The notes under the pieces: generated by a model
Seen by the model: only the letters and a program-made list of their open reading frames with translations
Databases searched by the model: none
Told to the model about the DNA's origin: nothing
Program-made: the position numbers and the translations under genes
NCBI GenBank assembly: GCA_032718475.1
Contig: JAUCBJ010005083.1
Span: forward strand, 9,139-73,138
Source of the DNA: Nemertoderma westbladi
Lineage: Eukaryota > Animalia > Xenacoelomorpha
Direction of reading: 5' to 3'
Length of the DNA stretch: 64,000 nucleotides
Part shown: piece after piece, positions 1 through 64,000 of the stretch
Numbering within the stretch: position 1 is the first letter of the stretch
How the letters are laid out: each line of letters starts with the position of its first letter

Positions 1-87
1 AAACTGTCCGGAAACTATGGAAGGCAAGATACTCTTCCCACGACCACCTCCCTAATCCAACAAATATCTAGGGACTCCATAACGTAA
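1..87 (+). CDS. pol: C-terminal end of Pol of the outer (older) BEL/Pao element
   Basis: Frame from base 1 reads KLSGNYGRQDTLPTTTSLIQQISRDSIT*, near-identical to the end of ORF 7068-12473 (ELSGNYGRQDTLPTTTSLIQQTSRDSPT*). Confidence 0.9.
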   Translation, partial: KLSGNYGRQDTLPTTTSLIQQISRDSIT

Positions 88-930
88 CAACATACGGAGT
101 GGGTGTGTGACTATATTATTTTATATTTATTTTATTATTTTATATTATGTATGTATTATTATGTAATTTTATTATAATCGTTTTCTTTAATTTTATTTAG
201 TAGAATGTTATTTTAGCGATTATTTAGTAGATTAGTGCAATATATATTCGCGTTTATTACTTAATTACTTATATATTATATATTTAGTGCGACGGCGAGA
301 AATAATTCTTTTTCTCTTTCCTTACTGTCCGTATTACATTACAAATACGTAACTACAGTAAGATGAAATATCCGTACTTATTAAAGTACAATAGAGCTCC
401 TACTATATTTAAGTATTATTGGTAGGCAAAGTATTAGGAATGCAAAGTTCAGATCCTCGTGTCTCGGCTAAACCAAGTTCTGGGTAGACCTTGGAAACGA
501 CTTGCCTCTTCACACTGACATTGCTTCGTGCGATATTGTTCTCATACCGTATATTAAATAATACATATAGTAGCGTGATGTCCCTTTAACAGTAGCGTAT
601 AACGCAAAATAAATCTGTTAAACCCTTTGACCATCTGCAATTCTAGTCGATTAAGATATCGCGGCACCCACCGATATACTTGAAAGACAAAATTCTAGAA
701 TCAGTGGTTAACGTCCCCAGGCAAGTTCTGGAATAAACTGGTGCCCATCCTAAATATTAATTATTAATATTTACAAAATCTGTCAAATATCAGATCCTTT
801 AAAATTCTAGTCGATTAAGATATCGTAGCACTTACCGATACTCTTAAAAAGACAAAATTCCTGGAATCAAGGATCCCAGTCCCCAGACACGTTCTGGAAT
901 AAAATTGTGTCTATTTAACATTAAATAATA

Positions 931-2093
931 TGTAAAAGCTTTTGCGTAATTAACCGGTTATTTTCCCTTAAAGTACTCTGTAGTTGGTTTGCCAGGCATA
1001 AAAAGGCCGTGTCCTTGCTGTACTGGTGTTTTAGAGGACATAAAAGTCATTTCTTCTGTATTTGTACTTTAGAGGACATAATCCGCAATCTCGTGATGCG
1101 ATAAGCTAGATACTCTTGAAAACAGTGTCGCTACCATGACGACGGCTAACAGCTGATATTGCCACGTCGACATTTCTTTGTTTCTTTGTTCTCTCGTTGT
1201 TCGGTTGACCAATCAGAGCGTTTTTTGTCTCTGTGTTGGAGGTGGATACAGAACTCAGTAGTTCAGTGTTATGTTTTTGTCCAGAGCCTAAGAACATCGG
1301 CTTTTGGCACCTCCGTATATCAGCATTCTTTAGCTTTACATTAGTAGGCTTAATTATAGAACGTATATCTGTTATCTAACCATACCAATGCAATTCGAGT
1401 TAACATACCATATCTATCCATAAATTACTAATATTACTGCTTTTACTGTCGGTTATTCATTATATTGGTTGATGAAATATTATATCGGAATACTGATCAA
1501 TAGTCAGATACCCCACCTTCTTGATATACTAAAGGTTAGAGAGACCGGTTACAGATAAACGATTGCGACCTATGTTAAGTGGTTTGAAGTGAATCTAATG
1601 CTGTTTCATAGGCCCGACATAAATTGTATGTTGCTCTCTTCATACGTGACTAAATTTAGTGAAGGTCGGCAGATTAGTGTGCAGTATTGTGCAGCATTGT
1701 GTATGATTGTAACTGATAACAAAGCATCTCCTAAAGAATGCGCCATATACGTAAATCTATAGCCTTTTCGTTGTGTCTAGTTTAAGTCATAACTCTGTTT
1801 ACATATTTAGAGCGCCACGTCCTAAAGGAACTGTTAATATTTCCCGAAAGTGAACAATATTTGTCAGAGATTATATATTACGATCAGTCGAATAATACGG
1901 TAGGCTTACACCATCAATCATTAAGTTCCGAATTCAGTCTCCAGGGTATATCCAGCGGGTGAATGATTGCGCATAGACTGGCTTCGGCTAATGTAGTGTA
2001 TCAAATACTCGTCATAAGCTAAAGAATATATATCATCTAAAAGACATCCTAATTTGGCAGGTTAAACTGTCAAAGGTCTTAAAAGCGCAAACA
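931..2093 (+). repeat. 5' LTR of inner element (1163 bp)
   Basis: Starts TGTAAAAG, ends GCAAACA; direct repeat of 16949-18111 with roughly ten differences by eye; CCAAT box at ~1209. Confidence 0.97.
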
Positions 2094-2104
2094 ATAACAG
2101 ATAT
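2094..2104 (+). promoter_or_regulatory. Putative self-priming primer-binding site
   Basis: ATAACAGATAT abuts the LTR CA end and is the exact reverse complement of LTR bases 1365-1375 (ATATCTGTTAT); no TGG-initiated tRNA PBS is adjacent to the LTR. Confidence 0.6.
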
Positions 2105-2373
2105 TGCTTCTGGATTGCGGTGTAAGCAATCTAGTCGAAAGTACCGGTCGACCGGTAACCAGTAGGCCTGACTGCCTGATCATCCGGACCGGTACCTACA
2201 GTAGTACAGGTACAGCAGTATTATTCGATTGTGGTATTGTATACCGGTAGGCTGTTTAAGAGATTAGGGACTGTACACCCCTTGTTTCTTTTGGAGCTTA
2301 CTTATTTCTGTCAGTTTTATTTATTTGTAGGCCAGTATTGAGCAGAAGGCATGTAAGCCTGCTCAGATTGTAC

Positions 2374-2941
2374 AGATAATTTGTAGGCTTGACTGTTGTC
2401 TAACTGTTGTTAAGTCTGAACGGATTGCAGTGTGTGTAGAGCATCTGTCCGATGAAGTGCTAGTTAGGAAAGTAGGGGCTTCAAGTGCTGTGAGGTAAAC
2501 CCCCTGTGAAAGAATAAGTCGTACTACTGGGTTAGAACGCATACTAACTAATCATTTCGGAGTCTGCATATACTGTAGTGTATTTGGGCTTGATAGTAGT
2601 CTGCCATCGTTTAGTCTGTACTTTGTTTGTGTAGTCTGTACGGGTAGCGTATAATTTTATTTAGATAATTTGTAGGCTGGATAGTTGTCTGGCTGTTGTT
2701 GGGTTTGAGGAAATTTCGGTGTGTGTAGAGCATCTGTCCGATAAAGTGCTAAGTTAGGAAAGTAGGGGCTTCAAGTGCTGTGAGGTAAACCCCCTGTGAA
2801 AGAATAAGTCGTACTACTGGGTTAGAACGCATACTAACTAATCATTTCGGAGTCTGCATATACCGTAGTTTGTTTAGGCTTGATAGTAGTCTGTCAGTAT
2901 TTGGTCTGCATTTTGTTTGAATAGTCTGTACGCGTAGCGTA
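2374..2941 (+). repeat. 289-bp tandem duplication in the 5' leader
   Basis: 2374-2651 and 2663-2941 share an essentially identical core (GAAAGTAGGGGCTTCAAGTGCTGTGAGGTAAACCCCCTG...) with diverged edges. Confidence 0.9.
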
Positions 2942-4286
2942 ATATTTATTATTCAGAGTTTATGCGATTATTCGCAACATTCATATCCCCAAGTTTATTC
3001 CTACAGTAATTGTGTTTGTTATACATACCGTTATAGTTAAACTAACCCCGGTACTACATCAGGGCTGCTCGGCGTAGGTAAAGACTGGTGATTTTGTGCA
3101 CTGGTCACTCCAGCAGATGCCGTGGTTCTTTTAGCTATTCAAGTATTTTTAACTACTAATTATTTGTTGTACAAGTACTTGTACCTAATTTAGGGTTTAG
3201 TGTACAGTACTTTCCGAAGGTGATTAGTGTGTAGGCAGTATATTTGTGTTGTAAAGTGGTTAATAGGCACGTTGGTTCTGGTAGACCGCGGTAATTAATC
3301 TCTAGGTAGGAACACTCCGTGATACATAACGTAGTACCTATAGCGATACGGTTATAGGTCGTCAGGCGGTGGTATTTTCCTATCTGGACAACGCAGTATA
3401 TTTACTACTACTTATTATTTTCAAATACCGTAGTAACCTGTCCGTTGTAATAACCAGATATTCTAACCCTTTGTTAGGCTGGTTAGTAGACTTCTTGTAA
3501 AATTACCCTAAAAATTTGTATTTGTGTATTTGCAATTAAATTTTTGTGTTTATTTAGAGATTGTAATCTCAACCCGAATTGTACGTAATTTGTAGTATTA
3601 AGTAACTTAGGTAAATTAGAATTATTTGTTTTAGTGTCTAACAAGTAGCACTCCACTGAGAGCGCACAGCTTATGTGTAGTGACTCCCCCAGAAATAATA
3701 ACATTTATTTCAAACATTGACAAAACCCATTAAACGGGTATATATATATTATAAATCAACTCAAACGATTTATAAATAGTAGGCCTGCCATATAACAATT
3801 AGGTCTCAATATCAGTTGGACTACTGCTTAAATAACGGCAATAAAGTAAGTTAAAGTAACCAAGTAACCCTTAAAATTCAGAAATTCAATTATTTAAAAT
3901 AATTGATATACCGGTATTTACAATAGGCTTATTATCTTTATTTTCATAAACTTAGGCTGAAATCATACCGGTGTTCTGTAATTAATTCTAGTTAATAATT
4001 ATACTTATATATACTATAAGTGTAAACTGCATACCGGTATCCACGATAGGCCTATTATATATTTATATATATTTGTGCTAAAATTATACCGGTATTTTGT
4101 GAAAAACCTAGTCTGTAATAATACTTATATATACCATAAGCATACCGGTATTCTAACATTATATATATATCACGCTACACTGAGTAGCAGTATCGGTAAT
4201 TAATTACTAGGCTAGCAGTTAATGCTGAATTACTAGACTTGCTTGGACTGTAATATAGCAGTAGGCATTCAACTGTGCAAACAAAC

Positions 4287-7200
4287 ATGTCTGATACTAA
4301 GCAGAACCTGTCAGACAGTTTATTAGATGTAACTATCTGCAACTCAGATAAGGGTGTAGAACCGTCTACACCTAAGTTCAGTTCACCTCCCACTGTGAAG
4401 AAGGTCATCCCTCCAGTAGTAATAACAGAACCTAGGCTGGTCCAACATCGTAGGTCTATCATAGGCACTCGAGCTCAGGTCAAGCGGGACCAAGAAGCAG
4501 CGGAACAGCAACAACCCGCGAGCCAAGAACTTATTTCTCAGCGGCCCGACAGCTCCAGTAGTGAAGATACTGTAGAGCTGACACCCGAGCGCGGAGCAAG
4601 GATGACGGATGCGGTTTATTCGGATCCCCTTCTCATCCTTCCTGCAGCCGTACTCACTAGGTTATTGATCGTGGTGGAAGAACACCAGATCGATTGGGCG
4701 AGAAGTAAGCGATCAACTAAAGATAGTTATGAGGGATACACAAGGGAAGAACTGAAGTCTATGGTCGAGTCGCAATGGAACTTCCCCAGACCCGGACTCC
4801 CGTTTGATTTATCAGAAGCTGCCTGGGAAGACATACACCGGATGGGAGTAGCCAAGGAAACCATCGATCCAGCTGTGTGGAAGAGGTCCGCAGCCGGATA
4901 CGCACAGGGATTCTTCAGCTCTATGGAGCGAGTAAAAGAACAACTGTTTCAACAACCTCAAGGACCTCAAGAGCAGGGACAACTGCTTTATCAAGTTAGA
5001 GAAAGAATTCTGCGAATTAGGCTAATCTTATCGGCCTTTGAGGAGGCTTCTAAAAGAAGACAAGACACGTCGTTGCAAGTTGCCGTAAAGACTTGGTTTC
5101 AACGGGTGAGTCTCCAGGTTCAAGGAACAGCTCAGTGGAAAGCTCAGCTGGAGGAGCGCTCAACCCATGGAGAATCAACAGACGCTACTTTTTCCCAAGT
5201 GGAAAGTGAAGCGACGGCAGAGAAACCGCATAAGAGGGATGCCATTGACATCTATCTGTCAGACTATTAGCGTTTTTTGGGAGATGAAGAGTTGAGGAGA
5301 AGGCTAGATGGACTTAGCCCTAATAGTGAAGGAGCCCAGCGTGTGTTGGACGCAATTGATGTGGATAGGTTAGCGGCGAACCAAGCTAAATTCGATGAAC
5401 AACTCCGCATCGCTAGAGACCAAGAAGAAAGGGTGAAGAAAAAACGCATAGAAGACAGAAAGAAAGCAGCAGTAGCAGCTGCAGAAGCCGAAAGGAAAGC
5501 AGCCGAAGAGGAAAGTAAAGCAGCCGAAATGGAAAGAAAAGCGGCAGCTGCAGAGGCAGAAGCGGAAAGAAAAGCGGCAGCGGCAGAGGCAGAAGCGAAA
5601 AGAAAAGCGGCAGCGGCAGAGGCAGAAGCGAAAAGAAAAGCAGCCGAAATGGAAAGAAAAGCGGCAAGGGCAGCGGCAGAAGCGGAGCGGATAGCGGCTG
5701 AAGAGATTGCCCAATTAGAATTGGAAAATATTCAGGAGAATCAAGACTGCCTAAATAAACAGTTAACAGCTAGTAATATGCAGATGATGAATCGATCTAC
5801 TCCCAAAAGACAGGGATATACATCATCTGAGGAAGGCGATACCACCGATACTGAAGGCAAAGGAAATAGATCTCACCTAAGCAGACGTAAAAGAACATCC
5901 CACCGTCAGAAATTGCCTGATTTGCCTCCAGCTGTTAGAAGGCAACTAAATAACACCAACTTAGGTAGTACAGAACCCACAGACCAAATAATTACAATAG
6001 AAAGACTCCCTACTATAGTAGATGAGCCTGAAATAATTAGGCCTGTTCCCGAAGCCACCCTTTCGGTGGTAGAGACACCTGTACTCCCTGAATCTACCTC
6101 TAAATTCCCTTTGCACAGTACCAAGCTACCTGTGCCCAGCAGAACAGCCCATGAGACAGTTCATGCCCTGGACTCCGAGCGAAATATTCATGATTTGTCG
6201 CCCGTTGTCCCTCGTCCGCCCGCTACAACGTTGGCGAATCCCGCTTCGGCGGTCGAATGGGTGGATGAGAGACGACGGGGGATGGATCTCCTGCTCGGAC
6301 AGATGCAGGAGACCGTTCAGCAATTCAAGGGCACAGTAAGGGAAAGTAGGCTAGAGTTGCAAGAAGTGCAGCAAAGTATCGCGCTAGAATGCGATAAATT
6401 AGTAAATACACAAAAGGGTATACCACCACCCCCTGTAACAATGTGTCAACCTGTTAGGTCTGAAGTATCTCATGCGCAAGGTGTGGAGCCTACACGCATC
6501 TATACTGCTAGCGAAGTAGAAACTCCTATAGTGAACCCTATTAAGGGTAATTATAGACCTGTTGATAATGATATTCCCTATAGACCGGATCATAATCCGA
6601 GAAATTTATATACCGATAACTCGATATTAAATAACACGATGGCCCAAGAAAGTTTTACGCGTCAAATGGCTAGAACCGAAGCCCGGCAAGCTGTAAAGGT
6701 GGGAGAGATCGTCAAGTTCAATGGAGATGAGATGAAATGGTTACCTTTTAATGAATATTACAAAGATAACATACAGAACTCTGTGCTATCTAATGGAGAG
6801 AAACTTAGATTCCTCATCGAGTGCTTGGAAGGATCTCCCAAGTTAATGGCGTTAAAGTTTATTGGACATCCAGACGGATTAAGACAAGTTTGGGATACAC
6901 TAAACATCAGGTATGGTAATAGGAATAACATAGCTGGGTATTTGTATGCAAAGTTGGTAGCGCCCTGAAAGTTTATTAGCAGCGGAATTATAGAGTTTTC
7001 CGATGAAATTCAGGAGATCTGCAGACAATTAGATTGGCTAGGTAAGTCTCATGAGTATCAGAATGCTATGGTTATTAGAGCAGTGGCTTCTACTTTACCG
7101 AAGGGCGGAGTAGGTACACGCTGGGATAAGAAAGTGTTATATATGATGGAACAACAACGACGAGACCCTACCATGGCTGATCTCATGTCATTCCTAGATG

Positions 7201-10200
7201 GAGAAGTGAAATTACAGCTCCTAAAACTGTCCAGAGAGAAGACACCGGAAAACAAGGTAAGTGAAAAACCCGTCTCTAGGAGAAAGGTAACACCAGAGTG
7301 TTATACAGATGACGGCGAAAGCCAGACTTCTCAAGGAGAAGATAGCGGGAAAGACACTGACAGATCTTATTACGTAAATAAAATGCCTAAAGATCAGGTA
7401 AGTAAATTCAAGTCTCGAACCAATGACAGGAGAGAACAGGTAAGAAAAACTCCTCCTACGTCTCCCAAGAGAATTCAGGTGAGAAAGCCCGAAGAAAAAA
7501 CAAGTGTACACAATGTTACTCAGAGTAAGGTGAGTAACATCAAACCGAAATGTGCGCTATGTGATGGGACCCATCGCTTAAATATGTGTGATGAATTTCT
7601 AAAGAAATCATTAACTGAGAGACGTGAAGTCATGTGGGATAAGCGGTTGTGTTATAATTGCCTCAGACAAGGACACCAACGGCGAACCTGTTACTCTGAC
7701 ACAAGATGTGCCAAGTGCGGTGCGAAACATCATATCTTGTTGCACACTGAATTCGAGCGAAATAGTCCGAGTCAGGTAAGTGATTCCGAACTACATGTCC
7801 AATTCAGTGATGTGAACGACACTGATCAATCTGAGATGGAAGGATTCTATACAGACGAGTTCTCCGACGAAAACGAATCCTGTTACATGATAAATACCAC
7901 AGTGTATCGAGCACTTACTTATGAAAAGGATACGGACAGCGACCTTACCCTAACTACTTCTGGTCAACCACCATTTTGGAAAGCGCCAACTTCCAATGTA
8001 GGGATTAGAGAATTTCCTGTGGTACAGGTAAGGGTCCACGGACCAAAAAGGAGTTATGTAGTGAACGCCCTCCTTGACTCCGGTAGTACAGGAACATTCA
8101 TCGACAAAGAGCTAGCCGAAGACATATTCGCTGGACAACCCAAGTTCCGAACTAAGCTAAACATGTCAGGAATTATGCAAGTTTGGAAATCCACAGTAAC
8201 AGCGGATTATTATGTAGGTGCGTTGTCCACCCCCCAGGACGAACTAGGAGAACATAGCATAAGGTCAGTGAAAATGGTGGCTATAAAGAACTTCGCTACT
8301 ACTCAAGCAGACCTTTATAATTGGGACGAGGATGAGAGCATCCAACATCTTAAGATACCTCGATTCCAGACTAATTATCCTGGAGTGCAAATACTCATCG
8401 GCCAAAACGCGCATGAGGCGCTCGAGACATTGGAGAAACGGCCTGCTCAACCGCAGCCACTACAAACCTATGCGGTAAGAACTAGAGTAGGTTGGTACTT
8501 TACTGGCCCTTCCCGTAGAACTCTCATGGAAAGATTACCGAAAGATCAGGTATATCAAGCGCGAGAATGGGAAGTTGAGAACAGTGAGTTCGACGATCCA
8601 ACTGAGGGAACTCCATACTCCTCAGACAACGACGATATACATCAACTCTTCGATGAGGAGAATGCCACCGATCTCCTTAAGGAAAGCGAGACTTGGCAAA
8701 ATCAAGTGAACTTATGTCAACTCCTTCTCCCATCCGAGCGAGACGACTATAACGACGAGCTTAATGACGTCATTGAACGTTATAATGCCAAGACTCGGGA
8801 TGAACACGCCGTGAGATTCTTTACTCAAGAGGTCGTAGAGCCCAACTCCTACGATAAGGCCCTATCGGTGGAGGAAGAAAGAGCCAAGCAGATCCAAGCG
8901 ACAACTACTCGTTTTCTTAAAGATCAAGGTAGGTATGAGATCGGACTTCCTTTCCGAAAGCGAGAACCAAAGTTCATTAACAACAGACCTTTGGCGGAGA
9001 AAAGAATTGCTCAACTACATCGACGCCTTACGGCAAATTCTTCAGCTAAAGAAATGTATCAAACGCAGTTGAAGAAGTTTATTAGCAAGGGATATGCGGA
9101 GCTAGTACCGGAAGAAACACCCATAACTGAGAGAACGTATTATTTAACTCACCATTACGTTCCCAAACCCGGTAAACCCCATGAAGTACGAGTGGTGTTT
9201 GACGGTTCCGCCCTTTATATGGGCCAATCTCTTAATTCTGAATTGTTACCCGGACCCAACTTACTTCAATCCTTGTTGGGAATACTATTAAGATTAAGAC
9301 AATACTCCATTGCTTTCGCCTCAGATATAGAAGGCATGTTCTTACAAGTCAAAGCGCTGGATAGGGATCGGGATAGTCTACGATTTTTGTGGTGGCCTGA
9401 AGGAGACCTCAATAAGAAACCTGTGGAGTACTGGATGACCATCCAAGCCTTTGGGATAATCTCGAGTCCTTCAAACGCCTGTTCCGTGGTGCGCAACACT
9501 GCGGATGACAACCGAGACGCCTTCTCTAAAGAAGTGATCGACAATATCAAACGAGACATCTACATGGACGATAATCTGAAGTCCCTTCTATCAGTAGAAG
9601 AAGCCATTGAGGTCGCTAAAGGAACGGTAGAATGCTTAAAGAAAGGAGGATTTCGATTAACTAAATTCACTAGCAACTCCCGTGAGTTTCTGGAGTCGAT
9701 CCCGGTAGAAGATCGAGGAACAAAAGACCTAGATCTAATAAAGGATGATCTCCCAGAAACTAAGACCCTTGGTTTGAAATGGGACACAGAAAGAGATATC
9801 CTGTTTTTCCAATTAAAACAGCGAGATAATCCAGTTCGGACTAAACGGATTTGTTTAAGTATCCTGAGCACTTATTTCGATCCATTGGGATTTATTAGCC
9901 CAGTTATATTGATTGCTCGGAGTTTAGTACAACAAATGTGGCTTGAAAACCACTCATGGGACGATCCACTTAAGGGAGAATTATTAAAGAAGTGGATGAA
10001 ATGGGAAGATTCTCTACCAGCCATCGAAAACTTTATAATTTTTTTCATTTATAATTTTTATCATTTACAAAGTTCATATTTTGGTCATGTTCTCCCTACG
10101 TATTCATATCAACTCCATGTGTTTGGAGACGCCAGCGATATGGGAATCGGTATAGTAGCCTACCTAAGGGTGGAAACTCCGGACGGAATTAAAGTCGCCT

Positions 10201-12473
10201 TGGTTACCTCTAAGGCATTAATAAACAACAAGTTGAAAGTTCCTCGAGCGGAGTTAAAAGCGGCTCTATACGCTACAGCCATCGGCCGGAATGTAACAGA
10301 ACAGATCGACTATCCCCTGGAGAAAACTGTCTATTGGACCGACGCTTTACTCGTGTTGGAGTATATAACCAATGAAGTCTGTCAGTTCAGCGTCTTCGTT
10401 ACCAACAGAGTAGCTATTATACTCAGTCGCACGACGATGGATCAATGGAGACATTGCCCCGGAACGATTAATCCAGCGGACATCGCTTCCAGGGGAGCAA
10501 CTCCACAAGAACTGGTAGATACTCCAGACTGGTTAGGTGGACCCGACTTCCTCTACAAAGAAGAAGAAGAATGGCCTCCTCATCTTACTACAGCAGAAAT
10601 TAGACAGGCCAAGGGAGCGGAGAAAGTCAAGCCTAAAACTCAGGCGAGTAAATCGAAGTTATTCAAACCCACAGTAGATCTGTCTGTACTACATACTTCC
10701 GGAGACGACGCTTTGGATCAGAAACCCACAGCCACAAATAAACCCATTGTGGAAATCCGTGATAAGGATTGGAAATCTGGTATACCAGACGTCTCGCAAG
10801 GACTCTCACCTCTTCTGCAGAGAGCGATGCATCACTACAGTTCCTGGAATCGGCTTTGTAAGGCCGTTACATATTTAAAGAGATGTTTTCACCATCACTA
10901 CTCTGGGATGAAAACAAAGGGTGATACCGCTCCAATCACATCAGTGCAGGTCCATGTTATTAAAGACCTTCCTAAATATAAGGTACCCGACAAGTTTCTG
11001 AAGGAGAAGATCAGTTATCAGGAGCATGAAGAAACCAACAAACAGATGCTGAGACTCTTACAATGCTATGAAGATTCCGATAAGTATTTCCTGTTGTTGA
11101 GAAATCCACAGATGCGCTTAAGGGATCGTTTCTCTAGCACAATGATAGATGGGTTGATACGTGTTGGAGGAAGGTTAACGAATGCCCCATTATCCTTTGA
11201 TACTAAGTTCCCCATACTCATTAGAAATCTTGAAATACAAGTCAAGATGATTGTAGATGTTCACAGTAAGCTTTATCATGCTGGTAGAGAACGAGTTCTT
11301 AGCGAAATTCGAACTCGCTATTATTTTTATAAACCCCGTAGAGCTCTGAACCAAGTTCTTAGGAACTGTATACCCTGTAGGAAAGCATTCAGTAGGCCTT
11401 TAACACAGCGAGAGGCAGAATTACCTAGGGAACGACTAAGCTTTTATGAACCACCCTTTACTAATACCGGTGTGGATTTATTTGGCCCTATTGAAGTATA
11501 TCGTGCTAGGACTATAGTCAAGAGATGGTGTGTAATCTTTGTTTGTATGACTTGTAGAGCCATCCATCTCGATATGGTGAACGATTTATCTACCAACAGC
11601 TTTCTATTAAGCTTACGACGACAGATCGCTCGCTTTGGCACTAGTAACACGATGAGATCTGATAAGGGAACAAACTTCATTGGTGCCAACAATGAAATTA
11701 AAGCTTACGTCAAAGATTGGAACCAAAGACAGGTGGATGACCAACTACGAGTAACAGCGTCTAGTTGGACCTTCAACGCCGCCGACGCCCCTTGGTGGGG
11801 AGGAAGTTGGGAGAGATTAATAAGAAGTGTGAAGACGGCATTTCATTTTATAGTGCCTTGCCGCGCTTATCTCACCGACGAACTTTTGCGGACGTTAATG
11901 GAAGAAATCGCCGCCTATCTCAACGAGAGACCGCTTATGCCAGTCTCATCGAGTCCCGATTCCCTGGAAGCGCTAACACCCGCGCACTTCCTACTGAAGA
12001 AACCTGTAGCCATGCTCTCACAATCGGAAATCACAGACGGAGACGAATACTGCCGACAAACTTGGCAACTCATGCAGTTGTTATCCCGTCGTTTCGCTGA
12101 CCATTTCGAAAAACATTATCTGCCCACGCTACAACTTCGAACTAAGTGGTTTGCGCAGCAAGGAAACGTTAGCGCTGGAGACATGGTTCTTATTGTGGAT
12201 GTAGATCTTCCACGTAAGAGGTGGCAGACAGGTCGTATCATCGAGACTCACATCTCGGATGACGGTTTGGTGCGATCGGTAGAACTCGTCGTCATGCGAC
12301 GTAACTTCAAGAAACCGGGAATTGTCTTCGAGACGCAGCAGCTCAATCGCCCAGTGGGACGTTTATGTTTACTGGAAAGAGACAGAGAACTCTCCGGAAA
12401 CTATGGGAGACAAGATACTCTTCCCACGACCACCTCCCTAATCCAACAAACATCTAGGGACTCCCCAACTTAA
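4287..12473 (+). pseudogene. gag-pol: BEL/Pao Gag-Pol polyprotein (~2728 codons) broken by two in-frame stops (TAG 5268, TGA 6966)
   Basis: ORFs 4275, 5277 and 7068 share one frame with open linkers. Motifs: DUF1759-like Gag (KFNGDEMKWLPF...LSNGEKLRFL), CX2CX3HX4C / CX2CX4HX4C / CX2CX3HHxLLH, protease LLDSGS, RT YMDD, RNase H LHVFGDAS, integrase GVDLFGP / SDKGTNF / GGSWERL, LPTLQLRTKW tail. Confidence 0.95.
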
Positions 12474-13016
12474 AAACGGCTGGAGTGGGTGTGTGACCAT
12501 ATTATTTTATATTTGTATTTGTTTTATTTTATATTTATGTATGTATTATTATGTAATTTTATTATAATCGTTTTCTTTAATTTTATTTAGTAGAATGTTA
12601 TTTTAGTGATTATTTAGTAGATTAGTGCAATATATTAGTGTTTATTACGTACGTAATTACTTATAATATATATTTAGTGCGACGGCGAGAAATAATTATT
12701 TTTCTCTTTCCTTACTGTCCGTATCATATTATAAATACGTGACTACAGTAAAATGAAATATCCGTACTTATTAAAGTACAATAAAGCCACTACTATATTC
12801 AAGTATTATTGGTAGGCAGAGTATTAGGAATGCAAAGTTCAGATCCTCGTGTCTCGGCTAAACCAAGCTCTGGGTAGACCTTGGAAACGACTTGCCTCTT
12901 CACACTGACATTGCTTCGTGCGATATTGCTCTCATACCGTATATTAAATAATACATATAGTAGCGTGATGTCCCTTTAACAGTAGCGTATAACGCAAAAT
13001 AAATCTGTTAAACCCT

Positions 13017-13266
13017 TTGACCATCTGTAATTCTAGTCGATTAAGATATCGCGGCACCCACCGATATACTTGAAAGACAAATTTCTAGAATCAATGGTTA
13101 ACGTCCCCAGACATGTTCTGGAATAAACTGGTGCCCATCCTAAATATTAAGTATTAATATTTACAAAAATCTGTCAAATATCAGATCCTTTAAAATTCTA
13201 GTCGATTAAGATATCGTAGCACTTACCGATACTCTTAAAAGGACAAAATTCCTAGAATCAAGGATC
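13017..13266 (+). ncRNA. Two tandem diverged long hairpins in the post-pol region (also at 627-875 in the outer copy)
   Basis: Shared inner stems TTCTAG/CTAGAA, GTC/GAC, TTAAG/CTT(G/A)A, TATCG/CGATA. Outer stems differ but still pair (TTGACCAT/ATGGTTAA vs GATCCTT/AAGGATC). Confidence 0.6.
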
Positions 13267-13837
13267 CCAGTCCCCAGACACGTTCTGGAATAAAATTGTG
13301 TCTATTTAACATTAAATAATAAAATTTACGGGAATAAATTTAAATTCAGATATTTCAATGAATTTAATAATTGTCATTTTGTACAATTTATAACATTCCC
13401 AAAATTCCATTAATTAATAGATCATGGGAGCGGAGATTCACTCTATTAAGTGTATTTGTGTGCGAGAATCTCCAATGTATAGTCAATAGCCGATAAAATT
13501 CATAGAATCATGTATAAAGGGGATATTGACCATTAAAGAATTACTATTAAATAGCATCCCAGATCTGTATGCATGAGAATTACCCTAATTCTACCGCTAG
13601 CTTTCCATAATGTCACCATGGCAACAACCACGCTAGAATTAGAAGTGAGTTAAAAGAACAATAGAAAGCATGCCCCATTGAATAGCATAGGGAATAAATA
13701 GCGCACTGCTAGTATCCAAGGATACATAATAAATACAGTGACATTCTGGAAGGTACTGACTAACGGACAAATGGCCCGAATGTGTGCAGTTTGTTGCAGT
13801 TGTGTTGAATTTGTGTGTTTGTAGGTGAATGTTACTA

Positions 13838-14086
13838 CTAAGGTGTGTTTACAGTAGCGAGTCGCAATTGTGAAAGTAACCCTAACTCGCCAAGAAGAAC
13901 CTGCAGTACATCTAAGCCTTTGGGACGGACAGTTAAGTGACTTGTGCCGGTTATCGTTGTCGTTGTGTAGCTACATCGTTGGCGAAAGCACAGCGACGAC
14001 GGTACATCGGCGCTGAGGATCTTACACTGTCCGGGGGCAAAAGAGGGGTAGGCAGCGACGCCCGCTAGCCTAATATATAGACTCAT
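13838..14086 (-). CDS. Conserved 82-aa antisense ORF of unknown function (inner copy)
   Basis: Intact with the same start, stop and length in the outer copy (18634-18882); 5 of 8 changed codons are synonymous. Confidence 0.45.
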   Translation of the reverse strand: MSLYIRLAGVAAYPSFAPGQCKILSADVPSSLCFRQRCSYTTTTITGTSHLTVRPKGLDVLQVLLGELGLLSQLRLATVNTP

Positions 14087-14113
14087 TATAATATTGATAA
14101 ACTCATAGCAGAT

Positions 14114-14512
14114 ATGACTGAGTTGATAGAAGATGATCTTGGCATCAGGGAGCGATATACTCTACCTTTACAAGCGTTTGTCGATAGCTTGATACGCGGC
14201 GACGCTGGTCCAACTACTACGGAGGATGATGGTCGTTATATCGAACCGCCAATGTCCCCGGAGCAACTTACGTGTGAATTGGACTATAGAAAGTTCATCG
14301 CTCGCTATACACATCGTAATGGTACGTATATGGACTTCTTAACTACCGGTCATCCTATCGATTTACACGACACGGACGATGTGGATACCGAAAGGGAAAT
14401 GGTTTTATTTAAATATCATACCCAACGGAATCGGAACGATAAGCCAAGAATAGAACACGAGAACTCTATTCGAAATCAGCTCGAAAGGAAGAACGCGGAA
14501 GAAGACTTGTAA
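14114..14512 (+). CDS. Accessory ORF A (132 aa), unknown function
   Basis: ATG preceded by an acceptor-like TAGCAG; homolog at 18912-19285 shows many synonymous changes. Confidence 0.6.
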   Translation: MTELIEDDLGIRERYTLPLQAFVDSLIRGDAGPTTTEDDGRYIEPPMSPEQLTCELDYRKFIARYTHRNGTYMDFLTTGHPIDLHDTDDVDTEREMVLFKYHTQRNRNDKPRIEHENSIRNQLERKNAEEDL

Positions 14513-15409
14513 AGACACATAGAGGAGAACCACTGGAGAAGAGACGTGGGTTAATGTCCAGGGTCCATAATGAGAATAGTTTTCCCCGGGGCACGGGTGC
14601 TCGCGGGCGGTCTCCTTCGGGAGGCTGTAAATTTCTCTTCCTTCATCGTTTTCCTGTAATCATTGTGATCAGTGTCACAATTAAAAGGCAAGAATGAATG
14701 ATGACGTAACGGAAAACTTGTCCATTGTGGTATCTTATGGATACTACCCTATATCCTCTCCTCTTTACTCCCTTTATCCCTCTATACATCGCTATTGAAA
14801 ATACAACATACTTCGTCCCACCTTCTCTTCCCAATGCGCTCGGAACTTTGGGAGACGATCGACCAATCCTAGTTGTATCGTGGTATGGATCATACCGCCT
14901 CCTAATAAATCTCCCCACCCTTTACTGTTTATTTGGATGCTCATATTGGTGTCCGCACCTCTTGTCCATGTACCATTCTGTTGATATTTATGATATCAAC
15001 TTCCACCCTCTCGTTGTTGATTAGAAAATCAACCATCAATAATTTCCTTAAGTCCACAACCGTGATACAAGGACTGAAAGGACACGCGGATGGTTTGTGA
15101 ACAACTGGTACCATTATGTGTCATAAATCTGGTTGTTCACCTCCCTCAATGATTGGATATATAAATCTTATGTAGAACAACTGAGACAAACATATCCTTG
15201 GACTGGTGTTTACCTCATCGCACTGGGGATAAATTCAGTTGGAGATAGTCCTCGAATGTTACAATCCTCCTACTGAGATCGTATTTCTGAATATTTCAGA
15301 ATGCGAAATAATTTTTCCTCTGCTCTCGATCATCCATGGCGGAGAACATATTAGGCATACAACGGGAACATGGAGAACATTCCATACCCCTTCGTTGATA
15401 CTCAGCTGA

Positions 15410-16870
15410 TTGCTCCTTGGGCAGAAGGCCGAGGTTTCTTCCGCACTACGTATGCCAATACACCCAGCGGAATTACCAAAGTACAACGAACCTCCATCGG
15501 ACATCTTGCCTTTCAAGAATACGGATGGAATTTCAAGGCGCTTTCTGACTCCGTTCCGTAACGTTGATAGTCAGTTCAAGGACCGCGCTCTGACCAAACT
15601 CAGCCTGAGAGACTCAGCGGCGGAGAAGCTAAACAGCGCGGGATTTGCCCTTTTTCAGGACGTTTGTATACAGAACTTGCACTCATCTGTTATACAAAGA
15701 CCCCGAATACCCACGGGTTATTCTGTCGTCGAAGTTCAGACAGTGGGTCAGCTTGCGGAGACAGCCGCACCTACCTCAGCTATGCAATTGGAAGACGAAC
15801 CAATATGCTTAGAAGCTGAAGCGATTCAGCCTACAGCGCCCCGGAGCAGCGATAACGACTACGTCTTAGAGTGGTATCAAGGTCCACAATGTCTCACCGC
15901 ATACGATTATCGACACGCTAACTATGTTTCTCGAAAACGTTGTCGATTATGCGCATCGAGAAACCATTTCACTCCTATGGACTCAGACGTACCCTGTTCC
16001 TATTTCCACGAACAACCAATGATGGAGATATATTGTGCGTATTGCAGACTTAATAACTCTCATATTTTTGCAGTCTGCCCCCAATTTATGACTCAATGCC
16101 ACCACTGTCAACTTAAAGGACATGCCAGTTATAATTGCCCCTTTAATCACGATTTAGAGAGCGTAGATGAAATGATTACCCTGCGCTACATCCGAGCTTG
16201 GGAAGCTAACGCGGATTTACACTGTGAGTCCCGTCATCGATACTACCCTGAACGCTCTTACGAGGGAGTTTACGCGTTCCATCCTTATTTATTAGCATCT
16301 GTGGAACAAAAAACACGCATACCGAGTTACGAGCTAATGAAGCGTGTTGGTGAGTGTATTTCCACTAAATTTGTTAGAAGATACCTTAGGAACGTCAATC
16401 CTAACGATATTACTTCATACCATTTGATCAATTATATCCGTCAAGACCCTGAGTATGGCGATTTATTTATCAACTCGCACCCTGAGTTACAGGAAGTATC
16501 TCGACGGCCCTACGAATATCGAGCCCGAGAACGCGAGCTGGAAAGAACTATTAAACCAAGGAAGTTTCTCACCACTCACGGTCCGCCTACCGCCATTGCC
16601 CAGACAACCCGTCAAGGACCCGTAGGAGCTGCTGTCCTGAGGCGCGCCGTAAAGGCTGTTAGACCTCGCTCCACGGAAGTTGATATCGATCAACCAGGTA
16701 CCTCGACCGGCGGATACACCGATCGCAATCCGAAACCTTCTGATGCAATTGTATTGCACCCTTCACCCAGGAGTTACAGCCCTCCTAGTAAAGTGGCTCG
16801 CCCCAAAGAGAAAAGGACTCTTACTAGCCTCAAAAAACTGCGTAAACGCCGTCTGCGTAAGAAAGACTAA
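15410..16870 (+). CDS. Accessory Cys/His zinc-knuckle protein with basic C-terminal NLS-like tail (up to 486 aa; first ATG 15452)
   Basis: Long intact ORF with CRLCASRNH...C, CAYCRLNNSHIFAVC and CHHCQLKGHASYNC (CX2CX4HX4C); ends KKLRKRRLRKKD; no signal peptide or TM segment visible. Confidence 0.75.
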   Translation: MLLGQKAEVSSALRMPIHPAELPKYNEPPSDILPFKNTDGISRRFLTPFRNVDSQFKDRALTKLSLRDSAAEKLNSAGFALFQDVCIQNLHSSVIQRPRIPTGYSVVEVQTVGQLAETAAPTSAMQLEDEPICLEAEAIQPTAPRSSDNDYVLEWYQGPQCLTAYDYRHANYVSRKRCRLCASRNHFTPMDSDVPCSYFHEQPMMEIYCAYCRLNNSHIFAVCPQFMTQCHHCQLKGHASYNCPFNHDLESVDEMITLRYIRAWEANADLHCESRHRYYPERSYEGVYAFHPYLLASVEQKTRIPSYELMKRVGECISTKFVRRYLRNVNPNDITSYHLINYIRQDPEYGDLFINSHPELQEVSRRPYEYRARERELERTIKPRKFLTTHGPPTAIAQTTRQGPVGAAVLRRAVKAVRPRSTEVDIDQPGTSTGGYTDRNPKPSDAIVLHPSPRSYSPPSKVARPKEKRTLTSLKKLRKRRLRKKD

Positions 16871-16940
16871 CTGTTTAGAGTATTTTTATATTTTAGAAAC
16901 TGTGATTTGTTATATTTTATAGACTTAAATCCCATTTTCT

Positions 16941-16948
16941 GGGAGCGG
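16941..16948 (+). promoter_or_regulatory. Polypurine tract of inner element (same sequence at 20502-20509)
   Basis: GGGAGCGG immediately precedes the TG of the 3' LTR in both copies. Confidence 0.75.
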
Positions 16949-18111
16949 TGTAAAAGCTTTTGCGTAATTAACCGGTTATTTTCCCTTAAAGTACTCTGTA
17001 GTTGGTTTGCCAGGCATAAAAAGGCCGTGTCCTTGCTGTACTGGTGTTTTAGAGGACATAAAAGTCATTTCTTCTGTATTTGTACTTTAGAGGACATAAT
17101 CCGCAATCTCGTGACGCGATAAGCTAGATACTCTTGAAAACAGTGTCGCTACCATGACGACGGCTAACAGCTGATATTGCCACGTCGACATTTCTTTGTT
17201 TCTTTGTTCTCTCGTTGTTCGGTTGACCAATCAGAGCGTTTTTTGTCTCTGTGTTGAAGGTGGATACAGAACTCAGTAGTTCAGTGTTATGTTTTTGTCC
17301 AGAGCCTAAGAACATCGGCTTTTGGCACCTCCGTATATCAGCATTCTTTAGCTTTACATTAGTAGGCTTAATTATAGAACGTATATCTGTTATCTAACCA
17401 TACCAATGCAATTCGAGTTAACATACCATATCTATCCATAAATTACTAATATTACTGCTTTTACTGTCGGTTATTCATTATATTGGTTGATGAAATATTA
17501 TATTGGAATACTGATCAATAGTCAGATACCCCACCTTCTTGATATACTAAAGGTTAGAGAGACCGGTTACAGATAAACGATTGCGACCTATGTTAAGTGG
17601 TTTGAAGTGAATCTAATGCTGTTTCATAGGCCCGACATAAATTGTATGTTGCTCTCTTCATACGTGACTAAATTTAGTGAAGGTCGGCAGATTAGTGTGC
17701 AGTATTGTGCAGCATTGTGTATGATTGTAACTGATAACAAAGCATCTCCTAAAGAATGCGCCATATACGTAAATCTATAGCCTTTTCGTTGTGTCTAGTT
17801 TAAGTCATAACTCTGTTTACATATTTAGAGCGCCACGTCCTAAAGGAACTGTTAATATTTCCCGAAAGTGAATAATATTTGTCAGAGTATATATATTACG
17901 ATCAGTCGAATAATACGGTAGGCTTACACCATCAATCATTAAGTTCCGAATTGTGTCTCCCGGGTATATCCAGCGGGTGAATGATTGCGCATAGACTGGC
18001 TTCGGCTAATGTAGTGTATCAAATACTCGTCATAAGCTAAAGAATATATATCATCTAAAAGACATCCTAATTTGGCAGGTTAAACTGTCAAAGGTCTTAA
18101 AAGCGCAAACA
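16949..18111 (+). repeat. 3' LTR of inner element
   Basis: Near-identical to 931-2093; followed by TSD TAATA. Confidence 0.97.
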
Positions 18112-18633
18112 TAATAAAATTTACGGGAATAAATTTAAATTCAGATATTTCAATGAATTTAATAAATTGTCATTTTATACAATTTATAACATTCCCAAAA
18201 TTCCATTAATTAATAGATCATGGGAGCGGAGATTCACTCTATTAAGTGTATTTGTGTGCGAGAATCTCCAATATATAGTCAATAGCCGATAAAATTCATA
18301 AAATCATATATAGAGAGGATATTGACAATTAAAGAATTACTATTAAATAGCATCCCAGATCTGTATGCATGAGAATTACCCTAATTCTACCGCTAGCTTT
18401 CCATAATGTCACCATGGCAACAACCACGCTAGAATTAGAAGTGAGTTAAAAGAACAATAGAAGGCTTGCCCCATTGAATAGCATAGGGAATAAATAGCGC
18501 ACTGCTAGTATCCAAGGATACATAATAAATAAAGTGACATTCTGGAAGGTACTGACTAACGGACAAATGGCCCGAATGTGTACGGTTTATGGCAGTTGTG
18601 TTGAATTTGTGCGTTCATAGGTGAATGTTACTG

Positions 18634-18882
18634 CTAAAGTGTGTTTACAGTAGCTAGTCGCAATTGTGAAAGTAACCCTAACTCTCCAGAAAGAACCTGA
18701 AGTACATCTAAGCCTTTGGGACGGACAGTGGAGTGACTTGTGCCGGTTATCGTTGTCGTTGTGTAGCTACATCGTTGGCGAAAGCACAGCGACGACGGTA
18801 CATCGGCGCTGAGGATCTTGCACTGTCCGGGGGCAAAAGAGGGGTAGGCAGCGACGCCCGCTAGCCTAATATATAAACTCAT
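18634..18882 (-). CDS. Conserved 82-aa antisense ORF (outer copy)
   Basis: 79/82 aa identical to 13838-14086. Confidence 0.45.
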   Translation of the reverse strand: MSLYIRLAGVAAYPSFAPGQCKILSADVPSSLCFRQRCSYTTTTITGTSHSTVRPKGLDVLQVLSGELGLLSQLRLATVNTL

Positions 18883-18911
18883 TATAATATGGATAAACTT
18901 ATATAGCAGAT

Positions 18912-19733
18912 ATGATTGAGTTGATAGAAGATCATCTTGGTATCAGGGAGCGATATACTCTACCTTTGCAAGCGTTTGTTGATAGCTTGATATGCGGCGA
19001 CGCTGGTCCAACTACTACGGAGGACGATGGTCATTATATCTAACCGCCAATGTCCCGGGAGCAACTTGCGCGTGGGTTGTACTGTAGAAAATTCACCGCT
19101 CGCTATACGCATCGTAATGGTACGTATATGGACTTCTTAACTACTGGTCATCCTATCGACCTACACGATACGAACGATATAGACACCAAAAGGGAAATGG
19201 TTTTATTTAAATATCATACCCAGCGGAAGCGGAACGATAAACTGAGACTCGAACACGAAAATTCTATTCGAAACCAACTCGAAAGTGCAGATGTTGAAGA
19301 GCCGGATAAACGCAGCGACTTCACCAAATACCTGGAATTCTTGAGAGAAACCTATCTCGATATTACCAGTCAACAGAATCTAGAAACTCGATATCCTCAA
19401 GGTATACATCATGACCGCATGGTAGAACTCAAACGGCTCTATTCCACTATGATGTATCTTACCGCCGATCGACCGCTACCTGTTGTACCGGATAGCTTCG
19501 AACGGATGGAGGAATATTGTAAGCTGGAGAAAGATCACTCGCGTTTCCCCTACAAGACGTGCGTTTTTGGTATTATTGCGATGAATGTCCAAGACCCAAC
19601 CAACAAACGGAAAGACATAAACATCCGCGGAGACGTTGCTTTAAACACGGTTTTACTCGCTATATTTACGGGAGTTTCGAGCGAAACTTGTTCGATGTAT
19701 CACCTACGCTCGTTCGACTCAGACGATCCTTAA
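18912..19733 (+). pseudogene. Accessory ORF A of the outer copy with a different, longer C-terminus and a premature TAA at 19041
   Basis: MIELIEDHLGIRERY... matches ORF A up to RNQLE, then continues ~150 aa not seen in the inner copy. Confidence 0.6.
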
Positions 19734-20509
19734 ATAAACCAATGATCAGAGTTTCGGAATACTCGATCAGATCTCCTCATTCCCTAGTGAGACCTCAGAC
19801 TCTTGATCCTATTAGTATGACGGATCCTCCCGAGCTGTATTCACTGTTCAAAGATCTAGTGTTACCCTAACAATTAATCGGTAACACTCCGGCAGTGAGC
19901 TCTAGTTAGCCGCCCATCTTACCTAGCCGTATTGGGACGCGGACACCTAATATCGCCATTCAACCGTATAGTCGTCCCAGTTTAACGCGATACAACCCTT
20001 CATCAAGGTGGAGGAGAGCGTTGTACGAAACGAGTTAAACGCTATTCTACAAAGATCAGAAAGGAAACCTGCGTTTGTTCAGATAAACGTAAGTTGTAAT
20101 AGCAGGTCCAAGCGGTAAACAAAGTAACTTTATCTCAGTTCGATCGGGAAATCCAGAATCTCTAAGAAGTTATCGAACTTGGACGACCCTATTCTCTGCG
20201 AGAGTTTTTGGATGAACGTATCCAGCTACGAGCGGAGGAAAATCAGCTCGAGGAGAAGCATATCGAAACGGCGGATACCCCGACCATAATCCTACACCTT
20301 CTGATGCAATCATATTGCACCCTTCACCCAGGATTTATAGCCCTCCTAGTAAAGTGGCTCCCCCCAAAGAGAAAAGGACTCTTGTTAGCCTCAAAAAACT
20401 GCGTAAACGCCGTCCTCGTAAGAAAGACTAACTGTTTAGAGTATTTTTATATTTTAGAAACTGTGATTTGTTATATTTTATAGACTTAAATCCCATTTTC
20501 TGGGAGCGG

Positions 20510-21688
20510 TGTAAAGGCTTTTGCGTAATTAGCCGGTTATTTTCCCCGTAAAGTACTCTGTAGTTGGTTTAACAGGCATAAAAGGCCGTGTCCTTACTGT
20601 ACTGTTGTTTTAGAGGACATAAAAGCCATTTCTTCTGTATGTGTACTTTAGCGGACATGATTAGCAATTCTATGACGCAATACGCCGGATCCTCTTGAAA
20701 CAGTGTAGCTACCATGACGACGGCTAACAGCTGATATTGCCACGTGGAACATCTCTTTGTTCTTTGTTCCTCTCTTTGTTCGGTCGACCAATCAGAGCGT
20801 TTTTTGCCTCTGTGTTGGAGATTGTATATAGAAACTCGTGGAGTTGAGTCAGTATGTGATTTTGTCCACAGCCTACAACACCGGCGTGGAACCTCCGTGT
20901 TTCAGTCTTTAGCTCAACATTAGTAGGCTTAATTATAGAACGTATATCCGTTATCTTACATCATACTCACTTAACATATCTCATACCAATTCTGCATTCA
21001 TAACCATTCATACCTTAAACTTTGTACTGCTATTTACTGTCGGTTATTCATTATATTTGTTGATGGAATATTATATTTGGAATACTGATAAACAATCAGA
21101 CACCCCAATCTTCTTGATATACTAAAGGTTAGAGAGACCGGATACATATAACGATTGCGACTTACATTAAGTGGTTTGAAGTGAATCTAATGCTATTTTA
21201 TAGGCCCTACACGTATTGTCTGTTGTTCTCCTTATATGTGACTAAAATTAGTGAAGGTCGGCAGATTAGTGTGCAGCATTGTGCAGTATTGTGTATGATC
21301 GTGATTGATAACGAAGCATCTCCTAAAGAATGCGCCATATACGTGAATCTATAGCCATCCCGTTGTGTCTAGTTTAAGTCATAACTCTGTTTATATATTT
21401 AGAGCGCCACGTCCTAAAGGAACTGTTAATATTTCCCGAAAGTGAATAATATTTGTCAGAGATTATATATATTACGATCAGTCGAATAATACAGTAGGCC
21501 TACCCCGCAATACGGTTAGGCTCCCGAATCCAGTCTCCCGGGTATATCCAGCGGGTGAATGATCGCGCATAGACTGGTTTCGGCTAATGTAGTGTATCAA
21601 ATACTTGTCATAGGCTAAAGACTATCTATCATCTAAAAGACATCCAAATTTGGCAGGTTAAACTGCTAAAGGTCTGAAAGCGCGAACA
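20510..21688 (+). repeat. 3' LTR of outer element (1179 bp, diverged)
   Basis: TGTAAAGG...GCGAACA; colinear with the inner LTRs but with many substitutions and indels. Confidence 0.95.
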
Positions 21689-22249
21689 GGGGGAGGGGGG
21701 TCAGTTAGATAGGAGGAGGGGGGGTCAGTTAGATAGGAGAGGGGGGGTCAGTTAGATAGGGGGGGGGGGGTCAGTTAGATAGGGGGAGGGGTGTCAGTTA
21801 GATAGGGGGAGGGGGGGTCAGTTAGATAGGATGAGGGGGGTGAGTTAGATAGGAGAGGGGAGGGTCAGTTAGATAGGGGGATGGGCAGTCAGTTAGATAG
21901 GGGGAGGGGTGTCAGTTAGATAGGGGGGGGTCAGTTAGATAGAGGGAGGGGTGGTCAGTTACATAGGGGGAGGGGGGTCAGTTAGATAGGAGGAGGGGGG
22001 TCAGTTAGATAGGAGAGGGGGGGTCAGTTAGATAGGGGGGGTCAGTTAGATAGGGGGACGGAGGGTCAATTGCATAGGGGAGGGAGGTCAGTTAGATAGG
22101 TGGAGGGGGGTCAGTTAGATAGAGGGGTCAGTTAGATAGGAGAGGGGAGGGTCAGTTAGATAGGGGGAGGGGGGTTAGTTAGATAGGGGGAGAGGGGGTC
22201 AGTTAGATAGGGGGAGGGGGGGTCAGTTAGATAGGGTGGGGGGGGGGGG
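21689..22249 (+). repeat. G-rich minisatellite (TCAGTTAGATAG plus variable G-tract, ~20-26 bp)
   Basis: More than 20 visible units. Confidence 0.95.
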
Positions 22250-22259
22250 CGTTCTATGG

Positions 22260-23520
22260 TCTTGCCAGTGCACCACCTCGTAGAGTCCCTCGCTGTTGGT
22301 AAGTAAGGGGCCATGGTCCCCATGATGGAGGCCGCCGCATTGCCGACCAGGATGGCGAAGGTCAGCCTCTGCAGGATGTAAGATCGAGGCTACTATGTTA
22401 CAGAGTGGCCCCGACCCCCTTCAGGAATCGGATGTTTCAGGACCGGGGCGGCCCGGTCTCGTAGGCAACCGTTGGTGGAAAAGGTAGCCCCGGTCCATAA
22501 GTTCCTGGTACTTCCGGATTTTGGGGTTTTCTGCTTCCTCCGCCATGCGACCTCCAGCAGATAGTGTCTGGGAGAAATGGCTGGGCGCGAGGGGATCTGC
22601 ACCGTCGCATCCCATGAGAGGAACCGCCCAAGACTCCATGGGACCAGGGTGACGTCATCCACTCGCTTCCCGCTCCCTCCATACCAACCTAAATGCTTAA
22701 GCATAGCGGGGATGCCACAGCTGGTGAGCAGCCGGCGAACAATGTCATTTAACATTGAGTGGCGCCGATGTCTGCCGAGGTTCCTTGTGTAGGAGGGGCC
22801 GTCCAACAGAACATCCTTGCCACACCGCGGCCACACCTGTGGGGCTCAGACAACTTGCACCCAAAACGAGTGCCGCCGACCTTGTTCTGGATCAGCGCGT
22901 CAGCTTCAGTCCCAGAGAGCTGATGGGGATGGCGTCGACCGTCGAGCCAGCAGCCTGCTGCGGGGTGGTCCAGGGAGTTTAACCACCCACCCCAGGTGGT
23001 GAAAGGGACTCCCACAGGACAGCAAGCCTGGCCTCGTGGACAGGGACCAGGTGTAGGCCCACTCTTTGGTGGCAGAGGACGGGCAGGCGAAAGAATGGGT
23101 GTCTTCGGTCGACGTTGGAATTGCGGGCAGTAGCGTCGCAGATGTTGTCATCGCAGATTATAGCATTGCGAAATATGAACGGTAGCACTGTGGATCACGT
23201 TGGAGATCTCCTGCAGGGTGCTCCGCTGGATGGAGTCATACTCCTCCAACGGAAGTCGAAACATGGGGCCGTTTGGAGGAAGTATGTAAGTCGTGGGATG
23301 GGGAAGGAGCACCGCAGGAGGAAGAAGATGGGAGTCGAGAGTCCAGAGGTGCGCGAGTTTGTAATTGAGGCAGGAGACGACGGCATTGTCTCCTATGGGT
23401 GCGCCCAGAATCTTCAGGTCTTCCAGTGGACGCACCTAAGCCCATCGCAGACTTCGTCGAATTTGCGTACAATGGATAAACGGATCTCCCGGGATTCCTC
23501 TCCAAGGAAGAAGAGTTAAG
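22260..23520 (-). mobile_element. Degenerate 5'-truncated CRE-like non-LTR retrotransposon (restriction-like endonuclease region)
   Basis: Frameshifted translation RHSMLNDIVRRLL..GIP...GKRVDDVTLVPWSLGRFLSWDATV / ADPLAPSH...AEEAE..KIRKY matches the RH..PD..D RLE layout; GC-rich block. Confidence 0.75.
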
Positions 23521-24767
23521 AATTGGATTAAACATTGTAATATATAATTATTTGCCTGTGATATTTGAAGTCGATTTAATTAACGCTGTGTCATAATGCT
23601 TGGCGGTAAATTAGGTCAATTGTAACAATAAATTTTATAATTCAGCAAAATCTGCCAAGATCTATACGGATCATGCTATGTGCTTGATTCATCTGCACTG
23701 ATCATAATACATTGCAAATCTGCTACGATCATAGAATGATCATACAAAATCTTTTAAGAATTTACATATACAATATATTGAAAAAATGTGTATTTATTGA
23801 ATGTATGGTTGTAATTTGTTAAATATCAAACCATTTTTACATTAAACATTATAATTATTGTCTTGGAAAGTAACAACATGGCTATTATATCTGCTACGAT
23901 CAGACTACGATCAGGCCAGATAGGCAGAGGCCAATGATTTTTCATTTTTTTGCCGTATTTGACCGACAAGAGTACTCTCTTTCACAGCGTTTTACATAAG
24001 ATTACATATCATTCGAAGATCTTTTCAGATCTTATCATGATCATATCATGATAATATCAAGTTAGAAATTATCAATCAATAATTAATTATAAATTTTCAA
24101 TTAATAGGTATAGAAACAAAGAAATTGATAACTCTACTTCAATATGAATTATCCAATATGGTGGCCACGTAGAGTAATTATATTAATTTATATGAATCTA
24201 ATATAAATTTATTGATATTAATGGAAAGTTAAATTGGCTTATCTTAAAACCAAATTAAAATTTGTTTTGCTTAAATATAATACCATTACCACACAATAGA
24301 TATACAGATAGGGACAATAGGAAATGTTAGGCAGTTAGGTGTGTAGGTGTTAGTTGTACAGTAGGATATGTAGGTAAGACATCCCCCACTGCCATAGTAA
24401 CAATCCACAGTGCAAACAGAAGAATGCTTCAAATTGTGCTTAATTATTGATTGAGAACTATTAGGATCTTTGCAGAACTTTTTTATATATCATTAATTCT
24501 GCAAAGATCTACACTGACCTTAATAAAACTCCAGCCGTGGTCTTACTAATCCTGCAAAGATCTGCACTGATCTTTACCAACTCTGCTAAGATCATAGAGC
24601 AAAGGTGCCAAGATCTTACCAAGACATATAAAGATATTATGCTAAGATCAGTGCAGATTGGTGATGTTGCAAGTCTAGGGATTAACATATAGCTTACAGC
24701 CTGGCTACAGTTGTCTGGAAGTGATTTTACTTGAACTCTTTCGATTACGAATTTTTGTTTATTCTAG

Positions 24768-24984
24768 GAGAGATTTCGAATACGTCAACGGAATCTCGAA
24801 TAGTTTTTGGGGGTGGGGAGGAGAAGATGACGATTTCGCAATACGAGCAATATTGAAAAGAGGGTTGTTCATAGAACGAAGGCCACTCAATATATCCAAA
24901 TACGTAATGTTGCCCCATAAGAAAACTACAATGGGCATAGATGATCTAAATGTGAGAAGGGAATTCCTCAATACAGTTGGAAAG
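24768..24984 (+). CDS. Beta-1,4-galactosyltransferase family (GT7), penultimate exon
   Basis: VNGISNSFWGWGGEDDD catalytic motif; TTCTAG acceptor and AAG|GTACGC donor. Confidence 0.9.
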
Positions 24985-25229
24985 GTACGCCGACATACAC
25001 AACTCACCTTTATTCAATTTATTTTAATTATCATGTTACTGTAGGCTGCTTTAAAGAAATTAAGAGCTAAATTATCTTAACAAAAAAACATTAGTTCCTT
25101 TACTGTCGCCTCTTTACCGATTCGTCTTTTATCCACATACAGTAGGACTATAGACTACGGTACATGGTAATAAGTAAATCCTACGCACTTTATTTTCCTA
25201 AAAATACCGGTTTTTTCCTGCAAATACAT

Positions 25230-25487
25230 GGGTGTAAACGCTACGCCGACAACCGACAGCCGACAACCACGGCCGACAACTAAACTGATGCTTAAAACTT
25301 AAAACTTGAAATATGAAAATATGAAAATGTAAACGGAGTTCCTGTCTCTCGTTTATTGTTTTGGTTAGAATAACCTTCTACTGTAACCTGTTCCTTTTCC
25401 TCAATTAATAAATAACATTAATTAGCTTTAATAATATTTGTCGGCGTTGGTTGTCGGTAGTCGGTTGTCGGCGTAGCGTTTACACCC
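25230..25487. mobile_element. MITE with 9-bp TSD (Mutator-like)
   Basis: TIR GGGTGTAAACGCTACGCCGACAACCGAC; TSD CAAATACAT on both sides. Confidence 0.85.
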
Positions 25488-25544
25488 CAAATACATTGGC
25501 ATATTGTCCTAAAAAATTACAAGTGTTTGTGTTCCTCTCTAATA

Positions 25545-26107
25545 AGTGTTTAAACGGGATCCCTATCCCGAAAAACCGCGATCCCGGCGAAAAATGCAAT
25601 CCCGATCCCGAATTTGTTGGAACGGGATCCCGAACTATAAATTGTGAAGTGAATTTCTTGAATATCTGATAAATAGTTGCAGCGGAACGGAAATGTTTTG
25701 ATGATATCGAATTTCTATGTCAGTAAGCCATCCAATTGCAAAATAATTTTATTATAACTTTATCTTACTGATTGTTTAGTGGTTAGCATACCTGAACGTT
25801 TATCGGGAGACGCGGGTTCGATCCCCGCTGGTGGCGAATTCATTTTTTCCGCTCCATTTGCTATAGAGTTGGATCATCCTTAGTCCTGTTTAATTACTTA
25901 ATAATTTATCTTACTAATATTTCAGAAGTGTAAGATAAGGAAAGGGAGTGTTACCCAAAACCCCCCACATCTACTATTAACTTTAGGGAAATTTAATACA
26001 AAATTGTAATCCTGCTCCCGAAAATCGGGATTCTGAGAGAGAGAGTGTGTGATAATCCCGGTAACAATCCCGGAAATCCTGAAAGGTTTGATCCTGTTTA
26101 AACACTA
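25545..26107. mobile_element. MITE with TIR AGTGTTTAAAC(G/A)GGATC, possibly hAT-like, containing a SINE
   Basis: Terminal inverted repeats and subterminal ATCCCG motifs; TSD imperfect. Confidence 0.6.
25770..25904 (+). mobile_element. tRNA-derived SINE (5' end clipped)
   Basis: A-box-like TTTAGTGGTTAG, anticodon-like stem CCTGA/TCGGG, T-arm GCGGG-TTCGATC-CCCGC; flanking direct repeat TTTATCTTACT (25759, 25905). Confidence 0.75.
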
Positions 26108-26205
26108 CCCTCTACAACTAAGTGCTAATTACAATACGCACATGATAATCGTATCAGTTAGCAATCGTTTTATTTTTTTTTGTATTTATGCAAACTGGTA
26201 CTATA

Positions 26206-26206
<1 letters not shown>

Positions 26207-26297
<91 letters not shown>

Positions 26298-26360
26298 CCA
26301 CACACACACCCCCACACACCCCCACACACAACACACCCATCACACACTATCACACCACAT
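26207..26360. repeat. (CA)n microsatellite
   Basis: Pure CA tract decaying at its 3' end. Confidence 0.98.
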
Positions 26361-26375
26361 GTAGGCCTATTCTAT

Positions 26376-26610
26376 GAAGCGCCGTTTACGCCAAAACTAT
26401 CGGAATACATATTATATTCAAGTTGTATCAATAAAAAAATATTATACTTAAGATGTTCCTAAATTCTCGGACGAGTTTTTCTCGGCCGAGAATTTAGAAA
26501 CATCTTAAGTCATAATATTTTGTATTACATTTGTATATAGTATAATATTTTGTATTATATACTGTAGTATAATATTTATTCCGATAGTTTTGGTCTAGAC
26601 GGCCCTTCGG
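26376..26610. mobile_element. Palindromic MITE-like element
   Basis: Arms CCAAAACTATCGGAATA...CTTAAGATGTT..AAATTCTCGG and their reverse complement. Confidence 0.65.
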
Positions 26611-26952
26611 CCACCACTCCACCAACCTCTAACGGTACTGTATCTGGAAGCGAAGTGTAAATGCATGACGACTGTAGGACAACATTGTGTCGTTGGCGGT
26701 GAGCAAGATAATTGTTCTATCACTTTATTTAATTTTTAATTAAGATAATTGTAACTGCAACCTACTGTACTGTACAGTAGCAATAAATAATTTAAATCAT
26801 AAAGTTCCAATGTAGATTGACTAAGCATACTGTATATTATAAATAATAAAAATTGCATTCACTTCGAAAACTTTTATTTAATTATTAGTTTTTTGACATT
26901 TTCTTCACTCTATCAATAATTATTAATTTTCAGTTTTCATGTTTTATTGCAG

Positions 26953-27093
26953 AGGGAGAAAATCGATGGTCTAAATTCAGTTAAGTACATATTGCTGAAT
27001 ACTACATCCGAGAACTTGTACTCAAGACTACTGATTTCGATACGCGCCGAAGACTATCCATATACTCTTATGAATCGTTTAGGATACAATTAA
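26953..27093 (+). CDS. Beta-1,4-galactosyltransferase family (GT7), last exon
   Basis: TTGCAG acceptor, phase 0; REKIDGLNSVKY...LYSRLLISI...* matches the GT7 C-terminal DGLNSL.Y motif; AATAAA at 27165. Confidence 0.85.
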   Translation, partial: REKIDGLNSVKYILLNTTSENLYSRLLISIRAEDYPYTLMNRLGYN

Positions 27094-27504
27094 TACAACA
27101 AATTATCTGTTAACCATAACATAAAGTAATGAATTTACTACAGTAGTACTACAAATTATTGTATAATAAATTACAAATATTTTACTACTGCAGTATTTTC
27201 AAATGATTTTTATAAAGTCCTGTAGCGTTTCTTCCTTCGCCTTAACTCGTTGAACCGGTTCCCCCTAAAATAGTTTTCGTCTTCAATCATCCTCAAAGGG
27301 GTTGGGAACTGGACCACCCTGCGAATAATATTGTCCAAAAGCAGCCAGCGGGTGAGATTAAACGAGGAAGGATCCATGCGTGAAGGATCCATTGTGGCTC
27401 CTAAAAGTAACTGTTATCGCTCTAATCTATCGCTATCATTAATTGTTATATGTCATGTCACCGCACAGGCAGGCGCCACAAACACATGTACATATCCTGC
27501 CTTG

Positions 27505-28095
27505 ACTACTACTACTAGGATCGGCATGCTGCATTGCAGCTGCATTTTTAAGAATGCTGTGCCGGCTTGTCAACAAAATTGCACCGCCACAACTCCCTAT
27601 CACCCATGACATTTGCTAGATCATCCGCATCTTTAAGGCCAGTGTCCTTTAAGATGCGTCTCAAGAAAGTCATGGGCTGTCCACCATGCTTATTCACTCC
27701 ATGAGGCTGCCAAAGTACAAGATTATGCACTGGCTGGTCCTCACGGCGAAAGCAATGTCCTGCAAAGCGGAGGCGATTTTGTTCTAGTGTCAAGCTTGGG
27801 GGAACCAATGAGACACCTCCAATGTTATATAGTGTCTGGTTGGAGATGTGTGCATTGTACTTGACACAATGAACCCGGCGTAGCATTCTTGTGAATGTGC
27901 CATCCAGAGATTTGGTGTCCTCAGCAGTTAGAGCCCAGCATGGACTCCCGTAGAGGAGTACTGGAACTACTGCTGCTCTAAATAATCGGACCTTAAGTTT
28001 CCGATTAATTCTCGGTGACTTCCAAATCCTGGAAAGCCTATTCAAGGCTGCCCATGCCTTCCCCTTACGTATGTGAAGGTCATTAGCCTTGACAT
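27505..28095 (-). mobile_element. 5'-truncated RTE-like LINE (3' end)
   Basis: ORF2 C-terminus (KAWAALNRLSRIWKS...VLLYGS...RLRFAGH); (TAG)n tail; near-identical to 54025-54600. Confidence 0.85.
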
Positions 28096-28507
28096 TAGGT
28101 TGCAATTACTGGCAATGGGTGGATGCCGGGGGTCTGTGTGAAACCTCGGTATGGCTCGGGTGAAAAAAAATATAAACAAATATCTTACTGAGGTTATATG
28201 TTTAAGCATTTCAAAGTAATTGCAATGCACCCAGTGGTGGTCGTCCTGTAAAAACTTCAAATTAATTAATAAACATACAGTATTAGTGTACGCTTCGTAT
28301 TTATCAACGAGTAGAAACGAACGCGATTGGCTAGTTCACAGTTGCTTTCACTTTGTGTACCGGTACTGCTGTACATAGGTACTGTAAGATATATACCGGT
28401 ACTGGAAATACTTTTTAGTTACCTTGCTTGATTAATTGAATTAGTAAACTATAATTAATAATTTTTACGGTGAAGCGCATACTTTAACATATGAAATAAT
28501 TTTCACT

Positions 28508-29627
28508 CAGTGGCGTATCCAGGGGTAGTGGCGCCCCGGGGCGAGAGGTTGATAAGCCGCCCCCAACCCCAACCCCCCCCCCCCCCCCCCCCACCCCCTC
28601 ATTAACAATAAAAAGCGAAAAAATTTAATACCTTATTATTTAGTCGTACAGCTTATAATTGGGATCCTCAAAAAATTCGTTAAAGATATTTGATGGAATT
28701 AAATTTACAAACCTAATTGAGCAAATACGAGGAATCTTACAAGGGGACTCATTCTCTACCATCATGCTTTTTAATGTAGCCGACCTTTCAACTTCGCCAA
28801 ATAAGTTCTACCTTGGTGTTCGTCTTTTTTGCGGATGATCTTGTAATTTACTCGACTAAACGCAACGACATTCAGCGGGCGTTTGATGAATTGGAGAAAT
28901 GGCGCAACTTAAATCAAATGGAACTCAACTTAAGGAAGACTAAAATAGTTAAGTTCCGACGTGCAGGTCGAGCCTTTTTCTTAAGGAAGGTGTTATAATA
29001 TAACCTGTCTACCTTACCTAATTGTATTAAAAATAATAACATTATTATTACATCTGTTCTTGTAAGCAAAGATGTTGCGCTTTATTTATACTGTAATTAC
29101 ATCAATATGCTAACTAATTGGATTTTAAATAACAGCATAAAAAAAAGGGGGGGGGGGGGGATCCTTTTGACATTATATTCCAGTCCATGGTGAAATACAT
29201 ATTGATAAACGCCGTGGCGTTTATTCCAGGAAGGCGTTTAATTAAGATGCTTGGATGAGGATAGCCAGGGAACGTTTATTCGAAGGGGGTGGGCTCATAA
29301 TTCGAAGAAATACGGTCAGTCGGATGTAAACAAATTACGAGTCCTCAAATAGCCAACAACGCTACAACAGTAAGTTACCAGCAATTCCTATTTCAAATTT
29401 CCCACCAACCTACACTCAGACATAAATTTAGTATCTAAATTTCGCAAGATAAAAATAATTTGCTAGATTTAATAGTAGGCCTACTATATGCATATTGCTG
29501 TATGTATATTGCACTACCCAATCTTATTCATTTCTCTCCGCCAGTTACTTGTCCTGTAAATATCTTTTAAAATGCGGTGTTATCAATGAGGGGCGCCCCG
29601 GCTCGCCATGGTCTGGTTACGCCACTG
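28508..29627. mobile_element. hAT-like non-autonomous element with internal RT fragment
   Basis: TIR CAGTGGCGTA(T/A)CCAG; 8-bp TSD TTTTCACT; internal FADDLVI RT remnant at ~28720-28990. Confidence 0.85.
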
Positions 29628-31054
29628 TTTTCACTCACTAAATTTACGCGTTGGGGGGCTAATTGTTTACCATAATTTTACGTGGTTTTTCATCTACCTG
29701 TCTCAAAGCTGATCCTACACTTACCTGCATAAGTCCTAAAAAAGGGTATTAAATCTCGCAATACGAAACTATAAACACATTTTTAAATTTCGCAATTTAC
29801 GAACATTAAGATTTTGAACATACAGTAGAAATTGACATAAAATATCTTTCAAAGTTCCTTATTCTGTCAGGACAACCTTTGAACTACTAATCGAACAAAT
29901 AACCGAATCAAATGCATACAGTATATTCATGACTATTATGTACAGTAGAATCTGACAATGTACACATAATAAAGTTACATTTTGTTATCTCTTAGAAAAT
30001 GTGTAATAGTTTTGTATATAATAATAATTTTATTTCCTACACTATATTATACACACATCCACTGATCACATATCTACTGTATTGTACAGTAGGCGATTGG
30101 CATGGGCGAGTCAGAAAGTGAATTCAGTCAAATATTTCCCAAATCTTCCTGGTAAATTCAGTTCAGCGATATTATTTATTTTAATTATTTATATAATAAG
30201 GAAAGAATTAAGGAATGCCACTCTCCACTGATATAACCAGATGTCAGTAGAGGGCCTATGCATGCCTACCAGCCTACTGGCCTACAGTACTGCAGAACCG
30301 GACCGGTAGGCCTATGTAATAATAAAATAAATATTGTATATTCAAGGACTACTTACTACTGATCCACATTGACCCCGTTATCGTTGTCCGGATTACTGCT
30401 GAGCCAGTCCTTCAGTATAGTACTGTAGTACCGGTCTGCCGGTAGTTCCTTGTGTATAATTTGTCTGTGGTGGCTGGACGCTTACTAAGACTGTATTTCC
30501 TTACCTGCAGACCTGGTATCTGCACTCCTTTTCTGTTTTGTATTGCCGACTACTGGATCAGGTACCTGGGTACCGGTACCGGTATATATAGTTGGATAAC
30601 TGACATCGACATCTGGACTACCGGACTATGGCTGTATGGACTACATTATTTATTGCTGTATTGTACGTACAACTGCAGTAGCCTCCTACAGTACTGTATG
30701 ACAGTATGATATTAACTCGTTTTTTATTATTTAGTGTACAAATACAAAAATAGCAGTGGCGCAGCGCAGCCACAGGGGGGGGTGGGGGGTGGGACAGTGG
30801 GACACGTCCCTCGAACTTTTCAGGAATGAATGCGCAAATACAAAATTCTGACTCACCTACTGTACTGCTGTAATACTGTAAGGACAAGGCTGCAAGGGAG
30901 GTGATACTACTGTCTGACTGTATGTTTCAAATTTCATGGAATCTCATTAATATTTATTGTAAAAAAAAATTTTGTGGTGGGGGGTTATGCCGGACCTAAA
31001 ATAATTTTATCGTCCCCCCACCCTAACCTACTTTTGGGAACGTGGCGCAAAACC

Positions 31055-31240
31055 CGCCTTGGCGAATTAATATCCCGCCACAATGTTAAATTCTCAATTT
31101 AGGGAAAGGAGCAGGTTACAGTGGCACGTTATTTTAACCAAAACAATAAACTAAACACAATAGAACAGGTTACAGTTTTATTTTTGAGAGTAATCAGCTG
31201 TTATTTGCGTCGAATTTCCCCTGGAGAGGGATGAATTTTT
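31055..31240 (+). repeat. Dispersed ~150-190-bp repeat core (also ~32355-32540 +, ~35000-35185 -, ~43065-43250 -, ~51085-51190 +, ~25335-25415 -)
   Basis: Shared motif AAAGGAGCAGGTTACAG...TAACCAAAACAATAAACTAAA..CAATAGAACAGGTTACAGTTTTATTTTTG. Confidence 0.8.
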
Positions 31241-31583
31241 ATTGCGTCAAGTTCCCCCCCCCCCCCCCCCCCCCCCACCCCCATCTGCTGTGATGACCGA
31301 ACAGGCAGATTCTAAATAGTACAAAAGGCCTATCCTAGTATTAGGCTAAACTGTCCCTCTATATACTGTAATGCAATATCACGACCACCTCACCCTCACA
31401 TACAGTCATTTAAGCACATATTTGGGGACTCAAAACTCAGATAGTACACTGTACAGCTGTATGTACAGCTATTTATTCTGTTATTGAATTTAGTATTATC
31501 AGAAGGAATAGGCCTAGGCTTACAATAAGTGGATGCTGAGTTTGATTTCTGTCCTATTATATATATCAATTCGGCAATTTACG

Positions 31584-31796
31584 ATGAAGACATTAAGGGA
31601 TTTGTGTTTGCAATCTATTGCGGAGAACTTGTCACTCATACCTCAAATTGTAAAACATTTGCCAATTATTCTCAAGGAACATTTACTGTCTTATATAATT
31701 GCCCACGAAATGTTAGTGAATGAAAGGTTCCCAGCTGTTACCTACAATTTATTTGACAAAATGTTGAGGACAGTTGTTATGGATCATTGCAACCAG
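31584..31796 (+). CDS. AMN1-like cysteine-containing LRR protein, coding exon 1
   Basis: MKTLRDLCLQSIAENL...LPIILKEHLL (BC-box-like start as in AMN1); CAG|GT donor, phase 0. Confidence 0.8.
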
Positions 31797-33603
31797 GTTT
31801 GTTGGGGTGGTCGAACCATTGTTGTATGGTACGGTACATTACTGTACGTACTGTACTGTAGACAGACATGCGATCGTATGTGAGTGAGAGGCCAGAGCCT
31901 CAGATTTTGTTAGGCCTCGGCCGGGTCCGGGTCACATATGAGTTTTCAACTTTCGATCCCAGGCCCGAGTTCACACATAAAAACATTCAATTTTCAGCTC
32001 ATAAAACATTATGAGTGACCAAAAAACATGTATGTACGTACTATAATGGAAATGTAAGGGGGGGGGGGGGGGGGGGGGGTAGGTAGGTATTTATGTGAGA
32101 TTGCTAAGATCTCTGACGAGGAGAGGGTGGGAGCCAAATTTTTATTTAATGTTTGTTTCAGTTTGTGTGCATTTAGCAAACACTTTCGGGGCATTTACGT
32201 TATCCCATTTATTTTAAAATGGTTGTGATATTACCAAGTTCATCTTTATTACTAAACCTGTAGACAGCAAATCTAAGACAAGCACGCGAATCAACTATGA
32301 CAGGAAGAAACTCGAGATATGGGTGGAGGTGGAGGGGGAGCTTGATCCAAATCCATCTCGGCGAATTAATATATCGTCTCATTGTTAAATTTATCAATTA
32401 TGGGAAAGAAAGGAGTTATTCTAACCAAATCAATAAACTAAAATCAATAGAACAAGTTACAGTTATTTTTTTGGGAGTAGCCACTAGTCAGCTGTTATTT
32501 GCGACGGATTTCCCCTGGACATGGATGAATTTTGATTGTGCTGAGTTGTTGAAAGTCCCTAATCTGAAAAACTTATAACGATAATAATGCAGTAATGGAT
32601 GCTTCCACAGTAGAAGGCCAACCCGTATTGAAGTGCTTCTCCAGTTAATAGATTGAAGACAGATTCAATATACCAGAATATACTGTATATTAAAAAGCCC
32701 ACAGGGAATCAGTCAAGAGGCATATTCGGATTATTCCCCAGAAACCCAAATGAAGACATTTTGTGCCATGACAACACTTTGTGAGAGACAGAGAAAGATC
32801 TTAAGATAGCCTACAAGGTAAAAACTGAACAAACAACAATCGAAAACATCAACAAATTGAGAAGGCTAAAGAAGACTTCAAAGTGTAAAATTTAAGCAAT
32901 TACAACCGCTCACGCTCACCTTACAACAGTCTAGACTTATGTGGCAAACTGTAAATGTGGTATATGGACGGCAAAGTTGCACGAGGGGCGCCTAAAAACT
33001 GATAGTCCAGGAGAACGTGTTAGAAAATGGAAAGATCATTTAACAGTAACTTGTTTGGGCAGCCACCAAATATTGAGGTCAGCCCTACTTATATATGATA
33101 AGACGAAAGACGATGTCTATAGAAACAATGGACTTGCCGAACGTATCAACATAACATTATGGAATCATTATTGGATGTTTGCAACCGGACTTTGAACCAT
33201 TTCATTAATCCTCTGTGCTCCTGTGGGTTGGGGTCAAGGCGACCTAATATAGAGGTCGCCTTGGTTGGGGTGGTGCAGATAAAGAGTGCGGTTGAAGCGA
33301 GGGAGGGAACTTTCCTCTCTTCTTTGATTTATTCTTATTGGCGGTTTGGTTAAATTTCTTATTTATTTATTTAAATTTCTTAAGTACCGATTTTGGGATA
33401 GAATTACTCAATTTGAATCTGTATCTGATAACTGAGCCTCGTGCTGCGCGAAGGGCCCCACGAACGTGTTATATTGAGAGCAATTGAGAGAATCTAAATT
33501 GCAAAAACTACGTAAGTCTGGAAGGACCTCTTCACCACTGTGTGAGCTTGTAGCCTAGTAATAGTAACAATAGCTGATATTGTTAATATTGTATTCCTTT
33601 CAG

Positions 33604-33757
33604 GTTACTGATAAGTTTTTATCTCAATTGAGTCGTTCCGGATGCAAACTGAAGTCGTTATCAATATTTAGTTGTCTGAACGCTGGGGATAAAGGATTAG
33701 CTACCTTGCTCCAATCACAAACTGAGCTGGAGAGTTTACAACTAACCCAGTTGCCGG
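33604..33757 (+). CDS. AMN1-like LRR protein, exon 2
   Basis: TTTCAG acceptor; VTDKFLSQLSRSGCKLKSLSIFSCLNAGDKGL LRR; G|GTAAG donor, phase 1. Confidence 0.85.
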
Positions 33758-33791
33758 GTAAGTTGAGCACACAGTAGCCTCAATGGTCTTG

Positions 33792-34020
33792 GTTAGTGCC
33801 ACGCGAGATATTAGTGCCCGCGAGTCATTAGTGCCCGCGAGTCATTAGTGCCCGCGAGTCATTAGTGCCCGCGAATCATTAGTGCCCGCGAATCATTAGT
33901 GCCCGCGAGATATTAGTGCCCGCGAATCATTAGTGCCCGCGAGATATTAGTGCCCGCGAGATATTAGTGCCCGTGAATCATTAGTGCCCGCGAGTCATTA
34001 GTGCCCGCAAGTCATTAGTG
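33792..34020. repeat. 17-bp minisatellite TTAGTGCCCGCGAGTCA, ~13 copies
   Basis: Direct inspection. Confidence 0.95.
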
Positions 34021-35423
34021 GGGGAGTGGGGATTCAGGGATTGATCCCCCCCCCCCCACCCCCTATTGACAAGAAAACCTGAGCACATTATACGAATTAT
34101 AAAAAATTTAGTGTCACTTTAATAGAACGTTTTCATCATTATCATTGTCACCAATTTCTGATTTATCTCAGCGTCCAATAATTGACCAAAATAAAATGTT
34201 TCAATCCCAGTAAAGTACTGTACCAACTTCCAATGGAGTAATAAAGGATTGATTAGGACAATACCCGCATCCCCCCCTCCCCCCCCCCCCCCCCCCCCTC
34301 TCCCCTTTGTCACTGCTCGAGTTAATGGCGTGAAATGACAGCAAACACCAAAATATGTTTCTAGTGAGTTTAAAAACTTTATTAAATTTATTAAAATCGC
34401 TAAGAACAAGGGGCAGGTTACTGTGTCGATATTTTCTGACCAAAACAGTAAATAAAACTTTATTTCATTTGAAATCAAAGTGCACCATCAGCACTATCTG
34501 CACTGCTCACAGGATTTGTCACAATCTCACTGACCCCTCTCCTCTCCCCGATATTGACCGTGACGTAATTTATGAACAGCCCCTCAATAAATACATACTG
34601 TATCTAGAGTAACCATTTCAACCGTTAAAAAACTCAAAACATTTTTCGTTCGCTTCGCTCATGAATTTCTCGGGCTTGCATCCTTCACATCTTTCAACCC
34701 CCCCCCCCTCCCCCCCCCCCTCCCCTCCCCTCCTCTTCCCAAAATCCTGGCTACACCCCTGGGTAAAAATTGCTCTGACAAAACTAATTGATCAATTTTC
34801 ACAAATTAAGTGTAGAAAAAAAAAACATTTCAAAAATGTAATTTAGTTTGTAGTTAAGATTGAGGAGAAAAGTTGTTGGTCAATTTTTGAGGTTTTTCTA
34901 TTGCATCACACAGGGTGGGGGGGGGGGGGGGGGGATGGGGTCGGCCCCGGTTACAATATTAGCCTAGGGGCCCATCAATTATTAAGGCGACCCTGGTCAT
35001 CCCACTCGAGGAGAAAATCGACGCGAATAATTGCTGATTACTCTCAAAAAATAATATTGCAACCTGTTACTTACATTGACTTTAGTTTATTTTTTTTATT
35101 TGAATAACGTGCTTCTGTAACCTGTTACTTTCCTTAAATTGGTAATTTAACATTGAGACGAAGTATATATTTCGCCGAGATGGGATTGTAAAGGTACTTA
35201 GACATTAGAACCCGCAGGCACTACCCATTAGTATAAACGAATCTCAGTACCCCACATTGTAATATCAAAATTAATTATTCTGAAGAAATCGAATTATTGA
35301 TCAGCTGTATACCTCGGGATTCTCGGTTTTTGAACTTTGAAATGGTAATGCGAAAATGTCAGACCCGACGGAAACACAATAGGTTGGTGGAAGTTATTGT
35401 AGACCCATGAGCTACTATATATA

Positions 35424-38400
35424 CGACCATGAAAGCTGCATTCTACCTACTAAATTTAGTAGGAACACGTTTTTATAATCATTTATCATATATTTGAAGG
35501 ATTTTATAATAAAAGTCTTCTAGAACATTTTTTTATGATTCATTTCAATAGTAGGCCTAAGTATTATAATTTTGAAACAACTTATTTTAATAGCTATTTT
35601 TATATATTATTGGTAAATGCCAGTTCCACCTCGTTGGTGCTTATACCTACGCCATCTCATGGAATATTGTGTCTTAATTCAATGACTTGGCCACCAATTA
35701 TTATTATTCTACAAATCTTAATGAGATTGCATGAAATTTGAAATAGATATTGTTTTACCTCCCTCATCCGTACTGTGTGCGTCAGAATATTTTGTTTTCG
35801 CTTTCAATCCTTAACTACAAGAGTTTGAAAAGTGTTTTATTGAATCTATTTAATTACTATCTATCTAGGACACAGTTTGTATGGGAACAGTTCCTTATGC
35901 AGTCGCATTTCCTAAAAATTTCTTATGAAATATATCTAGGCATATATTATGACAAATTTAGAACTAAATTACCATCGTTGACTTCCTCACAATCACAAAG
36001 CTATAGTTATTCTTTGTGATGAAGGCCATATAGACAATGATGTTGTACTGCTTGTAGATAAAATTCAGTTAAAGCTATAGTTATTCTTCGTGATGAAGGC
36101 CATATAGACAATGATGTTGTACTGCATGTAGATAAAATTCAGTTAAAGCTATAGTTATTCTTCGTGATCAAGGCCATATAGACAATGATGTTGTACTGCT
36201 TGTAGATAAAATTAAGTTAAAGCTATAGTTATTCTTCGTGATGAAGGCCATATAGACAATGATGTTGTACTGCATGTAGATAAAATTAAGTTAAAGCTAT
36301 AGTTATTCTTCGTGATGAAGGCCATATAGACAATGATGTTGTACTGCTTGTAGATAAAATTCAGTTAAAGCTATAGTTATTCTTCGTGATGAAGGCCATA
36401 TAGACAATGATGTTGTACTGGTTGTAGATAAAATTCAGTTAAAGCTATAGTTATTCTTCGTGATGAAGGCCATATAGACAATGATGTTGTACTGCATGTA
36501 GATAAAATTCAGTTAAAGCTATAGTTATTCTTCGTGATGTAGGCCATATAGACAATGATGTTGTACTGCATGTAGATAAAATTCAGTTAAAGCTATAGTT
36601 ATTCTTCGTGATGAAGGCCATATAGACAATGATGTTGTACTGCATGTAGATAAAATTCAGTTAAAGCTATAGTTATTCTTCGTGATCAAGGCCATATAGA
36701 CAATGATGTTGTACTGCTTGTAGATAAAATTAAGTTAAAGCTATAGTTATTCTTCGTGATGAAGGCCATATAGACAATGATGTTGTACTGCATGTAGATA
36801 AAATTCAGTTAAAGCTATAGTTATTCTTCGTGATGAAGGCCATATAGACAATGATGTTGTACTGCTTGTAGATAAAATTAAGTTAAAGCTATAGTTATTC
36901 TTCGTGATGAAGGCCATATAGACAATGATGTTGTACTGCATGTAGATAAGATTCAGTTAAAGCTATAGTTATTCTTCGTGATGAAGGCCATATAGACAAT
37001 GATGTTGTACTGCTTGTAGATAAAATTCAGTTAAAGCTATAGTTATTCTTTGTGATGAAGGCCATATAGACAATGATGTTGTACTGCTTGTAGATAAAAT
37101 TCAGTTAAAGCTATAGTTATTCTTCGTGATGAAGGCCATATAGACAATGATGTTGTACTGCTTGTAGATAAAATTCAGTTAAAGCTATAGTTATTCTTTG
37201 TAATGAAGGCCATATAGACAATGATGTTGTACTGCATGTAGATAAAATTAAGTTAAAGCTATAGTTATTCTTCGTGATGAAGGCCATATAGACAATGATG
37301 TTGTACTGCATGTAGATAAAATTAAGTTAAAGCTATAGTTATTCTTCGTGATGAAGGCCATATAGACAATGATGTTGTACTGCATGTAGATAAGATTCAG
37401 TTAAAGCTATAGTTATTCTTCGTGATGAAGGCCATATAGACAATGATGTTGTACTGCTTGTAGATAAAATTCAGATAAAGCTATAGTTATTCTTCGTGAT
37501 GAAGGCCATATAGACAATGATGTTGTACTGCTTGTAGATAAGATTAAGTTAAAGCTATAGTTATTCTTCGTGATGAAGGCCATATAGACAATGATGTTGT
37601 ACTGCATGTAGATAAAATTAAGTTAAAGCTATAGTTATTCTTCGTGATGAAGGCCATATAGACAATGATGTTGTACTGCATGTAGATAAAATTAAGTTAA
37701 AGCTATAGTTATTCTTCGTGATGAAGGCCATATAGACAATGATGTTGTACTGCATGTAGATAAAATTCAGTTAAAGCTATAGTTATTCTTCGTGATGAAG
37801 GCCATATAGACAATGATGTTGTACTGCATGTAGATAAGATTCAGTTAAAGCTATAGTTATTCTTCGTGATGAAGGCCATATAGACAATGATGTTGTACTG
37901 CATGTAGATAAAATTCAGTTAAAGCTATAGTTATTCTTCGTGATGAAGGCCATATAGACAATGATGTTGTACTGCTTGTAGATAAAATTAAGTTAAAGCT
38001 ATAGTTATTCTTCGTGATGAAGGCCATATAGACAATGATGTTGTACTGCATGTAGATAAAATTAAGTTAAAGCTATAGTTATTCTTCGTGATGAAGGCCA
38101 TATAGACAATGATGTTGTACTGCATGTAGATAAGATTCAGTTAAAGCTATAGTTATTCTTCGTGATGAAGGCCATATAGACAATGATGTTGTACTGCATG
38201 TAGATAAAATTCAGTTAAAGCTATAGTTATTCTTCGTGATGAAGGCCATATAGACAATGATGTTGTACTGCATGTAGATAAAATTAAGTTAAAGCTATAG
38301 TTATTCTTCGTGATGAAGGCCATATAGACAATGATGTTGTACTGCATGTAGATAAGATTCAGTTAAAGCTATAGTTATTCTTCGTGATGAAGGCCATATA

Positions 38401-40670
38401 GACAATGATGTTGTACTGCATGTAGATAAAATTCAGTTAAAGCTATAGTTATTCTTCGTGATGAAGGCCATATAGACAATGATGTTGTACTGCATGTAGA
38501 TAAGATTCAGTTAAAGCTATAGTTATTCTTCGTGATGAAGGCCATATAGACAATGATGTTGTACTGCTTGTAGATAAAATTAAGTTAAAGCTATAGTTAT
38601 TCTTCGTGATGAAGGCCATATAGACAATGATGTTGTACTGCATGTAGATAAAATTAAGTTAAAGCTATAGTTATTCTTCGTGATGAAGGCCATATAGACA
38701 ATGATGTTGTACTGCATGTAGATAAGATTCAGTTAAAGCTATAGTTATTCTTCGTGATGAAGGCCATATAGACAATGATGTTGTACTGCATGTAGATAAA
38801 ATTCAGTTAAAGCTATAGTTATTCTTCGTGATGAAGGCCATATAGACAATGATGTTGTACTGCATGTAGATAAGATTCAGTTAAAGCTATAGTTATTCTT
38901 CGTGATGAAGGCCATATAGACAATGATGTTGTACTGCTTGTAGATAAAATTCAGTTAAAGCTATAGTTATTCTTTGTAATGAAGGCCATATAGACAATGA
39001 TGTTGTACTGCATGTAGATAAAATTAAGTTAAAGCTATAGTTATTCTTCGTGATGAAGGCCATATAGACAATGATGTTGTACTGCATGTAGATAAAATTA
39101 AGTTAAAGCTATAGTTATTCTTCGTGATGAAGGCCATATAGACAATGATGTTGTACTGCATGTAGATAAGATTCAGTTAAAGCTATAGTTATTCTTCGTG
39201 ATGAAGGCCATATAGACAATGATGTTGTACTGCTTGTAGATAAAATTCAGATAAAGCTATAGTTATTCTTCGTGATGAAGGCCATATAGACAATGATGTT
39301 GTACTGCTTGTAGATAAGATTAAGTTAAAGCTATAGTTATTCTTCGTGATGAAGGCCATATAGACAATGATGTTGTACTGCATGTAGATAAAATTAAGTT
39401 AAAGCTATAGTTATTCTTCGTGATGAAGGCCATATAGACAATGATGTTGTACTGCATGTAGATAAAATTAAGTTAAAGCTATAGTTATTCTTCGTGATGA
39501 AGGCCATATAGACAATGATGTTGTACTGCATGTAGATAAAATTCAGTTAAAGCTATAGTTATTCTTCGTGATGAAGGCCATATAGACAATGATGTTGTAC
39601 TGCATGTAGATAAGATTCAGTTAAAGCTATAGTTATTCTTCGTGATGAAGGCCATATAGACAATGATGTTGTACTGCATGTAGATAAAATTCAGTTAAAG
39701 CTATAGTTATTCTTCGTGATGAAGGCCATATAGACAATGATGTTGTACTGCTTGTAGATAAAATTCACTTAGATTTTGGTCATTTCTTTTAAAGCTTTAG
39801 ATCCTAATTTTTTGAAATAAAAAAACATAAACCAAAAAATGATAACTACCAACACTAGCTATGGTCAACTGAAAGACCAATTTATCACATACCAAAAAAA
39901 CTTGATATAATATAATCTAATAATATAATCTAATCGGAGATTGGGAAACGACCAAAAATCTCAATTTAGCTAAATTAATTTAAAATAGATTGGGCCTACT
40001 TGGAAAAATACTAGCTACAGTAGCTATAAACAACTAAAAATAATATTAAAAATACAAGATATTTTCTATGTCTTAATTCAGTGCAACCAAACCCCCCTCT
40101 GAATCTTAATGAAATCTAGTGGAATATTAACATTCGAAAGTGGCCAGTTTTAGCATTGTCTAGAGGCTTTTAATTGCTAAACAATCTACTGTAGAACACT
40201 CTAAAAAAGAATGTAATAAAAACTGTGTCCTAGATAGATAGTAATTAAATAGACTCCATAAAATACTTTTCAAACTCTTGTAGTTAAGGATTGAAAGCGA
40301 AAATAAAATATTCTGACGCACCCAGTATGGATGATAGAGGTAAAACAATATCTATTTCAAATTTCATGCAATCTCATTAAGATTTCTAGAATAATAATTG
40401 GTGGCAGGGTCACTGAATTAAGACACAATATTCCAGGAGATGGTGTAGGTACGCACCAACGAAGTGGAACTGGCATTTACCAATAATATATAAAAATAGC
40501 TATTAAAATAAGTTGTTTCGAAATTATAATACTTAGGCCTACTATTGAAATGAATCATAAAAAAAATGTTCTAGAAGACTTTTATTATAAAATCCTTCAA
40601 ATATATGAAAAATTAATTTAAAGACGTGTGCCTACTAAATTTAGTAGGTAGAATGAAGCTTTCATGGTCG
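35424..40670. mobile_element. Long-TIR (~455 bp) TA-flanked foldback/MITE element carrying a satellite
   Basis: 35424-35878 is the inverse of ~40221-40670; termini TA|CGACCATG...CATGGTCG|TA. Confidence 0.85.
35997..39767. repeat. 74-bp satellite, ~51 copies
   Basis: Unit AGTTATTCTTCGTGATGAAGGCCATATAGACAATGATGTTGTACTGCATGTAGATAAAATTCAGTTAAAGCTAT. Confidence 0.98.
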
Positions 40671-40743
40671 TATATAGGTCATGGTAGACCTCAGATCATT
40701 AATGAGTTAATAAATGATTATTATCTATAAAATTTAATTAAAG

Positions 40744-41210
40744 GTTTAAAGGATAAAGTATTGAAGAATGTGAATAGCAAGCATCTCGCCAATCTAACTA
40801 TAAGTGGTTGTATTAACGTAGAAGACACAGGAGTCACTGCAGTGGTTGAACGGAATCCACAGATACGCCATCTAACGCTGAGTAACTGCACGAAGATTAC
40901 CGATTCCAGTATTATTCGTATCGCTAGTTGTTTAACGGATAACTTGTTAACATTAAATGTGGATAATATAAAACTGTTCGGCGACGAATCTCTTAAGTTT
41001 TTGGCTGAGAAATGTCCAAATCTCGTCGAATTGAGGGGAATGGGCGGTAATGGAATTACCAGCAAAGCAATACAAGCTATCAGCATTGGCTGCTCCAAGC
41101 TAAGGGTGCTCGATATCTCCTATTGTTACGAACTTTCTAAATCTTTTATTGGCGGTTCTCTAGACAATTTACCGACGACATTAACAACATTAAACCTAAC
41201 AGCGCTTCAG
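40744..41210 (+). CDS. AMN1-like LRR protein, exon 3
   Basis: Phase-1-compatible AAAG acceptor; repeated LxxLxLxxCxxITD units; CAG|GTAAGG donor. Confidence 0.9.
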
Positions 41211-41880
41211 GTAAGGATGTACAGAGGAAGTTAACAACATTAAACCTAACAGCGCTTCAGGTAAGGATGTACAGAGGAAGTTAACAACATTAAACCTAAC
41301 AGCGCTTCAGGTAAGGATGTACAGAGGAAGTTAACAACATTAAACCTAACAGCGCTTCAGGTAAGGATGTACAGAGGAAGTTAACAACATTAAACCTAAC
41401 AGCGCTTCAGGTAAGGATGTACAGAGGAAGTTAACAACATTAAACCTAACAGCGCTTCAGGTAAGGATGTACAGAGGAAGTTAACAACATTAAACCTAAC
41501 AGCGCTTCAGGTAAGGATGTACAGAGGAAGTTAACAACATTAAACCTAACAGCGCTTCAGGTAAGGATGTACAGAGGAAGTTAACAACATTAAACCTAAC
41601 AGCGCTTCAGGTAAGGATGTACAGAGGAAGTTAACAACATTAAACCTAACAGCGCTTCAGGTAAGGATGTACAGAGGAAGTTAACAAGATTAAACCTAAC
41701 AGCGCTTCAGGTAAGGATGTACAGAGGAAGTTAACAACATTAAACCTAACAGCGCTTCAGGTAAGGATGTACAGAGGAAGTTAACAACATTAAACCTAAC
41801 AGCGCTTCAGGTAAGGATGTACAGAGGAAGTTAACAACATTAAACCTAACAGCGCTTCAGGTAAGGATGTACAGAGGAAA
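41181..41880 (+). repeat. 50-bp tandem repeat, 14 copies, spanning the exon 3 splice donor
   Basis: Unit TTAACAACATTAAACCTAACAGCGCTTCAG|GTAAGGATGTACAGAGGAAG. Confidence 0.98.
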
Positions 41881-43630
41881 TTGTGTATGAATGGGCCCTT
41901 AAGTTTAAATTTTAAAATTTTGCTTCAAAAAAAGTTATAGCATTTTTCGTTTAAAAAATACCGAAATATCTAAAAAATCCAAAATTTAGCGATTTTTTAA
42001 ATAAAAAATGCCATAACTTTTTTTTGAAAAAAAATTTTCAAAATTCTGTCTATTCAATTTTTGCGGCGAATATTCCTCTACATAATTCTGCAAACAGAAC
42101 GAAAATCCGTCGAGTAGTTAAAAAGTAGAGTAAGTGTCCCAAAAAAAGCCAATGCGAGAAAAATGACATTTAAATTATATCCTGATAACAACTGACCAAA
42201 CATGCACCAAAAGTGAAAATTTTTTCAAATATAATCTACTTTTGTGGTTTTGATACCTATAGGCTAATTTTAGGCGCTGATTCCGAAAATGGCAAAATAT
42301 TTGCACATTTATGGGTGTTTGATGGTAATTTTTGGTGTCAAATGTGGTGCTGCACCAAAATTTAAAAATTTGAAATTTTGGGTGAAAATTACAAAAGTTG
42401 CCATAACTCGAGAACAAAATACCTTATCGAAAAACTGATTTCAGATTCGGAATTACCATAAAATTTCACATCGGAAAACATATTAAAAAAAATATGATGA
42501 AAAAAAGACTGGGGGTGAACCCGCCCCTTAAGTAATTTCCAGATAACGCCCCTCCCCCTTGTGAAATTGTTTAAATGTTTGAACAAAAACATTGGAAATG
42601 ATTCAGTTAATTCAACAATTAATATTCTTCCCTAATTAAAAAATCTTAAATACAGGTACTGTACTATCGTTTCGTTCGTCAGTCTAGAAAACCCCCATTC
42701 CACTGACCCCCTAAACTAGGACCCTCTAAACAGTTGTGATATATCCAAATTACTAATATTATTTTAGATATCCGGTTTATGCCAGCCTACGTACATAAGG
42801 TGGGTGGTACATGTTTTATCGTTTATCAATGACAATATACTGAAAACTGCACAAACTACTCGAAATTAATTACACAATGTCCCATAAAAATAGTGTCTAT
42901 GATAAGTTGACAACAAACCGAAGTTACTGATAGTCTAGTCTGCTAGTCATAAGAGATAAATATGAGTTTGCGTAATGAGTGTGAACTGAAAAGTCTAAAA
43001 CATTACAGTATATTTTAGCCCATTGAACACCAGATAAGGGAGTCTTTGGACGCAATCAAAATGCATTCCTCTCCAGGAGAAAATCGACGCAAATATCTGC
43101 TGATTACTCCCAAAAATAAAACTGTAACCTGTTCTATTGAATATAGTTTATTGTTTTGATTAGAATAGCATGCAACCGTAAACTGCTAATTTCCCTTAAT
43201 TGATAATTTGACACTGAGGCGAGATATTAATTCGCCGAGTAAGAATTTGCATCAAATCCCCCCCCCCCCCCCCCCTGTCTCATGACCACATATCTGTCTG
43301 TCTACTATAATAATACACTTGAATTATCAATCACCAAACCTCCGGCTCCTTCTCCGGCCGGAGCTCATATTGTAACCCGGAGGAACCTCCGGGCTCCGGC
43401 TCAGGATGAAATTTTAGCTCTGTCGCATCCCTACCTCACACGGATCAATTTGTCTTTGTAACTTATTGCTGAACCCCTCACACGTGGGAGGGAAACTTGT
43501 TGCTGCAACTTGTTTCTGAATACTTGTTTCCTCGACTTGTTGCTGGGCTCCTCACGCGTAGGAAACTTGTTGCTCAATAAAATAACAATTATTTCAAAAT
43601 AAATATCCAACATCTCCAGACATATTTATA

Positions 43631-44542
43631 CACCATGTCCCAGAATATAGTGTCATAATTCAGTGACACGCCCCCCCCCCCCCCCCCTAATTTTTTTTAA
43701 AATCTTAATGAGATTGCATGAAATTTGAAACAGAGATAGTTTCACCTCCCGACCACTGACTGGGTGTGCCAGAATTTTTACTTTTGCTTTCAATCTTAAG
43801 CTACAAGCGTTTAAAAAAAGTGTCTCCAGCGATATTACACCAGTTACACCGTAGTTATTCTTCAACCTTATAGTGATTTGTTGGTACTGATAGAAAGCTG
43901 ACGGTACAAGGATTCCAAATATGTAACATAATTTGAATTTCGTTGAAAAATAGCTGAGATATGGTCGTTCAAATTTTGCATGGTTATGCACCTATGCGAG
44001 GCTACTTTATTCTATTAAATAAATACATCATAATCTGGAATATTTTGTTTATCAAAATACGTAGCTGGGCAACAATGCATTACATCTTTAATCATACTAT
44101 TATGTAGCTATTCATATATTTAAAAAATGTTCCAGAATATGGTTTATTTATTAAATAGAATAAAATAGCCTCGCGCCGGTGCATAACCATGCAACATTTG
44201 AACGCTCATATCTCAGCTATTTTTCAACGAAATTCAAATTGTGTTACATATTTGGAATCCTTGCATAACCAGCTTTCCATTGGTACCAACAAACAGAATA
44301 GGTCGGTAAATAATAGAAGAATAACTGCGGTGTAACTGGTGTAATATCGCTGGAGACACTTTTTTTAAGCGCTTGTAGCTAAAGATTGCAAGCCAAAATA
44401 AAATTTCTGGCTCACCCAGTCAGTGGTCGGGAGGTGAAACTATCTCTGTTTCAAATTGCATGCAATCTCATTAAGATTTGTAGAAAAATTAGGGGGGAGG
44501 GCCGTGTCACTGAATTACGACACTATATTCTGGGACATGGTG
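43631..44542. mobile_element. Palindromic TA-flanked MITE; one-armed copy at 49698-50090
   Basis: TA|CACCATGTCCCAGAATATAG...CTATATTCTGGGACATGGTG|TA with ~410-bp arms; shares TCTTAATGAGATTGCATGAAATTTGAAA with the 35424 element. Confidence 0.85.
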
Positions 44543-45092
44543 TATATAATATTAAATCACTCAAATGATCTAATATTAGCTAGTTGAAAAATGTGATGTA
44601 AAAAAGTTTTTAAAAATGTAGCTAGGGGACGTTCATAAAGTATGTCACGCAAGTTTTCCAGTTTTTTGACCAAATAAATTTAACATAACTTTTTAAAAAT
44701 GTTGCAGTAAGTTGTTTCTGGACTCCCCACACACATAAACTTTTGTTGCGCAATGTTTCTGAGTGTCGTGTCCAGTGTCCAGCAACTTTTTGCTGATCCC
44801 CTCACACTGACAAACTTTTGATTCAGAAACAAGTCGCAGAAACAAAAGTTACCCCATGTGATATCTATATGCCGTATCACTGAAATGAATTTTAGAAAAT
44901 AAAATTATGTGTTTTAGTTTCGCAATGTTTTTTTCTTCTTAGCTATCGATATTTATTCGTTACATATTAAGATAATTTAATAATAAATTATGAATAGATA
45001 ATTAATATTGACAAATTACTATAATTGATAATAATCAAAAATCCTAATAAATTTCAGTTTATCTTCCGAGATTCGAGCGCAGACTTTCCCTA

Positions 45093-45380
45093 TTATTTCT
45101 TTCCCCGTCTCCGCGATCCTGATTTCTTCCCTTTCTTCCCCTTGGCCTTTCTACCACGACTTCTCCCTTTTCGACTCCTTGATCTACTCCCTTTTCCCTT
45201 CTTCTTCCCCTTTCCACTCTTGCTTCCCTTTCGCCTCTTCTGTCTCCTTTTCTCCATATCTGTCCTTTCGGTTGACCTACTCACATACCCCTTCTGTTTA
45301 TAACTGACTAAGTCATTACTTGGCATCCCAACCTCACTCAACTTTCCATTTTCACTGTCATTGTGGTTTCTTTGAGACAT
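45093..45380 (-). CDS. Protamine-like sperm nuclear basic protein precursor (95 aa), nested in LRR-gene intron 3
   Basis: Neutral/acidic ~43-aa leader then a K/R/G/S-rich domain with SRSRSR. Minus strand has TATATAAG at ~45472-45479, CCAAT boxes at ~45510 and ~45538, and AATAAA at 44957-44952. Confidence 0.7.
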   Translation of the reverse strand: MSQRNHNDSENGKLSEVGMPSNDLVSYKQKGYVSRSTERTDMEKRRQKRRKGSKSGKGKKKGKGSRSRSRKGRSRGRKAKGKKGKKSGSRRRGKK

Positions 45381-46777
45381 CGCGTCTATTAATCAGATTT
45401 AATTATATTGTATTGTGCACTTACTTTTGATTTAACTGTTTTCAATATGGCCGTTATATCTATGATTTTCTCTTATATATGAAGATTAAATTCTAGAATT
45501 TGTTATCCATTGGTTAATTATATTAAAATTATGTCATTGGCAAATTATGGCTATAACATTTTAGAAGTATAATAATTCCGTAAACGGCATTCAACGGTCA
45601 GTGTAGCCTATTTGTGAATAGGAGCTTTTCGACTAAATTCCATATTCAAATATTATTCGCAGTAATTATATATCTGTGATATATTAGCAGTGAGTGAGTC
45701 CGCGATTATATAAAATATAATTAATATATTGTTTCGTACAGGGGAAAAAGCTGCCCTATTCGAACGCTCATAATCTCACCTATTTCTAAACGAAAATCAG
45801 ATATTTTTACCAGGTTTTGTAATCCTGAAAAATTATATCCTGTTCGATACAAAAAAAAACAACGTCAGGTGGCGACAAAATAGCTGCGGCTCGACTGGTG
45901 CAAGTTTTCGCACTATTGGTAATTGATAGGATATTTTTTCAGAGGCTCTTAGCAAAAGAGTGGAAGATTCACCCACTACGACGTCGAACCAGCTTGTTGG
46001 TTTCAAATTTATGCAATTTAATTAAGATTTGTAGAATACAAAGCATACTTTTTATTCTTACACATTGCTAAACCCCACATTACACATTGCTAAACCCCAA
46101 CGACGGATTGACTATTTATACCTGACTGTTGTATCACTGACAATGCTCCTTACATCCCGATCGTAGACGATCCATTTACGGAACGTGAACTAGCCGAAGC
46201 AATGTCTAGCCTAAACACTAACATTGGAATCAACCCGGCGATCTTTACCTGGTAACTGGCTATTATTCTCTCTATCCTTATTTAACTGTATTTTTTAAAG
46301 TAACATTATATCCCTACCTCTTGGGGAGTTAGTAAACTGGTAAGTGGTAGGTATTTGTGGGAACTACTGAGGCGTTAATATTATGACTAGTCTAGCCAAG
46401 ATTTATGATATATTATTAAATAACCGTTTAATTAAGTGGTGCTATATTAACAAATGTCAAGCCGGTGCTCAGAAGGGCCGGGGCTGTCTAGAACACATCC
46501 TGTCTCTTAGTGTACTTGTTGATTAGGGTGTAGTTTTTACAAGTGATGGTAAAATGTTCAAGTGATGGTAAAATGTTACAAGTGATGGTAAAATGTTACA
46601 AGTGATGGTAAAATGACCTCATACTTCAAATTTTAGGAACCTCACTGGGAAGAAACCGCTAACAAATTTGCCATTTCTATACAAAAAACACAAGTATTCC
46701 GTTCATTCTAAAACGACAAGTATTTGAAGCCGGAATATTAGCGTCACTTACCTCCATCCGAATCTTGGCTTACATAC

Positions 46778-47141
46778 CAATGGTTTTAATATTATAATAA
46801 TCTTAAATCATGAATTAAAAAGATGTGCACCAAAAATAACAAAATTAATTCCGCCACCACACAAATATCATCGGGCCTACCACCAAGGCACCGGAAGGAT
46901 ATGTTGGAGCTCAGAGGCAAGGGATCAGTACCGATCAGGAAGGTCAGACCCCCGCAGACCGGCACCGTCCCCAAATCCGAGCGCCCTCCATGGCCGCCTA
47001 CCACCACGCAGGCACAGGGAGCTCGAGCGCAGAAGCGCGAACTGTAAGCGCCTCCGCACTCCCCCTAACACACAAGCGAGGCCTCGCTCGCGCATCCCCC
47101 GCTGCCGGGCCACGAGGGTCTCAGCGAGGTGGCGAATATTC
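46778..47141 (-). mobile_element. Short 3' fragment of a second CRE-like element with 16-bp TSD
   Basis: Direct repeat ATCTTGGCTTACATAC (46762, 47142); translation RRRLQFALLRSSSLCLRGGR resembles the CRE C-terminal motif. Confidence 0.65.
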
Positions 47142-47238
47142 ATCTTGGCTTACATACAATACAAAAATAGTCGAAAAATACTATAACCGTATGGTTGTGT
47201 TAGACTACGAACTCGGATGGATCTTTGTTTAATTGAAG

Positions 47239-47803
47239 CCGGAATACAGCCTCTTCAGTTCCGTATTCCGGAATACAGCCTCTTCAGTTACGTATTTGTA
47301 ACTCTCGGAAGCCGGAATACAGCCTCTTCAGTTCCGTATTCCGGAATACAGCCTCTTCAGTTCCGTATTCCGGAATACAGCCTCTTCAGTTCCGTATTTG
47401 TAACTCTCGGAAGCCGGAATACAGCCTCTTCAGTTCCGTATTCCGGAATACAGCCTCTTCAGTTCCGTATTCCGGAATACAGCCTCTTCAGTTCCGTATT
47501 CCGGAATACAGCCTCTTCAGTTCCGTATTTGTAACTCTCGAAAGCCGGAATACAGTCTCTTCAGTCCCGTATTCCGGAATACAGCCTCTTCAGTTCCGTA
47601 TTCCGGAATACAGCCTCTTCAGTTCCGTATTCCGGAATACAGCCTCTTCAGTTACGTATTTGTAACTCTCGGAAGCCGGAATACAGCCTCTTCAGTTCCG
47701 TATTCCGGAATACAGCCTCTTCAGTTCCGTATTCCGGAATACAGCCTCTTCAGTTCCGTATTCCGGAATACAGTCTCTTCAGTTCCGTATTTGTGACTCT
47801 CGG
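47239..47803. repeat. 29/44-bp compound minisatellite CCGGAATACAGCCTCTTCAGTTCCGTATT inside the LINE remnant
   Basis: Direct inspection. Confidence 0.95.
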
Positions 47804-49138
47804 AAAAATTATCTATAAAAGATGTTAAAGAACACAGATATAGATATCCCATTTTATCAAGTATACGAACTTTGTAAATCTGCAAATACACCAGCCTATA
47901 AAATCTTAACTGATACTAAATTAACTCTAGATAGCGATATTTTGAAGTCAGTGTGCAGTAAAATAAGATCTAAAGATGAGTTAAAAACAAAATTTCGGAC
48001 ATATCGTGAAATAATGAACCCCAAAGTCGAACCACACCAGTTATATAGAAACCGCGACCGAACTGCCAGATTACATCCGGATATGGTTCACCCGTATTAA
48101 ACTAATGTCACACAACCTAAAGATAGAAAAGGGGTAGATGGAGCCGAATCCTAACCGAACAGCGGGTGTGTGAGTGTGACAAAATTTCAATACAAACTTT
48201 ACTTTTCTGCCATTTAACCACAGAATTTTCGTAATAAATATGAAAATTTGGATTTTGATAATATGAGTTTATTGTTCTATGGTGATAGTAATAATTTAGG
48301 ATCGTTTTGTGCATATATACGAAGTAATACAGGTCTTTGGCGATTAAAATGTTACTGTACTAATACAGAATACATAATTCTGTGACAGAAGTAAATTCTT
48401 ACCTGTGGTTATGTATTAATGGATTCCATTCACTTTTGTCATCAAAATCGGAAGCAATAATCAAAAGTTTTGGCATTTTTGTATATAAAGCAATGGCAAT
48501 AAGGTCCGCCATAATAGGATGTTGATAAACTCTGTTACAAAAACTAGCAAGTAATTAAGTGCTTGTAGGTCTATAACTAGTGACGGTGACGGGTTTTGTT
48601 CTTATATTTCTTTTGTGCAATTTACAACAATAGCATTAGGTTGCTTGTTGGAGTTTATATGATTACAAATATAAATGAATCCTACTAATTATTATATTTT
48701 CGAACTATCGTTGCTTAGCTTAAATCCTTTGAATATATTGGACATTATGTACATTTTTTGAATACTGTTTACTATTTAGTTCCATCATTTTTCTATTTGC
48801 TTGTTATTTGTGATTGGAAGGCTGTACTTTGTTTATGTTATATCTTTATTATTAATGTCAATAAAAATACTACTACTATACTAGCAGGTTGTAGAGACAG
48901 ATTGTAAGAAGCATTCTAGGAGTATATAAAATATAAATAACACTGTGAGTGTTATAAAATGGTATATATCGCAAATATTGTATATCCTAAGGCAATTAAT
49001 TTTATTATCTGGTTCCATTTGACCCGCAAATCTGGCCACAATTAAAGATAAGATTTATATTATATATATATTTGTTATTGTTTGGCCACATATTTTATTT
49101 TTGTTTTACCAGGTATATATCTTTAAATATATTTTTAG

Positions 49139-49618
49139 GTGCCTGGTGACGTCATCGTCAACTGCAGCAAACGATTGGTAAATCTGGAGAATCTTCGTCT
49201 GTGTGGATGCAGCGGGGTAAATTCGAGTTCCGTAGAAGGAATAACTAAATCCATCGGGTTTCAGCTCTCTGAAATCGACTTGACTGCCTGCCCCAACATA
49301 GACGACGAGTGTTTATCCTACATCGCCTTGTATTGCACCGGCATAGAGAGTATACGTCTGGCGCTTTGTCCTCGAATACACGGCATGTCGCTTATTAAGA
49401 TATTCAACGACCCCAAACGCGCATCCCGTATTCGTGCACTCCTCTTCACCAACTGTACGAATCTTGACCCCTCGGTTATCACCTCTGCTGTTACTAACTG
49501 CTCTGGGCTGCGCGCTCTCCTTATAAGCGGGTTGGCGTGGGTTAATGACGAGGTTTTATCGTTGTTAGCGACGCATTGCCCTCAGATCGGTGGGTTGTAC
49601 CTGAAAGGTTGCAAAGAG
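49139..49618 (+). CDS. AMN1-like LRR protein, exon 4 (further exons not located)
   Basis: TTTTAG acceptor, phase 0; LENLRLCGCSGV / IDLTACPNIDD LRRs; GAG|GTAGG donor. Confidence 0.9.
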
Positions 49619-50659
49619 GTAGGCCATAGTTAGTTCCTTACTTACAATAATACAATACAGTTTAAACTGAACTGTCGTTTCATATGTTTCCCGTTTACAC
49701 CATGTCCCAGAATATATAGAGTCGTAATCCAGTGACACCTGCCCCCCCCCCCCCCCCCCCCCCCCTAATTGTTCTACAAATCTTAATAATATTGCATGAA
49801 ATTTGAAGCAGAGATAGATAGTTACACCTCCCGACCACTGACACTGGTGAGCCAGAATTTTTATTTTTGCTTTCAATCTTTAGCTACAAGTGTTTAAAAA
49901 AAGTGTCTCCAGCGATATTACACCAGTTACACCGCAGTTATTCTTCTACCTTATAGCTGTTTGTTGGTACCAATGGAAAGCTGGTCCTGCAAGGATTCCA
50001 AATATGTAATGTAACGTAATTGCCGAGATATAAGCGTTAAAATGTTGAATGGTTTTGTTTGCACCGGCGCGAGGCTATTTTATTCTATTTCGAGCGCACG
50101 TAGGCGCAAGTATCCGGTCAAACCGGCATTTATTTATTTAATTATACATTAATTAAAAACTTATGTTTAAAATAATTAAAAGCGTATGTAAACAGTAAAA
50201 TCATAAATTAAAAAAAGGAATTCAAAGTTTATAATGCAGCACGGGACGGAGGAGGGTTTCAACCAATAGGAAAGTTGGTATTTATCGAATGCCATGGAAT
50301 TCCAGAATGCGGTCGTGTCGCACAGCGAACGGAATGTTTGTCTGCTCGAGGCAGCTAGATATGAATTCACCATTATTCTTCGTACACCATGATGGTGGTT
50401 GGGACTGGAATCGTGAGTTTAGACTATTCTTACTATAGTTATAGATTGCCATTGATTTGAGATCTGGCAGGGGAAAGGATAGCGTGGCATTGCGATACAA
50501 ACTACGTATCCCAGCGTGTTTCGAGTTATCGAGTGGTTGTTGTAACATAATACTGAGAGCTGATTGGAGCGGAATACTCGGGCATTCTTTCACTCTTAAT
50601 ATTCAAATAGTCCAAATATTGACTTGTAAGCTTCACTGGAAAGGGGAAGTGTCTCTGTT

Positions 50660-52060
50660 ACGTAATGTAGAGTATCATTACTGACATAGTTGCTTCCTAT
50701 AGTGAATGTCAAGTGTTTCTATCTGGCTTGAGTTTAATGAGCCAACAATAAATTTAATTCCAAATAATATTGAAGGTACTGCAATTGATTTCCACAGAGT
50801 AATAACAGTACGTAAATTTAATGAGCGAACGGTCCAGGATTGTTTGACGAAATTGGCATAGATGATAGATACCATCCTGATACACCGTTCCAGAGCATCA
50901 GATCCACTTGTTGCTATTACTACTCCAAGGAACTTGATTGCGTCACTCTCATGAATTAAGTTGGAGTTCACATTTATTAGTGGTTGGTGTGCAATTGTCG
51001 TAGTATATATCCATTATGTCTTTGAGGATTCTGTAGTTAGGTTCAGTTGGGTAGGTATAAAACGCGGATCCAGATCCGGATTCCAAAATTATCAATTAAA
51101 GGAAAGGAGCAGGTTACAGTGGTACGTGATTTTAACCAAAACAATAAACTAAAGTCAATAGAACAGGTGATAGTTTTATTTTTGGGAGTTATATAAATGT
51201 AAAAAAAATCGACTTCCGTAGGGACAATGTTAAATGTAGAATCCGGATCCGCGTTTTACTCTGACCCGGTTCGGTTTTCTGCTTTCATTTAAAACAACTG
51301 TTATCATTTGTTCAAGATTTGTTGATGATGGGGCCATTAATAGTAGTATTCATGAGCATAATTAGCTGCACCAAACCATACAGAACCTGTGACAGCCAAG
51401 GCCTTTTTCACATAGTGCATGCATAATATCCGCAATATATATGTTGAACAGGCATGGAGAAGCCAATGAGCCCTGTTTTACACCTTTATGTACTGGTATT
51501 CTTTCGTCTATGATATTTACCATCAACTTTTAGAAAAACCAAGGTTTGTGCGTAATATTATAATAAGACGAGCGCTACATGTGGATTTAATATGTCCTTT
51601 AGATAGAATTCGATACATTCTAGGGCTGCTCGAATGACCTGACCATATCCGAACTAATATTCTTCCTGAAACCATATTGGTAGTCATTCAAGTTTCTGGA
51701 TTTAGACAAGTCATCCTGTAAAATAACTTCAGAATTACACCTTCAAATACTTTAGCCAAGAGGCTAACCGTAGCAATGGGTCGATATGATTGTGTTAATG
51801 ATGAGTCTCTGGCAGTTCCCTTATAGAACTGCGAAATTATCGTTGCACCAAATGACCTAGGAACCTGTCCGAGAGCCAAACTGGAATTTATTATATGAGA
51901 AATCGAGTTACAAATTATTTCTGGATTTGAATGCAAAAAAAGTTCCACAACCAGTGATTTGATATCCGGAGACTTTCCAAGTGAAAGGCTTCCTATGATC
52001 GCTTTAATATTAACTGGAAAGATTGTAATTAGATCTATATCTTTACGCATCAACTCCAAC
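50660..52060 (-). mobile_element. Degenerate LINE RT remnant
   Basis: GKSPD...QSYRPIATVSLLAKVFE and IKFLGV motifs. Confidence 0.7.
51049..51267. mobile_element. MITE with 9-bp TSD (Mutator-like)
   Basis: TIR GGGT...TAAAACGCGGATCC; TSD GGTTCAGTT / GGTTCGGTT. Confidence 0.75.
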
Positions 52061-52634
52061 TCACCTCGTACACCATTAATCCTAGATATGTTGTAATTAG
52101 ATCTATATCTTTACGCATCAAATCCAACTCACGTCGTACACCATTAATCCTAGATATGTTGTAATTAGATCTATATCTTTACGCATCAACTCCAACTCAC
52201 CTCGTACACCATTAATCCTAGATATGTTGTAATTAGATCTATATCTTTACGCATCAAATCCAACTCACGTCGTACACCATTAATCCTAGATATGTTGTAA
52301 TTAGATCTATATCTTTACGCATCAAATCCAACTCACGTCGTACACCATTAATCCTAGATATGTTGTAATTAGATCTATATCTTTACGCATCAACTCCAAC
52401 TCACCTCGTACACCATTAATCCTAGATATGTTGTAATTAGATCTATATCTTTACGCATCAAATCCAACTCACGTCGTACACCATTAATCCTAGATATGTT
52501 GTAATTAGATCTATATCTTTACGCATCAACTCCAACTCACCTCGTACACCATTAATCCTAGATATGTTGTAATTAGATCTATATCTTTACGCATCAACTC
52601 CAACTCACCTCGAACACCATTAATCTTAGACATG
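52023..52634. repeat. 68-bp tandem repeat, 9 copies
   Basis: Period of 68 from TTGTAATTAGATCT; overlaps the end of the LINE reading frame. Confidence 0.95.
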
Positions 52635-54024
52635 TCTTCGATAATTGTTTCATTTCGCCTATGATAATTTTAGCCTAAGCTTTCTCTGAACATCCTCAGG
52701 TATCGACGAGGCGCCGTTTGGGCCACAAAAATATATCTCACAACAATAAACTTGGTTGTTGTGTGTGTGGCGTTTCTCGTCAATCATCTCCCCAACACTA
52801 CAACGAACTTCGTTGTAGTGTGTAAAAATATTTTTGGAAATATTGTGGAGGGAAATTCAAACATTAAATTGTCACTCAATCTGTCTGTTTCTCAAAATAA
52901 AACCAGTCCTACGATAAACTGATTTAGAGCGCTCCTATCCAAAGCCAACAATAGGAAGATCAAGATATATACGAAAATGGGGCGGCATAAAAAGGAAATT
53001 GTATGAGGCGGCGTTTGGGCTACTAAGTGCACGACCGAGGGGATCTACAAACAATATGTGCTGGCGCAGCCTTGATTTAGTTATCATTATTCCGCGACTT
53101 CACAATATTTTCCAAAAATGTTTTCACACACGTTGGGGTGTGTAGGTGAACTAGTTCAAACAGGGGACAATTGCATGAATACACAGCGACAAACTGGGGA
53201 CGATCTACAATCCGGGGACGTCCCCGGAATGAAATGATATCAAAAATGGAATCTACGTACTAAAATTAATGGATTCTGAAAATTTCAGATCATTTCGGCG
53301 ATGTCCCCTGTTCCACCCAAACCTGTCAAATACGTGTGTAAATTTGTGTTTGAGTTTTGAAAATTTCACTGTCCCCAGTATAATGCGATAGTTTCAAGTG
53401 TCCCCTTTTCCATACAGTTAATATAACATTCCAAACACACGTTGTAGTATGGGTGCTGTTGTTCAATGTGGGGACTGGAATCTACAATGTAATTAATATT
53501 TGTGATCTAATTTAACATTTTGACCAATCGCAGCAGTATGTGTGGCATGGTTCAAAATGGGGACTAGGAATTCATTGTCACCTAAAAAGTAGAGATTAAT
53601 TTTAAGTAAGTAGAATATATATGTCGAATGTGCCAATTTGGAAATCAAATACTTTAGTAATCGTGTTTTAAAGCAGAATATGGCGCCCGAATCGTTCGAA
53701 TATATAATTTTATGACAAATTTTCCTGATAAACAACTTGATATACATTTGCAATATACAATTGAAAGTGGTTCATGAAGGACATTCATTAAGAACGTTAC
53801 GTTTCGTTTTCTTACTATAAATTGTATAAGCGGATTCTGACTCAAATTCAAATTCAGTTACTTGGAAATACATCCATATCATCTTTACCAGAAACATTTT
53901 CCGAATCACTATCAGAATTGCATAGATTGTTTTTATCTTCTTGAGAATCACCACAGACCATGTCACAGTTACTCAATGCCGGATAAATAAGTCATGCCAT
54001 GAACGCATGGTTTGCATAACAATA

Positions 54025-55985
54025 ACTACTACTACTAGGATCGGCATGCTGCATTGCCACTGCATTTTTAAGAATGCTGTGCCGGCTTATCGACAAAATT
54101 GCACTGCCACAACTCCCTATCACCCATGACATTTGCTAGATCATCCGCATCTTCAAGGCCAGTGTCCTTTAAGATGCGTCTCAAGAAAGTCATGGGCTGT
54201 CCACCATGCTTATTCACTCCATGAGGCTGCCAAAGTACAAGATTATGCACTGGCTGGTCCTCACGGCGAAAGCAATGTCCTGCAAAGCGGAGGCAATTTT
54301 GTTCTAGTGTCAAGCTTGGGGGAACCAATGAGACACCTCCAATGTTATATAGTGTCTGGTTGGAGATGTGTGCATTGTACTTGACACAATAAACCCGGCG
54401 TAGCATTCTTGTGAATGTGCCATCCAGAGATTTGGTGTCCTCAGCAGTTAGAGCCCAGCATGGACTCCCATAGAGGAGTACTGGAACTACTGCTGCTCTA
54501 AATAATCGGACCTTAAGTGTCCGATTAATTCTCGGTGACTTCCAAATCCTGGAAAGCCTATTCAAGGCTGCCCATGCCTTTCCCTTACATATTCGAAGGT
54601 CCTCACCTGACTTCCGGATCCATGATCCCAGGTAACAGAAGTCATCCACATGCTCAAGCATACTATCTTTGAGCTTATGCTCATCCGATCAGAGACTTGC
54701 TGAGGACTTTCAAAGTTAACTGTCAAAATTTTGGTCTTTCTGGAGTTAATAAAAAGACCAACACTAGAAGCAGCATGTTCTAATGAGCTGAGGAGCCGTT
54801 GGGCTCCCTCTAGTGATTCTGAGAGTACTCCTAAGTCATCAGCAAAGTCTAGATTAGTTAGGTACTTGGCAGGATTTCCTCGACTTATGGAGCCAGTAGG
54901 TGGAGTTATCATCACCCTATCATCATTATGATGATCTAAGGACATGCGTAGAACATAGTCAACAACATTATGAACACGAATGGTGCAAGTGTGCCTCCCT
55001 GGAGGACGCCACATAACACTTCAAATGGTTCTGTCACCGTCAACAGTAGACACAAATGTTGTCGAACCATCGTAGACTGATCTTATTGCTGCAATAATTT
55101 CATCAGGAATCCCATATAATGAAAGTATGCTGAAGATACGTGAGCGAGAGACTGAATCAAAGGCCTTGAAGAAGTCAACAAAGATAACAGCCAGATGCCT
55201 TTCTTTCTTTTTTGTTAACTCTTCAATTATCCTTCTAAGTGCCAAAATAGGCTCCATGGTCCCACGACCTTTACGGAACACATTCTGATTTCCACGGAGC
55301 AGTCTCTCAATGGGATCCCTGATGCGATTTAATATAATTATATTGTATAGCTTTGCAGCAATCGAGATCAATGAGATTCGCCGAAAAGAACCATAGAGTG
55401 TTAGGTTGCCCTTCTTGGGAACTGGCACCAACTTATTTCTTTCCATTTCTTGTGGGACTCTTGTTGTTCGGTACATGTCTACTATGATGGGATAGATGAG
55501 CTTTAAACACTCAGGTATTTTAAAGACCTCAGGGGGAACACCATCTACTCCACTGGCACGATTGGTCTTAATGCTCTTTGCAGCAGCCTTCACTTCTGCA
55601 AAGGAGATATCACCAATGGGAATATCTGGGAGTACAAACTCATACACTTTTACTTCTATAAAGTTATCAGGCAATACCCTGTCATTATTGAGGAGCTTTT
55701 CAAAATGGGCTTTCCAACCATTGAGGCGATCGGCTGGTGATTCAGCCTTAACCTTGGTGGTTGGTTGGCTTTTTCGACCAGCAAGCAAGTTGATCGATCT
55801 CCATGCCTGGGATGATTGCCTGCTGTCGTCAGCATCATTGATGGCATCAACCTGTTGGTTTACTAGCTCCTGTAAATTAACATAGTACTGCCTGTTCAGT
55901 TACCTAGATGCAACCTTAACTGCATTCTTGGCCGCTGTAGTCTGTTTGAGTCGGGACTCTTTCTACGCCTTGTCTTGTAGAGGTA
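54025..55985 (-). mobile_element. RTE-like LINE, 5'-truncated, frameshifted RT
   Basis: ASGVDG, PKKGNL, VDFFKAFDSV, LDFADDL and FCYLGS motifs; (TAG)n tail. Confidence 0.9.
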
Positions 55986-56014
55986 ATAACAACAACAGAC
56001 GCAGTTAACCTTGC

Positions 56015-57341
56015 CCCCAATCCCTAACCTCCTCCAACGACCCTGCCCCACCCACTCCTTCAACATCCAACGACCTCGTCCCACCCACTCCTTCAACCTC
56101 GGACAACCCTGCCTCACCCACTCCTTCGACATCCGACAACCCTGCCCCACTCACTCCTTTAAACTCCAATAACCCTGCCGCACCCACTCCTTCGACATCC
56201 GACAACCCTGCCCCACTCACTACTTAAAACTCCGACAACCCTGCCCCACCCACTCCTTTAAACTCCGACAACCCTGCCCCAGCCACTCCTTTAAACTCCA
56301 ATGACCCTGCCCCATCCACTCCTTTAAACTCCGACAACCCTGTCCTACTCCCTCCTTTAAACTCCAATGACCCTGCCCCACCCACTCCTTCGACATCCGA
56401 CAACCCTGCCCCACTCACTACTTAAAACTCCGACAACCCTGCCCCACCCACTCCTTTAAACTCCGACAACCCTGCCCCAGCCACTCCTTTAAACTCCAAT
56501 GACCCTGCCCCATCCACTCCTTTAAACTCCGACAACCCTGTCCTACTCCCTCCTTTAAACTCCAATGACCCTGCCCCACCCACTCCTTCGACATCCGACA
56601 ACCCTGCCCCACTCACTACTTAAAACTCCGACAACCCTGCCCCACCCACTCCTTTAAATTCCGACAACCCTGCCCCAGCCACTCCTTTAAACTCCAATGA
56701 CCCTGCCCCATCCACTCCTTTAAACTCCGACAACCCTGTCCTACTCACTACTTAAAACTCCGACAACCCTGCCCCACCCACTCCTTTAAACTCCGACAAC
56801 CCTGCCCCAGCCACTCCTTTAAACTCCAATGACCCTGCCCCATCCACTCCTTTAAACTCCGACAACCCTGTCCTACTCACTCCTTTAAACTCCAATGACC
56901 CTACCCCACCCACTCCTTCAACTTCCAACGACCCTGCCCCAATCACTCCTTCAACCTCCAACGACCCTGCCCCACCCACTCCTTTAAACTCCAATGACCC
57001 TGCCCACCCACTCCTTCAACCTTCAACGACCCTGCGCCACCCACTCCTTCAACCTTCAACGACCCTGCCCCACCCACTCCTTCAACCTTCAACGACCCTG
57101 CCCCACTCACTCCTTCAACCTCCGACAACCCTGCCCCACTCACTCCTTTAAACTCCGACAACCCTGCCCCACTCACTCCTTTAAACTCCGACGACCCTGC
57201 ACCACCCCCTCCTTTAAACTCTAATGACCCTGCCCTATCCACACCTTCAACCTCCGACAACCCGGCCCCACTCACTCTTTTAAACTCCGACAACCCTGCC
57301 CCACCCACTCCTTCAACCTCCGACAACCCTGCCCCACTCAC
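56015..57341. repeat. 33-bp C-rich minisatellite with 198-bp higher-order units
   Basis: Unit CCGACAACCCTGCCCCACCCACTCCTTTAAACT; identical ORF translations offset by 198 bp. Confidence 0.95.
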
Positions 57342-59199
57342 AAACTAGATTTCATTAAAATTGAAAACTGACCTCAAAAATGAAATCAGCGGTCAGGAAA
57401 AACCCCATAGCAAAATTCTTAGCATGGTTTTATGCTTTCTTGTTGATATATATATATATATATTGGCAGACTTTCTCACATATTAACAGACAATTTTGAC
57501 GCGGGAAGGTTCAAATTTTAAAGGCAATTATCTCGGAATGTTATTTTTTTGCATAAAAATAGCTTCAGACAATTCAATTTTCAATAAATTTTCAAAAATT
57601 TTACTCCGAGGGGTTCTCTGATGTGCTCTCTTCAGATATCTCGACATCGAATTCTGATTGTTTTATTCCATTATGGAAATAAATGGCCAAAATTGAATAT
57701 AATATTGATAATTTTTAATTTGTCAAAATTAAACAATAAACAAAACCAAAAACAGCTCCAAAATGACAATTGCTAATTAATTTTCGAGATTTTGCTTCGA
57801 GATATCGAAAGAGCATACAAACATTTTTGATGCGATTTGAAAAATTAGAAAGAAAAATACTCAAAATTGAATTTGCTGAAGGTTTTTGGATCTTTATCCA
57901 AAAATTTGTCAATATTTTTCTAAATTTTTGAAAAATTTGAATTTGAATTTTTTATTTTTATTCCTAATTACAAATCTTCCATTGACCTTCATACAAAGTT
58001 ATTGTCGTTTTTGACAATGAGAAGTTTCTCTAACAAGGCAAAATAAAAATTATGGCCATGTAGCGCTACCGGGGCCTTAAAATAATACCTAGGCCAACGT
58101 ATCGTATGTTTTCATTCTTATGTATTTAGTACTAAAGAATTTAACTTGCTTAGTACCCTATCCTACTTGATATGTTCATGCAATCATATGTATTCAAAAA
58201 TATACATTACATACGGATACGGATTACACAGGATTACGTTGTACCTGATTCATACCGGGGACAATTGCATGAATACACAACGACAAACCGGGGACGATTA
58301 ACAATCCGGGGACGTCCCCGGAATGAATTGGTAGCTAAAATGCAATCTACATCAACATTATTTTTTCTCCATATTCAGTACGAAATAAATGAATCGCTTA
58401 TTAAAATATAAATTTTAGAAACGAAATGATACATGTATTGTTTTCTTCTTATATATTAAGTAATTCAGAATTAAAGCATTTAACTATATTATCTGACTGT
58501 AATACTAATAATGTTACGAACATCATGTAGTCAATAATATACCTACAATTATTAGGCACTATGCTGCGAAATTAAATGAATGTATCTCAGGTTTAGTTAA
58601 TTATTTATTTCAAGTTCATTGGTTATTTTGATTATTATCACAAATAGCAATAAAAATATTAAAATATTTAGTTAAAATTGGTATAGCAAAAAGGAAATCT
58701 ACGTATTGTTTCCTCACATCAAAATCATATTGCAGAGTTAGTTACGAATACAAGGATTTTAAGATTATGGCTGCCCATTGAACCCTTTCTATTTCTCAAG
58801 AATATTCCAGAACATTATTTGTTATCCAATCACATATCGTCTGACACGGCAGCACATTGTTTAATGTTTAACATTCGGTAGAGTTAATGATTGTGTATAC
58901 TCTACCTGAAATGTGCTCAATCACACTGGGGACCGGGTCGTGATTGGACAAAAACTTAAACACACCAGTGAAATGTGTATGTATGATGTCCCCACTTCAA
59001 CCCAAGAGTAACAAATAAGCAATCTTTAGAGTTGATAAATTTTGAAACAATAGAATGACGTAAAATGGTCTCCTGAGTCTATTGGTGCCAAAATAATTTA
59101 ATTTAAACCAAGAATAAAGAAGTTATAAGGAAATCAATATCGACCCCAGAACCGACCGATAGAAATAACGGTCCCCAGAATGGGGGTTGTACAAAGAGG

Positions 59200-59218
59200 G
59201 GTGTGTGTGTGTGTGTGT

Positions 59219-59266
<48 letters not shown>

Positions 59267-59575
59267 GTAGTATAAAAAACCTATAAATGAGGCCACCAAC
59301 TACTCCTGTGTGTGTGTGTGTGTGTGTGTGTGTAAGTAGTATAAAAAACCTATAAATGAGGCCACCAACTACTCCTGTGTGTGTGTGTGTGTGTGTGTAA
59401 GTAGTATAAAAAACCTATAAATGAGGCCACCAACTACTCCTGTGTGTGTGTGTGTGTGTGTGTAAGTAGTATAAAAAACCTATAAATGAGGCCACCAACT
59501 ACTCCTGTGTGTGTGTGTGTGTGTGTGTGTGTAAGTAGTATAAAAAACCTATAAATGAGGCCACCAACTACTCCC
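59200..59575. repeat. Composite repeat: (GT)n plus a 42-bp unit, 5 copies
   Basis: AAGTAGTATAAAAAACCTATAAATGAGGCCACCAACTACTCC alternating with variable GT tracts; related sequence at 63780-63950. Confidence 0.95.
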
Positions 59576-59957
59576 AGGTTAAAATTTACTCCTTATAATG
59601 CACGGCACGTGGAGTTACTTCAATATATATTAAACAAATAATAGGTTCTCATACGCTGATCAAAGGTCATTGTAGATAAAAAAAAATGAGAATGTATGAG
59701 TAGGCTTTGGTTGGAAACTAAGATATTGAAACCTCCGAGGTATTGAAAGTTAATTAAAGTAATTTTTATAATGACTTGCATTCTATATAGTTTAATCTTG
59801 GGATCAAAGGTTAATGTTAGAAGTAAGATGTAATCTATAAATAATTGGTTTAAAGAAATAAAATATATATAAAATGGCAAGTTTATCAAATACACAAAAT
59901 CAGTCAGGTAAACATTCAGTTGAATTGCACATGAGCAAGCAATTATATAGCAAATAT

Positions 59958-60548
59958 AAAATTCGCTTTCAACTGCCTTTTTAGCCGCCGAGATATAGAA
60001 AATTCGCTTTCAACTGCCTTTTTAGCCGCCGAGATATAGAAAATTCGCTTTCAACTGCCTTTTTAGCCGCCGAGATATAGAAAATTCGCTTTCAGCGGCC
60101 TTTTTAGCCGCCGAGACATATAAAATTCGCTTTCAACTGCCTTTTTAGCCGCCGAGATATAGAAAATTCGCTTTCAGCGGCCTTTTTAGCCGCCGAGATA
60201 TAGAAAATTCGCTTTCAGCGGCCTTTTTAGCCGCCGAGACATATAAAATTCGCTTTCAACTGCCTTTTTAGCCGCCGAGATATAGAAAATTCGCTTTCAG
60301 CGGCCTTTTTAGCCGCCGAGATATAGAAAATTCGCTTTCAGCGGCCTTTTTAGCCGCCGAGACATATAAAAATCGCTTTCAGCGGCCTTTTTAGCCGCCG
60401 AGACATATAAAATTCGCTTTCAGCGGCCTTTTTAGCCGCCGAGATATAGAAAATTCGCTTTCAGCGGCCTTTTTAGCCGCCGAGATATAGAAAATTCGCT
60501 TTCAGCGGCCTTTTTGGCCGCTGAGATATAGAAAATTCGCTTTCAGCG
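59958..60548. repeat. 41-bp tandem repeat, ~14 copies
   Basis: AAAATTCGCTTTCAGCGGCCTTTTTAGCCGCCGAGATATAG. Confidence 0.95.
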
Positions 60549-60604
60549 TCAGATCGATTTTGGTATGTTTTTGGCACTTTTTCCGGAGGAACCGGATCCG
60601 GATC

Positions 60605-62220
60605 GCCCCAATATGTGGGACACGGCTATATGAACGGGGTCACTCCAATGTTTCCCGGACACGGCTAAGTTAATCGGGTCACCCCAGTGTATCCCGGACA
60701 CGGCTAAATGAACCGTGTCACTCCAATGTGTCCCGGACACGGCTAAGTGAGCCGGATCACTCCAATGTGTCCCGGACTCGGCTAAGTGAACCAGGTCACT
60801 CCAATGTGTCCCGGACACGGCTAAGTGAACCGGGTGTCTCCAATGTATCCCGGACACGGCTAAGTGAACCGAGTGTCTCCAATGTGTCCCGGACACGGCT
60901 AAGTGAACCGGATCACTCCAATGTGTCCCGGACACGGCTAAGTGAATTGGATCACCCCAATGTGTCCTGGACACGGCTAAGTGAACCGGGTGTCTTCAAT
61001 GTGTCCCGGACACGGCTAAGTGAACCGAATCACTCCAATGTGTCCCGGACACTGCTAAGTGAATTGGATCACCCCAATGTGTCCTGGACACGGCTAAGTG
61101 AACCAGGTCACTCCAATGTGTCCCGGACACGGCTAAGTGAACCGGGTGTCTCCAATGTATCCCAGACACGGCTAAGTGAACCGGGTGTCTCCAATTTGTT
61201 CCGGACACGGCTAAGTGAACCGGGTGTCTCCAATGTGTCCCGGGCATGGCTAAGTGAACCGGGTGTCTCCAATGTGTCCCGGACACGGCTAAGTGAACCG
61301 GGTGCCTCCAATGTATCCCGGACACGGCTAAGTGAACCGGGTGTCTCCAATATGTCCCGGACACGGCTAAGTGAACCGGGTCTCTCCAATGTGTCCTGGA
61401 CACGGCTAAGTGAACCGGGTGTCTCCAATGTGTCCCGGATACGGCTAAGTGAACCGGGTGGGTGTCTCCAATGTATCCTGGACACGGCTAAGTGAACCGG
61501 GTCACTCCAATGTGTCCCGGACACGGCTAAGTGAACCGGGTCTCTCCAATGTGTCCCGGACACGGCTAAGTGAACCGGGTCACTCCAATGTGTCCCGGAC
61601 ACGGCTAAGTGAACCGGGTGTCTCCAATGTGTCCCGGATACGGCTAAGTGAACCGGGTGGGTGTCTCCAATGTGTCCCGGACACGGCTAAGTGAACCGGG
61701 TCACCCCAATGTGTCCCGGACACGGCTAAGTGAACCGGGTCACTCCAATGTGTCCCGGACACGGCTAAGTGAACCGGGTGTCTCCAATGTGTCCCGGATA
61801 CGGCTAAGTGAACCGGGTGGGTGTCTCCAATGTGTCCTGGACACGGCTAAGTGAACAGGGTCACTCCAATGTGTCCCGGACACGGCTAAGTGAACCGGGT
61901 CTCTCCAATGTGTCCCGGACACGGCTAAGTGAACCGGGTCACTCCAATGTGTCCCGGACATGGCTAAGTGAACCGGGTGTCTCCAATGTGTCCTGGACAC
62001 GGCTAAGTGAACCGGGTCACTCCAATGTGTCCCGGACACGGCTAAGTGAACCGGGTCTCTCCAATGTGTCCCGGACACGGCTAAGTGAACCGGGTCACTC
62101 CAATGAGTCCCGGACACGGCTAAGTGAACCGGGTGTCTCCAATGTGTCCCGGATACGGCTAAGTGAACCGGGTGGGTGTCTCCAATGTGTCCCGGACACG
62201 GCTAAGTGAACCGGTCTCCA
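60605..62220. repeat. 39-bp tandem repeat, ~41 copies
   Basis: CCAATGTGTCCCGGACACGGCTAAGTGAACCGGGTCACT with internal palindrome GTGTCC-C-GGACAC. Confidence 0.95.
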
Positions 62221-64000
62221 ACCTCTGTGTATGGCGGCAATCTCCTTTTAGACTAAGAACAGCATTCTGTTGTATGTTAGTTTAATTTACTTGTGCTTGG
62301 AATAATATATACGTGTAAATGTGTAAATGTAACGGCTATCACATTAATTATATTTTATATACATTCACATTATATAATTTTATAAATGACTTGATTATAA
62401 TTACTATTTGACATCATTACAGTAGCCTCATCCATGCTAAAGGGTCTAAATATATCAAAAGTTGAATGAGGGTAATTGATTGGTAATATATCTTTATTAT
62501 CCCTAAAGGATAGTTTAAAATGTTAAATTAAATCTTCTTTTCACTAATCTTTTTTTCAATCGAAATTGACAATTATTCAAAATTTAGTAATAGCACAACA
62601 TATTACATAATTGATTACTAAAGTATACTGTACAAAACATAGCCGATGAGAATATTATCATATATATATATAATATTATATAAGTAATAAACGACGCTAT
62701 TAGAATATTACAATTACACCACTCCTTATAATATTTATTAACTCCGATAAATTGAAACTAAAACTTCGGTAACCCAGCACCCTCCTCGAACGTCAGTCCA
62801 CTGTAGGTTATTCGTTTTTGTACATGCGGTTTACGTGATTGTATTTTTATAACTATCAGTAAACTTTATACAAGAATATGGCTATGTGCAATGTACAGCG
62901 TGACTGTGTACTTTTACTTTCACTTTCTGATTATAAGCCAAGGGACGCAGTACCGGTACTAAATGTATGTAGTTCGCAAAGTACCGGTTTGGTAAAAAGT
63001 TAAACTAAATGTATTGCGCTTGGGTAGTCCGGACCTCCCAAGCTCTCCATTCTCGCTTTCTCGGGAGCAGGGGCTTATGTTCTCGGGCTCGGGAGGGTCG
63101 AGACCCTCGAATGCACCCAAGCCCCCCCCCCCCCCCCCCCCCCCGTGAACCCTCGGGCGCCCAACCCCGAGTACCCTCTTTCGAAACCCTCTCCAAACCC
63201 TCGGGCGCCCGAGTTCCCGAGCGAAATGTACTACTACTACCAGTACTACTACTACTAACTATGTTCGGTCTGTTGCATTGACACTGAGATTGGCACATTG
63301 AGATGCTATATTATTCACGATTATTATTATACGATGTAAATATCGTTAAAATCATTCCAAATTACCACCAATTTTCTCGATTGTTATATTTGAGTTCTGT
63401 AATCGTGATCTAAAAAAACCTCTAGGCCTATATAACGTAAATAAATTTATTTTAGCGAGCCATAAAAACTTTTGACAATTTTAGCATGAAAAAATATTGG
63501 AGATAGTGCCAGAATGGGACCACAGCGCGAAAATGTGTCAGCGTGAAAATTCATATGTAATTGGTGTTTGTTTGCGCGGTTGGATAGCCAAATAAATTGT
63601 AGGAAAAGCCCCGAAATCTCGGTTTTCCCAACAAAACTGAAAGAATATGAATAATGAATAACAAAAAAATACTACAATGACCCCCGCCCGGGCCAAATAG
63701 GGTTAATAACGAACCTGCCTATTAATAGGCCAGGGTAGTTTTTGTCAAGAGTTGAGCCGTTCAAAAACACGATGGGGTTGTGTGTGTGTGTGTAAGTAGT
63801 ATAAAAACAAATAATAGGTTCTCACACGCTGATCAAAGGTCATTGTAGATAAACAAATAATAGGTTCTCACACGCTGATCAAAGGTCATTGTAGATAAAA
63901 AAAAAATGAGAATGTATGAGTAGGCTTTGGTTGGAAACTAAGATATTGCCAATCTAGAAAGAAAAAAAAAATGAGATTTGTTGAATCTAAATTGCATTCC

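What the first reader, a model, noticed from the sequence alone, without database searches (positions are those of the whole stretch)
1339..2135. BEL/Pao element with an apparent tRNA-independent, Tf1-style self-priming site
Seen: no TGG-type tRNA PBS abuts the 5' LTR. The 11 nt directly after the terminal CA (ATAACAGATAT, 2094-2104) are the perfect reverse complement of LTR nt 1365-1375 (ATATCTGTTAT), and the pairing stops exactly at the LTR boundary. That 11-mer lies in a ~39-nt island (1339-1377) almost invariant in the diverged outer LTR, whose flanks carry many changes. A hairpin (AGATATTGCTT/AAGCAATCT) overlaps the site. Established: S. pombe Tf1 and related Ty3/Gypsy chromoviruses prime from the first 11 nt of their own mRNA after RNase H-dependent cleavage, whereas BEL/Pao elements are described as tRNA-primed. 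Inference: an independent origin of self-priming in Belpaoviridae. I know of no report of this but could not search. Built-in test: the outer LTR reads ATATCCGTTAT (20944-20954), predicting a PBS of ATAACGGATAT for the outer element upstream of this window.
Basis: partly seen in the sequence, partly recalled or inferred. Interest (0 to 1): 0.9.

Follow-up and report, generated by a model that had tools for sequence, protein, structure and literature searches.

The report
Likely self-priming BEL/Pao retrotransposon
This BEL/Pao jumping gene has no tRNA-type landing site next to its terminal repeat but 11 bases that pair exactly with a stretch of that repeat, and 11 of 12 testable distant relatives keep such a pairing with different letters, so it likely starts copying itself with a piece of its own RNA, in a group described as needing a host tRNA.

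Summary
Observation confirmed. A 17.2-kb BEL/Pao element (LTRs 931-2093 and 16949-18111, 5-bp target duplication) has no TGG site abutting the LTR. Bases 2094-2104 are the exact reverse complement of 1365-1375 (10 of 5000 shuffled LTRs match). The predicted compensatory PBS change within this family stayed untested. Distant relatives supply the covariation: 11 of 12 metagenome families with a fixed LTR end have a 10-15-nt match to their own LTR at offset 0-4, against 3 of 156 non-cognate pairings. Five are contiguous and six form only across a GT-AG intron in the LTR. All 12 matches (window included) begin with AT or GT. The one negative has a TGG site. Best reading (0.78): tRNA-independent self-priming. 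Corrections: the conserved island is not exceptional; the favoured hairpin lies downstream of the PBS; in three relatives TATA boxes sit 124-167 nt upstream of the primer, so 'first 11 nt' is doubtful. No RNA or biochemical evidence. I found no published report, and ICTV describes tRNA priming. This scan noted the same thing in other genomes (7 notes), and those notes gave me the splice lead.

The parts
926..930 (.). Left copy of the 5-bp target-site duplication TAATA
931..2093 (+). 5' LTR, 1163 bp, TGT...ACA
   Evidence: 9 differences from the 3' LTR
1120..1220 (+). Conserved upstream block with CCAAT at 1209, likely promoter/enhancer part of U3
   Evidence: 1120-1169 nearly invariant; CCAAT kept in the outer LTR; function inferred
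1338..1377 (+). Conserved island ending 2 nt after the putative primer; contains a TATA-like TTATAGAA near 1353
   Evidence: 1 difference in 40
1365..1375 (+). Putative self-primer ATATCTGTTAT; predicted cut after 1375
   Evidence: ends in A-pyrimidine like all 11 matching relatives
1378..1440 (+). Hypervariable stretch beginning just after the primer
   Evidence: 48% identity to the outer LTR; depth drop at 1394-1429 and 4 of 10 listed joints starting at 1376-1377
1715..1764 (+). Possible alternative pairing partner of the island inside the LTR (1370:1721 is T-A in the inner, C-G in the outer LTR)
   Evidence: not significant against shuffles (36 of 300)
2094..2104 (+). Primer-binding site ATAACAGATAT at offset 0, not TGG type
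2110..2134 (+). 9-bp hairpin 5 nt downstream of the PBS
   Evidence: -12.1 kcal/mol; 2131 and 2132 vary among family copies
2105..4287 (+). Long 5' leader with a 295-bp tandem duplication (2374-2957)
4254..12473 (+). gag-pol in one frame, interrupted by two in-frame stops in the gag part (5268-5270, 6966-6968); zinc knuckles, protease, RT YMDD, RNase H and integrase motifs present in the pol part
15410..16870 (+). Extra 486-aa open frame with Cys/His-rich, zinc-knuckle-like motifs, absent from the outer element
   Evidence: no Pfam family; Atlas leads under 0.9 only
16934..16948 (+). Purine-rich tract ending GGGAGCGG directly before the 3' LTR
16949..18111 (+). 3' LTR with the second copy of the primer sequence at 17383-17393
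18112..18116 (.). Right copy of the target-site duplication
20510..21688 (+). 3' LTR of the older same-family element into which the inner copy inserted (86% identical); primer site at 20944-20954 with one T>C difference

Best explanation
The 11 bases after the 5' LTR pair exactly with LTR bases 1365-1375, and this element likely primes reverse transcription with that piece of its own RNA instead of a host tRNA. Inferred steps: transcription starts in the 5' LTR at or upstream of 1365 (more likely upstream); 1365-1375 anneals to 2094-2104, in cis or within an RNA dimer; the RNA is cut after 1375, probably by the element's RNase H, at the A-pyrimidine end shared across relatives; RT extends the new 3' end across U5 back to 1376, then jumps to the 3' LTR. 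Copying the primer during plus-strand synthesis would keep PBS and LTR site matched as families diverge. The window has the intron-free form; many relatives would have to splice an LTR intron to make the same primer.
For: Exact 11-nt match at offset 0, rare by chance. No TGG abutting the LTR and no Rfam match in 900-4400. In 12 metagenome BEL/Pao families whose LTR end is fixed by a repeat boundary, 11 have a 10-15-nt Watson-Crick match to their own LTR at offset 0-4, each with different letters; controls give 3 of 156 non-cognate pairings and 8 of 572 downstream leader positions. Six of the 11 need removal of a 71-186-nt intron with GTA-type donors and pyrimidine-rich YAG acceptors. In L050 one LTR copy has an acceptor exactly inside the primer and the other lacks the intron. 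All 12 matches, window included, begin AT or GT, which the search did not require. The one negative, L036, has TGG at +6. Seven more families with inferred LTR ends give 10-11 nt (weaker). RT and RNase H acidic motifs are present. Tf1 precedent: 11 nt, RNase H cut between bases 11 and 12 (PMC7175516, passages).
Against: No transcript start, RNA end or strong-stop DNA was observed. Within-family covariation is untested. The outer LTR's T>C breaks one pair with the inner PBS (-5.8 against -10.5 kcal/mol) and has a possible partner inside the LTR. Folding predicts the helix only when the RNA starts at 1365 (mean pair probability 0.92) and not for starts at 1000, 1230, 1300 or 1340 (0.00). A TATA-like TTATAGAA near 1353 could put the start downstream of the primer. 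The window's RT is a long branch with no starred grouping, at most 44% identical to the relatives, so their evidence carries over by analogy. The families are related and come from few datasets. Host tRNAs could not be compared.
Confidence: 0.78

Rival explanations
1. The 11-nt match is chance, the island is a core promoter, and the element uses a host RNA primer (internal tRNA fragment, or the TGG at 2111).
For: TTATAGAA near 1353 looks like a TATA box; the island is no more conserved than about six other LTR regions; host tRNAs could not be searched; the window is distant from the tested relatives.
Against: 10 of 5000 shuffles; the same signature in 11 of 12 relatives; the sequence right after the island is the most variable part of the LTR, unlike a start site; the TGG is 17 nt away and inside a hairpin arm.
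Confidence: 0.07
2. The LTR-derived primer acts in trans: a short LTR transcript or small RNA ending at 1375 (from solo LTRs or the partner RNA), not a cut of the same molecule.
For: The family has many diverged copies (7332 pieces laid from run X1); cis folding fails for upstream starts.
Against: No small RNA seen; fixed 10-15-nt matches and A-pyrimidine ends fit a defined enzymatic cut. The DNA signature is the same for cis and trans, so this overlaps the best explanation.
Confidence: 0.08
3. The pairing is a structural switch (dimerisation, packaging, translation or splicing control) and priming happens another way.
For: An alternative intra-LTR fold can sequester the 11-mer, with one two-sided change among 157 predicted pairs.
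Against: That fold is not significant (36 of 300 shuffles; 15 pairs broken). A switch does not explain why the partner always starts 0-4 nt from the LTR end, where minus-strand synthesis must begin.
Confidence: 0.07

Closest known systems
Tf1/Tf2 of Schizosaccharomyces pombe and the Tf1/sushi group (Ty3/gypsy)
   Same: 11-nt PBS directly after the 5' LTR, complementary to an LTR segment; no tRNA site (PMC7175516, PMC5341516, passages). The Tf1 PBS begins ATAAC, the same five letters as here (PMC11042837, passage).
   Different: BEL/Pao gag-pol. The primer is not shown to be the first 11 nt; relatives place it about 95-135 nt into the transcript or build it by splicing. A Tf1-like accessory structure (Lin and Levin 1997, title seen only) was not found: the extended duplex is not significant (195 of 1000 shuffles).
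Belpaoviridae / BEL-Pao LTR retrotransposons (ICTV profile PMC8742986, whole text)
   Same: TG...CA LTRs within 0.2-1.2 kb, one gag-pol frame, PR-RT-RH-IN order, purine tract, Peptidase_A17, DUF1759, DUF5641.
   Different: The profile gives an 18-nt PBS for tRNA-Arg or tRNA-Gly and a 4.2-10 kb genome; this element has no such PBS and is 17.2 kb with an extra 3' open frame.
Tcn1 of Cryptococcus neoformans
   Same: Self-priming proposed rather than shown (PMC7175516, passage).
   Different: Fungal chromovirus of Ty3/gypsy.

Membership tests
BEL/Pao (Belpaoviridae) | LTRs with TG...CA ends and a short target duplication | tested here: met
BEL/Pao (Belpaoviridae) | BEL/Pao-specific gag-pol domains in PR-RT-RH-IN order | tested here: met
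   PF03564, PF05380, PF17921, PF18701; motif order; 120 of 120 listed homologues carry PF05380
BEL/Pao (Belpaoviridae) | 18-nt PBS complementary to tRNA-Arg or tRNA-Gly 3' end (ICTV profile) | tested here: not met
   no TGG within 16 nt of the LTR. I treat this as a described trait, not as what defines the lineage; the filing rests on the protein domains
BEL/Pao (Belpaoviridae) | Placement in a named clade (BEL, Pao, Tas, Suzu, Sinbad, Dan, Flow) | tested here: inconclusive
   no named references on hand; long branch, no starred set in a quick tree
Tf1/sushi self-priming group | Ty3/gypsy chromovirus Pol | tested here: not met
   BEL/Pao domains, no chromodomain hit
Tf1/sushi self-priming group | About 11-nt PBS complementary to an LTR segment | tested here: met
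Tf1/sushi self-priming group | Primer is the first 11 nt of the mRNA | not testable with these tools
   no transcript data; relatives argue against, folding argues for
Tf1/sushi self-priming group | RNase H-dependent cut after the primer | not testable with these tools
   RNase H motifs present; needs biochemistry

The most novel reading that the evidence does not exclude
A large part of the BEL/Pao family has abandoned tRNA priming independently of Tf1. An internal LTR segment, cut at a conserved A-pyrimidine end, is the primer. In many families host splicing assembles it; the window's family is an intron-free, ready-made form.
Probability: 0.65. Interest if true: 0.88.

Novelty: new variant of a known kind. 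Interest (0 to 1): 0.76.

Why it matters
Self-priming is established only in the Tf1/sushi group of Ty3/gypsy, and the ICTV profile calls Belpaoviridae tRNA-primed with poorly understood replication. A second occurrence would revise that description. It would show that RT/RNase H can cut a primer out of an RNA-RNA duplex in another family, and in the intron forms it would tie the start of DNA synthesis to host splicing. It gives single-base predictions (a cut after 1375; mirror variation of 1370 and 2099) that short-RNA biochemistry and genome data can test. It also explains why tRNA-based PBS finders would miss these elements.

Tried and rejected
No whole genome is held, so the outer 5' LTR and host tRNAs were out of reach. 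Exact family patterns found nothing in viral or metagenome contigs; no Pol relative in viral contigs. No RNA holder listed. ARAGORN found no tRNA in the window. A spliced primer for the window (10 nt, donor GTTATC) was rejected: poor donor, and the contiguous match is longer. Upstream extension of the duplex: 195 of 1000 shuffles as good. Intra-LTR island helix: 36 of 300. Scoring changes: L069 was first counted as a TGG negative, then moved to the inferred set because its repeat runs to the contig end; a later CA gives 11 nt. L042 scored 5 with an earlier CA and 12 with the repeat boundary. With both first choices the tally is 11 of 14 including the window, against 3 of 182. The careful tree did not finish; in the quick tree the contiguous type needs 5 changes for 6 rows, no better than shuffled, and L069 carried its first label there. 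The extra open frame has no Pfam family and only weak Atlas leads.

Full report
Anatomy. Self-comparison shows a complete LTR element: 931-2093 and 16949-18111, 9 differences in 1163 bp, flanked by TAATA on both sides, with a purine-rich tract before the 3' LTR. It sits inside an older copy of the same family in the same orientation: 2-930 matches 12388-13321, 18111-19285 matches 13316-14487, and the outer 3' LTR is 20510-21688 at 86%. The outer 5' LTR lies upstream of the window, and no genome is held. One gag-pol frame runs 4254-12473 with two in-frame stops in gag. Pfam gives DUF1759, Peptidase_A17, Integrase_H2C2 and DUF5641; protease, YMDD, RNase H and integrase motifs occur in order. The named homologues come from cnidarians, molluscs, echinoderms, a hemichordate, crustaceans and a fish; the 120 listed hits are 34-47% identical. 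The element is BEL/Pao. Public runs hold many diverged copies (7332 pieces laid from X1).

The observation. 2094-2104 is the reverse complement of 1365-1375, exactly 11 nt from the first base after CA. It is uncommon by chance: 10 of 5000 shuffled LTRs, 3 of 14844 internal positions. No TGG abuts the LTR; the first is at 2111. Rfam found nothing in 900-4400. The island differs from the outer LTR at 1 of 40 positions, but 89 of 1151 windows elsewhere do as well. The favoured hairpin is 2110-2118/2126-2134, downstream of the PBS. Positions 2131 and 2132 differ in more than half of the summed depth in X1 and X3; by eye, one X3 loose-end row (5 contigs, agreement 0.74) suggests matching changes in the other arm, which would also remove the TGG (not verified).

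It remains open. One search displayed 40 variant rows and hid 130; neither 1370 nor 2099 was shown. The outer T>C at the 1370-equivalent weakens pairing to the inner PBS. It also coincides with A>G at the 1721-equivalent, the only two-sided kept change among 157 predicted intra-LTR pairs, 15 of which are broken. About one such case is plausible by chance, and the helix is not significant (36 of 300), but a failed or passed PBS test has to be read with 1721 in view. Just after the primer the LTR is at its most variable: 48% to the outer LTR, a depth collapse at 1394-1429, and 4 of 10 listed joints starting at 1376-1377. That fits the end of strong-stop DNA better than a transcription start, but only as a hint.

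Relatives. In 18 loci, forming 12 families, the LTR end is fixed by where the repeat stops, independently of any self-match. Nine loci (7 families) had only an inferred end, and 53 could not be assessed. Earlier scan notes suggested testing splice junctions, so I scored the longest Watson-Crick run starting 0-4 nt after the LTR, either contiguous or across a GTR...YAG intron. Eleven of 12 families reach 10-15 nt; with the window 12 of 13, against 3 of 156 non-cognate pairings and 8 of 572 downstream positions. Contiguous: L042 12, L043 10, L050 11, L056 11, L067 10. Spliced: L018 11, L030 12, L037 10, L053/L019 14, L052 15, L070/L071 11, with introns of 71-186 nt, donors GTAAGT (3), GTAAGG, GTACGT, GTAGGC and pyrimidine-rich acceptors. 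L050 shows both states: its upstream LTR copy has an acceptor inside the primer and its downstream copy is intron-free at that point (the contig may join two copies, which are 88% alike). All 12 matched sites begin AT or GT, so the primer ends in A-pyrimidine; the search did not ask for this. L036, the only negative, has TGG at +6. The seven inferred-end families give 10-11 nt, six across GTAAG donors, again starting AT or GT; their ends were picked with the match in view, so they count for less. L056, L070 and L042 have LTR ends uncertain by a few bases. Two scoring revisions (L069, L042) are given under Tried and rejected; without them the tally is 11 of 14. The families are related and come from few datasets, so they are not 12 independent origins.

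Mechanism. Shown: position, length and exactness of the match; absence of an adjacent TGG; the family-specific match in relatives. Inferred: that it primes. The site lies where minus-strand synthesis must start, changes letter for letter with the LTR, and has a shared 3' end. In Tf1 the PBS is copied into the cDNA end (PMC11042837, passage), which would keep the two sites matched. Inferred with less support: the cut by RNase H, by analogy with Tf1 (PMC7175516, passage). Open: the start site. Against it, TATA boxes lie 124, 133 and 167 nt upstream of the primer in L050, L052 and L070 (none found by that pattern in the other 9 matched LTRs), spliced primers would otherwise need first exons of 4-9 nt, and the window's conserved CCAAT at 1209 would usually imply a start near 1270-1310 (my knowledge of typical spacing). 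I put a start upstream of 1365 at about 0.5, at 1365 at about 0.35, and downstream at about 0.15. An intron inside the primer can persist under self-priming because everything upstream of the cut must be copied from the 3' LTR (inference).

Placement. In a quick tree of 79 RT-region rows the window is a long branch (1.63) with no starred set; contiguous and spliced types are interspersed. Whether the window's family lost an intron is therefore unknown, and no named clade can be assigned.

Literature. The ICTV profile (PMC8742986, whole text) states an 18-nt PBS for tRNA-Arg or tRNA-Gly and tRNA priming. Nine searches listed no paper whose title or abstract start reports self-priming in BEL/Pao. 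Term look-ups in the BEL/Pao survey PMC3118150 and the Sinbad paper PMC554778 found no PBS or tRNA statement. Passages only were seen of PMC7175516, PMC11042837, PMC5341516, PMC2864245, PMC3601003, PMC8220671 and PMC3286476; other hits only as listings. No supplements were read. Subscription papers, Repbase and GyDB entries were not searchable and could hold an earlier remark. I recall, unread, that a C. elegans BEL element (Cer7) was said to encode its own tRNA-like primer, a different mechanism. Seven earlier notes of this scan describe the same signature in other genomes; they are unchecked and are not counted as evidence.

Verdict. A real feature, most likely self-priming (0.78), working like Tf1 but in a BEL/Pao element and probably from an internal LTR segment. 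It is a new variant of a known kind; interest 0.76. All evidence is comparative; no RNA was seen.

Noticed in passing
window 15410-16870: Extra 486-aa open frame with several Cys/His zinc-knuckle-like motifs between pol and the 3' LTR; the outer element has a different 229-aa frame (19044-19733) in the non-matching part of this region. A possible accessory gene.
   Followed up: partly
window 931-18111: At 17.2 kb, with a 2.2-kb leader and a 4.5-kb 3' region, the element is far above the 4.2-10 kb given for Belpaoviridae.
   Followed up: no
window 35418-40676: An array of about 55 copies of a 74-bp unit (about 97% alike) enclosed by long inverted repeats (35418-35882 and 40216-40676): a foldback-like element carrying a minisatellite.
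   Followed up: no
window 54025-55899 and 27505-28081: LINE-like RT fragment (RVT_1, DUF6451) on the minus strand, with a 577-bp 97.6% copy of one end at 27.5 kb.
   Followed up: no
window 21689-22246: G-rich tandem repeat of about 23-bp units begins right at the outer LTR's end.
   Followed up: no
L050 1-326 and 6694-7103: One LTR copy has the intron acceptor inside the primer and the other lacks the intron precisely: natural evidence of splicing at that junction.
   Followed up: partly
L033, L037, L039, just 3' of the primer in the LTR: A short tandem repeat of variable copy number starts right after the predicted primer end, recalling the window's hypervariable stretch after 1377.
   Followed up: no
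window 2094-2098: The first five PBS letters ATAAC equal those of the Tf1 PBS (PMC11042837); chance, or a shared cleavage preference.
   Followed up: no
L077/L078 (one contig): A 6138-bp unit repeated at 100% identity: a tandem element or an assembly artefact.
   Followed up: no
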